The notes under the pieces: model-generated | Seen by the model: the letters and a program-made list of their open reading frames with translations, nothing else | What the model was told of the DNA's origin: nothing | Database searches by the model: none | Part shown: piece by piece, positions 1 through 46,385 of the stretch | Numbering within the stretch: the stretch's first letter is position 1 | Layout: each line of letters opens with the position of its first letter | Made by a program: the position numbers and the translations under genes | From: a virus | Lineage: Duplodnaviria > Caudoviricetes | DNA: 46,385 nucleotides | Direction: 5' to 3' (one strand) | IMG/VR virus record: IMGVR_UViG_3300031227_000091 | Location: 1 to 46,385 of that record

Positions 1-102
1 TATGACTTACTCTGCCGTCTGCTTCTATATCGCACATCACCGTTTTAGGACTTCCGCACTTCTTGCACTCTTTGCCAAAAAACTTGTTTGTGTATTCGCC
101 GT
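1..102. repeat. 102-bp exact direct repeat, copy 1 (circularisation or assembly overlap)
   Basis: 1-102 identical to 45762-45863; sequences diverge at 103 vs 45864. Confidence 0.97.
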
Positions 103-271
103 GTTTGCATTTACTCAAATTTATTATGTTATTTGTGTTTATATCTATCACTCCTGAAACACATTTTACACATGGGTCAACGGGGTATGCAATGCTATTT
201 GTTGCACATATCCACATGTTTTTATATTTAGTAGATTTACAATTATTTTTTAACAAACTCAATTCCCCCAT
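2..271 (-). CDS. Cys-rich tail-tip-associated protein, variant A (runs off window start; completed by 45700-45762 if circular)
   Basis: Manual translation MGELSLLKNNCKS...SKCKHGEYTNKFFGKECKKCGSPKTVMCDIEADGRVSH; C-terminal part identical to the 45700 ORF; missing from the ORF track. Confidence 0.75.
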   Translation of the reverse strand, partial: MGELSLLKNNCKSTKYKNMWICATNSIAYPVDPCVKCVSGVIDINTNNIINLSKCKHGEYTNKFFGKECKKCGSPKTVMCDIEADGRVSH

Positions 272-695
272 ATCCCTCACTAGGTGGACCATACCAATCT
301 ATAATTTTTATTACAATTTCTGTATTTTTTGGTATTTCTTTTAAAATAGTTCCAGAAGAAAATGAATGCCTTCCATTTTCTGGACAAACAAACGGGAATA
401 AACCTTCCGCAATTATTTCATCGTTTATTTCAAGATCATCATCACATAAAAAACTTCCGTTGCATACGATAATTTGAACATCAACATCAAACTGCTCAAA
501 TGTATATATTGTTGGATGATATGTTTTATTTATACTACCGCAACCAGTAAAAGGCGGTATAATAAAATACGGCTCAAATAGAAGGTCAAAGCACACTCCC
601 AGTCTATCATCACACGGGCATTCACCACAAAGCACCCCTTGCCCGTTTAGCGTTACTGGTCTACCGTTTTGCATCCATGCTTGCATTATGTACAC
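243..695 (-). CDS. Putative minor tail/tail-tip protein with N-terminal CGECPC motif
   Basis: Position at the end of the tail operon, overlapping neighbours; start may be about 686. Confidence 0.6.
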   Translation of the reverse strand: MYIMQAWMQNGRPVTLNGQGVLCGECPCDDRLGVCFDLLFEPYFIIPPFTGCGSINKTYHPTIYTFEQFDVDVQIIVCNGSFLCDDDLEINDEIIAEGLFPFVCPENGRHSFSSGTILKEIPKNTEIVIKIIDWYGPPSEGYGGIEFVKK

Positions 696-1189
696 GCTCC
701 AAAAGTATGCCCTATTATAGCCCCGTCGCCATGTTGTGGTATTATATCAACAATCTCAGGGCTTACAAATACTATATTGCTAAGAAGTTTCTTGAATTTA
801 TTAGCTTCGTATGTCGGGAAACTTGCTGATTGCTCTATGGTGGGCATTCCTGTTATTTCTGTACCCGTGTCGTAAATAGACTGCAAGTAAATAAAAGCAT
901 CTGCCGTAATAGTCAACTCGTCAATATTAACCGCAAAAACAGTATCGTTAATAGTTGCATATCCACAAATAGCCGAATCTAAGTCATAGCCGTAGACTAC
1001 TTTAATTTTATCTGTATCGGACAGGATTGTTTTAAAATAGCCGTTGTATTCTATATCTGAAAGATCGCTCTGTGGTCTACGCTCTGTCTTTGAACCACGA
1101 CTACCGAGAGGGTTATTTTTAGCTCTGGCAATCCCAGAATTAAGGATACCTACATCTTTTTTAGTTAAGCTAAATGCCCTACGAACCAT
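686..1189 (-). CDS. Putative minor tail protein
   Basis: Synteny downstream of tape measure; beta-rich. Confidence 0.55.
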   Translation of the reverse strand: MVRRAFSLTKKDVGILNSGIARAKNNPLGSRGSKTERRPQSDLSDIEYNGYFKTILSDTDKIKVVYGYDLDSAICGYATINDTVFAVNIDELTITADAFIYLQSIYDTGTEITGMPTIEQSASFPTYEANKFKKLLSNIVFVSPEIVDIIPQHGDGAIIGHTFGACT

Positions 1190-1190
1190 A

Positions 1191-2216
1191 TTAAACCCCC
1201 TTTAAGGATGTTGGCAAATCTAAAACAGTCCAATCTTGAGGGAATATGGTTAAATCTTCAAGGTATTCAGGATCTAAGCCAGATGCTAATAGTTTACCGC
1301 TTCCATCTAGTTTTTGAGAATCGTCAACCTTTTCTTTGCCTGTGTTTGTTCCTGCTAAATCTGAATTTATATCTTGTTTTAATATTGGCGTTGACTTATC
1401 GTTATCGTTTAATTGATTAAATCCAGAATCAAGCCATTCAGTAATCCAAGTTTCCTCTTTTATCTCAACCAATAATTTAACAATCCAATAAACTTGACCT
1501 GTGCCGCTTATTATCATTTGTGCATCTTTTAGTGTTAATTTTCCAGCCGCCGCCGCTATTGGATAGTCGCAAACTGTTGTAGCAAATAAATTAACTGTAT
1601 TAAATGCCGTAGTTAGCCATTTTGTATCAAAATATTCTTCTTTATATTCTAATTCTATTTCAAGCCATGATATATTTCTAACCGTGGTTAATCCCTCTGA
1701 CGGCGGGTCTCCGGCTGTATTTTCAATTAAGAAAGTTGGATCGCCTTGAGCATCGTCTGTTGAATCTCCAAACAATTCGATAGACCTATATGATTTTGTT
1801 ACTGAGAAATCATAAGGTTGAAACCCTCTATCTATAGACACTAGCCTAGTGGTTTCAGAAACCGCCCCTGTAACTATGCCAACGTTAGCCGTAAATGTTA
1901 TAGTTACAAACCATACGGTAAAAAGTGAATCCTTTCCAGAATCGCCAGACTTTAACCGCTTCACGTCTCTACCCGTGCATCTAAAAACTGAATTTTCATA
2001 AGCAACTTCTGTAGCTTCTTCAAAAATCAACTGATCGTAGTCTTGAGGTATTTCACTATTTTTTAATATCAAAAACTCTGCGTAAATCTTTTCTTTGAAG
2101 CTCAATAAATAACTATATCCACTTAATTCAACTCTGAAAACTTGGGTATATGTAGCATTTTTTGAATTTATAGTACTCAAAAATGAGTCGTCTAATTCTA
2201 CGTTTGTAACTTCCAT
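1191..2216 (-). CDS. Putative distal tail/hub protein
   Basis: Directly downstream of tape measure; acidic, 341 aa. Confidence 0.6.
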   Translation of the reverse strand: MEVTNVELDDSFLSTINSKNATYTQVFRVELSGYSYLLSFKEKIYAEFLILKNSEIPQDYDQLIFEEATEVAYENSVFRCTGRDVKRLKSGDSGKDSLFTVWFVTITFTANVGIVTGAVSETTRLVSIDRGFQPYDFSVTKSYRSIELFGDSTDDAQGDPTFLIENTAGDPPSEGLTTVRNISWLEIELEYKEEYFDTKWLTTAFNTVNLFATTVCDYPIAAAAGKLTLKDAQMIISGTGQVYWIVKLLVEIKEETWITEWLDSGFNQLNDNDKSTPILKQDINSDLAGTNTGKEKVDDSQKLDGSGKLLASGLDPEYLEDLTIFPQDWTVLDLPTSLKGV

Positions 2217-2224
2217 AATAAATC

Positions 2225-4045
2225 CTATGCTGTTAAATTTGCTGGCATTAGCACTATACTATTGTTTGTAAAAGCCTCTGCCATGCTTGCTGTATTATTT
2301 GCTGTATTTTTAGTATTGTTTTCTACTTTCTTATTTTGTGAACGCTGGTTTTCAATTTTAACCGCCTCGCTAGTTCCCCGGATCGCCGCACTTGATAAAC
2401 TAGGGATAGTTGCGCCAATCCCAACACCTTCGCCAACTCCAGCAGCATCGGCAGCCCCTGGAGGCTTCGGCACTTTTGGAAAAACCAAATCAGCAGCAAT
2501 CTTTTTCATGTTCTTGTCAAACGTAGCAAATATATCACCAGCCCCGCCGAATGGGTTTATGGCTCCAATATTACCGCCTTTTATAGCCCTTATTACATTC
2601 AGCGGATTAAGATTAAATATCATATTTTTTAGCAAATTAGTCATTGAGTCAATGGCAAGCTTTACTACTTCGACAACTGTTTTGCCGATTGCCTTAACAA
2701 TATTCCATGTTGTTTTTAGCACCGTGTTTAGCGTTATCATTAAGTCTGTTAAAAACTTAATATCGCTTGCCGGGATACTGGCTTTTATTCTTTTAAATGC
2801 CCAAACAACAGAACCAGCGGAAAACGCTAATGCGGCAAGCAATGAAGCGGTTGCGCCACTTACGAATGCAATTAATGCTTTTCCCGCGATGGCTATCCAT
2901 TTGCCCAATCCGGCAAACATCAAACCTGTCAAAACCCCTGCTCTTTTCAGGCTAATCATACTAAATTTAGTAGTATTTGCCATTAATGAAAATGCTTTTA
3001 GTTTTGCAGTAGCTTTTATTACTGACGGCATAAAAAACCGTTTTAAGAAAAAAGTTTGAAGTTTCAAAGCCCTAGTAAGTCCGATACTGTTTTTTTGCAA
3101 GTGCAATACGGCTAAATTAAATATAGCGATTACAACAACTACAGGAGGTATTACAATTCCTAATAAAACTATTCCACCGATAACGGGTCGTAAAAATCCC
3201 GGAATTATAGACAAGGTTTTAGCAAGTATTCTCATTCCCGTGCCAAGCACTCTGATAATAACATCAAGCCTTAATCCTTGAATTAATATTTTACCGAACT
3301 CCTCACGCATGAATTTCATCATCTCGCCTAGTCGTCTGCTCGTATTTGCAAGCTCTCCCCGTGTTCTATTATAGTCGTCAACTGCGTTTACTGACTGCTT
3401 GATAACTTCTTGCAAAACCAATTCGGCTCTGGCGATCTGCTCTGTAATGCCCCTTGTTACCATCATTTCTCGTATTTGAGATCTAAACTGTTTGCTTCTC
3501 TGATTCATTGCTACGCCCAAAGGTTTAAGGGCTTGAGATATACCTAACATACCTCGGAATATTGCATTAGTAACGGCGGGAATTCCACCAGCTATGTTTC
3601 TGAAAGATGTTAAATCCCCGGCAATTCTCAATGTTCTATTTGCTAAAGATAGAGCCGCTTTATCGGTTAATCCAAAGCCTATCATTAAATCGCCAACATC
3701 GCCAAGCAGTTTTTTAGATGTACTTGAAGCTAAATCAAAATCACCCGCTAATTGATTGGCTGTTTTTTCTGATTCTTGCCGTATTCCTTGAAAAGCAACA
3801 TTAAAAACGTTTGTCATTTCTACGGCATCAGAAGCCGCCTTGACTGAATTTGTCGCAAACATTGCAAGAGGCAGAGATATAGCGGCGGTTGCTATTAATG
3901 CGGAGTTTCTTAAAGACCTGTTGACGTTCGTAAAAGACTTTTTAATATCTAATCCAAGCCCCTTAATTTCACGCTTTGCAGTTTTTAGTTGAGTAGTGTC
4001 AACCATTACTGCGGCTTTTAAAGTTCCTACGTCAAGCTGTGGCAT
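2225..4045 (-). CDS. Tail tape measure protein
   Basis: N-terminal DVGTLKAAV, Ala/Gly-rich helical with hydrophobic segments, follows the chaperone pair. Confidence 0.9.
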   Translation of the reverse strand: MPQLDVGTLKAAVMVDTTQLKTAKREIKGLGLDIKKSFTNVNRSLRNSALIATAAISLPLAMFATNSVKAASDAVEMTNVFNVAFQGIRQESEKTANQLAGDFDLASSTSKKLLGDVGDLMIGFGLTDKAALSLANRTLRIAGDLTSFRNIAGGIPAVTNAIFRGMLGISQALKPLGVAMNQRSKQFRSQIREMMVTRGITEQIARAELVLQEVIKQSVNAVDDYNRTRGELANTSRRLGEMMKFMREEFGKILIQGLRLDVIIRVLGTGMRILAKTLSIIPGFLRPVIGGIVLLGIVIPPVVVVIAIFNLAVLHLQKNSIGLTRALKLQTFFLKRFFMPSVIKATAKLKAFSLMANTTKFSMISLKRAGVLTGLMFAGLGKWIAIAGKALIAFVSGATASLLAALAFSAGSVVWAFKRIKASIPASDIKFLTDLMITLNTVLKTTWNIVKAIGKTVVEVVKLAIDSMTNLLKNMIFNLNPLNVIRAIKGGNIGAINPFGGAGDIFATFDKNMKKIAADLVFPKVPKPPGAADAAGVGEGVGIGATIPSLSSAAIRGTSEAVKIENQRSQNKKVENNTKNTANNTASMAEAFTNNSIVLMPANLTA

Positions 4046-4047
4046 TC

Positions 4048-4404
4048 TTAACCGTCCTTTTTCTGTGCTTTTTGCATTCTTTTAAGCTTTTCGTTTATCT
4101 TCTTGATCGCTGGTTCTTCTATTTCTGAACCCATCCTTAAATTTCTAATTCTTTCAATAGCTTTTTTTGCCTGTTCTTCTATTGACAAATCTTCAAGAGC
4201 AACTTTATTCCATGGCATTTCTAAATCAGACTTGCCTCCTGTGCTCATTATATTTCTTATTTCGCTCCTGATATACATTTGAGCTATGTCAATTTTAGTA
4301 CTCGGTAACGGCTCTACCGCTGACCGTGTTACAAAGAAAAAATAATCATCAAGCGTTAAGGTCTGCTCGAGCTCGCTTGGTGTCCGACCAAGGGCAATGC
4401 ACAA
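4048..4404 (-). CDS. Tail assembly chaperone, gpT-like (-1 frameshift extension)
   Basis: Frame is open upstream to the slippery site: KKVKQSPDNLFEYRLCIALGRTPSEL. Confidence 0.75.
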   Translation of the reverse strand: MCIALGRTPSELEQTLTLDDYFFFVTRSAVEPLPSTKIDIAQMYIRSEIRNIMSTGGKSDLEMPWNKVALEDLSIEEQAKKAIERIRNLRMGSEIEEPAIKKINEKLKRMQKAQKKDG

Positions 4405-4436
4405 GCGATACTCGAACAGGTTATCAGGAGATTGCT

Positions 4437-4823
4437 TTACTTTTTTATTTCTTCTTTTAGTGCCTCTCTTTTATCTTCCATTATATTATGAAAGTGTTGA
4501 ATAGTTTCTGCCGGAGATAGTTCATTATCTAATATATCATCAGTTAAAACCCTATTCATATCTCTATCAACGAGATTTTCAAGGCACTTTCTGGCTAATT
4601 TATACATCACCATTTCAATATCTAAAGATTTTTCATCTCTCTTGTCTTGGCTTTTTATCTTTTCTATGTTTCTTGAATCCTTTTGAGCCTGGTAATATCC
4701 AAGCATATATTTAGCCGGAAGTTCTTTTTTGAATCCAACTTCAAGCTTGTTATACTTTTCGCTTAAAAAGAACCAGTCCTTAACTTCGTTACTTACAAAT
4801 AAACTGCTATAATCGTTACTCAT
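4437..4823 (-). CDS. Tail assembly chaperone, gpG-like
   Basis: Between tail tube and tape measure; ends ATA AAA AAG TAA. Confidence 0.75.
   Translation of the reverse strand: MSNDYSSLFVSNEVKDWFFLSEKYNKLEVGFKKELPAKYMLGYYQAQKDSRNIEKIKSQDKRDEKSLDIEMVMYKLARKCLENLVDRDMNRVLTDDILDNELSPAETIQHFHNIMEDKREALKEEIKK
4440..4446 (-). promoter_or_regulatory. -1 programmed ribosomal frameshift site A AAA AAG
   Basis: Canonical X XXY YYZ heptamer just before the stop; -1 frame joins 4048..4404. Confidence 0.85.
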
Positions 4824-4850
4824 TTTATCATCTCCTGATAATTTGTTAAT

Positions 4851-5273
4851 TTATGATACAGCCGCAAACACGGGGACAGTTTCTACACCAGCCGCAGTTG
4901 TATTAACTGCTGAAATAGTTCCTGAACCAGTATGCCTACCGTTTAGGTCTGAATTTGATGTGTCGTATTTTATCATTCCAAATATTCCCCACCATGTCAA
5001 AGTAGACACTCCGGCAACGGTATAAACACACGATAAATGAGTTCCAGTTTTAATCAAATCCATAACCGTGTTTGAACATTTATCTACATCGAGAACAAAT
5101 CCGCAATCACCAACAGATACAAGCAGCGAAGCATCAAAAGTTTCTGCAACGGTATTTGCTAATGTTGTTGATGGTACTTTGCCTCTTGTTATTTCTGGTG
5201 GGTCAATAGATATTAAACCTACTGGCAATCCTGCGACTGTAAGCAAATCGCCAAATCCTTCTTGTGCTGTCAT
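4851..5273 (-). CDS. Major tail tube protein
   Basis: Size 140 aa, beta-rich, position after tail completion gene and before chaperones. Confidence 0.75.
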   Translation of the reverse strand: MTAQEGFGDLLTVAGLPVGLISIDPPEITRGKVPSTTLANTVAETFDASLLVSVGDCGFVLDVDKCSNTVMDLIKTGTHLSCVYTVAGVSTLTWWGIFGMIKYDTSNSDLNGRHTGSGTISAVNTTAAGVETVPVFAAVS

Positions 5274-5290
5274 AATAAGCTCCTTGTTAT

Positions 5291-5704
5291 TTACGTTATA
5301 TTATACACGGCTGAAAAATTCTGCACATGTATTACTTTGTTTTTTTGATCTGTTTCTATTTTAAGCGGCGGATTGCTTTGATTAATGTTTCTGTAATCCT
5401 CCGAGTTAATTGTTTGATTTATTAAAAAACCTATTGCGCTAGATATTAAATTAGCTCGTATTAATGATTCTAAATATGTATTGCCTCTTGTTCTAACTTG
5501 GAACGTAACAAAATATCCAACTAATTCATTTAGCGCAATTCTCGATACTGCTTGCGATTGATAGACTGTTATACATTTAATCGGATTATTACTATCTGCG
5601 GCCGGTTCGCTTTCTGCCCTGCAACTCCAATCGGCAGAACCGCCAAAGGCAGATGATACACCCTTGGTTACTAATAATGTACAAATGTCAAATGCTAAGT
5701 TCAT
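5291..5704 (-). CDS. Tail terminator/completion protein
   Basis: TFQVRTRG motif, neck synteny; start at MNLAFD overlapping upstream stop. Confidence 0.7.
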   Translation of the reverse strand: MNLAFDICTLLVTKGVSSAFGGSADWSCRAESEPAADSNNPIKCITVYQSQAVSRIALNELVGYFVTFQVRTRGNTYLESLIRANLISSAIGFLINQTINSEDYRNINQSNPPLKIETDQKNKVIHVQNFSAVYNIT

Positions 5705-6132
5705 TTTATTGTTACCCAAAATGATATAATGTCAAATACTTTAAATCTTTCTTCAAATAATGTTCTTTCTAAAAATTTAGCTTGCTCTGTGTCCCGTCTT
5801 TTATGTGTTATCCCTAACGCTATATCCCTGGCATAATGAACATTAAAGGCTATCCCATGCCGCTTATTCATATCCTCGTGAACGCTTACGGCATAAGGCA
5901 TAATATATCGCGCCTCTGCAGTTGGACTTTCTGCTTTTACTGATGTCGCATAGCTAGTGGCTGCAAGTGCCGTTGTGTCCATCGGGGTATATTTACTATT
6001 AGCCGTAACTCTAAGCCACTTAGCACCCTTTAAAACGCCCATCTCTGCGCCCTTAACAAGATTATCAAGAGCTTTGTCAATATTATTAAAGACCCTTTTG
6101 TTTGCTGATTCATCCCAAACTATAGAAACCAT
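5701..6132 (-). CDS. Neck protein, HK97 gp10-like
   Basis: TPMDTTAL...PYAVSVHE...QAKFLER motifs. Confidence 0.8.
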   Translation of the reverse strand: MVSIVWDESANKRVFNNIDKALDNLVKGAEMGVLKGAKWLRVTANSKYTPMDTTALAATSYATSVKAESPTAEARYIMPYAVSVHEDMNKRHGIAFNVHYARDIALGITHKRRDTEQAKFLERTLFEERFKVFDIISFWVTIK

Positions 6133-6133
6133 T

Positions 6134-6475
6134 TTACAACCTCACGCTAACAAGTTTTTCAGTTGCTTTCACATTCGGAGTTTCGTCAATTCTTATAATA
6201 GCATAAGCATTTTTATCACTCGCCGGACTTGCCGGAGTTGACCCGGTTAATTCGCCTAGACTTAAAAAACCTTCTACTCCTAACACTCTATCAACATATA
6301 CTTTTGCTAAGCTCATTACTTCTTCGCCTTTTGAATTTTTGACAATCTCAGTTTTTGTAGACCACCTGCAACTAATTTCAACAGGAGCGGAATAAGTATA
6401 ATCGCCGTAGCCGTCTTGCGTTGACCTTGCCCAATATACCACTTCCTGGTTAAGTTTTTTAGTTTGGATTATCAT
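6134..6475 (-). CDS. Head closure/stopper protein
   Basis: DGYGDYTYSAPVEISCRW...GEEVMSLAKVY pattern. Confidence 0.75.
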   Translation of the reverse strand: MIIQTKKLNQEVVYWARSTQDGYGDYTYSAPVEISCRWSTKTEIVKNSKGEEVMSLAKVYVDRVLGVEGFLSLGELTGSTPASPASDKNAYAIIRIDETPNVKATEKLVSVRL

Positions 6476-6873
6476 TAATTATTATCCCAATCCCTAGTTG
6501 TTTCGCCAGTAAAAAATTGAGCCTTGAAGCTTTCCTTGCTTGCTTCCGCTAACGTTCCAGAAATATCAAGCGTGATCGCCTGTTGTCCGTATGTTGTCTG
6601 ATAATATCCCACCTTAAGTGGATTTTTATAATCATCTTCACTTTCATCTATAATTATATTAATAGCCTGACGGTACTTTAAACAAGCAAAATGAGCTGAT
6701 AGGTACAACTCAATATTTGTAAGTCTTGTATCTGAATAACCATTAGCCGCTAAGTCGGTTGTAACAATGTCATTTGCAACGCCTATAAATACCGTCAAGT
6801 CGTCGGTGGCTGCAATGCCAGCATCGCTTGATATAATTGCAAATACTTCATCGCTTGTTACTCTATTAGCCAT
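6475..6873 (-). CDS. Head-tail adaptor
   Basis: IELYLSAHF and TTYGQQAITLD motifs. Confidence 0.75.
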   Translation of the reverse strand: MANRVTSDEVFAIISSDAGIAATDDLTVFIGVANDIVTTDLAANGYSDTRLTNIELYLSAHFACLKYRQAINIIIDESEDDYKNPLKVGYYQTTYGQQAITLDISGTLAEASKESFKAQFFTGETTRDWDNN

Positions 6874-7211
6874 TATTTAGCCTTATTTGATTTGCGTTTA
6901 GCTCTTTTCTTTTTGACTTTTGCTTCCTTGAGGTCTTTAACATCATTCTTTAACTCTTTAAGGACTTCAACATCGTTTTTTGACAATGTGTAAGAGGTTT
7001 CCTTTTTTCTTTTTTCACCAACAGGCTCGACAACATCTTTTTTAACTTCCGGCGCAATATTGACAACATCCTTTTCAATAGCTGTAAACTTTTCGATTCC
7101 ATCACGCTTTGACAAGTCTTTATCCGATTCGATAATATCGTTTTCCGTGTTTGCTTTATAGATAACAGAACTAATCCCGAACGAGCCTTTTACTATTTTA
7201 TATTTAGCCAT
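6873..7211 (-). CDS. Hypothetical Lys-rich protein after the major capsid gene
   Basis: ORF with AGGAG RBS, operon synteny. Confidence 0.7.
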   Translation of the reverse strand: MAKYKIVKGSFGISSVIYKANTENDIIESDKDLSKRDGIEKFTAIEKDVVNIAPEVKKDVVEPVGEKRKKETSYTLSKNDVEVLKELKNDVKDLKEAKVKKKRAKRKSNKAK

Positions 7212-7228
7212 AATTTAATCTCCTAATG

Positions 7229-7258
7229 CCTCCTAGCTAAAATTAATCAGCTAGGAGG
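7229..7258 (-). terminator. Stem-loop after major capsid gene (terminator or mRNA stabiliser)
   Basis: CCTCCTAGCT / AGCTAGGAGG 10-bp stem; weak U-tract. Confidence 0.6.
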
Positions 7259-7270
7259 TTAATTATTAGT

Positions 7271-8335
7271 TTATGCTTTTGTTGCGTGTACTAATCCCAT
7301 AACATCGTTGTAATCGCTATAGAATTTAGGTATTTGCAATGTGAGAAGCTTCCAGTTAAACTCAAGACCGTCTGGAGTCATCCAGTTAATCGCAGTAGGA
7401 GCGAATCCATTAACAACCTTAACCGTACGAGGGCGCATTTCAAGCAAGCAAGCGCTGTTTACTGTCATTCTGAAAACTGGTTTAATATCAATCAGTTCTG
7501 GGAATGTAGCCATTAAGAAGTTTTTCAAGCTAATGCCCGAATCTGTACCGCGAGTGATACTTAAAGCAACGTTCCATGCGCTAGGAATATAGAGCATTAG
7601 TGAACTCATTCCGCCAGTACCTTGAATAAAATGAAGATTAATCCAAGCTCTAACATCTGCCACACATTCATCAAATGTTTTAGTTACATCGCTCCACTCT
7701 TTGACATAGGTAGTCTGAACACGATTCGGGGCTGTTGTCATTCCGTAGATTGACGATCCAGCGTAAGAAAACGCGCCACCACCGAGGATAGCTAAATCCT
7801 CCAGCTTTTCGCCTGTTTTGCGAGCTTCATTTTCTGCGCCACGACTATCAATAGAAACATTAGAGCCGTTACCGTATGCGCCACGCTTGGAAGCGTTAAG
7901 CGTTCTAATATCGAGTCTAAAATCATTGTTAATCATAGGCAATGGCAATGTTTCACTTGTTACGAGCGGAATATCATTGCTAATAGTGCTGCGACCAGTC
8001 ATAGACAAGTTGGCTTGCCCTGAATCGGAGTACATTTCATTGATGTACAGGAACGTTCCCAAAGCGGCTTCTTCGCTGCCTAAGTCAACAGTCCCAACTC
8101 CCATAATATCAGAGAATACATTTAACTCTGTGCGAATAACGCTAGAAATATCATCATCCAGCTTTTTCCATGAATCAATCGGAAGAACCGAAGCATTGGC
8201 GGTTCCGAAAGAAACCTTTTCGCCTAGACCATTAAAGATAAAGTTTTCTCCATCTTTTCGGTATGGGCGGTAGTTTCCAAGCCCGTTAAGTCTAACGCCT
8301 TGTGAAACCGCATCTGTTTGTGTTAAGAATTTCAT
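7271..8335 (-). CDS. Major capsid protein (HK97 fold, encapsulin/linocin-like subgroup)
   Basis: LPLPMINNDFRLDIRTLNASKR and IYGMTTAPNR motifs; follows protease and decoration genes. Confidence 0.85.
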   Translation of the reverse strand: MKFLTQTDAVSQGVRLNGLGNYRPYRKDGENFIFNGLGEKVSFGTANASVLPIDSWKKLDDDISSVIRTELNVFSDIMGVGTVDLGSEEAALGTFLYINEMYSDSGQANLSMTGRSTISNDIPLVTSETLPLPMINNDFRLDIRTLNASKRGAYGNGSNVSIDSRGAENEARKTGEKLEDLAILGGGAFSYAGSSIYGMTTAPNRVQTTYVKEWSDVTKTFDECVADVRAWINLHFIQGTGGMSSLMLYIPSAWNVALSITRGTDSGISLKNFLMATFPELIDIKPVFRMTVNSACLLEMRPRTVKVVNGFAPTAINWMTPDGLEFNWKLLTLQIPKFYSDYNDVMGLVHATKA

Positions 8336-8361
8336 TTTTTTTAATTCCTTATTTAGTTTGA

Positions 8362-9144
8362 TTAAAGTACAAGTGCTTCACATCTAGCAATTGAGCCGGA
8401 AGTTGTAACAGCCTCTCTGGCTTTCAAAACTACGGCATCTGCGGCGGCTCCACCTGCAAGAGTTGCGGCGGCTTCTGCTACTACTGCGCTTGCACCTGTT
8501 GATGCGCCAGTATCGGCAGCAGTTACAAGAATGCTAGCTGCATCATCAGCGGTTATAGCTGCGATAATTTCAGTAGCGGTACTTTCGATTGCACCACCTG
8601 CGCCAGTTTTAAGACTAATTATTACTAAAAGTCCTTCAACTGAAACTATGAGAGCTTGGTCATTTGCGCTTGGGTCGAGCAATACGACCTCAATAGTATT
8701 TCCAAAAGCGCCAGCATCAACAGCCGTAAAAGTAATTGCATTATTATTACCAACTACGCCAGTATCTAAACTAGCGGCAACGATAGCGGTTGCGACGGTA
8801 AAATTACCTACTGCATCTGGAGTAAGATGAGAATCAACAGAAACGGTTTGACTAGTTGCAAGCCAGCAATTAACAACGTCGCCGGGGAGGTATTGGCTGT
8901 AGAAAGCTGTTTGGGCAGTAGTATAATCTGCATCAATGTCTACACCTGTAGTACCCTGAAAATGGCGGTCATCAGCAAACAACGCCGACGGAGCAGCCAC
9001 ACTGGCGGTTTCCCATCGTTTAATTAGTCCACCTACTTCATAAACGTACTGCCCTGGAGTGATAGCTCCATCTGCAATAAGTTCACCAGCTTGATCCGAT
9101 CCGGCTGTTTCACGGAATCGATAAATATTAGTTTTATTAGACAT
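8362..9144 (-). CDS. Capsid decoration/cement protein with inserted Ala-rich domain
   Basis: GAITPGQ...PGDVVNCWLA...LKAREAV pattern; position between protease and capsid. Confidence 0.7.
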   Translation of the reverse strand: MSNKTNIYRFRETAGSDQAGELIADGAITPGQYVYEVGGLIKRWETASVAAPSALFADDRHFQGTTGVDIDADYTTAQTAFYSQYLPGDVVNCWLATSQTVSVDSHLTPDAVGNFTVATAIVAASLDTGVVGNNNAITFTAVDAGAFGNTIEVVLLDPSANDQALIVSVEGLLVIISLKTGAGGAIESTATEIIAAITADDAASILVTAADTGASTGASAVVAEAAATLAGGAAADAVVLKAREAVTTSGSIARCEALVL

Positions 9145-10289
9145 TATTCACCTTCCTTTTTTTCTGGTTTGTTACCAGCATTTTGCATTTGCTTTTCGTC
9201 GTCTGAAAGCTCTTGTGCTGGCTTGTTATCGCCGCTGCCGACATTAACCGAATAATCAGCTTTCTTGTTAAGCTTTGCAATTCCTGCTAAAACTTCGCAA
9301 TCCATGCCAATCAACTGTTCTTGAGTCAAAGCGTTTTCTTTGTTAGCAAGAATAGCATCAATATGCACTTGCTTTTTGCCATCTTCAATTTTCTGTGCGT
9401 TTTCTTTCAGTGTTGTAACTTCCGCTTGCAATCCTTCGATTGTTTGCTTTTTAGCATTTTCAGCTAATTTTGCAGCATCTTTTATTTTCTCTGCCGCCAA
9501 GTCAGAATCTTTTTTATTCTGTGCAATTAATTCTGCATTATCTTCGTTCTGCTTTGCCAGTGATTCAAAAGAATCAAAGTCACCATCTGGCATTTTTTCA
9601 AATGCCTCACGCTGATTGTCTGCGAGTACACCACTCTTAATCAGTGCGCTTACTTTTTCTTGTCTTTTCATTAAAGACTCCTTGTTATGGTTAAGCTCTT
9701 TATTTAGAGCGTGTTCTTTTTCGTCTTTGTTTCTTGCAAACCCTGCGCCGTCTTCCCATGAGCAAGCCCCTTTTTCGTCTAGCAATATAGCCAAATGATC
9801 TGGAGTTATTTGATTCGCGACTATAGTGTATTCATTACCCCCGAATTGCCCATTTTCTTCATATCCGGCTATTCTCATTCCCGTTGAAACGTCTATATTT
9901 TTATTAGCTTCGAGCATTTCAATGAGCTTTTTACCGTCTGCGAGGTTTTCAACTTTTACAACTTCAAGCCATGCCTCTGCTTTTAATTTGCCGCCTAGTA
10001 CTTTAGTGTTGAAAATTGTACCGACGTTTTGAGATGTAAATGTATCGGGGTTATTTGCGGATATTGGCGTACCCTCTGATTTTGGGTGATATATAACAAC
10101 TGGTCTACCATCCCAAGTTTCAGCGGAGGCGTTGACGGCATCTTTAAGATATAATACGCCATTCATTACACACTGTTCAAGCATCATTGCCATAGGCGCA
10201 ACCATAAACTTAATATTGTTTTTGGTTACATATCTAATTAATGGAGAAATATTCTGTTTAAATATTTGTAGAATGTGTTTTTTATCCAT
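9144..10289 (-). CDS. Prohead protease/scaffold (DUF2213-like)
   Basis: WDGRPVVIYHP, DVSTG, PDHLAILLDEKGACS motifs plus coiled-coil scaffold tail. Confidence 0.85.
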   Translation of the reverse strand: MDKKHILQIFKQNISPLIRYVTKNNIKFMVAPMAMMLEQCVMNGVLYLKDAVNASAETWDGRPVVIYHPKSEGTPISANNPDTFTSQNVGTIFNTKVLGGKLKAEAWLEVVKVENLADGKKLIEMLEANKNIDVSTGMRIAGYEENGQFGGNEYTIVANQITPDHLAILLDEKGACSWEDGAGFARNKDEKEHALNKELNHNKESLMKRQEKVSALIKSGVLADNQREAFEKMPDGDFDSFESLAKQNEDNAELIAQNKKDSDLAAEKIKDAAKLAENAKKQTIEGLQAEVTTLKENAQKIEDGKKQVHIDAILANKENALTQEQLIGMDCEVLAGIAKLNKKADYSVNVGSGDNKPAQELSDDEKQMQNAGNKPEKKEGE

Positions 10290-10310
10290 AAAATTATATC
10301 CTTTTTTGTT

Positions 10311-10362
10311 AGTATATTACAATTTTGTAGTTTTGTCAAGAAAAAACTTACAAAAATGTAAG
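10311..10362 (-). promoter_or_regulatory. Late promoter for capsid operon with CTTACA-N4-TGTAAG operator
   Basis: TTGACA(10339-10334)-17-TATACT; operator 10347-10362; degenerate second site 10316-10331. Confidence 0.8.
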
Positions 10363-10408
10363 TTTTTTTGTTAATCCCCCTTAGTGTTCTTTGTATTTTA
10401 TAAAATTA

Positions 10409-10522
10409 TTGACATTTAAGTATAATATGCTATATTAAAAGCATGTAGATCAAGTACATAACAATTTAAAACACTATAAGCTCTTTTGGAATAGCTTGAT
10501 CCTATTCTGATTGAGCTTTTTT
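10409..10522 (+). promoter_or_regulatory. Promoter and structured leader/attenuator of HNH gene
   Basis: TTGACA 10409, TGcTATATT; hairpin 10478-10518 with U-tract; loop CTTGATC complementary to GATCAAG at 10448-10454. Confidence 0.65.
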
Positions 10523-10534
10523 ATTGAGGGCGTT

Positions 10535-10999
10535 ATGAAAAGAATAAAACTGACACAGGGCAAATTTTCAATAGTTGACGAAGAAGATTTTGAGGAACTA
10601 AATAAAATTAAATGGCATGCATGTTATGACCGTGGTACAAAAAGTTATTATGTAAAAAGTTTAATAAATAATAAAATAATACACATGCCAAGAAAAATAA
10701 TGAAAACAAATCAAGGGCTTGTTGTGGATCACATAAATCATGATACGCTAGATAACAGAAAGTCAAATCTTAGAAATTGCACGAGAAGCCAAAATTCCAT
10801 GAATCAAAGAAAGCCGAGAAATAACACTAGTGGAACAACTGGAGTATATTGGAAAAAAAGCATTGCAAGATGGGTTTCATTAATAGCAATAAACCAAAAC
10901 CAGATATATCTTGGAGTGTTTAAAGATAAAAATGATGCCATCAAGGCTAGAAAAAAAGCTGAAATAAAATATTTTGGCGAATTTTTATATAATGGTTAA
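10535..10999 (+). CDS. HNH-AP2 homing endonuclease
   Basis: VDHINHDTLDNRKSNLR HNH motif; NTSGTTGVYW...YLGVF...AIKARKKAE AP2 domain. Confidence 0.92.
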   Translation: MKRIKLTQGKFSIVDEEDFEELNKIKWHACYDRGTKSYYVKSLINNKIIHMPRKIMKTNQGLVVDHINHDTLDNRKSNLRNCTRSQNSMNQRKPRNNTSGTTGVYWKKSIARWVSLIAINQNQIYLGVFKDKNDAIKARKKAEIKYFGEFLYNG

Positions 11000-11057
11000 T
11001 TTGTAAGATTTTTATGCTAAACATCTCCATTCGTGTTTATTTTTTGATTTTATTTTT

Positions 11058-11114
11058 AAAAAGTGGCTAGGTGTTTGTCATATTTAAATCAATATCTATT
11101 TAACCACCTAGCAC
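11058..11114 (-). terminator. Stem-loop with U-tract between convergent genes
   Basis: GCTAGGTG(11066-73)/CACCTAGC(11105-12), long AT-rich loop. Confidence 0.5.
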
Positions 11115-11349
11115 CTAAATAGCGTGAACTTAAATATATCATTTAGCTAATCTACCATATCCTAGGAGTAATCATGGCAGAAGTGCTTTAAACGACTATT
11201 TGTCTATGTTTTCTGGGGTCTTTGTCCATTGTTAAAATCCTCGCTCGCTAAATAAGAATCCCTTTTCGGAAAGGCTACCCAAGTCGTGAAACAAAGAATC
11301 GCCTACATCAAATAATTTATTATCTCTATCCATTTTTTAACTCCTTTAA

Positions 11350-11580
11350 TTATATTAAATATTTTCTTTTGCGAATATATCCGTACACTTTATGCTTATA
11401 AGTTATTTCTACCATGTCGACAAGTTTGTAATTTGGGTCTTCTGAAAACTTGCGCTTTCTAATATATTTCCTAGATATAAACTCCCATTCTGTCCTATAG
11501 AATACCCATAGATACCAGGAATGGACATACGGAAATAGTTTATGTATTATCTTGATTATTAATTTAATCTTGCTTATCAT
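11350..11580 (-). CDS. Hypothetical protein
   Basis: ORF in co-oriented string. Confidence 0.55.
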   Translation of the reverse strand: MISKIKLIIKIIHKLFPYVHSWYLWVFYRTEWEFISRKYIRKRKFSEDPNYKLVDMVEITYKHKVYGYIRKRKYLI

Positions 11581-11746
11581 TCGTTTTTTGCGCCTTTAAC
11601 TTTGCTATTTCCGTAAGGGCTTTTTTAACGCCGCTTATATAGTATCGGCTCCCGTTCTTCTCGGTTATTTCTTCAACGTGCTCTCTTAGTGTTTCTTCGA
11701 GGTTATCCATGTTGCTTTTTGCTGGTGCCATTTTGTTATCCCTTGG

Positions 11747-12085
11747 TTATTGATTATCTTTGTTATTCATTTCAACTTTTGCGAGAATATATATTTTAAT
11801 CAAATCTCTTTCGTTCTCGTAATATATTACTGACATTTCAACCTTTTCAAAGTCTACTATTTCTCTTGTTTGGTTATGCTTAATAAAAACCCTGTTGTCT
11901 TTATCTGTGTATATAAAGTTTGCATCAAATATTAATATTACTTCTGAATAGAAAACCGCATCATCTTCTTGTTTTGTAATTATTTCCATGTTGCACAACG
12001 GGGCTTCTATCTTTGTTCCGTCAAGTAATATGGTGCTGTAATCATCTCTTTCAAACTTCAACGTGTGTTTAATTTCTTTACTCAT
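11747..12085 (-). CDS. Hypothetical protein
   Basis: ORF with AGGAG RBS. Confidence 0.7.
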   Translation of the reverse strand: MSKEIKHTLKFERDDYSTILLDGTKIEAPLCNMEIITKQEDDAVFYSEVILIFDANFIYTDKDNRVFIKHNQTREIVDFEKVEMSVIYYENERDLIKIYILAKVEMNNKDNQ

Positions 12086-12098
12086 AATAAACTCCTGG

Positions 12099-12392
12099 TT
12101 AAATTACCTGTATGGTTTTACCATTAAGAATGGCTTTTCTGCATGTTTTTTTATCTTCGTAAAGTTCTTTAAACGCATTTAGTAAATCTTTTTTTATTAC
12201 GCCTTTTTGAAAAAATAACCCCTCCGGATCGTCTCTATAGTCCCAAACCTCGCCAAATTTTTCATTTCCATTATCATCTATAATAATTTCCAGAGCTAAA
12301 CCCCTTGGGTGTAGAAAACATCTGTTTATTTCCTGTAGCCCACCCATTGCTCTAAAATCTTTTACAGAAATCCTTTTGATTTTTTCGCTCAT
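12099..12392 (-). CDS. Conserved-looking phage hypothetical protein
   Basis: GGLQEINRCFLHPRGLALE...VWDYRDDPEG. Confidence 0.7.
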   Translation of the reverse strand: MSEKIKRISVKDFRAMGGLQEINRCFLHPRGLALEIIIDDNGNEKFGEVWDYRDDPEGLFFQKGVIKKDLLNAFKELYEDKKTCRKAILNGKTIQVI

Positions 12393-12406
12393 AATATCCC
12401 ACCTTA

Positions 12407-13318
12407 TTAAATTATATCATCTACTTGCGTTGGTATTCCTGCCGTCAACGGTAATAAACGAGGAGCACATCTACAATATGGGTGCGCTGGTAATATAAAA
12501 TATAGCTCGTTTATCGGGTAAACGCTAAATTCATTTTCTGCACAGAACGGACATACTTTATCATCTTGAGCTGTTATCCACTCCGCCAATATTCCCACTG
12601 TTTCAACATCGTATTCTGTCCATATATCAAGCTTTGCAAAATCATGGTCTCTTACTATTTCGGTATTGGTTACTTCTTTAGCCCTAGTTTTGCCGACTTT
12701 GTTTAATCGGTTAATAACGTCCATTGTAACGGTTCTAGGTGATTCCCCGGCTGATATATCATCTATAATAACACGGGATATTTGCTGAACCATCGCACTT
12801 GTAACGCCTCGCATTTCCTCTTTTGTTTTCAACTGCAACAGCAATATAGCGGCTAAATACTTCTTTGATCTGCTAGACTTGCCTTTTAATGTCGGCTCCG
12901 GCTCGTCATCTTCAATGTAATCTTCGTGTTTTAACTCTACATATCCAGCCTTTAAACCGCTTTCATAAGCAGCCCGAGTGTAAATGTCCATCCATTTTCC
13001 AGTTTTATCACCGAACAAAGGATTATCTTTATTACCAAATATTATAACATCTATCTGCCGATTAAGCCAAGCAATGAAAATCTCGACCTTTTTATCAATA
13101 GATCGACTTGCGCCATCTTTTTTAGCCAGTGCTTTGTTTTGTTTTTGACCCTTTTCTAAATCAAAGAAGTCATTATCGAATATCGTTTGCTTAATTTCAA
13201 GCGCAAGTCGGTTAAATCGTCCCATCATGTTAGACGTGAATTTTCGTCGTAGTGTCGCCGTCCGTGTTGGGTCTTGTTTATTTACTCTATTTATCTTAAA
13301 TGTTAGTCCTTTATTCAT
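12407..13318 (-). CDS. Head morphogenesis protein (SPP1 gp7/Mu F-like)
   Basis: DPTRTATLR; DDKVCPFC and PAHPYCRC motifs. Confidence 0.88.
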   Translation of the reverse strand: MNKGLTFKINRVNKQDPTRTATLRRKFTSNMMGRFNRLALEIKQTIFDNDFFDLEKGQKQNKALAKKDGASRSIDKKVEIFIAWLNRQIDVIIFGNKDNPLFGDKTGKWMDIYTRAAYESGLKAGYVELKHEDYIEDDEPEPTLKGKSSRSKKYLAAILLLQLKTKEEMRGVTSAMVQQISRVIIDDISAGESPRTVTMDVINRLNKVGKTRAKEVTNTEIVRDHDFAKLDIWTEYDVETVGILAEWITAQDDKVCPFCAENEFSVYPINELYFILPAHPYCRCAPRLLPLTAGIPTQVDDII

Positions 13319-14684
13319 CTTCCGGGAATAAGTCCTTTTCTTTCAAGTCTAGCGGTTCTTCTTCTTTTATGTCTATGGAGTCTATTTCTTCTTTAGACAT
13401 TCCTAAAATCATTGCATAATAAACTTCTGGTGGGAATATAGCTTGAGTTTGTGGACTATCACCATACTTGACTAATGCCTCTGTTTTCGCTTTTGCTGTT
13501 TCAGCTATCGTCTTATCGTCTTTAGTCTCAAGGTCTGCCCATACTATGCTATATTCACCATCTGCCGGACTAGCTATAGACCCAAGCTCTAAAAGGCGGT
13601 CTATTGTCGGTCTTATAATATCGGTATCACAAAATCCTACTTGCCTTGCTGATACATTGCCTAGCCATCTTTTGCTATCTTGAACAGAAGATACATTTGA
13701 TTGCTCCGTCCCCATAAGTTCACGCTGCGGGATTTTCTTCTCTGCGGATATTTGCTGTATTTCTGTCATAAAAAATTGTTTAGGGTCTTGCATGTTTATG
13801 CTTAGTGCTTTTACTTGACCGCCTTTTGCCACAAGTGATTTTTCAAACCCATCAACCCACTTTGACATTTCAGCCTTGAATGCCGTTGCTTCTGTTTCGC
13901 CTATTTGGGCATCTTTGTCAAACTCCGCAATCGTACCACCAGAACCATTGCGCCAGTAACCCTCTGCGCCAGAACCTGATATTTTCTCTATGTTGTAAAG
14001 GTTGTTGTAAACGGCTTTCATTCGTGGCGTTCCGTGTATATCGCCAGAATCGCACTCCTCGGCTATATGTATAATTCTTGACCAATGCACCTTTTGAGAT
14101 GTTGCTGAATTATCGTTACTAATTGTTATGGTGTAAAATTCAGGCTTCCCGAATCTCTCACTTGACGGATCGTTATTATAAGAATCAATTCTTGCATCAT
14201 TCCCATTAAACGCCTGGAAATATGCAACGTCCCCGCCTGTCGCTGGCTGGTCTACCGTTAAGCCGTCCTTAAAGCCAATCAGTAATATTCCGTAAGTTAG
14301 AATACCCGTTATTCTGTCGGCTCTGTGCATGTACTTAAAAAGCTTTTGATCTTTAATTAACGAGCTAACATCTTTTTCAAATTGCGTAAGTGTTTGGTCT
14401 TCATTCTCTATTATTTCCGGGCTAATACTCCAGCAAGCATCGGGATAGGCTTTGACAACCGCTTTTGCTATTGCATGGCGTTTATAGTAGTTAATATAGT
14501 TTTCTGTCCTTAAGGTTCTAGGATAGCCAAGAGCTTTGTATAAATCACGATTGCCACCAAAGTACAAACCGAGCGTGCTATTAAACATATTTCTCTGGAA
14601 ATTCAGGGCGCAACTGACGGCGTTTGCTACTTGGATTGATACTTTCCGGGCGTTTGATCTGAAGTAATCTTTTATTTTAGACAT
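13311..14684 (-). CDS. Portal protein (DUF1073-like)
   Basis: RDLYKALGYP, ERFGKPEFY, VHWSRIIH, IPQRELMG motifs. Confidence 0.88.
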   Translation of the reverse strand: MSKIKDYFRSNARKVSIQVANAVSCALNFQRNMFNSTLGLYFGGNRDLYKALGYPRTLRTENYINYYKRHAIAKAVVKAYPDACWSISPEIIENEDQTLTQFEKDVSSLIKDQKLFKYMHRADRITGILTYGILLIGFKDGLTVDQPATGGDVAYFQAFNGNDARIDSYNNDPSSERFGKPEFYTITISNDNSATSQKVHWSRIIHIAEECDSGDIHGTPRMKAVYNNLYNIEKISGSGAEGYWRNGSGGTIAEFDKDAQIGETEATAFKAEMSKWVDGFEKSLVAKGGQVKALSINMQDPKQFFMTEIQQISAEKKIPQRELMGTEQSNVSSVQDSKRWLGNVSARQVGFCDTDIIRPTIDRLLELGSIASPADGEYSIVWADLETKDDKTIAETAKAKTEALVKYGDSPQTQAIFPPEVYYAMILGMSKEEIDSIDIKEEEPLDLKEKDLFPEDE

Positions 14685-14705
14685 AGAAAATCCCTTGTTT
14701 TAAGT

Positions 14706-14757
14706 ATAATAATCTATTATCCGTGCATTGTCAAGCAAAATCTTACAAAAATGTAAG
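14706..14757 (-). promoter_or_regulatory. Late promoter for portal operon with CTTACA-N4-TGTAAG operator
   Basis: TTGACA(14734-14729)-17-TATTAT; operator 14742-14757. Confidence 0.8.
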
Positions 14758-14808
14758 ATTCTTATTTATCGAGCTTAATTTATTTTTCATTTATTTTTAG
14801 TTTAGCTG

Positions 14809-14837
14809 TTGACAAGTGGCACAATGGGATATATAAT
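14809..14837 (+). promoter_or_regulatory. Consensus sigma70 promoter for the rightward cassette
   Basis: TTGACA-17-TATAAT. Confidence 0.85.
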
Positions 14838-14867
14838 ATAGTAACAATTAACTAAGGAGTATTTAAT

Positions 14868-15018
14868 ATGAGCACGACAGAAAGTTTACTTTTGTGTATT
14901 TTTGTGCAATTCTCATTTGGGAATTGTAATTGCTTCCGCGGTTGTTGACCTGCGCAAAGAACAACGAGCGACTAACAAGATTTTAGGCTTAATCGCAGAT
15001 CGGGTGGTGGAAAAATGA
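14868..15018 (+). pseudogene. Frameshifted small single-TM membrane protein gene
   Basis: AAGGAG RBS; removing one G in TTTGGGAAT gives a 49-aa ORF ending in an ATGA overlap. Confidence 0.55.
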
Positions 15019-15140
15019 CAATCACAATCGGCAGCACAACAAAGCTAACAGTCAAGCCTAGCCATTTGCAGAAGCTTCTAAAACAGGCGGAAAGAATGGG
15101 CTTAACAATAACCGAAATTGTAACGGGAGATAACAAATGA
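15015..15140 (+). CDS. Small protein, possibly ribbon-helix-helix-like
   Basis: MTITIGSTTKLTVKPSHLQKLLKQAERMGLTITEIV; ATGA overlaps at both ends. Confidence 0.55.
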   Translation: MTITIGSTTKLTVKPSHLQKLLKQAERMGLTITEIVTGDNK

Positions 15141-15379
15141 ATAAATTAATTGCTGGAATATCAGTAGTTTTAATAGGCTGTACGTTTATACTTTTTCGCC
15201 TGTGTGTGATTTTATGGATAAATCTATCTCTTACTGCGGAAAGGGTGTTTAGCGAGGAGCAGAAGGCTTCTCTTTTAAGCACGGGTGAGGGAATCCAAGA
15301 AGGTTCAATTCTCGTTATGGTATTCGCTATTATATTAGTTGTGTTGTTTTTTATCAAGAATGAACGGAGGGTTAAATGA
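15137..15379 (+). CDS. Small membrane protein (2 TM)
   Basis: Two hydrophobic segments. Confidence 0.7.
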   Translation: MNKLIAGISVVLIGCTFILFRLCVILWINLSLTAERVFSEEQKASLLSTGEGIQEGSILVMVFAIILVVLFFIKNERRVK

Positions 15380-15564
15380 GTAAAGACGGTGATTATATAA
15401 AGAATTGCAAGGATTGTCATAATGATTTTATTGGAGAGAAAATAGATACTCTATGTTCTGAATGCTTAAAGAAATTTGCAGATAAACTAAATAAGCAAAA
15501 CAAGCACTGTGCGTTTAAGTCTATTAACTATAATATTAAAACCAACAATACGAGTGTTAGATAA
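15376..15564 (+). CDS. Small Zn-ribbon protein
   Basis: CKDC...CSEC. Confidence 0.65.
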   Translation: MSKDGDYIKNCKDCHNDFIGEKIDTLCSECLKKFADKLNKQNKHCAFKSINYNIKTNNTSVR

Positions 15565-16061
15565 TGAACAAAACAAACATACAGAAGCTAATCAGCGGCA
15601 AGCCTAGCGAGTTTGCAAGGCGTATAGGCTGCCCCAAGTCTACGGCTAATCACTACAGCGACGGGACTAGAACGCCGCCAGCGTGGGTGTATGCGCTTAT
15701 ACTACACAGGCTTAACCCCAAGAATGAGTTTAAAATGAAAGTAGATAACGACTTTCAACATATATGCAGTAGGTGTAAAGGCAAAAAAACAATAAGCGTT
15801 CCAGGTGATAAATTTACTGAAGAATACGGCGTAAGAACAACCTTGTTTACAAGTATAGCATGTCCTGATTGCGACGGCGTTGGATGGTTCGACAAAATAT
15901 ATACTATCGATACTAAAAATATGACGATCAATGATAAGAAAATAAAAGAATGCAAGCCGCTTGAATGGAGTATTACAAACAAATTTCTTACAAGTTTTAC
16001 TCTTGAGAATGGCAGAGAATTAACTATTATTGGCGGTCAAGCTAGGTGGGTGAAAAAATGA
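15564..16061 (+). CDS. HTH plus Zn-finger protein, possible regulator
   Basis: SEFARRIGCPKSTANHYSDGTRTPP HTH; CSRCKG...CPDCDG. Confidence 0.7.
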   Translation: MNKTNIQKLISGKPSEFARRIGCPKSTANHYSDGTRTPPAWVYALILHRLNPKNEFKMKVDNDFQHICSRCKGKKTISVPGDKFTEEYGVRTTLFTSIACPDCDGVGWFDKIYTIDTKNMTINDKKIKECKPLEWSITNKFLTSFTLENGRELTIIGGQARWVKK

Positions 16062-16252
16062 ATGTACCCGTACTAAAAGATAGTGAAAAACTAAAATGTC
16101 CTGCCTGTAGTGGTGAAGATTTTTACCCGGTCGAGGTTACCATGAAAGAAGTTACTAACGGTACGGAGGGAAACTTCTCTTGTTCTCTATGCAATGCAAA
16201 ATTAGTCGTTTTTGTTAATATGGCTGGATTTACTATAAGGGTTGAGAAATGA
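16058..16252 (+). CDS. Small Zn-ribbon protein
   Basis: CPAC...CSLC. Confidence 0.65.
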   Translation: MNVPVLKDSEKLKCPACSGEDFYPVEVTMKEVTNGTEGNFSCSLCNAKLVVFVNMAGFTIRVEK

Positions 16253-16451
16253 AAATGCCTATTAACTTTAATTTGACCGATAAGGTGGATATACCCGAAC
16301 TAAAAAAACAGGGAGAGTGATAAGTATCTGGATAACCCAAGCCGGATTGCGATATCAGGTTCGTTATTTTAATAATGGTGATTCAAAAGAAGTTTATTTT
16401 TATGCCGACGAATTAGTATTATCAAAACAATCTAAAAAAATAGGATTATGA
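16249..16451 (+). pseudogene. Small SH3-like phage protein gene split by a -1 shift at an A7 run
   Basis: MKMPINFNLTDKVDIPELKK then -1 frame TGRVISIWITQAGLRYQVRYFNNGDSKEVYFYADEL; ATGA overlaps at both ends. Confidence 0.65.
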
Positions 16452-16651
16452 CAATGAGCCAAGAAATGCGAAACAAGGAAAGGGATAGGCGGTCTAAGGA
16501 AGTTCCCATATTTGAAAAGCAGTTTATTCAACAACTTTATAAGTTAGATAATAATGGACATAAAGTTATTATAGATGAAGCTAAATGGATGGATGTAGCA
16601 ATGGAATTTAAAACGGTTATATTCAAATCAAAGCTGAGGTACAGGAAATGA
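16448..16651 (+). CDS. Hypothetical protein
   Basis: Overlapping ORF string. Confidence 0.6.
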   Translation: MTMSQEMRNKERDRRSKEVPIFEKQFIQQLYKLDNNGHKVIIDEAKWMDVAMEFKTVIFKSKLRYRK

Positions 16652-16965
16652 AAGATTTTATAGAGTTTATATTTTTTTTGGTATTTGCTTTTTTCTTTAC
16701 TGTTTTAGTAATTTTATTTTTTTTATGTCTTTTTAAATCAATCAAGCCGGGTTTTGCTAAGTTAGGTAAATCTGTTAGATTGTTATTTGTTAAATCAAAA
16801 CAACAAAATAACCGCCTCGCACCATATGCTACTAATTATATGACTACTGGCAATAGTGCAGACTTAAACAAACACTTATTGTTAGTATGTAATGTTATGA
16901 AAAACATACAGCATAGTAATGTCAAGCATAAAATAATCAAACGTAGATTAAGGTATATAAAATGA
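16648..16965 (+). CDS. Membrane protein (N-terminal TM)
   Basis: Phe-rich hydrophobic N-terminus. Confidence 0.65.
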   Translation: MKDFIEFIFFLVFAFFFTVLVILFFLCLFKSIKPGFAKLGKSVRLLFVKSKQQNNRLAPYATNYMTTGNSADLNKHLLLVCNVMKNIQHSNVKHKIIKRRLRYIK

Positions 16966-17192
16966 ATATATTACTATGGGTTTTAATATCAATAGCGGCA
17001 ATACCTGCGACAATGTGGACGGTTATGTATATTTTATGCGTTCCGCTGTGTTTGTCGTATATGACACTTCCCAAAGATGGTAAAGGCAGGGTTCAAATAG
17101 GCAAGATTAAACACCACCTACGCAGTAATATTAACGGGCTAATAATATCAGACTCAATCCTAGGAATACTAATTTTAATTAAATACTGGTGA
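16962..17192 (+). CDS. Small membrane protein (2 TM)
   Basis: Hydrophobic termini. Confidence 0.65.
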   Translation: MNILLWVLISIAAIPATMWTVMYILCVPLCLSYMTLPKDGKGRVQIGKIKHHLRSNINGLIISDSILGILILIKYW

Positions 17193-17276
17193 TAATGATA
17201 ATATACAGCAATAAGGCTACAAAAACACGGCTTTAGAGCCATTATGGCGGCAATATACAGCAAGTTTGCGCTATTT

Positions 17277-18581
17277 TTATACAATAAAGAACTCGCTATT
17301 GCCGCCCGATAGCTCAGTTAATGCGAACACAAGCGAATCGAGCCTGTTCGGGCTTGTGCCGTCGCCTATATAAGATACCATTTCATCCTCAAGGTCTGGA
17401 AAATGCCCTATATGATGGACTAAGCCTTGTTCATACAATGCGCTTATAGGCTCTGCTCTTAACATCTTGCCCCGTGATGATGTTACGCTTTTAATCCTTA
17501 TATTATCACAATCAGACATGCTTCTTATTGTATGCTCGCACATTGCACCGCCATAGTTGTTTTCTACCGCCATAGTGTCTACTTTGTGATGATTGTATAC
17601 GTCTACGCACTTTTTGCCCCATTGCGCCGGGCTTCCGTTCATAGTATCGTCAGCAAGTACATAATAATGATTGTCTGATCCCTTGAAGCAAGTTACTATA
17701 CCTATTGCATCTGCTTTCTTTTTGCCTTCTTCTTTTTTCTTTCCGTTATCGCCGGATGGGTCAACGCCTGTTGATATTCTAGTTAGCTCTACGCCGTCAG
17801 GTATTTTATGCACTCTATGCTGGTTGATTATTTGGCTATTCCATAATGCCCCGTCCTCGTCGTCCTGCCAAAGCCCGTCTAAAAACCTTTTGCGCTTCCG
17901 TGCTGGCATATTAGCAAGTATCTTGTCTATATAGTCAATTCCAATATTATCAACGTTGCCTAGTGGATTCATTGAAAAGAATGCGTACATTTCAGGATTT
18001 AGTATTGCACTATTTTCTTCTGGGTCTATATGTTTTACAAATAACCTATATCCCCAAAATGCCTTGCTTGTAGGGTTGCAGTCAAAATATGCTTTATTGA
18101 TTAATATAGTCTTTTGGGCAAGCCTTGTAAGTGCTGTTGTTACCGCATCATAGCTAAGCTCCGTCATTTCATTAAATAGAATAGTTGAATACTCTTTGCC
18201 TAGTATCTTGTCGGCTCTTTCTTTGTCGTCAAGTCCGGCTATCCATATTTCAGAACCGTTCTCAAACTTAAAATACCAATCCTGTTTATCAATCTTATAT
18301 CTTAATGGCGTGTCGTTCTCTGAATACCTAAAGGCTAGGTCAATTACTTTTGGGAGCGTGTCAAGAGCAATAGAAGTCTTTACGCTGTTGAAGTGCCGCT
18401 TTAGTATCAAGTGCCTTGAGTTTGGCGCATACAAAGCCCTCATAACCATAGCATACAGTAGTATAAACGTCTTTCCGGAACGAGAGCCACCTTGCAGTAA
18501 AACATAAAGAGCTATCCCAGACAATACCCGAATAGCCTTTTTTTGGTCGTCTGTCTTTTTGAACTTTACTATTTCTTGCAT
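17277..18581 (-). CDS. terL: Terminase large subunit
   Basis: Walker A GGSRSGKT, ILFNE Walker B, GVDPS nuclease, SPNRLDSLVFALTEL. Confidence 0.95.
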   Translation of the reverse strand: MQEIVKFKKTDDQKKAIRVLSGIALYVLLQGGSRSGKTFILLYAMVMRALYAPNSRHLILKRHFNSVKTSIALDTLPKVIDLAFRYSENDTPLRYKIDKQDWYFKFENGSEIWIAGLDDKERADKILGKEYSTILFNEMTELSYDAVTTALTRLAQKTILINKAYFDCNPTSKAFWGYRLFVKHIDPEENSAILNPEMYAFFSMNPLGNVDNIGIDYIDKILANMPARKRKRFLDGLWQDDEDGALWNSQIINQHRVHKIPDGVELTRISTGVDPSGDNGKKKEEGKKKADAIGIVTCFKGSDNHYYVLADDTMNGSPAQWGKKCVDVYNHHKVDTMAVENNYGGAMCEHTIRSMSDCDNIRIKSVTSSRGKMLRAEPISALYEQGLVHHIGHFPDLEDEMVSYIGDGTSPNRLDSLVFALTELSGGNSEFFIV

Positions 18582-19375
18582 TATAACACGCCTTTATCTT
18601 CTCCGCTGAAATTCATATTATGCCCTAAAACTTTAAGCTCGGAGCGGTCTATAAACATATCATTGTTTTTGCCAAGTGTTACAAGTGCGGCGTGTTTGTT
18701 GTATACCTTGACTTTGATTTTTTCGACTTCTTTTGCGCTGTCTGGGTGTTCTGGATCAAGCTGCCTTGATTGTACTACTTCAAATTCTTTTATACATGAT
18801 CTCTGTGCTGCCGAGAGGTCGTTAAATTCTGTTACAGTCATTGTATAGCCGTTATAATTAGCTATCCCTGGCAGGTCAGTAAACGCAAGTTTCGCAAGTT
18901 CTTGTTGTATCTTATCAACCGTTATCTCAATACGCTGGTTAGATTCTTCCTGTAGCTCCATAATGCGAGCATAGACACAAGGGGTGTTGTAAACCTCTAC
19001 GGCTTTATTATATATTACAGGTTCGCTCATGTTATCACAATCGTAAGCATATCTATAAGCAGAAGCTTTACATCTTGCAACTAAATATTGCCTTGCATAA
19101 GCCTCTTGTTTTGCTGTACATTTCTTTTCTTTTACTATATCACCCTTATCTAACCCTTTTTCTTGCTGTATATTATCATCTACATTTTTAAAGCTTTTGC
19201 ATTTATTAGAATCTAAGCTTAATAGAAAATCTTTATCAAATACCTTGCAAACTATCCAATTTTCGTCTGATTTTTCTTTATCCAAATTTTTACACTTACT
19301 ACATTTATTTAAATTCTTCTTCCCCTTTTTCTTATCGCAATTAGACGTTGCAAGGTTGTCTTTTGGCTTAGTCAT
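18581..19375 (-). CDS. terS: Terminase small subunit with Cys-rich N-terminal extension
   Basis: TAKQEAYARQY...SAYRYAY HTH, IQQELAKLAF, KVKVYNKHAALVTLGK; directly upstream of terL. Confidence 0.85.
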   Translation of the reverse strand: MTKPKDNLATSNCDKKKGKKNLNKCSKCKNLDKEKSDENWIVCKVFDKDFLLSLDSNKCKSFKNVDDNIQQEKGLDKGDIVKEKKCTAKQEAYARQYLVARCKASAYRYAYDCDNMSEPVIYNKAVEVYNTPCVYARIMELQEESNQRIEITVDKIQQELAKLAFTDLPGIANYNGYTMTVTEFNDLSAAQRSCIKEFEVVQSRQLDPEHPDSAKEVEKIKVKVYNKHAALVTLGKNNDMFIDRSELKVLGHNMNFSGEDKGVL

Positions 19376-19571
19376 TGTCTACCCTTATTAAATTATATCC
19401 AAGAATGATAATACTTTCAAATTCGCATTCTTCTAAACGCCCTAACTCTTCGCTTACCATCTCTATTTCATCAAATGTTTTAATTTTCTCAAGTCTATCG
19501 ACGGTTGCGTTTTTGAAATTAACACTACTATGCCTTTTTATAACATAGCCAACAAAATAAATATATTTCAT
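19368..19571 (-). CDS. Hypothetical protein
   Basis: Overlapping ORF string. Confidence 0.65.
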   Translation of the reverse strand: MKYIYFVGYVIKRHSSVNFKNATVDRLEKIKTFDEIEMVSEELGRLEECEFESIIILGYNLIRVDND

Positions 19572-19855
19572 CCTTTAACCTCCATCCACTTGTCGTAGTC
19601 AGCTTGTAGGTTTTCCCATAGCTCGGGCGTCGTGTTGGTTGCCCTTGCTAATTTACATTGAAACATTATAGAGCATGATATATTTTTCTTTATTAAATTT
19701 TGAATGCATAAAACATTTAGATCATGCATTATGCAAAATTCTTCTACACTTATATTCAACCCGTCAATATACAGCTCTTTCAATATCTCGCCTGGGTGAG
19801 CCGGGCATACCTTGTGTTGTTCGATTGGTAATACTTTTTCTTTTTTCTTTTCCAT
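19568..19855 (-). CDS. higA: HigA/VapI-family antitoxin-like HTH protein (orphan)
   Basis: PAHPGEILKELYI and TTPELWENLQADYD signature; no adjacent HigB. Confidence 0.8.
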   Translation of the reverse strand: MEKKKEKVLPIEQHKVCPAHPGEILKELYIDGLNISVEEFCIMHDLNVLCIQNLIKKNISCSIMFQCKLARATNTTPELWENLQADYDKWMEVKG

Positions 19856-19879
19856 GTCTAAATCCTTTTAAGTTAAAAA

Positions 19880-19999
19880 TGGCGCCGGCTATGTGAGATT
19901 TAAACTCACTTCAACGTTTCCTTAAGTATTGCCTTACTTGTAACAGGAATATTCGTTATTTCAGAACGCCTTTAGCAAATATCAACGCCCTAAGCCAGC
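19880..19999 (-). ncRNA. tRNA-like RNA B2 (acceptor stem, T-arm, encoded CCA; multibranch insert)
   Basis: GCTGGCT/AGCCGGC+G+CCA; GTGAG-TTTAAAT-CTCAC; no canonical D or anticodon arm. Confidence 0.65.
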
Positions 20000-20013
20000 A
20001 TATAAATTAAAAA

Positions 20014-20189
20014 AGCGGACGGCGGGATTCGGTTCCCGCAAGTTGTCTTTGCTTCTGACTTATGGAGTTGCGCTTTTACCCGAATAAACCTCGGATACCA
20101 TAAGCCTAGTTAATTCATTAAGGATTTCGCATAGCTTATCCACGTTGACAACGCCTCAATGTACACGTCTCAATTCCGCCACGTCCGCT
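20014..20189 (-). ncRNA. tRNA-like RNA B1 (Leu/Ser-type scaffold with about 130-nt structured insert)
   Basis: GCGGACG/CGTCCGC, TGGCGGAATTGAGACGT D-arm, GCGGG-AACCGAAT-CCCGC T-arm, nested stems, U6 tail. Confidence 0.75.
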
Positions 20190-20449
20190 AAAAATCAACG
20201 CTGGGTATAGCTCCAGAGGCTTACTCTAAAGTACATCTAGTTTAGCCGTTTGTCAAGCTTTGAGTTTAGCCAATCACATATTTGCTTTATCTTAAGCTCC
20301 TTAAATATAGCTTCTTTTAAATCATTCCACGCTTCGGATAATGTTTTATCTTTCTCTTTCATTTCATCGCTCATTTTGCGCCTCGTTGGTTAAGTCTGGC
20401 TTCGTGCCATTGTTTGGTTAGTTCTTCGTTATTAAATATGTGCTCGTGG

Positions 20450-20788
20450 TTAGTTGCCATTGACCCACCCCTTGCTATCTATATACGCCTTACATTCTGC
20501 TTCGGTCTGGAAAGCTTCGCCTTTTTTGAACATTCTATTATGAAATGAAGTTACACTATCAAGTGCCATTTTTTCACATGTCCATTCGCTAAACAAATAG
20601 AAAGGAGTATAATAAATATCTCTAACTTTAGGTATCCATTTGCTTTTAAAATCGTCGCTACGGTCAACTGGCGAAGCCCTGCTTAGTATTCTTACTTTGT
20701 CGTCCCACTCAATAGGGTTAACAACAATATGCGTACAATCATTGCTTCCTTTGACATATTCTATATGCTGCTTTCCTTTGTCTTTCAT
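20450..20788 (-). CDS. Hypothetical protein
   Basis: Overlapping ORF string. Confidence 0.65.
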   Translation of the reverse strand: MKDKGKQHIEYVKGSNDCTHIVVNPIEWDDKVRILSRASPVDRSDDFKSKWIPKVRDIYYTPFYLFSEWTCEKMALDSVTSFHNRMFKKGEAFQTEAECKAYIDSKGWVNGN

Positions 20789-21186
20789 CCCATCTCCTTT
20801 GTTATTTTATTTCTTTTTTCACATTCGAGACATGCTTCAGATTTAGTTAAGAATAAATCATGCTCATTCCAAAGTGTTCCGCTGCCTACGCCTGTGCTAT
20901 CCAACATATATTGTCGTCTATCATCGTTTTTGTATTCTTTATCATATAACTCAAGTGATATTTTTCCTATTTTTCCGATAATGTCTAGCTGTACATCCCA
21001 CTTCGTAGAAAACCATTCCCTTTTACCACCACTGCCAGAACAATCTGGACATAGAACTGTTCTGGATGTATTATTAATTTTTACCCTACCTTCTCTACAG
21101 GTTTTGCAATTAATGAAATCACTATAGCAACCTTTTTTAATTGGATAAACTCTGTCTTTTAAGTTAAACTTTGTTTTGATATTCAT
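20785..21186 (-). CDS. Protein with DnaJ-type CxxCxGxG Zn finger
   Basis: CKTCREG...CPDCSGSG. Confidence 0.7.
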   Translation of the reverse strand: MNIKTKFNLKDRVYPIKKGCYSDFINCKTCREGRVKINNTSRTVLCPDCSGSGGKREWFSTKWDVQLDIIGKIGKISLELYDKEYKNDDRRQYMLDSTGVGSGTLWNEHDLFLTKSEACLECEKRNKITKEMG

Positions 21187-21200
21187 TTTACTCTCCTTTG

Positions 21201-21455
21201 TTATTTACAAATATATTTTTTAAAGTTCCACCATCTTTTTTTAGGCTCAAATAAAACAGCTTCCAATTTGCAATATCCATTTTTATTTGCAGTTTTTTGA
21301 TTTTTTTTCACAAAACAATTTCTCATCCACTCACATCTATATATTCTTAGTCCTCCAGTTGCTACATCTTTACTGACTATTGCTTTTGGGTGTTTACAAG
21401 ATGCTTTATCATATCCCCACTGGTCGCAAAACTTACAATCTTTACATAGTTTCAT
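21201..21455 (-). CDS. Small Cys-rich protein
   Basis: CKDCKFC...CKHP...CEWMR...C. Confidence 0.7.
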   Translation of the reverse strand: MKLCKDCKFCDQWGYDKASCKHPKAIVSKDVATGGLRIYRCEWMRNCFVKKNQKTANKNGYCKLEAVLFEPKKRWWNFKKYICK

Positions 21456-21494
21456 GCCTAACCTCCGTTATTCTATTAGTTTACAAATATTTTC

Positions 21495-22268
21495 TCAAGT
21501 TTTATTTACTGGTCTATCATTTTTTGTAAACTTAGGTTTTGCATTCCATTGTAAGAACTCAAGCCTTAATAAGCGGCTTCTAAAAGCTTCTCCGGTGTCT
21601 GAGTCTTCAAACTTACGAACTATCTCAACTCCGCTGAGGTTTGCGGATAAGTATATTTTAGCATTACCCCTGCCGGTATAAAGGTAATCAAGCAGGTTAT
21701 ATAATCCCTCTCCGCCAGATAATGATATTTTCTTTTTTCCTATATCATCAATTACTAGAAAGTCGTTTTGTAATAGTTTCTCAAGCCAAGCATCTGCGCT
21801 TATCTTGCCGGATTCAGAGCTTTTGTGTCCATATCGTGATAAAAATTCATTGCATGTTATATATTTGCATTTTCTGCCTTGTTTGGTTAATAATCCAAGA
21901 TTGTTACATATTGCTCTTGTTTTTCCACATCCATAATCTCCTGAAATCCATAGATGTTTATTTCTATTACTCCATGCCCATTCAGCTAATGCGCTGTTAT
22001 CAGACGTTTTAGAGCGATCAAAGCTTGTAGAGAATGGTATTGCTCGCAATTTCTTTTCTAAGGCTTCAAGTCTTATGCTTTCGTTTTCTTTTAATTCCTC
22101 TGCTTCTATACACTTATCGCACTTTGCACGATTTATCATTGTTTTTTCAAGTGATCTAAACATCTTTTCAAAATCATCCTTACAGCTATCTTCTGTTCTC
22201 AACTCAACTTTATATTTATTTTTGCAAATATCACATATTACTTCGACTATCTCGTTTTTAGATTCCAT
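21495..22268 (-). CDS. DnaC/IstB-like AAA+ helicase loader
   Basis: GDYGCGKT Walker A, LVIDDIG Walker B, N-terminal Zn motif; follows initiator. Confidence 0.88.
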   Translation of the reverse strand: MESKNEIVEVICDICKNKYKVELRTEDSCKDDFEKMFRSLEKTMINRAKCDKCIEAEELKENESIRLEALEKKLRAIPFSTSFDRSKTSDNSALAEWAWSNRNKHLWISGDYGCGKTRAICNNLGLLTKQGRKCKYITCNEFLSRYGHKSSESGKISADAWLEKLLQNDFLVIDDIGKKKISLSGGEGLYNLLDYLYTGRGNAKIYLSANLSGVEIVRKFEDSDTGEAFRSRLLRLEFLQWNAKPKFTKNDRPVNKT

Positions 22269-22992
22269 AACTTTTTACTCCTTGTTTTTTATTGTCGTTT
22301 GCTTTATCAAGTTCACCAGTCCAATTATTAAGCAATGTTATTATATCCCTGCGGTAAAACTTAAACCCTGAATTATAAAGTTCCATGATTAATTCTAATT
22401 CTTCAACAACATTTATTCTTTTAATTATTTCGTTTAATTTCTTTTTTTCTTTTTCGCTCCATTCGGTTGTTTCTCTACGATTATAAAATTCACAAATTGA
22501 AGATATTACTTTTTCTTTAGTTTCATTTTGTTTAGTATTGTTTAGTTTACTTTGTGGGTTATTGTTATCATTAACAGGGTTTTGGATTACATTAACCCTA
22601 CTAGACAAGCCTAATTGCTTACATATATCTTGTTTTTGTAGCAGGTTTACATTGCGGCGTTTATAAACATCAAGCAAACCATCTATGAATTTTTGAGAAA
22701 ATATTATTTTACTTTCCCACATCTTGAAATCAATACACCCTAACTCTGCAAGCTCTTTTAGTATCTGTATACACCTATACTCATCAACCAGCATTTCTGC
22801 TGACAATAATTTCCACTTAGATTTATTCCTGCAATCAATAAAATGATTTTCTGTACGCCCTAATTTTTGCAATAGCTTAACCCAGAAAGCAAATCCGTCA
22901 TTTCCAAACTTGCTTTCAATTATTTTCATACTATCAGAAAAAGCACAATCTAAAGGAAAGTAGTCAACTATTGCTTTTGTAGGTCTAGCCAT
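22258..22992 (-). CDS. Replication initiator (DUF4373-like N-terminus)
   Basis: MARPTKAIVDYFPLD...FGNDGFAFWVKLL; upstream of loader. Confidence 0.8.
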   Translation of the reverse strand: MARPTKAIVDYFPLDCAFSDSMKIIESKFGNDGFAFWVKLLQKLGRTENHFIDCRNKSKWKLLSAEMLVDEYRCIQILKELAELGCIDFKMWESKIIFSQKFIDGLLDVYKRRNVNLLQKQDICKQLGLSSRVNVIQNPVNDNNNPQSKLNNTKQNETKEKVISSICEFYNRRETTEWSEKEKKKLNEIIKRINVVEELELIMELYNSGFKFYRRDIITLLNNWTGELDKANDNKKQGVKSYGI

Positions 22993-23112
22993 AATTTACC
23001 ACCTTTTGAAGAATTGCATTTAGTACACAAAACCTGAAAATTATCAATTTCATTTTACCCATCACCCATCCTCCTTAATCTTTGTGAGCCATTGATCTGC
23101 CATTGCTTTAGC
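22993..23112 (-). pseudogene. Adjacent relics: C-terminus of a phage cytosine MTase-like gene and of an HNH gene
   Basis: AKAMADQW...stop (23112-23062); NEIDNFQVLCTKCNSSKG (about 23055-23000). Confidence 0.6.
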
Positions 23113-23119
23113 CCTTTTT

Positions 23120-24058
23120 TTAAAATAGATATGCTTGATTATTTCTTTTTTCTGATATTTTCACATATTCAGGGTTAAGCTCTACTAATATACAGTTTTT
23201 TCCCTGTGCTTCTGCCTCTAATGCGGTTGTTCCGGCGCCACCAAACGGGTCAATAACCAATCCGCCGTCTGGACATCCAGCTTTAATACATGGTCTTATA
23301 AGCTCTCTTGGGAATGTGGCAAAGTGCGCCCCTTTGTATGGTTTTGTGTTGACGGTCCACACGGAACGCTTGTTTCTTGTTTCATATTGGTTTGTCTTTA
23401 ACCCGGCCATTCGTGAACGTCCGGGAGTATTGTTTAGTTTTGTGTTATCTCTATCTCTGTTTGAATCATCAAATGTAGAGGTTTGTTCTTTTATTGCATC
23501 ATTATCATAATAATACTTTTTTGACTTTGACAACAAGAAAATATACTCATGCGCCTTTGTGCATCTGTCGGTTACGCTTTCAGGCATTGGATTTGGCTTG
23601 TGCCAAATAATATCTTGTCGTAAATACCATCCATCTGTCCGCAAAGCAAAAGCAACCATCCACGGGATTCCAATTAGGTCTTTAGGCTTATAATCTTTAG
23701 TAGTAAAATTACTAAACACATCTCCCATTACTGTTCCTGCCGAAGTTCCCTGTTTTGCAATTAAAGCGGAAACATGAACGGTTCCGTCAGGATTTCTACC
23801 CTTACCGGATCCGGCGTAACTATCACCCAAATTAAGCCATAATGTTCCATCATCTTTCAGTATGCGTTTTATTTCTCTGAATACTTTAACCATGTTGGCC
23901 ACATATAATTCAGGCGTTTTTTCATTGCCTAATTGATTGTCGTTACCATAATCCCTCAACCCCCAATAAGGCGGTGAAGTTACGCAGCAATTAACGCTTT
24001 CAGATTCAACATCTTTTAGTTTTTCTATGCAATCACCTGTTATATGTGTTACCTTCAT
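23120..24058 (-). CDS. DNA methyltransferase, beta class (N4-cytosine/N6-adenine)
   Basis: TSPPY catalytic motif, HFATFP, DPFGGAGTT SAM-binding motif. Confidence 0.93.
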   Translation of the reverse strand: MKVTHITGDCIEKLKDVESESVNCCVTSPPYWGLRDYGNDNQLGNEKTPELYVANMVKVFREIKRILKDDGTLWLNLGDSYAGSGKGRNPDGTVHVSALIAKQGTSAGTVMGDVFSNFTTKDYKPKDLIGIPWMVAFALRTDGWYLRQDIIWHKPNPMPESVTDRCTKAHEYIFLLSKSKKYYYDNDAIKEQTSTFDDSNRDRDNTKLNNTPGRSRMAGLKTNQYETRNKRSVWTVNTKPYKGAHFATFPRELIRPCIKAGCPDGGLVIDPFGGAGTTALEAEAQGKNCILVELNPEYVKISEKRNNQAYLF

Positions 24059-24092
24059 TCCCTTTTCCCGTGTTAAGATTAAAAATGTTTAT

Positions 24093-24488
24093 TCAAGCTA
24101 CCTTAATAAAGCAATTTGCAAAACTTGAAGCAATCATTTTACTTTTGAACCCATCGCCGGCATAGTAAATATGTTCAGATCTAACAAATCTAACAATAAA
24201 CAATTTTCCGGTATGTATATTTTTAAATAATCGACCCTTTAGTTTTTTCCTTTTATACAAATTATAAACTTTATTATTTTTCATTGTTCTATCCCTTAAA
24301 GGTTTAGTATTAATTATCTTTCCGTTTTTGCCATAAAACTTCTTAGACAAAAACTCTTTATGCTGTGTGAGAACATGACAATCACAAATAATTCCACCAC
24401 CCGTTTCTCGGTAACTACAGTTTTCATCATGTTTATAAATAGGTATTTTGTCTATTATCTGAAAAGCCCTTGGATAATCAACACTCAT
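24093..24488 (-). CDS. Hypothetical protein
   Basis: Overlapping ORF string. Confidence 0.65.
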   Translation of the reverse strand: MSVDYPRAFQIIDKIPIYKHDENCSYRETGGGIICDCHVLTQHKEFLSKKFYGKNGKIINTKPLRDRTMKNNKVYNLYKRKKLKGRLFKNIHTGKLFIVRFVRSEHIYYAGDGFKSKMIASSFANCFIKVA

Positions 24489-24811
24489 AATCCTCCATTG
24501 TTAAATGTTTCTATTTTCAGTTTTAATTCCTGTTCCAACTCTTGAAGCTCGGGAAGGCTCCAGATGTATACCCTCTGGTCGAGATCGCTTGTTATAGTAG
24601 GTTCATAGTCGTGCTCCGCCATGTGGCACGGGCGCCAGCAAAGCCATACTAGATTTTCTTGGTTCCAACGTTGCCGCCTGTGGTCGCAGCTTATAATATG
24701 ATGTGCTCCGCTGCCTTCGCGTTCGCGTCCACATTTCTTGCATATACCGCCAGCCATAAGCCTGCATAGCTCGCTTGCTAACTTGTCTAGTCGCTTTTCG
24801 ATTGGTCTCAT
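24485..24811 (-). CDS. NinG/Rap-like HNH nuclease
   Basis: LDKLASELCR, CKKCG, AHHII, NLVWLCWRPCH. Confidence 0.7.
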   Translation of the reverse strand: MRPIEKRLDKLASELCRLMAGGICKKCGREREGSGAHHIISCDHRRQRWNQENLVWLCWRPCHMAEHDYEPTITSDLDQRVYIWSLPELQELEQELKLKIETFNNGGL

Positions 24812-25191
24812 TTTATTTTCCTGATATTAATTGAATTCCACGACATTCCGCATCCAAAAGAGAAAGCTGGGAATTCATTATCTTTATCATCTTCTTCAAG
24901 CTCATCATCGTAATCACCAAATTCACTGCCAATAGCCTCATAAATTTCATCATCTAAAAGATTATACCATTCGTCGCTTGTGGTGTTTGTTTTTGAATCA
25001 ACCAATATTAAATAATGGTTTGGTCTATCATCCATCGGATATAAGAAAATCAACTTTTTACCATCTCCGTATACCGTTGACAGCAAGGCTGGTTTAATTA
25101 AATAATTTTTAGTCCAATGAACAGCGTTTTGCTCTTTAGTATATTCAGAAAGCATATTTTCTTCTTCTTGAGTTATATTTCTTTCTTCCAT
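24808..25191 (-). CDS. Acidic hypothetical protein
   Basis: ORF with RBS. Confidence 0.65.
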   Translation of the reverse strand: MEERNITQEEENMLSEYTKEQNAVHWTKNYLIKPALLSTVYGDGKKLIFLYPMDDRPNHYLILVDSKTNTTSDEWYNLLDDEIYEAIGSEFGDYDDELEEDDKDNEFPAFSFGCGMSWNSINIRKIK

Positions 25192-25251
25192 ATTCCCATC
25201 CTTTTTTTGTGCCGTCCCCGGCGTTTATATTTTACTGATTAGTGGTTCTAA

Positions 25252-26655
25252 TTATTTCCCTGCTTGAATAGTTTTTGATAATTCTAAATATTCATTTACC
25301 CAGTTGTGCGGAATATCTTTTTCGGCTTTTATATATCGTGCAAAAGCCTCTTTTATTTCTTCAAGCCTTTGTTCGTTGCTTATATATCGAGGTTTTAATC
25401 CAAGTGGTGGTTTTACTTTCCCCCTAGCGTGTTGGTTAAAGTCTAGCGTTGCGCAATCGGGTGGAGTTGACGGCTCTTTGATGCGGTAGTCTTTTAATTC
25501 ACCGCCATGCTTAAAAATGTTTAATTTATTTTGTAAATATGCATCAATCCATCCGTCGCGAGTATGGTTACACTCCATATTCCTACAATCATCATCGCAC
25601 GCTTCCATGAACTCGTCTAGCGTTTTGCCACAGGCGGAAATTGACTGTTTAACTAATCGTAAAGTATTAAGCGGTACAGCTCCAACTAGATTATAGGCAT
25701 CATCATTACTGCCAAATACATTAGACCATCCGTCTTTGTTTTTAATTTGGCAATATAAACTTTTATTCCATAAAGCATTTGTGAACTCGTTAATATTTCT
25801 ACCACAGGCGGAAAGCTCTACAATGCGATATGCCTGTAATCCAAAGGATTTTATTGATTCTACTAAATTAAAAGCATCGCTCTTGACCCATGTTCCTGCG
25901 GCGCAAAACTCAACATTGCTATCATTCATGTGCTTACTTGCCATAAATTCATCGAAAGTTTTTCCGCAATCCGAAAGCTCTTGTTTAATCTCGTCCACAA
26001 AGCAGTCGTCCTTGAATGAGAATAGCGGATGTTCAATACTGTTAAATACTGGTTTTTTGGAAAACGATAGTATATATTCGCCTGTAATGGAATATCTATA
26101 AAGGTGCAAAAATAACTCTTTTGTTTTTTTAACTGTCGCTCTTTTGTGCTGAGAACCCCACTTGACACCACAACTAAAACAAATCTCCTGAACTAGCCTA
26201 GACTCCTCCGGCGTAACTTCCAGCTTCATATCAACCTTATCTCTTAAGGCTCGGCGAAAAACAGGGTGGTCGTATTTGGCTTGCCATTCTTGGAACGTGA
26301 GGACGGTATAGGTTTGGCTTTTATAACAATCAACCGTTCCATATCCATGACTATTATTCCATCGTATTGCACTATCTTCAAAATAATTATTCCAGCTTCC
26401 GCCACCACGCCAATCTAACTTATAAAACTTAGTTACATAATCCCATTCTTCCTGACTTCTTACATTGACGACTTCTTTCATTGTTTCATCTCCATTGGTT
26501 GCTTGTTTCGGCGAATCCTGTTTTGCCATTAGATACTGGGCGTTTGTTTTGCACTTTAGGCAGTCTACGGGAATCCACTCCTTCGTCATAGTCCAGCCCT
26601 CTGCGCTAGGCGTACAGGCGCAAACGTTATTGTGATTCTTAAAGTGGGTTCTCAT
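25252..26655 (-). CDS. Mosaic multi-module protein with three internal SxCG(K/R) repeats
   Basis: SDCGKTFDEF, SACGRNINEF, SACGKTLDEF; C-terminal KPPLGLKPR module. Confidence 0.75.
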   Translation of the reverse strand: MRTHFKNHNNVCACTPSAEGWTMTKEWIPVDCLKCKTNAQYLMAKQDSPKQATNGDETMKEVVNVRSQEEWDYVTKFYKLDWRGGGSWNNYFEDSAIRWNNSHGYGTVDCYKSQTYTVLTFQEWQAKYDHPVFRRALRDKVDMKLEVTPEESRLVQEICFSCGVKWGSQHKRATVKKTKELFLHLYRYSITGEYILSFSKKPVFNSIEHPLFSFKDDCFVDEIKQELSDCGKTFDEFMASKHMNDSNVEFCAAGTWVKSDAFNLVESIKSFGLQAYRIVELSACGRNINEFTNALWNKSLYCQIKNKDGWSNVFGSNDDAYNLVGAVPLNTLRLVKQSISACGKTLDEFMEACDDDCRNMECNHTRDGWIDAYLQNKLNIFKHGGELKDYRIKEPSTPPDCATLDFNQHARGKVKPPLGLKPRYISNEQRLEEIKEAFARYIKAEKDIPHNWVNEYLELSKTIQAGK

Positions 26656-26680
26656 TCCGCGCCTCCAGTTATTAGTTAAG

Positions 26681-26902
26681 TTAGGATTTTATTTGTTTGT
26701 TAATGGGAATTAATGTTTTTTTAAATTCGGTAATTTCTTTTAACGCCCATTTTTTTGCTTTTACTTCAGCTCTACCCCAAAAAGGCGAAATTTGTTCGCT
26801 TGCCACTTCTTCATCTTGGCAAAATATTGTTATTCTCCAACAGTTGCCGCAAACAAGATAAATATCAACGGTATAATTGCCATCTTCTATTATTCTAATC
26901 AT
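26681..26902 (-). CDS. Hypothetical protein
   Basis: ORF string. Confidence 0.6.
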   Translation of the reverse strand: MIRIIEDGNYTVDIYLVCGNCWRITIFCQDEEVASEQISPFWGRAEVKAKKWALKEITEFKKTLIPINKQIKS

Positions 26903-26903
26903 T

Positions 26904-27122
26904 TTACTTCTCCTTGTTGAATTTTAGATGCGACGTTATGAGGCTTTTGGTACAGTTAGGAGGATTGGGTATATCCATCCAGTGAGTATATGATTTATCT
27001 AATGCAAGACTAGTCCAGCAATTATCATCTGTCCACCAAACATCTGTAATCCTAAATCCGTTTTTGTGCCATAAATCAACTGGCGTTCCGTCCCTAGGTG
27101 CTGTTTCTATTGGTTTCCACAT
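26904..27122 (-). CDS. DUF551-like protein
   Basis: WKPIETAPRDGT...THWMDIPNPP. Confidence 0.75.
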   Translation of the reverse strand: MWKPIETAPRDGTPVDLWHKNGFRITDVWWTDDNCWTSLALDKSYTHWMDIPNPPNCTKSLITSHLKFNKEK

Positions 27123-27125
27123 ATC

Positions 27126-27593
27126 TTACTCTCCTTTTTTGATTGCTTCGGGAATAGGATACCCAAAGTTTTGAATACAGAACTCGTCTAAAAAGCTTAT
27201 GTACTGTGCCATGAGCTCCATGCTTGCATCTCGTTTGTTAAATTCTTTTAGTCCTTTTTTGATGCAGAAAAACATTTTCATCATTTTATCGACATTTTCG
27301 ATAGTTGCTTTAGGTGCTACTGTATAGCCGAATTTCTCAACCTCGTACAAATGCCCGTGTCTTTCCTTGAACAGTATTACCATGAATTCATATATCCCAC
27401 ATTTACCGCCTTCTCTTGAAGTAGCATATAGAAATCCGAGTTGCTTATTGCTTTTAGGCTTCTTGATATTAGAGAATTCAGCAGTAACCCATTGATCCTC
27501 TTTGACAGCCTCCTGCACCGCCAAAAACTGATTGCGATAAGCCGGAGCAAGCACCCCGTCTTTCTTCTGCCACACTATTTTGGTCTTTTTCAT
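27126..27593 (-). CDS. NinB-like recombination accessory protein
   Basis: KPKSNKQLGFLY...ELMAQYI...GYPIP resemblance; next to exonuclease. Confidence 0.5.
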   Translation of the reverse strand: MKKTKIVWQKKDGVLAPAYRNQFLAVQEAVKEDQWVTAEFSNIKKPKSNKQLGFLYATSREGGKCGIYEFMVILFKERHGHLYEVEKFGYTVAPKATIENVDKMMKMFFCIKKGLKEFNKRDASMELMAQYISFLDEFCIQNFGYPIPEAIKKGE

Positions 27594-27916
27594 TATAATC
27601 GACCTTTGCCTCTACAATTCATGCATTCTACATCGCGACCCCAGCCATCTAAAACCGTTCCAGATGTATTACAATCTTTACAGGGATTAGTTGACCGTAT
27701 CCATTGTTCTTTTTTAGTATTTTCTTGCTTTAGTTTTCTAAGTTCTTCTTCAGCTCGTGATTCCACCGGACTTGATATACAATCGCTTCCAGTGGCCGTC
27801 CCGTAGTTTTCAAACGCACCCTCTATCCAATCAGTTACATTATCAATCTGTTTATCACTTGCAACTAATTCAGAATCGTCAAAAGCTTCCTTTATGCATT
27901 CTTTCCAGTAATTCAT
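27593..27916 (-). CDS. Zn-finger hypothetical protein
   Basis: CKDCNTSG...CMNCRGKG. Confidence 0.7.
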   Translation of the reverse strand: MNYWKECIKEAFDDSELVASDKQIDNVTDWIEGAFENYGTATGSDCISSPVESRAEEELRKLKQENTKKEQWIRSTNPCKDCNTSGTVLDGWGRDVECMNCRGKGRL

Positions 27917-27952
27917 ACTCCCTCCTAGATTTCAATTATTGAGTTAAAGTTT

Positions 27953-28744
27953 TCATATTGCGATTGCATCCTCGAATGATTCTAAAACTTTAGTATTTTT
28001 GCAATGATCGCATTGCTCACACCGCCGCAAGTCTTTTTCGTCAACTTCGCCAGCTTTAATTTTCAAAATAAACGGCTGGTATTCTTTAACGCTTTCTATT
28101 TCTTGATACATTCTATCCGTGCAGTCTTGATCTGAAAACTCGATAATCTTTATATCTGGTGTTTTCTCTTTGGTAACAGCACAAATAGCCATTACAAAGC
28201 CGTACTCGTATTTTTGCTCTATTGCCTCTTGGTATATGGCAAGTTGCAAAAAGTAGTTGTAAGCTTCGTAAAAAGGCACTTTCCGCTTATGTATATCACT
28301 CCATATTGCTTCAAAGCTTCGAGTTGTTTTTAAATCATAGCCAATACAAGCCTCCGTATTTATAAAGTCTGGCAGACACTTCCACTTAACGCCGTTAATA
28401 TCTGCAATCAATACTTGCTGTTTTAATCCCGTCATGCATGACATAAAAAGCCTATCTCTCTCTATTCGTGCAATCATTATATCGGCGTTTACAAATGGAG
28501 ATTTTAGTTTGTTGCTTTTGCCATATATTTCAGGGTGTTTTTCTTTCCACTCGTCAAACGTTCCGGCAAAATAAGCATCTACATAAGAACCTATTAACAG
28601 CGCATCAGTTACGGGGCGTTTATATTCGTGCGTAACGTACTGATGATAAGCCGAAAACTCGCACTTTTTAAAAGCCTTGAACTGTGAAACGCTCAAGTAC
28701 TCTTTGTCTGATTCTGGACTAAAATAATTATCAAGTGTTAGCAT
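27953..28744 (-). CDS. PD-(D/E)XK exonuclease, RecE/ExoVIII-like (DUF3799-like)
   Basis: YLSVSQFK, KCLPD, DLKTT, YFLQLAIY. Confidence 0.85.
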   Translation of the reverse strand: MLTLDNYFSPESDKEYLSVSQFKAFKKCEFSAYHQYVTHEYKRPVTDALLIGSYVDAYFAGTFDEWKEKHPEIYGKSNKLKSPFVNADIMIARIERDRLFMSCMTGLKQQVLIADINGVKWKCLPDFINTEACIGYDLKTTRSFEAIWSDIHKRKVPFYEAYNYFLQLAIYQEAIEQKYEYGFVMAICAVTKEKTPDIKIIEFSDQDCTDRMYQEIESVKEYQPFILKIKAGEVDEKDLRRCEQCDHCKNTKVLESFEDAIAI

Positions 28745-29465
28745 TTTTAGCCTCGCTTATTTTATCTTCAATTTTTCCATCTGTAATACATTTTTGTATA
28801 TCACCATATTGAGCATTTATTATTTCAGTTGAACTCTCAATTTTATATACCTTTTTCAAATATTCGGTTATTATTTCAGGAGTATAATTCATGCTTGAAA
28901 CTAACGCCCCTAGCTTTTGCCTATCTGCTGTAGATATTTTTTTAGTTTTCCATTCATTAATATCTTTTGCCTTTTTTTCGTCTGCAAATTCTTGTGTTAT
29001 TTGGCTTACATATTTGCAATCATCAAACTTGCCCTCAAATACATCAGAGTTAAAGCCTAATGCCGAAAGCCCCTTAGTTAATGCGTTAGTCTGCACCTTT
29101 TTGGTGTACTCGTCATCTATTTTAAGATAACCTGGTTTATCTTTGTAGCTTTGTGTCATGTAAGCAACTTTAACAACGGCGTTTATTGGCAGAATACCAA
29201 TTTCGTCATTATACTTATAAAACATGACAGCCTTATAAGACACAAGAGTTGTTTCACCAAATGAATTAAAAGTAAATGATTCCGATTCGGGTTCGATTCC
29301 CCAGCCTATGCCATAACAGCCAAATATTTCGGTTGCATTTTTTCGCTGGTGTTGCGGACTAATAGCGGTAATATTCATCGCCCCAATTTTAGCACCTTTA
29401 GTTATGATTGGGTCTGTTCTGCATACTGAGTTCCATAGTTTTAAGTTTGTCTTTTCTGTTGTCAT
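28731..29465 (-). CDS. Single-strand annealing protein (Rad52/Sak-like)
   Basis: ATEIFGCYGIGWG, KKVQTNALTKGLSALGFNSDVFEG; paired with exonuclease. Confidence 0.7.
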   Translation of the reverse strand: MTTEKTNLKLWNSVCRTDPIITKGAKIGAMNITAISPQHQRKNATEIFGCYGIGWGIEPESESFTFNSFGETTLVSYKAVMFYKYNDEIGILPINAVVKVAYMTQSYKDKPGYLKIDDEYTKKVQTNALTKGLSALGFNSDVFEGKFDDCKYVSQITQEFADEKKAKDINEWKTKKISTADRQKLGALVSSMNYTPEIITEYLKKVYKIESSTEIINAQYGDIQKCITDGKIEDKISEAKNANT

Positions 29466-29480
29466 AATCTTATCCTTTGG

Positions 29481-29801
29481 TTAAAATTCTATTACTTGGT
29501 CTTTAAAGCGGTTGTATATTAAATCCTTGTTTTCGTCGGTAAGCTTTAACTGTTGAAGTTCCTGCTCACATAGACCGTTGACTATCGGCTCTATCTTATC
29601 AAAAGCGGGGTCAAGTTCGAGAGACTCATCGGGGCAGTCCCAAGCTATAAATAGTTTAACGTCGTTATTCATGGTAATTGTTACAATTAGATCGCTGCCG
29701 TCAATGCTTATTCTAAAGTTCCGCCCAAGCGAAATATAGGACTCCTCCAACTTGTAATCTCCGGCGTTAATCTTTGACGTGATGTAATCTTGGATTTTCA
29801 T
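29481..29801 (-). CDS. Hypothetical protein
   Basis: ORF string. Confidence 0.65.
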   Translation of the reverse strand: MKIQDYITSKINAGDYKLEESYISLGRNFRISIDGSDLIVTITMNNDVKLFIAWDCPDESLELDPAFDKIEPIVNGLCEQELQQLKLTDENKDLIYNRFKDQVIEF

Positions 29802-29804
29802 TGG

Positions 29805-30008
29805 CTAGATCCTTTTTATGCCAGTTTGAAACAAATGTAAACATTGTATGTTGTCAACTCTGTAATGTTCATTTATATTAGCAAAATAAAATCTGTAATT
29901 TCTATATTTCCAACGTCTGCCAAATTTATCAGAAAAGAAACAATCATCGTTGCTAACCATGTCAACTAAAAATTCTGATACCGTATTGTAGATTATATAT
30001 TCTGTCAT
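29805..30008 (-). CDS. Hypothetical protein
   Basis: ORF string. Confidence 0.6.
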   Translation of the reverse strand: MTEYIIYNTVSEFLVDMVSNDDCFFSDKFGRRWKYRNYRFYFANINEHYRVDNIQCLHLFQTGIKRI

Positions 30009-30109
30009 TTCTTCACCGCCTTTTTTTCTTTATGAATAATGCTAAATTTTGTCTAATGATTTTGATTTCTTTTCCGCTAAATTTAATATTAAATATTGTT
30101 TTCATTTCT

Positions 30110-30313
30110 TCACCTCGCCAGCCCGAAGCCGTCTAGCCACTTGCCGTCTTTCATTACGCCGTATCGTGCGTTTTCTTCTCTTTGAGATTGCTTTCCGGCA
30201 TCGAAGCCCTCGCCGTATTCTTTGGTAAGTTGGTTTTCTTTGTTTATTAGTATTGTTGCGAGTATTGCAATTATTGCGAGTAATACTAAAATTATTGCTA
30301 TTGTACCTCTCAT
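30110..30313 (-). CDS. Small membrane protein
   Basis: N-terminal TM, ATGA overlap. Confidence 0.65.
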   Translation of the reverse strand: MRGTIAIILVLLAIIAILATILINKENQLTKEYGEGFDAGKQSQREENARYGVMKDGKWLDGFGLAR

Positions 30314-30654
30314 TTTTTAGCTCCATATGTAAGTTTTAACCGTTCATATTCTGCCCGCTCCGCAAGTTCTTTGGCTTTTTTGCCCTTGTCGTCGTATATT
30401 CGATTAAGCATTTTATTGATTGCCTTAGATTGCTTTTGGGTAAATATGAGTTCCATGAAACACTCGCCCGTGCTGTTATATGGTTCACCTTTGCCGGTGC
30501 AATTCCACAGACAAAATTCATATCCGCCAATCTCAATTTTGAGCCAGACGGTGTCATCGCTTGATTTCCTCCAGTTTTTTACTTTAAACTCCTCATTAAG
30601 TATCTTTTCTACGAAGTAATCATTAATTTCCTTGATTGATTTTTTAATATTCAT
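30310..30654 (-). CDS. Hypothetical protein
   Basis: Start MNIKKS after GGAGG RBS. Confidence 0.65.
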   Translation of the reverse strand: MNIKKSIKEINDYFVEKILNEEFKVKNWRKSSDDTVWLKIEIGGYEFCLWNCTGKGEPYNSTGECFMELIFTQKQSKAINKMLNRIYDDKGKKAKELAERAEYERLKLTYGAKK

Positions 30655-30760
30655 TTCCCAGCCTCCACGTTTCCTATCATTTCCCGAAATCTCCTTGTCC
30701 CCGTGAGATAAAAGACGACAAAGGACGCCCATGCGATAAAACAAATTGCGTATAGGGTTT

Positions 30761-30946
30761 TCATTGTTTTTTTGCCTCCTTTAACATTGATTCCAATTTT
30801 GCAGCGGTGTAGACTATTTCGCTTTCCAGTATTCCTATTTGGTGTAGTTTGTTAGTGCCGCCGTGTTCTAATGCCTTGTCTCTTGCCCTTGCTGGCACTT
30901 CACGCAACCGCTTTACGAGTTTGCCTATTTCAAAATTGATGTTCAT
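30761..30946 (-). CDS. Hypothetical protein
   Basis: ORF with RBS. Confidence 0.6.
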   Translation of the reverse strand: MNINFEIGKLVKRLREVPARARDKALEHGGTNKLHQIGILESEIVYTAAKLESMLKEAKKQ

Positions 30947-30965
30947 AATTACCTATCTCCCTTGT

Positions 30966-31117
30966 TTAATCGATTAATTTTTTGCTCCAGCAATTAGTCC
31001 AGCAACGACTATCTGTTGCTTCTTTAGCTTTTTTCTGACACTCCTTGATGGTTGAACTTTAATTACAACACTATCTTCATTACCGTCTATTCCTGTTCCG
31101 TGTATTTCAAATCTCAT
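30966..31117 (-). pseudogene. Small gene with probable single-base deletion
   Basis: MRFEIHGTGIDGNEDSVVIK then -1 frame STIKECQKKAKEATDSRCWTNCWS; the unshifted frame also gives 47 aa. Confidence 0.4.
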
Positions 31118-31154
31118 AATCTCCATTCCCTTGTTAAAATTGTTTACTTAAGTT

Positions 31155-31228
31155 AAAAAAGCGGGCGGCGGTTATTCGCTGAGGAGTAATTGAAGAGGAG
31201 AAAATTGTAGGAATTTCCACCACCCGCT
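31155..31228 (-). ncRNA. Hairpin sRNA A4 with C/U-rich anti-Shine-Dalgarno loop and U6 tail
   Basis: AGCGGGTGGTGG/CCGCCGCCCGCT; loop has TTCCT, CTCCTC, CTCCTC. Confidence 0.65.
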
Positions 31229-31236
31229 AAAGTTAA

Positions 31237-31336
31237 TAGTGAGTTAATATTATTGCAGGACTCGAACCTACACTTGACTTCCGCCCGTTCTCCTAGTCGC
31301 CATGAACCGACCATTAAACTATCAACTAACTCACTA
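31237..31336 (-). ncRNA. tRNA-like RNA A3 (D and T arms; anticodon arm reduced to GNRA tetraloop)
   Basis: 12-bp outer stem; TAGTTTAATGG...AGAAC; GGC-GGAA-GTC; GTAGG-TTCGAGT-CCTGC. Confidence 0.75.
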
Positions 31337-31346
31337 AAATATAGAA

Positions 31347-31523
31347 TAAACAAGCAATCTGTCGCATTTTCCTCCAATCTCCTGTTCCTTATAATGAATT
31401 TTGCAAAATTCTTTATATATCTACATCAGAAGGCAATTGCCAAGTATCTCTATTTGTTTATTGCTAGCCATCCACAAATAGGGCGACGACAACTTTTGAT
31501 AAGTCATGGGTCATGCTTGTTTA
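31347..31523 (-). ncRNA. Multibranch structured RNA A2
   Basis: TAAACAAGCA/TGCTTGTTTA closing stem and several inner stems; flanked by a repeated 13-nt linker. Confidence 0.55.
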
Positions 31524-31533
31524 AAATATAGAA

Positions 31534-31648
31534 TAGATTGCGGACGGCAGGGATTTGAACCCTACATGAGAAATATTCTCGGGTACGTTTGCAACCGTTC
31601 TTCTCACAACCCACGTACGCCTACCCATTCCGCCACGCCCGCAATCTA
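31534..31648 (-). ncRNA. tRNA-like RNA A1 (Leu-type with variable arm; non-canonical extended anticodon arm)
   Basis: GCGGGCG/CGTCCGC+A inside a 13-bp stem; TGGCGGAATGGGTAGGCGT; GAGAA/TTCTC variable arm; GTAGGG-TTCAAAT-CCCTGC. Confidence 0.75.
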
Positions 31649-31709
31649 AAATTTTCAATCAGCCATGCTTTTAAGGTGCAAGAAACCTTGTTAGTGTTAA
31701 TTGTTAGCT

Positions 31710-31943
31710 TTAATACTCTTGATTTGCTCCAACATATACAAATTTTGGCTTGTGATAACATGATAATGTTTTAAATACTCGCTGTCTTTTCCATGGCGGA
31801 ACATCATTAATATGAACTTCCTTTTTTTTGCATATTTCAGATTTTTTAAAACTAAAGCATTCTGTTGCTCCTCCGAGTCCGTGATTGTAATCATTACAAT
31901 AACAACCAGCACATAACATCTTTTTTTCGTCTTTTGGCATCAT
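31710..31943 (-). CDS. Small Cys-rich protein
   Basis: CAGCYCNDYN...ECFS; GGGAGAG RBS. Confidence 0.7.
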   Translation of the reverse strand: MMPKDEKKMLCAGCYCNDYNHGLGGATECFSFKKSEICKKKEVHINDVPPWKRQRVFKTLSCYHKPKFVYVGANQEY

Positions 31944-31969
31944 TCTCTCCCTTTGTTGATTATTAATTG

Positions 31970-32095
31970 TTAACTGTATAGCTCTACAAGCTTACGGATC
32001 AGATACAAGCCCAAGAGATAAGCCATTATGCCTAAGACTATAAGGCGAATAGAAAAATCAAACGTCTTCTTGAAGTTCTCCCATGAGCTTGTCAT
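31970..32095 (-). CDS. 41-aa single-TM peptide
   Basis: MTSSWENFKKTFDFSIRLIVLGIMAYLLGLYLIRKLVELYS; GAGGAG RBS. Confidence 0.65.
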   Translation of the reverse strand: MTSSWENFKKTFDFSIRLIVLGIMAYLLGLYLIRKLVELYS

Positions 32096-32111
32096 ATTAT
32101 CTCCTCGTTGA

Positions 32112-32870
32112 TTATTTTATATTCCACAATGCTTTAACTTGTTTTATTGCTTTGTTGTATTGTTTCCTATATTTATTTGTTTTATCTGGATATGATTCTT
32201 TTACTCGTTCAGAAAATTCTGATAACGAACTTTTAAAACATCCGCAGACTACAAATATTCTTCTTTTATTCTTGTAAAAAATTGTAGAAGCTGAACGACT
32301 ACCAATTAAATCACTATAATATATTTGCGGCATTGTCTTACAAGAGCTACAAGAGCGACAAGAGCTACAATCGCTACAATCGCTACAAGAGCTACAATCG
32401 CTACAAGAGCTACAAGAGCGACAAGAGCTACAATCGCTACAATCGCTACAATCGCTACAAGAGCTACAAGAGCTACAAGAGCTACAATCGCTACAAGAGC
32501 TACAAGAGCTACAAGAGCTACAAGAGCGACAAGAGCTACAAGAGCTACAAGAGCGACAAGAGCGACAATAGCTACAATAGCTACAATAGCTACAATAGCT
32601 ACAATCGCTACAAGAGCTACAAGAGCGACAAGAGCTACAAGAGCTACAAGAGCGACAAGAGCGACAATAGCTACAATAGCTACAATAGCTACAATAGCTA
32701 CAATCGCTACAATAGCTACAATAGCTACAATCGCTACAATCGCTACAATCGCTACAATAGCTACAATCGCTCATTGTCTTACTTAGCTCTTGCGCTCTTT
32801 CTTCCGTGTAACAATTGCAATTCCAAGTATTATTGTTTTCATCTGTCCATTTGTTATTAATTTTTTTCAT
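32112..32870 (-). CDS. Cys tripeptide-repeat protein with C-terminal IGSR...CGCF domain
   Basis: 48 x (S/R)xC; C-terminus resembles that of phage pentapeptide/hexapeptide-repeat proteins; GAGGAG RBS. Confidence 0.85.
   Translation of the reverse strand: MKKINNKWTDENNNTWNCNCYTEERAQELSKTMSDCSYCSDCSDCSDCSYCSYCSDCSYCSYCSYCSYCRSCRSCSSCSSCRSCSSCSDCSYCSYCSYCSYCRSCRSCSSCSSCRSCSSCSSCSSCSDCSSCSSCSSCSDCSDCSDCSSCRSCSSCSDCSSCSDCSDCSSCRSCSSCKTMPQIYYSDLIGSRSASTIFYKNKRRIFVVCGCFKSSLSEFSERVKESYPDKTNKYRKQYNKAIKQVKALWNIK
32340..32771. repeat. 9-bp tandem repeat, 48 units of four types
   Basis: Minus-strand units AGCGATTGT, AGCTATTGT, AGCTCTTGT, CGCTCTTGT. Confidence 0.95.
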
Positions 32871-32937
32871 ATTCTCCTCGTTGTGGTTTCTTGTTATGTG
32901 ATTTAACTGGTTTCGTAATTTACGTAATATTTAAAAC

Positions 32938-32959
32938 AAAAAAGGGGAAGTACCCCTTT
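32938..32959 (-). terminator. Intrinsic terminator after the RHH gene
   Basis: AAAGGGG/CCCCTTT hairpin with U-run. Confidence 0.65.
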
Positions 32960-32967
32960 AATAAAGA

Positions 32968-33123
32968 TTAAGAGCGTATTCCCTTTAGTATAAGCTCTGT
33001 AAAAATTCGTCTTTTAGAGATTCCTGTTTCTGCTTTTTTCTGCTCAATATAAGCACGGATTTTATCAGAATGTTCAGGCTCGACTTGCCCTGTGTATGGG
33101 GCTTTTGTTTTTTCTTTTGACAT
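32968..33123 (-). CDS. 51-aa ribbon-helix-helix-like regulator (Cro/Arc position)
   Basis: MSKEKTKAPYTGQVEPEHSDKIRAYIEQKKAETGISKRRIFTELILKGIRS; AGGAG RBS; divergent from HTH gene; missing from ORF track. Confidence 0.65.
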   Translation of the reverse strand: MSKEKTKAPYTGQVEPEHSDKIRAYIEQKKAETGISKRRIFTELILKGIRS

Positions 33124-33159
33124 TTGTTTGTCTCCTATAATGGTTTGTACATACTATCT

Positions 33160-33265
33160 ATTATATTACGTTAATTACGTTTTGCAAGCTTTAAATTAAA
33201 AAAAAGTGAAAAAAATTAAAATTAATTACGTTTTGACTTGCTTTTTGTCAAAATACACTTATACT
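33160..33265. promoter_or_regulatory. Divergent promoters with TTACGTT boxes
   Basis: Leftward TTGCAA-16-TATAAT; rightward TTGCTT-16-TATACT; TTACGTT at 33166, 33175, 33226. Confidence 0.6.
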
Positions 33266-33301
33266 AATATCATAACCTACAAAACAATATAAGGAATATG
33301 T

Positions 33302-33625
33302 ATGAATCGTCATGTGAAATTAATTTTTGATTTTATGGTAAAAAACAACTTGACTCAATATAAAATGGCTCACCGATTAGAAATAACGCCAGCATCATTA
33401 AGCAGATGGCTAACTGATTCAACGGGCATTACCGCAAAAAATCAAAAAAGAATTGAATTTATTTGTGGCGATCATCCTGTTTTAGCTATTACTGATAAAA
33501 TTATTGAAAAGCTCAAGCTATTATCAGAAGAAGATCAATGGAAAGCCTACGATTATTTAATTAAGAACTTCAGTGAGGGCAAAAGAACCCCCGGCAAAGA
33601 TGACAGCGATAGCGATAGTACATAA
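33302..33625 (+). CDS. XRE-family HTH repressor-like protein
   Basis: LTQYKMAHRLEITPASLSRWL HTH; no peptidase domain. Confidence 0.8.
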   Translation: MNRHVKLIFDFMVKNNLTQYKMAHRLEITPASLSRWLTDSTGITAKNQKRIEFICGDHPVLAITDKIIEKLKLLSEEDQWKAYDYLIKNFSEGKRTPGKDDSDSDST

Positions 33626-33752
33626 TATATCCTCCTCTATGAGTTTATATATAAAGCATAATGATTATAAAAAGAAAAAGCAAGTCTTTTATTAAAAATA
33701 GTTTAGCTTGAGGCTAACATCGGTTATAATTTAATACCAAAAAGGAGGCAAT

Positions 33753-34813
33753 ATGAATGAAGACACAATGAAATGTATAGAATTCAATAAGAGAAAGAAG
33801 TTGAATGACAAAGACACTCTTATTATAGCTAAACAATGGATGAATGTATTTGGCAATCGAAAAGAGAAGCACACCAATAAAAACCATGCTCATTTGCAGG
33901 GAATACTTCGAGGCGAAATAGAGCAATGGTTAATTGACGGTATTAGTGATGATCTACGGGAGTGGCTTAATGATAACTACCCGCAACTATTAGAAATATA
34001 ACTAAAGGAGGCAGGATGGGTTGGTCATGTGATATAACGTGTGTTAAGGATATTTTAGAAAAAGATATTGACACAATACTAAATGAAATGCCAGACGGCT
34101 TAGGGCTGGAAGAACGTGGCGGAAAACAAGGCTGGGGCTGGATATGCGCCTGCGATGTCTGGAAACCAGTAGAAAACAAAATAAGAGTATCTGGGTCATA
34201 TAGTTGTTCTGGCAAAATAATGAAACCTTTTGTCAGAAAATTCAAGAGATTACTTAAAAAACATAATTATAACGCCAAACACAGATGGTGTTATTAGCAT
34301 TCAAACGAATTAACAAGGATGGGAGGTTTAGGGATGGGAATAGATATATATGGAGCAATAGAAAGAGTTGTCGATGAGTTTGGAAACAATGCTTATATAC
34401 GAATAACAAAAAGGGCTTTATTTATAGAGATAATTCTATGTGCGTATAAATATAACGAGCATCATTACTCAAGTTTCGAAGTACGCAATACTAATCCTAA
34501 ATCAATGGTTTTTGAATTCACTTACAACTTTGAAAACGCAATAGTAATGTTAAAAAATAGAATTATTGAATACAGAATAGAAAATAACAAATGACTAACC
34601 ATAAAAAAGAACATGAACCGAATTAACAAGGATGGGATTATGGATAAAAAGCAGATAGAATATGCAGTTATAAAGAACGCAATCAATACTTTGGCTGTAG
34701 TTTGTACAGCAAATAAAGATAAAATAATAGATATACTCACAGGTTATCTATGGGACGAGGAGGAGGCAGGAGGTATTAAGCAATCAAGCGGAGAATTTAA
34801 AACTTCGATTTAA
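33753..34813 (+). other. Four small hypothetical genes (33753-34001, 34016-34297, 34319-34594, 34613-34813)
   Basis: Co-oriented ORFs with AGGAGG or AAGGATGGGA leaders. Confidence 0.65.
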
Positions 34814-34843
34814 AACTTTTTTCCACTTTTCTTTTAAAAAGGC

Positions 34844-34872
34844 TTGACAATCCTACGTTTGTAGGTTATTAT
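34844..34872 (+). promoter_or_regulatory. Sigma70 promoter with palindromic operator in spacer
   Basis: TTGACA-17-TATTAT; CCTAC-GTTT-GTAGG at 34852-34865. Confidence 0.75.
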
Positions 34873-34928
34873 ATAGTATAAGCAGGGAGAAAAGCTCTCA
34901 TGCAGCAACCTAACAAGGACGGTTTGAG

Positions 34929-36089
34929 ATGAACACACTAGACGCATTTGCAAAAGGTAATGCCAGCCGAGAAAAAGAGCTAATGGTATTTGATTGGAAT
35001 AAAGCTGCGGAGTTAATCAAAGAACGTAAACCGGAAGAAGTACAAGCTGGCTTATCTGGCGATTGGGGGTGTACAGGTGGAACAATCTATGAGAACGGGG
35101 TAATTAATGCAGACGACTATACCTATCTAGCAAGCACTTGGGCTGAACCGGAAATAGATATTGATGGTGATGTTTTTTCTTGCTTCAAGATGCAATCAGA
35201 AGCACCATCATGGGGCAGTTCTACAAAATGGCCAGAAAGTTCATTAAAAATACTTACAGGATAACCACCGGGGTATAAACTAAATAAGGAGCGTTGAGAT
35301 GAAAGAACGGACACCAAAACAAAAAGAGGTCTTATGTTTATTAGCTATGAGAGGGGTGTACATATCCGCTCCATATATTGGCAGTAATGACTATTTTATA
35401 TGTATCGTCGCGAATACCAGAACAGTTAAATTTGAAAAATTAGACGTTCGAGTATTTAAAAGCCTTATGAATAATACCGATATAATAAAATCCCCTGTGC
35501 TTTCCCATCCCTACAAAACGAGATGGGTTATTAACGCCCCTAAAAGAACAAAAATAAATATAAAACTAATTAGCTCGAAAATAAAGGAATTTTACAAAAA
35601 CAGAACAGCAACTTTCAGTATTGAGCGTGCTATAATTAATTTAGCTAACTAACCCACGCCGAGCACTCGGCGAAACAGGAGAAGGGAGCATGAAATATAT
35701 TTATTTTATTAAATATAAATACGGAAACTATCAAGAGCATACAAGAAAAAGGCTTGTAAATTTGGATTTTCAATTAGTTGATGATGATTCTTTAACCTCA
35801 CTTAGGAAGTATCTGTATTTAAACTATTGCGAAGAACACACAGACTTTACATCTATATCTTATCTTGGAACAACTACGGAGATTGTAAATGACCGCTAAA
35901 GACCTGATAGAGAAGTATGAGAAGGAAATCGAACTGATAGACATTCAAATTAAAGACATAAAAAAAGTAAAAGTAAAATGCAGTAACCTTTCGCAATTAG
36001 CAGAAGATTGTCTCCACGATAAAGAGTTACAGAAATACGCATACAACCAATTCATAACCGACCTTAAGCAACTGGAGGCTAAGCAATGA
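34929..36089 (+). other. Four small hypothetical genes (34929-35264, 35299-35652, 35690-35899, 35889-36089)
   Basis: Co-oriented ORFs with RBSs downstream of the 34844 promoter. Confidence 0.7.
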
Positions 36090-36277
36090 GCGACAAACCA
36101 AGCAGTAGATTTATCGTTAGACTAGGAGGCAAGGCAAAACCAATAGTCCGCTGCGGTGAATGTGGATGTATAAAGTCAGGCAAGGCTAAAGCAAGAACTA
36201 AAAAAGCTACCGAAGCAAGCATTAAAAACGGTCAAAAAGGTGGGAGACCAAAAAAGGAGAAGGAAGCTACAACATAA
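36086..36277 (+). CDS. Small basic DNA-binding-like protein
   Basis: CGECG and KNGQKGGRPKK motif. Confidence 0.6.
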   Translation: MSDKPSSRFIVRLGGKAKPIVRCGECGCIKSGKAKARTKKATEASIKNGQKGGRPKKEKEATT

Positions 36278-36342
36278 ACATTAAAAATAGCGTTTGCAAT
36301 CCTGCAACGCTAAAGTATTTTAACTAAAACAGGAGAAGGAAA

Positions 36343-37044
36343 ATGAAAACTCTATTATTAATGATTTTATCAGTCGCGGCAACATGGGGCTTAATGAGTG
36401 GTTATGATTCACTTACGGGAACTCGTGCCAAGTCTGACGACAGATCAGATACTCGAACGCTGAGAAAGCAGTATGACGACCTGGTGTTGAAATGTAACGA
36501 TTTAAACAATACCGCTAAAACACAAGCTAACACCATTAAAAGGCTCAGGGGAAGCCTCAAGGCGGCAATTGGCGCAATCGGAACGAGAGACACCTTGGTT
36601 AACGCAAAAGACGAATCTATTAAGCGATTAAAGACTCAATTAATCAATTCTCAAGAAGAAAATAGCAAAATCAAACTTTCAAAAGTTCTAAAGTGCACTC
36701 ACAAAATAAGCAAGAAAAAGAAAAAGATTGTCCGCAAAAACCCACAGTTTGCAAAGCAAGCGAAGGCAAAAATAGAAAAAGAAAAACAGGTAGCTGAAAA
36801 CAATCAGAAAATAGCAAAGCTAAAACCAAAACTAGAAAAAGCGCAGAAAGCATATGATAGTGCCAAGGTAAGGTATGATAGTGCTAAAGCAAAGTATAAA
36901 AGATTGCGAAACAAAAAGAAAAAAGCAGCGCAGAGCGCAGTAAAAAAGAGGCATAAGATAAAAATGAAGGAATACAAAGATGAAGCTTGGGAAATATCAG
37001 GGGAAATATTAAAACTAGAGTTTCAAAACTCAAGGTCTTATTGA
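36343..37044 (+). CDS. Membrane-anchored or secreted Lys-rich coiled-coil protein
   Basis: N-terminal hydrophobic segment, long heptads. Confidence 0.7.
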   Translation: MKTLLLMILSVAATWGLMSGYDSLTGTRAKSDDRSDTRTLRKQYDDLVLKCNDLNNTAKTQANTIKRLRGSLKAAIGAIGTRDTLVNAKDESIKRLKTQLINSQEENSKIKLSKVLKCTHKISKKKKKIVRKNPQFAKQAKAKIEKEKQVAENNQKIAKLKPKLEKAQKAYDSAKVRYDSAKAKYKRLRNKKKKAAQSAVKKRHKIKMKEYKDEAWEISGEILKLEFQNSRSY

Positions 37045-37068
37045 GCAAAATAACTCTTGTGTTTTCTT

Positions 37069-37093
37069 AGCCCGGTGTAAAAGCCGGGCTTTT
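37069..37093 (+). terminator. Intrinsic terminator between convergent units
   Basis: AGCCCGG/CCGGGCT followed by TTT. Confidence 0.75.
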
Positions 37094-37116
37094 AATAATA
37101 TTCTTGAGTGGTAAAT

Positions 37117-37494
37117 CTATAAGGTACCATAAGATGATGCGATCTTATTGTTTTCCGTTTCGGTTCTTAGTTTAGCCTTGCGTATTTCAATATTGTTAGT
37201 ATACTTGTTTTCAATAAATCTCTTAAGGTCTTTAAAATCATCTTTCATGGTTGATATATCTTTACCTTGCAACGCTAATGTTTTATCCATTTTGTGTAAT
37301 GTTGTATTTATCTTTTTAAGGTCTTCTACATCTTTTTGGAGCTGGATTATTTTAGTCTTATTCGTTTCCTGGTCTTTGTCGTTATTAATTAAAGTAACTA
37401 TAGCCCAAGTAACAACACCCAATATGCAGCCAGCCCCGACTATGGTTAAAACTTGCTCTATAACTTTCTTGCTTGTCATTATTCTTTCCACCAT
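37117..37494 (-). CDS. Holin-like single-TM coiled-coil protein
   Basis: One TM then coiled coil; last late gene. Confidence 0.55.
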   Translation of the reverse strand: MVERIMTSKKVIEQVLTIVGAGCILGVVTWAIVTLINNDKDQETNKTKIIQLQKDVEDLKKINTTLHKMDKTLALQGKDISTMKDDFKDLKRFIENKYTNNIEIRKAKLRTETENNKIASSYGTL

Positions 37495-37913
37495 TTAAAA
37501 CCTAAATCACTATTACAATATTTAGCGAAACGCCAGCCTCTAAATTCTACTATATATCTGCGAGGGTCTAAAAGCCCATAATTGTACTTTGCCATCTTTG
37601 TAGAATTAATATTAAATCTTTTATTGCTTGCCCTGAAATCTCGGTAGTCTTTATTTTTAGGAATCTTTATATCGTTTTTAGTTTTTAATTCCCGTTCATA
37701 CCATTCTACGTCGTGGATAAGAGCTACAGCCATTAGCGACGGGTGAAGCTTGCTAATTGCAATCCTTAACCACCTAGGGAAGCCGTCAGAGCCTATCCCG
37801 TTGAATATTTTAGTTAGCTCTTTGTCTGTATACTTTTTTAATATCTCACGGTTTTCGAGTTTTGCAAGGTTTGCTTGCCTTCTCCATTGTGCAATCTGAA
37901 TTTCAGTATACAT
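37479..37913 (-). CDS. HD-motif protein (DUF1353-like) in lysis cassette
   Basis: NGIGSDGFP...ALIHDVEWY...NKRF. Confidence 0.55.
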   Translation of the reverse strand: MYTEIQIAQWRRQANLAKLENREILKKYTDKELTKIFNGIGSDGFPRWLRIAISKLHPSLMAVALIHDVEWYERELKTKNDIKIPKNKDYRDFRASNKRFNINSTKMAKYNYGLLDPRRYIVEFRGWRFAKYCNSDLGFKWWKE

Positions 37914-37925
37914 AAATTGTTACTC

Positions 37926-38165
37926 CTATGGTATTGCCTTTGCGGCTGTATTTGCGGCGGTGTCGGCTAACTCATTTAAGCCTAGTAAAACATCCTTAGT
38001 TGTGCTATCTGTTGATATAGCTTTAATGCTTCCGTCTTCGTAATAACTAATAGTCATAGTTCTTAGTATGCCGTAACTATCTACAGAGCCGTCTTTATTG
38101 TATCTAATACCAGCACACCCTGTCAATAACACCATTAATACTGTTAATAAGATTAGCTTGCTCAT
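37926..38165 (-). CDS. Small lipoprotein (possible spanin component)
   Basis: Signal peptide with LTGC lipobox. Confidence 0.7.
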   Translation of the reverse strand: MSKLILLTVLMVLLTGCAGIRYNKDGSVDSYGILRTMTISYYEDGSIKAISTDSTTKDVLLGLNELADTAANTAAKAIP

Positions 38166-38174
38166 GTTGCTCCT

Positions 38175-39638
38175 TTAGTAATTTATTTTAACGTATTCAA
38201 TTACAGCCGTCCAGCGGGTTGCGGTTGCATTTGCTGGCGTTACTGTTATTTTTAGAGCTTCGTTTGTGTCGTCTGCGGTAATAGCCCAAGCCGCTGCCCC
38301 CACGTTTGTATCAGCATCCCAAACCAAGATAGTCTGCAATGTTTGTGATAATGCAGTAGTAGTGCCTTGGCGGTTTATCTTAACTTGATATACGGCATCA
38401 CCTATAGAACCGTCTGCCTGCGCTCCCATTACTGTTACCTTGCAAGTATAAGCATCATTGTCATCAAGGGTGAATTGGTCGTCTGTTCCATCTAAAAATA
38501 ATTCCACTTCATCGGTTGCGGCTGTTGCTATACGCGCTTGGACTTTTCCATCTTGACAATCACCTTCGGCGGCAAAACGCCCAGAGGCGTGTGCGTGTTC
38601 ACCATAATGGCTTGCTATAGAATAGATACCTCCACTATGTGAGTATTCACCAGATGATGTAGTAGCGGAACCCTCCGCATGCGAACTACTGCCACTTGCG
38701 GTAGTATTATCGCCTTCGGTGTTAGAATTAGCTCCACTTGCAATAGTAGTATTACCAATGGCGTGTGAATTATCACCAGATGCTATAGTTTGACTTCCAC
38801 ATGTGAAAGATTTGTCGCCAAGAGCACCATAACCAGAGCCACCCAATGAAAATTCTAAACTTACGCCACTTGTTCCAAGAGTATCACGCCCAACACTGCT
38901 ATTATCAAGCCCAAATCCATTCCCATCAACTAAAAGACTTCCACCTGTTCCAATAGCATTTATTTGACCCTGTATTCCCGACGTAACACCTTTTACATAG
39001 GATAATTCTGTTAGTGACGGATAAGTAGCGACCGCTAATGAAACTAAATTTTTAGAACCATCTGTCGATACTAATTCAGAAGCGGTTGCATAGTCAAAGT
39101 TTGCACTTGTCGTAAATGTTGGAGCCGTAAACATTGTTGCTTTTGATTCATTGGTAACGTTATTTAGCGATAAATCTGTTTTTGTTTCTGCAATAGTTCT
39201 AACAGCGTAAGTATCTTCTGCGGTTAATTTAATAAAAGAATCCGAAACATAAGTTAATCCAGAAATACTTGTTAACGAAGCATCTACAACTTGATAAGCA
39301 CTAGCCGCAGTATAAGCCGCAGTCCCCAATGTTCCACCAGTTCCAATATTCAACGTAGAGCTATCTGTGCCACTCAAAGTTAAACTGTTTGTCAAGGTAA
39401 AGGTTTTGGCGGTTGTGATAACTAAACCATGAACGCCTGTAATTAATGCCGCATGTGTGGACACGGCTCCAGAAACTTCATAAGCAGAACTAGCCGTATA
39501 CGCCGCCGTGCCAAGAGTTCCGCCAGTGCCAATATTCAACGTTGAGCTATCCGTGCCGCTTAATGTCAGCGTATTGTTAACCGTGAAAGTTTTGCCCGAG
39601 GCTAAAACCACGTCTAGTTTATATCCGTCCAAACTCAT
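38175..39638 (-). CDS. Tail fibre/adhesin with duplicated motif and YadA-head-like repeats
   Basis: KTFTxxNxLTLSGTDSSTLNIGTGGTLGTAAYTA twice; ASGxxSHAEG-type repeats. Confidence 0.8.
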   Translation of the reverse strand: MSLDGYKLDVVLASGKTFTVNNTLTLSGTDSSTLNIGTGGTLGTAAYTASSAYEVSGAVSTHAALITGVHGLVITTAKTFTLTNSLTLSGTDSSTLNIGTGGTLGTAAYTAASAYQVVDASLTSISGLTYVSDSFIKLTAEDTYAVRTIAETKTDLSLNNVTNESKATMFTAPTFTTSANFDYATASELVSTDGSKNLVSLAVATYPSLTELSYVKGVTSGIQGQINAIGTGGSLLVDGNGFGLDNSSVGRDTLGTSGVSLEFSLGGSGYGALGDKSFTCGSQTIASGDNSHAIGNTTIASGANSNTEGDNTTASGSSSHAEGSATTSSGEYSHSGGIYSIASHYGEHAHASGRFAAEGDCQDGKVQARIATAATDEVELFLDGTDDQFTLDDNDAYTCKVTVMGAQADGSIGDAVYQVKINRQGTTTALSQTLQTILVWDADTNVGAAAWAITADDTNEALKITVTPANATATRWTAVIEYVKINY

Positions 39639-40105
39639 TATAATATCTCCTGTTTGATTGCTGTTATTTCATCAAGTGTAAAGCTTGCCATAGACTGTAT
39701 GGTTATAGGGTCGGTTAAATCAACCGTGCCACCTGCTCCGCTTAAATGTGTCATTACTTCTACATTGGACATTATCGCATTGAGTTTGTCGGCTAAAACG
39801 GTATCTGAATTTCTTGCATCAATAGCTTTACAAGCAAAAAGAATATCACGGACATTGAAAGAAGTAACAAACGATTTTTTGTAATCAATTAATGCTTGTT
39901 TCTCGTCTGCGGTCTTTTCTCTAACCGTAGTTCCGGCGAGTATCGGGTCATTTGGAACGCTTGAAGCGAGTTTATATCCTCGTACCGTGTAACCGTCTGC
40001 GGTTAAGGCTTCAACTTGTGCTCTAGTCGGCGAAATAAGTTTTCTGTAAACCTGCTCAACTCCAACGCCCTTAAACGCTATCTGATAATATTTTACTTTT
40101 TCCAT
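39638..40105 (-). CDS. Putative fibre chaperone/assembly protein
   Basis: Position between LamG and fibre genes. Confidence 0.5.
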   Translation of the reverse strand: MEKVKYYQIAFKGVGVEQVYRKLISPTRAQVEALTADGYTVRGYKLASSVPNDPILAGTTVREKTADEKQALIDYKKSFVTSFNVRDILFACKAIDARNSDTVLADKLNAIMSNVEVMTHLSGAGGTVDLTDPITIQSMASFTLDEITAIKQEIL

Positions 40106-40107
40106 TG

Positions 40108-40788
40108 TTAAGCCCTCATTGATTTTAAATAGTTTTGCATTATTTCACCGACTAATAATTCTCTTTCATATATTTGAATGTCGTCAATAGTAACATTGGC
40201 ATACTCCATAGGGGCGGTATTTAATCTCGCGCCGAAGCCAAGGTAATTAATGTCGGTATAGGAAACAACACCGCTTCCCGTTTCGGTATCTTTCAAAACT
40301 CCGTCAAGATATATTTTTCCTGTTTTTGTGGTATTGTTAAAAGTCCCGGTAATGTGATACCAATTTCCAGAAGTCATGTCCGCCGAGGAAATCTTTAAGG
40401 ATTCCCATGTAATAACGTTCGTAATCCTAAATTCAACATCGCCGCTGTAGCTCCTGTAGTTGAACATCCAACCGGATTGAGTAGAGCTATAATTAGAGAA
40501 GTCTATAATCCTGCTCCACGAAGAGCCTGACGTATTGTGTTTTAACCAAAACGACACCGAAAAATCGCCACTAATTTTAAAATCGGTTGCATCTATACTG
40601 CCATAAGAGTTTGGCACAAGTACAATTCCTGTGTTATTCACATTGGCGGTGCTGTAAAGCGTTGCATCGTTGCCGTTGCCGCTATAATCTTTCCATGTAC
40701 CCAAAGCAGATACAGAACCAGTGTTCGCGTAATCCCACCAGCCGACTAAGCCCGCTTTGTTTACTGGATGATGATTAGGTCTTAGCAT
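40108..40788 (-). CDS. LamG/concanavalin A-like lectin protein
   Basis: GLVGWW, WKDYSGNGN, FSVSFW, WYHITGT, IYLDG, IDDIQIY. Confidence 0.9.
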   Translation of the reverse strand: MLRPNHHPVNKAGLVGWWDYANTGSVSALGTWKDYSGNGNDATLYSTANVNNTGIVLVPNSYGSIDATDFKISGDFSVSFWLKHNTSGSSWSRIIDFSNYSSTQSGWMFNYRSYSGDVEFRITNVITWESLKISSADMTSGNWYHITGTFNNTTKTGKIYLDGVLKDTETGSGVVSYTDINYLGFGARLNTAPMEYANVTIDDIQIYERELLVGEIMQNYLKSMRA

Positions 40789-43700
40789 TATACCACGTCA
40801 ACTTGACAATTTTGATAGCCTATGTCGTTAGCCCATGTTGAAGTACTATCAACATATAAAGTCATTTGGAATGTATCGCCTACCGCTAGACCCATTGTAG
40901 CAAGTGCGATTTCGCCAGATTCAAATACTAAAGGAAATTCACCGCTTCCGGGTGATGTGTCTGTGCCGATTGCAAAAGTAGTAACAGCACTCCAATCAAC
41001 TCCGTCTGTAGTGTTCTTCGCTTCGCCTTTCCATATAATAGTAGAACCATCCCATGCATTAGTCGCTTCTGGAGCGTAAGCAATCTTGAATACAAAGCTT
41101 GTAACTCCTGTTGGAATAGTTGGAATTTTAATAAACTGCATTTGCTCATTACTAGAAGTTGAAACCATAACCGTATAACAGCCGTAATTGTCTACATCGG
41201 GAAGTATATTGGCACTATTTGAGGCATTTGTAAACGGATTTGTCATAGTCGATAATGGATAATTAAATGCACTCGCTGGCATACTTAGTATTGTGTTTAT
41301 TAATCCACCACCAGTACCGCCGCTTGACACGCTCCCTAAGTCAATTACTGTCCAGTTGTTAGAGCCGAGGTAGAGAAGCGAAAAGCCGTCTAAGTTATCA
41401 AGCGTAATGTTTCCAGCTGTACCGTCGAGCGTGCCGCCGTTTAAATCAAGAGTTGCGGCAAAAGTAGTCGAGTTAATTACCTTAACCCCCACCTCATCAC
41501 CAAAAGCATAAGTCCCGTCTAAAACAATAGAGAATGCAGAAGCCGTCATGTCCACAACGTAACCAGTACTTGCCACTGCGGTTGTTCCTGTTGTAATTAC
41601 AGCAGAACCCCAATCTAATCCACCACCGCCACCGCCTATATCTTCCCAAACCGCACCTGTGTATCTGCGCCATTGGGGATTGCCGCTATCTGAATTAGTA
41701 CCATCATCTAAATAAATGTCTTTAGTTGCTGGTGCGCTTGGCTCTACGCTTCTTGCGGTTGCGTTAATTATACCAGTTGTCGCAATATCAGGGAATGTTT
41801 GTTTTCCTACGTCGGTAACTGTGATTAGTGAATTTTGAATTAGTTTACCAGTAGTACCATCAAAGCGTACTATTGCGTTATCGGTAGAGCTTGCCGCTCC
41901 GACTACTAAATCAAGTAAAACCCGAGCCTCCGCAAGTGTTTTAGGGTCATATACCCCAGTTGTGTTATTCCAATACAAAGAATCGCTGTTATTATTGCCA
42001 TCCGTTACATTAGTTCCACCGCCTCCAGAAGCACTCCCTCCACCCGTTGTGCCTCTGAGGTCTTGATAATATTCCCCGTCATCAAATTGTTCTAATGTAT
42101 AAGCCGCACCAGTCCTATCAACAATAATTCTTGCGACTGGAACAAATACATTTTTTAAAAACGCATCTGATGGTTGATAAATTGCTTGATTTTTCTTATC
42201 TTCAAAAGCTTTATTAAAGTCTCCGTATTGTTCGGTTGTTCCAGTTTGAACAAGTGCCATTATTCTTGTAGTGTCATCCTCCATTACTCCTAAAATAACG
42301 TTGAACGACTTGCCGTCTGCTATTGCAACTCCATCTGAATACTCACCACTAAAAGAAAAGTCTGTTCCTTCAACATAAGTTCCATCACTTTTTATATAAT
42401 AAAGTCCATCTATAGATACTTGTCTTTCCAGCGATGATACCATTTCAAAAATTAATTCATAAGAGCCAACCCCGATTGTTACATCTATTGTTGTGGCAGT
42501 AATTCCTAACCCTGAATTATATCTTGCCCCCTCAATGAAAAATCTATGATAAACGTTCTCTGCAATTTTATACATTTGCACGGGAGACTCTGCTTTACCA
42601 TATATATTAATAGAACTTGCTGAAACCGTACCTGCTTTATAGGTCGACGCATGGGAGTGGATAACTACACCCTCTGGGTCTATATTTGCGGCTATTAATT
42701 CTAAAACATCACTTCCATTGTTTTTTAAATAAACATAAACAGTCTTTGGTGAAGCGTCAGTTCCAGCCTTAGAAGTCGCGTCCACTGATAATGTAGAGCC
42801 GGGGCTTTCAATAGCTAAACCATCTAATACCGCACTCAAAATACCTTCTCCACTACTATCAGTAGCAGTTATAGTCCAAACTCCTCCCGATACAGATTGC
42901 GATATGATATAAGGTAAAATGCCCGCTTCTTCTGCATAATCCTTATGAAGTTTTAAAAGTCTTCGTATTGTGATGTATTCACCATCAGCATTAGTAACAT
43001 GTACATCCTCAAAGGTTTTAGAAGCACTTCCTATTGATTGTGTTGTATCCGTGTCTGGTATAATATCACCGTCATCATTAATTGTTAGTTCCGAACTTTG
43101 AACACCTTTTGCACCACCATCACCTCTGACAATGGAGTTATCTGTAATATTACCTGACGCAAGTAAATAAAATGTATCAAAATAAGTTTTTAATGTTGCT
43201 TTGAGATTCGCCCAAGTCAGCTTTTTAGGAGCAAAAGAAGCGGCACTATCATTTATGGCTATTAAGTCCGCATCAACCGGGGTAGTTTTCCCAGTAAAAG
43301 CAGTCCATAACTTAAGTAAAAAAACGGCTGCTAATGCAGTGGTTAGGTAGGTTGTTATCTTAGTAAATGTTAAAGTTATAAGACTGCCGGAATCCTCGGA
43401 ATCGTTGGCGGCAATAGTGTCAGCTCCAACAATAGCCGCCTTTGTGCCAAGTATAGAAAAATCTTTGTTTACGAATCTGGCATCTTGTTCGGCTTTTGTA
43501 TAAACATCAACGCCGGATAATTCAAGTACATCTTCACCGCTTGTTAAAAGTCTATTTGTGCAAGTATAGTTAAGCTTTGCTTTCATAAAAAACAAGGCTG
43601 TTGAAGGCTCGAAAAATTGAACTTCTGCAAATCCGTCTTTTTTGCTTGATCCGCCAAGTCTATTATAGAAATTAACTGTATTTGAGTTTAAGAAAAAGGA

Positions 43701-44285
43701 TACTTCACCATCGGTTATATCTGGATTACGCAACGTTACACCATCATCATCAAGCCAAGAATTAGTTAAGTTAAATACATCACTTGAGGCTTCAATAAAT
43801 AAAGGGGTTGCGCTTGCGTTTATGTATAGTACTTGTATATAGTCGTCGTCTTTTGTCGTCGGGTCTGTGTCGTCTGATAATCTAACTACTATTTCAGTAC
43901 TTAAGTCTATGTAACCCCATTCGCCAGCCGCTAAAGCCCCTACCGTCCCCTCGCTTGCATCTACGCCGTTAAATTCTACGGTGTCAGGCTTTGTTGATAA
44001 AATCTTTTTGTATTCCGCTCCGCCCGACAAACTCCAGCCAGTAGATCCCAAAGGAATTAAAACACCTGCGTTTAAATAGTCTACATCGACAAGAAACCTT
44101 GCAGTCGTCCCGGATAAAAACTCCGTATAATCGGCTAATGGAAGTGTTTTGTTTTTGACAAACTGAACATTTATAGTGTCTTTTTGTCCAAGTGTTGACT
44201 GTGGTCTGCTTCTTTCGTCTGCGGAAAACGCACCGTCTGAATCTATAAGCTTATTATCTTCTACGCTAAAAAAGTATTTTTTCAT
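40788..44285 (-). CDS. Long tail fibre protein
   Basis: GKTTPVDAD...KKLTWANLK and STDNAIVRFDGTTGKLIQNS fibre motifs, Gly linkers. Confidence 0.8.
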   Translation of the reverse strand: MKKYFFSVEDNKLIDSDGAFSADERSRPQSTLGQKDTINVQFVKNKTLPLADYTEFLSGTTARFLVDVDYLNAGVLIPLGSTGWSLSGGAEYKKILSTKPDTVEFNGVDASEGTVGALAAGEWGYIDLSTEIVVRLSDDTDPTTKDDDYIQVLYINASATPLFIEASSDVFNLTNSWLDDDGVTLRNPDITDGEVSFFLNSNTVNFYNRLGGSSKKDGFAEVQFFEPSTALFFMKAKLNYTCTNRLLTSGEDVLELSGVDVYTKAEQDARFVNKDFSILGTKAAIVGADTIAANDSEDSGSLITLTFTKITTYLTTALAAVFLLKLWTAFTGKTTPVDADLIAINDSAASFAPKKLTWANLKATLKTYFDTFYLLASGNITDNSIVRGDGGAKGVQSSELTINDDGDIIPDTDTTQSIGSASKTFEDVHVTNADGEYITIRRLLKLHKDYAEEAGILPYIISQSVSGGVWTITATDSSGEGILSAVLDGLAIESPGSTLSVDATSKAGTDASPKTVYVYLKNNGSDVLELIAANIDPEGVVIHSHASTYKAGTVSASSINIYGKAESPVQMYKIAENVYHRFFIEGARYNSGLGITATTIDVTIGVGSYELIFEMVSSLERQVSIDGLYYIKSDGTYVEGTDFSFSGEYSDGVAIADGKSFNVILGVMEDDTTRIMALVQTGTTEQYGDFNKAFEDKKNQAIYQPSDAFLKNVFVPVARIIVDRTGAAYTLEQFDDGEYYQDLRGTTGGGSASGGGGTNVTDGNNNSDSLYWNNTTGVYDPKTLAEARVLLDLVVGAASSTDNAIVRFDGTTGKLIQNSLITVTDVGKQTFPDIATTGIINATARSVEPSAPATKDIYLDDGTNSDSGNPQWRRYTGAVWEDIGGGGGGLDWGSAVITTGTTAVASTGYVVDMTASAFSIVLDGTYAFGDEVGVKVINSTTFAATLDLNGGTLDGTAGNITLDNLDGFSLLYLGSNNWTVIDLGSVSSGGTGGGLINTILSMPASAFNYPLSTMTNPFTNASNSANILPDVDNYGCYTVMVSTSSNEQMQFIKIPTIPTGVTSFVFKIAYAPEATNAWDGSTIIWKGEAKNTTDGVDWSAVTTFAIGTDTSPGSGEFPLVFESGEIALATMGLAVGDTFQMTLYVDSTSTWANDIGYQNCQVDVV

Positions 44286-44301
44286 ATTATAGCCTATGTG
44301 T

Positions 44302-44343
44302 AAAAAACGTTCTAACTATATTTTTATGGATATAGCCAGAACG
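44302..44343 (-). terminator. Intrinsic terminator after the signal-peptide fibre-like gene
   Basis: CGTTCTGGCTATAT/ATATAGTTAGAACG 14-bp stem plus U6. Confidence 0.75.
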
Positions 44344-44380
44344 CACGATAACTATTAGATGGCTCAGACTATTATCAAGC

Positions 44381-45532
44381 CTAATCAGATGCGGTGGTAG
44401 TTACTAATTCCCAGTCTGCATCGGCGGTTGCGTTGGCAACTTTAAAATAAATCTTGCCAGCAGATGAATTATACTGTGATCCAGTTGCCGCAGCATCGCC
44501 ACCATCGGCACGAACTGCCGAACGTGTATTTGCAGCACCAGTAATCAACACGGTTGCATTTGAAAACATAATTTCATTAGTATTTGTCTGATTTTCCATA
44601 TAAATACCATTGGTGGAAGTTCCACCGGATAACGAAATACCATTAGTCAGATCGCCATATACGACAATACCATGTTTGACAACCGCTGTAGTACTAGCAT
44701 GATTATGGAATGTAGCTAAAACATGTTCGCCACCACTGATTGGAGCCGACAACGCTTTAAGATATACAGCTAATCCGGCATTTTCTCCACCGTCATGTAC
44801 AACTGTTGCATCTACATCATAATTTTTTATAGCAATCGCATTAGTTCCAGAATATGTATCACCAGCGACATTTATTTGCTGAATCAAATGCAACGGAGAA
44901 GCCCCGCCAGCAATAGTTGAGCTTACGCTAAGTTTTCCGTCTGCCGTAATTGCCCCGAGAGTAGCAATATCACGAAGTGCATCTACAACAATAGTTTTAC
45001 TTGCTGTAACTGTACCAGCAGTAACGCCAGCATTTGTATTGAGTTCTGCAGCTGTGGCTGTTATGGCTGTTCCTGCACCTGCGCCAAGAAACAATCCGCT
45101 GTCTGCTATAACAATAGTGTCAACGTTTTTATTAGCTCCAAGCGAAAGCACTTTGCTTGCAACCGCTGTACCAGCAATAGATCCATCAATAAGATTGATT
45201 TCGTCATAAGTTGCTGTTACGCCGTCAAGTATATTTAGCTCTGCCCCGGTAGACGTCATTGATATAGCGCCAATAGTAAACGGGGTTGGAACTGTTACGG
45301 TTCCGGTAAACGTAGGATTTGCCAAAGGTGCGGCTAATGAAGCCTGTGATTTAATAGTAGTTGCAGCGGTTCCAGTAATGTACAACTGCGAGCAATCCAC
45401 ATACTGAGCGCATTGCTTAGTAATAGTATTAAAACGCATTTCTTGGGTACTAGTTCCTGCCATTGTTAAATTTAAAACTACGATACCAGCGAATGCCAAT
45501 ACGGCGAGAGACAATAAACTGTGTTTTCTCAT
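44381..45532 (-). CDS. Fibre-like protein with N-terminal signal peptide
   Basis: MRKHSLLSLAVLAFAGIVVLNLTMA; APLANPTFTG and TATAAELN fibre motifs. Confidence 0.75.
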   Translation of the reverse strand: MRKHSLLSLAVLAFAGIVVLNLTMAGTSTQEMRFNTITKQCAQYVDCSQLYITGTAATTIKSQASLAAPLANPTFTGTVTVPTPFTIGAISMTSTGAELNILDGVTATYDEINLIDGSIAGTAVASKVLSLGANKNVDTIVIADSGLFLGAGAGTAITATAAELNTNAGVTAGTVTASKTIVVDALRDIATLGAITADGKLSVSSTIAGGASPLHLIQQINVAGDTYSGTNAIAIKNYDVDATVVHDGGENAGLAVYLKALSAPISGGEHVLATFHNHASTTAVVKHGIVVYGDLTNGISLSGGTSTNGIYMENQTNTNEIMFSNATVLITGAANTRSAVRADGGDAAATGSQYNSSAGKIYFKVANATADADWELVTTTASD

Positions 45533-45583
45533 TTGTAAAACTCCTTTTTGTTAGGTTTATCTTTGATACGGGTGTTTTTACTT

Positions 45584-45666
45584 ATATTATATTGTTTTAA
45601 TACAAAAGTCAAGCAAAAAACTTACATTTTTGTATCTTTTGTTCATATTTCTTACATTTTTGTAAG
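45584..45666 (-). promoter_or_regulatory. Late promoter for fibre/lysis operon with two operators
   Basis: TTGACT(45612-45607)-17-TAATAT; CTTACA-TTTT-TGTATC 45621-36 and CTTACA-TTTT-TGTAAG 45651-66. Confidence 0.75.
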
Positions 45667-45699
45667 ATTTTATTTTTCATACTCCTATTTTAATTATAT

Positions 45700-45978
45700 T
45701 TATTTATCCGCTGTTTGCGGTTTGAACTTATCGCATTTAACTGGATTACATTTTTTTGAACTATGACTTACTCTGCCGTCTGCTTCTATATCGCACATCA
45801 CCGTTTTAGGACTTCCGCACTTCTTGCACTCTTTGCCAAAAAACTTGTTTGTGTATTCGCCGTAAGTGCATTTATTAGGATCTATACCAGCTCTTAATAG
45901 TTTTGCTTTTTCTAAAAGCCTCCTGGCTGTTTCCTCGTATCTCTCTGCTGTTTTTATTAGTGTTTTATTCATAGTCAT
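45700..45978 (-). CDS. Cys-rich tail-tip-associated protein, variant B
   Basis: ATGA overlap with upstream gene; C-terminal region shared with variant A. Confidence 0.75.
   Translation of the reverse strand: MTMNKTLIKTAERYEETARRLLEKAKLLRAGIDPNKCTYGEYTNKFFGKECKKCGSPKTVMCDIEADGRVSHSSKKCNPVKCDKFKPQTADK
45762..45863. repeat. 102-bp exact direct repeat, copy 2
   Basis: Identical to 1-102. Confidence 0.97.
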
Positions 45979-46385
45979 ACCGATACACAATCTGCTGGAT
46001 CACACACACCAGTACAACATCCACTTTCTGTACAATCAGTAAAGATGCTTGGATTTACACCTTGTGCGTAACCGCAACCTGAATTATTATTAGAAACACA
46101 ATCCACAAAGGTACTATCATCACCACCAAAACCAACCCGACCATTATTAATGGCATAACAATTAGTAATGGTACTATTAGCATAAGCAAGAAACCCATCA
46201 TAATAACAACCGTTTGCTGTACAATCAATAGCGATATATCCTAATTTTGTATAGCTAAATCGTGCTCTCTCAGTAAAACCTCTTGCACAGTTTAACGCAG
46301 TACAATTTTCCATATAATAAACCCAATCAAAACCAGCGGAAGTACACTCTTTTGCTGTACAGTTAATTGCATAAGCAATATTATG
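45975..46385 (-). CDS. Partial Cys-rich parallel beta-helix protein (5' end outside window)
   Basis: Frame open to the window end (HNIAYAINCTAKECTSAGFDW...); repeated (N/D)CTAxxC..GF coils. Confidence 0.7.
   Translation of the reverse strand, partial: HNIAYAINCTAKECTSAGFDWVYYMENCTALNCARGFTERARFSYTKLGYIAIDCTANGCYYDGFLAYANSTITNCYAINNGRVGFGGDDSTFVDCVSNNNSGCGYAQGVNPSIFTDCTESGCCTGVCDPADCVSV

Follow-up and report, generated by a model that had tools for sequence, protein, structure and literature searches.

A 46-kb salt-lake phage carries two minus-strand arrays holding six stem-closed RNA units in total, and one of these, B1, is a member of a large phage RNA family in which a covarying tRNA-Leu-type frame encloses a variable insert. 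The insert of B1 is a newly recognized portable module that is conserved independently of the frame around it. The anatomy of the units, the covariation of the frame, the missing anticodon arm, the many inserts found within one frame, and the single insert found within several frames are all direct observations. Literature searches returned no description of either the frame family or the B1 module; among the supplementary files of PMC10690425, six held no match, and three more may hold such motifs.

Here, the window is the whole 46,385-nucleotide stretch that was analyzed (IMG/VR record IMGVR_UViG_3300031227_000091). Both arrays are genuine, and an assembly artifact is excluded: array B is covered by a contig from another run and array A by two contigs from other runs, with 0 differences in each case. 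None of 15 sequencing runs listed was an RNA run, which has no bearing on expression. All six units that the original prediction had placed in two minus-strand arrays are present (Table 1), and its count of arms is borne out, with T arms in A1 (aberrant 8-nucleotide loop), A2 (loop UUUAAAU), B1, and B3 and D arms in A1, B1, and B3. Canonical T arms occur only twice in the window, in B1 and B3 and both on the minus strand, compared to 0.11 per resampled window, where the descriptors used in the chance tests of unit layouts were composed after the units had been seen. The 12-nucleotide motif predicted to end both arrays is found exactly twice in the window (0.14 expected; 1 of 100 shuffles reached two). 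As had also been anticipated, ARAGORN with default settings called 0 ordinary tRNA genes in the contig, and Rfam matched neither array at an E value of ≤1 when the whole window was scanned. A scan of the arrays alone gave nothing near a gathering score, and the matches elsewhere in the window fall at or next to a 9-nucleotide coding repeat, far below their gathering scores.

Table 1. Features of the two arrays and their surroundings (window coordinates)
Feature	Position	Strand	Description
HigA-family antitoxin gene	19568..19855	-	TIGR02607, 49.1 bits (cut-off 47.7)
12-nt end motif, array A	19868..19879	-	TTTTTAACTTAA
A2	19880..19999	-	7-bp acceptor, two long arms, T-like arm, 2-nt linker, G73, encoded CCA
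A1	20015..20188	-	Leu-type frame around 125-nt insert
12-nt end motif, array B	31148..31159	-	TTTTTAACTTAA
B4	31161..31227	-	11-bp GC-rich stem, pyrimidine-rich loop, then U6
B3	31238..31335	-	Long closing stem, D stem, canonical T arm
Spacer copy 2 (B2-B3)	31335..31348	-	14 nt, A/U rich
B2	31349..31521	-	173 nt, 8- to 9-bp closing stem, no tRNA arms
Spacer copy 1 (B1-B2)	31522..31535	-	14 nt, A/U rich
B1	31540..31642	-	Leu-type frame, 7-bp acceptor and 6-bp T stem
B1 insert module	31566..31616	-	Helix P2, hairpin P3, candidate pseudoknot P1

Array B begins with B1, which has the GG and UUC of the D and T loops, A15:U48, A73, and the D loop GAAUGGGUA. Its branch is 7/6, compared to 7/5 in canonical class II tRNA-Leu, its acceptor is lengthened by 6 bp of flanking sequence (positions 31534 to 31648), and its fold has a z-score of -3.5. 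B2 is bounded on either side by the same spacer (0.15 expected) and contains two perfect palindromes (31396 to 31411 and 31432 to 31441) and a purine-rich, Shine-Dalgarno (SD)-like tract ahead of a 10-codon frame. Comparable end stems arise in 20 of 20,000 shuffles, and the fold z-score of -1.05 places the B2 interior within chance; B2 is the weakest of the six units. B3 is a T-arm unit with a hairpin inserted in its D loop and a 3-bp arm with a GGAA tetraloop where the anticodon arm belongs. Its layout was found in 0 of 200 resampled windows, its fold z-score is -3.4, and a covariance model of the frame family (described below) detects its T arm (E value of 0.07). Hairpin insertions in the D loop are also seen at loci L170 and L580. 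B4 (fold z-score of -4.5) carries two CUCCU (anti-SD-like) motifs in its loop, for which the phage genome offers no outstanding target, and its pairing with B2 is equaled by 74 of 500 shuffles.

A1 has a 7-bp acceptor, a D arm without the GG pair, and a T arm without UUC; it has U73 in place of A73, has no CCA, and is followed by U6. Its fold z-score is -2.9. Since the covariance model detects only its 5' part (E value of 0.85), its membership in the family rests on the identity of its ends with those of B1. By its sequence, A1 looks like a degraded paralogue of B1 with a damaged elbow, and B4, whose ends are also similar, is probably another. A2 has a perfect 7-bp acceptor stem and a noncanonical T loop; its layout was found in 1 of 200 resampled windows, and its fold z-score is -1.8. 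The HigA-family gene starts 24 nucleotides after A2, and no HigB-type toxin was detected among 78 open reading frames scanned.

The inserts of A1, A2, B2, B3, and B4 had no homologue in blastn against cultured phages or in other searches. Apart from the B1 module, cultured phages yielded nothing beyond short or chance blastn matches, whether the query was a whole array or A1, B2, or B3, and plasmids yielded none. The best relatives of the terminase over most of its length are 37 to 45% identical. A covariance model run on 42 of 90 protein-anchored (terminase/exonuclease) loci gave 0 matches, as did a strict B1 pattern in IMG/VR. Two loci that proved to be the window's own contig or an identical one were excluded as support. 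Antisense targets of more than 13 nucleotides were absent from the phage genome for all six units.

The frame family comprises an estimated 1,100 or so IMG/VR stretches. Its members lack even a cryptic anticodon arm and combine a variable insert with a covarying 7-bp acceptor, a T arm, a D arm of the Leu type, A15:U48, and A73. The acceptor is paired at 7 of 7 positions in 109 of 122 distinct viral units, compared to 277 of 3,839 when partners are swapped, and the search pattern did not require acceptor pairing. The original prediction had named covariation among homologs as a check, and in a frame alignment of 37 sequences, 99.6% of cells are paired and 142 cells are changed on both sides (0 of 500 shuffles). 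Possible marks of processing that lay outside the search pattern are frequent in the nonredundant units (U at position -1 in 92, A73 in 100, and C74 in 100 of 122), and A15:U48 is present in 116 of 122. A 6-bp T stem goes together with the D loop GAAU-GGRUA (19 of 19 units, compared to 7 of 92 others; P = 6e-16), and B1 has both; in this class, A73 is found in only 11 of 19 units and C74 in 1 of 19. A single covariance model scores B1 at 47.6 bits (E value of 1e-9), a unit of phage SPP1 (positions 6647 to 6756) at 49.5, and T5 RNA1 at 40.5. True tRNA-Leu is scored by this model as well (42.9), and B1-derived motifs were used to find its training set.

The inserts of the family are diverse, forming 117 clusters among 143 units, and at locus L095 the same frame recurs five times within 1.5 kb, each time around another insert. 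A helix ending 2 nucleotides ahead of the T stem is present in 39 of 122 units (5.4 expected), and anti-SD 5-mers are present in 9 of 122 inserts (3.3 ± 1.9 expected). Overall, insert structure is weak (median z-score of -0.74), and palindromic loops are not enriched (38, compared to 32.4 ± 4.8). A 5-bp anticodon stem with a 7-nucleotide loop directly after the D arm is found in 8 of 97 units, compared to 5.3 by chance. Default tRNA finders call only 3 of 122 family units, and several members outside the window pass the generic Rfam tRNA model with 30 to 46 bits.

Against this background of variable inserts, that of B1 stands out. Its helix P2 ends adjacent to the T stem, and its hairpin P3 (31585 to 31598) has an 8-nucleotide loop, G followed by UUGCAAA, that lies away from the canonical anticodon position. 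The last seven nucleotides of this loop are those of the anticodon loop of T5 tRNA-Cys, and the loop is self-complementary too. An 18-nucleotide core plus AGAAU is invariant among B1, locus L576, and the cultured Vibrio phages pYD21-A, K459, and 1.250.O. In L576, the module sits in a tRNA frame with a different acceptor and D arm, and in the three Vibrio phages it sits on plain stems; Bacteroidota-binned contigs share it with the salt-lake phage and the marine Vibrio phages. Among carriers, five of seven P2 pairs show compensatory, two-sided change, and the linker reads AGAAUR, with no C, in 6 of 6. The P1 pairing is formed in 44% of cells in an automatic alignment and spans 3 to 5 bp in a hand register, and as modeled it is probably a pseudoknot. 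The P3 hairpin alone also occurs in L095 and L580. In related modules, this part of the loop reads UCGA, CCGG, or CUAG, and what the loops have in common is self-complementarity and not an anticodon. Patterns for further carriers in IMG/VR and for the related module family in genomes returned 0 matches each.

The best explanation, which we consider somewhat probable, is that the units are host-processed small RNAs in which the frame is likely a protective chassis for a swappable insert that probably acts on host proteins or mRNAs. Because the insert of B1 recurs in unrelated phages within different frames, host-processed small RNAs are likely, and the insert is probably the working part. The suggestion that the units are stable scaffolds presenting effector RNAs, made in the original prediction, agrees with the covarying frame, the five inserts in the L095 frame, and the occurrence of the B1 insert in other frames. 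The arrays would be transcribed together with the surrounding replication and recombination operon, and host tRNA-processing enzymes would cut the units from phage transcripts, with RNase P and RNase E/Z freeing them at the U-rich spacers and CCA then being added; the 3' ends of A1 and B4 may instead lie at their U6 tracts. With its invariant UUGCAA loop, the B1 module could bind a protein or dimerize, and the B4 loop could pair with ribosome-binding sites. The likeliest purpose would be host takeover or counter-defense. We offer only tentatively the fuller picture of a plug-in RNA system, in which tRNA-Leu frames and long stems would be interchangeable, host-matured carriers of traded effector modules, the B1 module would be an aptamer that pairs with itself or mimics tRNA-Cys and puts a conserved host protein out of action, and the arrays would be RNA-only counter-defense cassettes.

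The reverse assignment of roles, in which the frame is the working part and the inserts are neutral filler, is unlikely, yet it has points in its favor. The units would then be matured, leucylated, nondecoding mimics that occupy LeuRS, EF-Tu, or toxins attacking the CCA end or elbow. Escherichia coli tRNA-Leu variants without anticodon and variable arms are still charged and depend on A73, A15:U48, and D/T-loop contacts, according to the available part of PMC9976931; the family retains these features, and B1 has A73 and A15. The available part of PMC5389517 likewise describes irregular tRNAs near toxin-antitoxin genes that are charged but do not translate, and the diversity of the inserts would suit filler. 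However, the B1 insert is conserved outside tRNA frames, B1's own T-stem class is poor in A73 and C74, A1 and A2 have U73 and G73, respectively, and tRNA arms are missing altogether from B2 and B4. A cis role, in which tRNA-like marks lead host nucleases to cut and stabilize long phage transcripts, or end them at the U6 after A1 and B4, is less probable again. Promoter and terminator scans found nothing convincing at either array, including directly upstream, and a gene starts shortly after A2 and about 19 nucleotides after the unit of Bacteroides phage BS-TP2. Since units are solitary at 71 of 80 loci and a start codon follows within 40 nucleotides in 43 of 111 family units (a count without a control), a cis role would also be suited. 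A single mark would be enough for this, yet there are runs of two to five units with unrelated inserts; moreover, the T5 counterparts are annotated as stable RNAs, and punctuation needs no invariant insert core.

The proposal in the original prediction that the units are anticodon-nuclease decoys does not hold as a general role, as anticodon-like loops occur in 24 of 122 family inserts, compared to 22.7 ± 4.2 by chance, and none of the other five units has a loop like that of B1. It could apply to the B1 module only, where a Cys-specific nuclease would be held, without cutting, by the displaced, tRNA-Cys-like loop, and there it is very unlikely: the loop is invariant in all carriers, and phage tRNAs counter anticodon nucleases (PMC11555353, available part), but the related modules have self-complementary loops rather than anticodons. 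Intron-containing tRNAs or decayed, functionless tRNA genes are more improbable still, and for the family of B1 this reading is largely refuted. With introns allowed, ARAGORN recognizes 76 of 99 units of the family, and it calls B1 as tRNA-Cys at a 90% threshold; oversized phage tRNAs have been interpreted as intron bearing (10.1101/356790, available part), an anticodon stem is kept in 5 of 32 nonarchaeal genome units, and A1 is degraded in appearance. Yet the threshold has to be lowered from its default before B1 is called, the anticodons forced on three units with near-identical inserts differ (His, Val, and Thr), frame and P2 show compensatory change, and only 3 of 111 viral units (1.35 expected by chance) allow the reconstruction of an anticodon stem with U33, compared to 35 of 37 archaeal intron tRNAs. 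We give hardly any credence to a minimal HDV-like (theta-type) self-cleaving ribozyme in the B1 insert. The likeness stems from the layout of the HDV ribozyme fold, which the insert resembles in its order P1-P2-P3-loop-P3'-P1'-linker-P2', 3-bp P3, and 8-nucleotide loop. Phage tRNAs have been connected with theta ribozymes, but in the same source an A at the first J4/2 position is the inactive control (PMC10879173, available part), and the linker of all carriers lacks the catalytic C at that position. P1 has only 3 to 5 bp, and the module lies within the frame and not at a tRNA 3' end.

Among known tRNA-like RNAs, several can be set apart from the units. Canonical tRNA-Leu has an anticodon arm after the D arm, which is absent here, and tmRNA is rejected by the lack of default ARAGORN calls, with only permuted calls at an 80% threshold, and by U3:G70 rather than G3:U70 in A2. 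In bacterial Y RNAs (YrlA), a tRNA-like D/T/acceptor module that has no decoding arm is fused to another functional module, and one such RNA, with a 7-bp acceptor stem, undergoes RNase P cleavage and gains CCA; YrlA is permuted and lies beside a Ro60 gene (PMC4201824, available part), whereas the array units are colinear with tRNA. We detected no Ro60 in the window, the best YrlA score was 18.7 (cut-off 69), and the permuted T-acceptor-D order is absent. Polycistronic, irregular tRNA-like RNAs near toxin-antitoxin genes, some charged but not translating, include the allo-tRNAs, which have 8/4, 9/3, or 7/5 branches and anticodons (PMC5389517 and PMC7609411, available parts), unlike the 7/6, armless B1. 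An allo-tRNA reading of B1 is rejected in the absence of an 8/4 or 9/3 branch with an anticodon. C4 RNA is processed by RNase P, and as a phage RNA that is freed from a longer transcript and offers its loops to mRNA, it is a model for B4, although B4 has no Rfam match and no target was found for it. C4 is the antisense RNA of phages P1 and P7 (Rfam RF01695; PMC2864571, available part).

The closest precedents are annotated in T5 and T4, so the claim of a new system was too strong: the arrays are of an already known kind. In T5 (NC_005859), RNA1 and RNA2 are "tRNA-like stable RNA with unknown functions," and RNAI, RNAIII, RNAIV, and RNA2H are also listed. Like B1, RNA1 lacks an anticodon arm and encloses a long insert between an acceptor stem, a Leu-type D arm, and a T arm, an arrangement seen in A1 by inspection only. 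RNA1 also adjoins stable RNAs that are closed by stems and have no arms, so that the mixture matches that of array B. In the T5 region examined, 24 annotated tRNAs surround the stable RNAs, whereas neither array lies inside a cluster of true tRNA genes; no insert similarity to the array units was found, and the T5 annotation has neither the 6-bp T stem nor the portable insert of B1. In T4 (NC_000866), rnaC (species 1 RNA) and rnaD (species 2 RNA) both adjoin tRNA genes. The predicted fold of rnaC, with an acceptor, two long arms, and a T arm, has the same layout as that predicted for A2, which also fits this type in its CCA end and lack of a D arm. A2 has no sequence match to rnaC and differs in its encoded CCA, perfect 7-bp stem, and noncanonical T loop. 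The present data connect the stable tRNA-like RNAs of T4 and T5, whose annotation still gives no known function, with an extensive family of phage RNAs that escapes default tRNA finders. An old curiosity becomes a testable question in cultured phages, namely, T5, SPP1, Bacteroides phage BS-TP2, and the Vibrio phages. Inserts that prove to be effectors would form a new class of RNA tools with which phages act against their hosts, and they would be the natural analogue of engineered tRNA scaffolds.

The two arrays are a real feature of the window, a complete 46,385-base contig with a terminal repeat, whose occurrences are salt-lake metagenomes and which carries the tailed-phage genes for terminase, portal, capsid, a DnaC-like loader, a replication initiator, a methylase and an exonuclease. 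All six units of the original prediction are present, and contigs of other runs cover both arrays with 0 differences. Array A lies between the replication genes and terminase and array B upstream of the recombination genes, each on the same strand as its flanking genes. As had been expected, ARAGORN found no tRNA or tmRNA in the window and Rfam gave nothing near threshold across either array; the 12-nt motif said to end both arrays occurs exactly twice, as does a 14-nt spacer. The only two canonical T arms in the window belong to B1 and B3. With descriptors drawn up once the units were known, resampled windows gave the A2 layout in 1 of 200 cases and the B3 layout in none of 200. Chance is likewise unlikely for the closing stem of B2 (20/20,000, post hoc descriptor), and the B2 fold is not beyond chance (z -1.05). 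Because both ends of B4 align with the ends of A1 and B1, this unit is probably, on these short alignments, a third and armless copy of the A1/B1 frame. The interior of B2 holds two perfect palindromes. At 16 nt, one of them exceeds every other palindrome in the contig, and its center, TTGCAA, is that of the B1 loop.

Coordinates of the features in the window and in comparison stretches from other phages
Feature	Sequence	Position	Strand
Unit A1	window	20015-20188	-
Unit A2	window	19880-19999	-
Unit B1	window	31540-31642	-
B1 insert (module)	window	31566-31616	-
Unit B2	window	31349-31521	-
B2 palindromes	window	31396-31411; 31432-31441	
Unit B3	window	31238-31335	-
Unit B4	window	31161-31227	-
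HigA-family antitoxin gene	window	19568-19855	-
252-aa repeat protein	window	32112-32870	-
Terminal repeat copies	window	1-124; 45762-45885	
Intergenic element TTGTCAAG	window	10333-10373; 14728-14768; 45615-45643	
Five frames around tRNA-Gln	L095	1-1494	
Non-coding region, Vibrio phage K459	L572	960-2080	
Non-coding region, Vibrio phage 1.250.O	L574	1000-1900	
GGAAAGAC-loop hairpin	L214	2970-2995	

The frame, a Leu-type tRNA-like acceptor stem with D and T arms, is widespread in phages. About 1,100 IMG/VR stretches, an estimate from 7 of 64 parts, match a search pattern in which a T loop follows the start of a Leu-type D arm at a spacing too great for a tRNA, and default ARAGORN calls only 3 of the 122 matches examined. 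The acceptor, whose pairing the pattern does not demand, is paired at 7/7 positions in 109 of 122 distinct units versus 277 of 3,839 swapped partners (best of four registers). Covariation, the check proposed earlier, was found in this feature outside the search pattern: 37 aligned units have 99.6% of cells paired and 142 double changes. Also unasked for by the pattern, A15:U48 is kept in 116, U-1 in 92, A73 in 100 and C74 in 100 of the 122 non-redundant units. Of the 111 units left after removing 11 with imperfect stems or D arm, 1 encodes CCA. One D-loop register accompanies a 6-bp T stem in 19/19 units versus 7/92; B1 has both, so decay does not explain its 7/6 branch, which is characteristic of the subfamily. 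With window sequence kept out of training, a covariance model (it also scores true tRNA-Leu) gave B1 47.6 bits (E 1e-9), the B3 T arm E 0.07 and only the 5' part of A1, at E 0.85; the test is partly circular because motifs derived from B1 had picked out the training units, one of which carries B1's insert. A small hairpin with a GGAAAGAC loop precedes units in several Bacteroides-type phages (L214, L091, L099, L102, L105 and L161), and similar hairpins also stand ahead of units in the Vibrio arrays.

The viral frame family does not conceal an anticodon arm. Rebuilding an anticodon stem with U33 succeeded in 3/111 viral units (1.35 by chance) versus 35/37 archaeal intron tRNAs that the pattern also matched, a positive control that sets intron-tRNAs apart, and forced intron calls gave differing anticodons for near-identical inserts. 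Among other genome units, 5/32 do hold such a stem. A helix ends 2 nt before the T stem in 39 of 122 units (5.4 expected), and the insert therefore behaves like a giant variable arm. Some inserts (L094, L290 and L374; 3/122 versus 0.26 by chance) contain a second T-arm-like hairpin. Y RNA, tmRNA, allo-tRNA and theta ribozyme were each rejected on a defining feature; the ribozyme reading draws on the HDV layout, and engineered tRNA scaffolds are a further comparison. The arrays are a variant of an already known but unexplained kind of phage RNA. T5 RNA1, annotated as a tRNA-like stable RNA whose function is unknown, shares the frame-family architecture (40.5 bits on the covariance model) and adjoins stem-closed stable RNAs; T4 rnaC is laid out as A2; and members without annotation occur in SPP1 and Bacteroides phage BS-TP2. 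Neither the frame family nor the module was found described in the literature searched, including parts of PMC10879173, PMC4810235, PMC10690425 (its supplements in part), PMC5737381, PMC2864571, PMC11555353, PMC7609411, PMC5389517 and 10.1101/356790, which supplied further background.

Frame and insert are separable, and what is new and tested here is that the B1 module is portable. For example, in L095 a true tRNA-Gln lies amid five identical tRNA-Leu-type frames whose five inserts, of 93-168 nt, are unrelated; most loci, 71 of 80, have just one unit. Conversely, the core of the B1 insert reappears unchanged between genes of Vibrio phages pYD21-A, K459, 1.285.O and 1.250.O, in stretches that bear no annotation and where plain closing stems house it, and also at locus L576, in a tRNA frame with different acceptor and D arm. 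Both sides of helix P2 changed in 5 of 7 pairs; support is lower for the putative pseudoknot P1, with 44% of cells paired when aligned automatically and 3-5 bp in a hand register. Among about 170 units the helix order of B1 fits five more, of a second insert family, versus none in five shuffle rounds and 1 in 1,000 shuffles of B1, under a post hoc descriptor. That family (L099, L106, L308, L391, L495 and L537) has the same three-helix order, full P2 covariation, differing self-complementary loop centres and frames with different acceptors. The last 7 nt of the B1 loop equal the T5 tRNA-Cys anticodon loop. Self-complementarity is a second property of the loop, and UCGA, CCGG or CUAG stands at that place in related modules; these four loop types suggest loop-loop dimers. 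When the four central loop bases were left free, a scan of genomes gave 37 matches: two inside tRNA frames, both UGCA, and 35 others, two with a palindromic loop. Neither anticodon-like nor self-complementary loops are enriched across the frame family, and no homologue was found for the inserts of A1, A2, B2, B3 and B4. In Vibrio phages K459 and 1.250.O, several stem-closed units lie within long non-coding regions; the annotated tRNAs of 1.250.O and 1.285.O are on the strand opposite to the model match.

We think that the units share a transcript with the phage operon, from which host enzymes then free them; a promoter scan found nothing convincing ahead of them. Processing by RNase E and by RNase P, which also processes C4 RNA, would fit the U-rich spacers, U-1 and the 7-bp stems. 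Y RNA is a precedent for release by host processing, as described in part of PMC4201824. At A1 and B4, which finish with U6, a terminator may set the end. The frame or stem would shield the RNA and the insert would act, that of B1 through its invariant loop and that of B4 through anti-SD motifs. Inserts show a modest excess of such motifs (9 versus 3.3), and those of B4 have no clear target in the phage. The chief rival holds that the frame itself is leucine-charged and serves as a decoy; in its favor, leucylation requires A73 and the elbow and dispenses with the anticodon arm (part of PMC9976931). As to what an acting insert would serve, a HigA-family antitoxin gene (above the curated cut-off) directly follows array A, which occupies the usual position of the toxin gene; no toxin was detected with it, a weak hint of counter-defense.

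Elsewhere in the contig, the terminal repeat copies share just 94% identity across the first 124 nt. The 252-aa protein is mostly a 9-nt tandem repeat (about 45 copies), which accounts for spurious Rfam microRNA matches. The intergenic element starting TTGTCAAG, with an internal inverted repeat, is a candidate phage promoter or operator.
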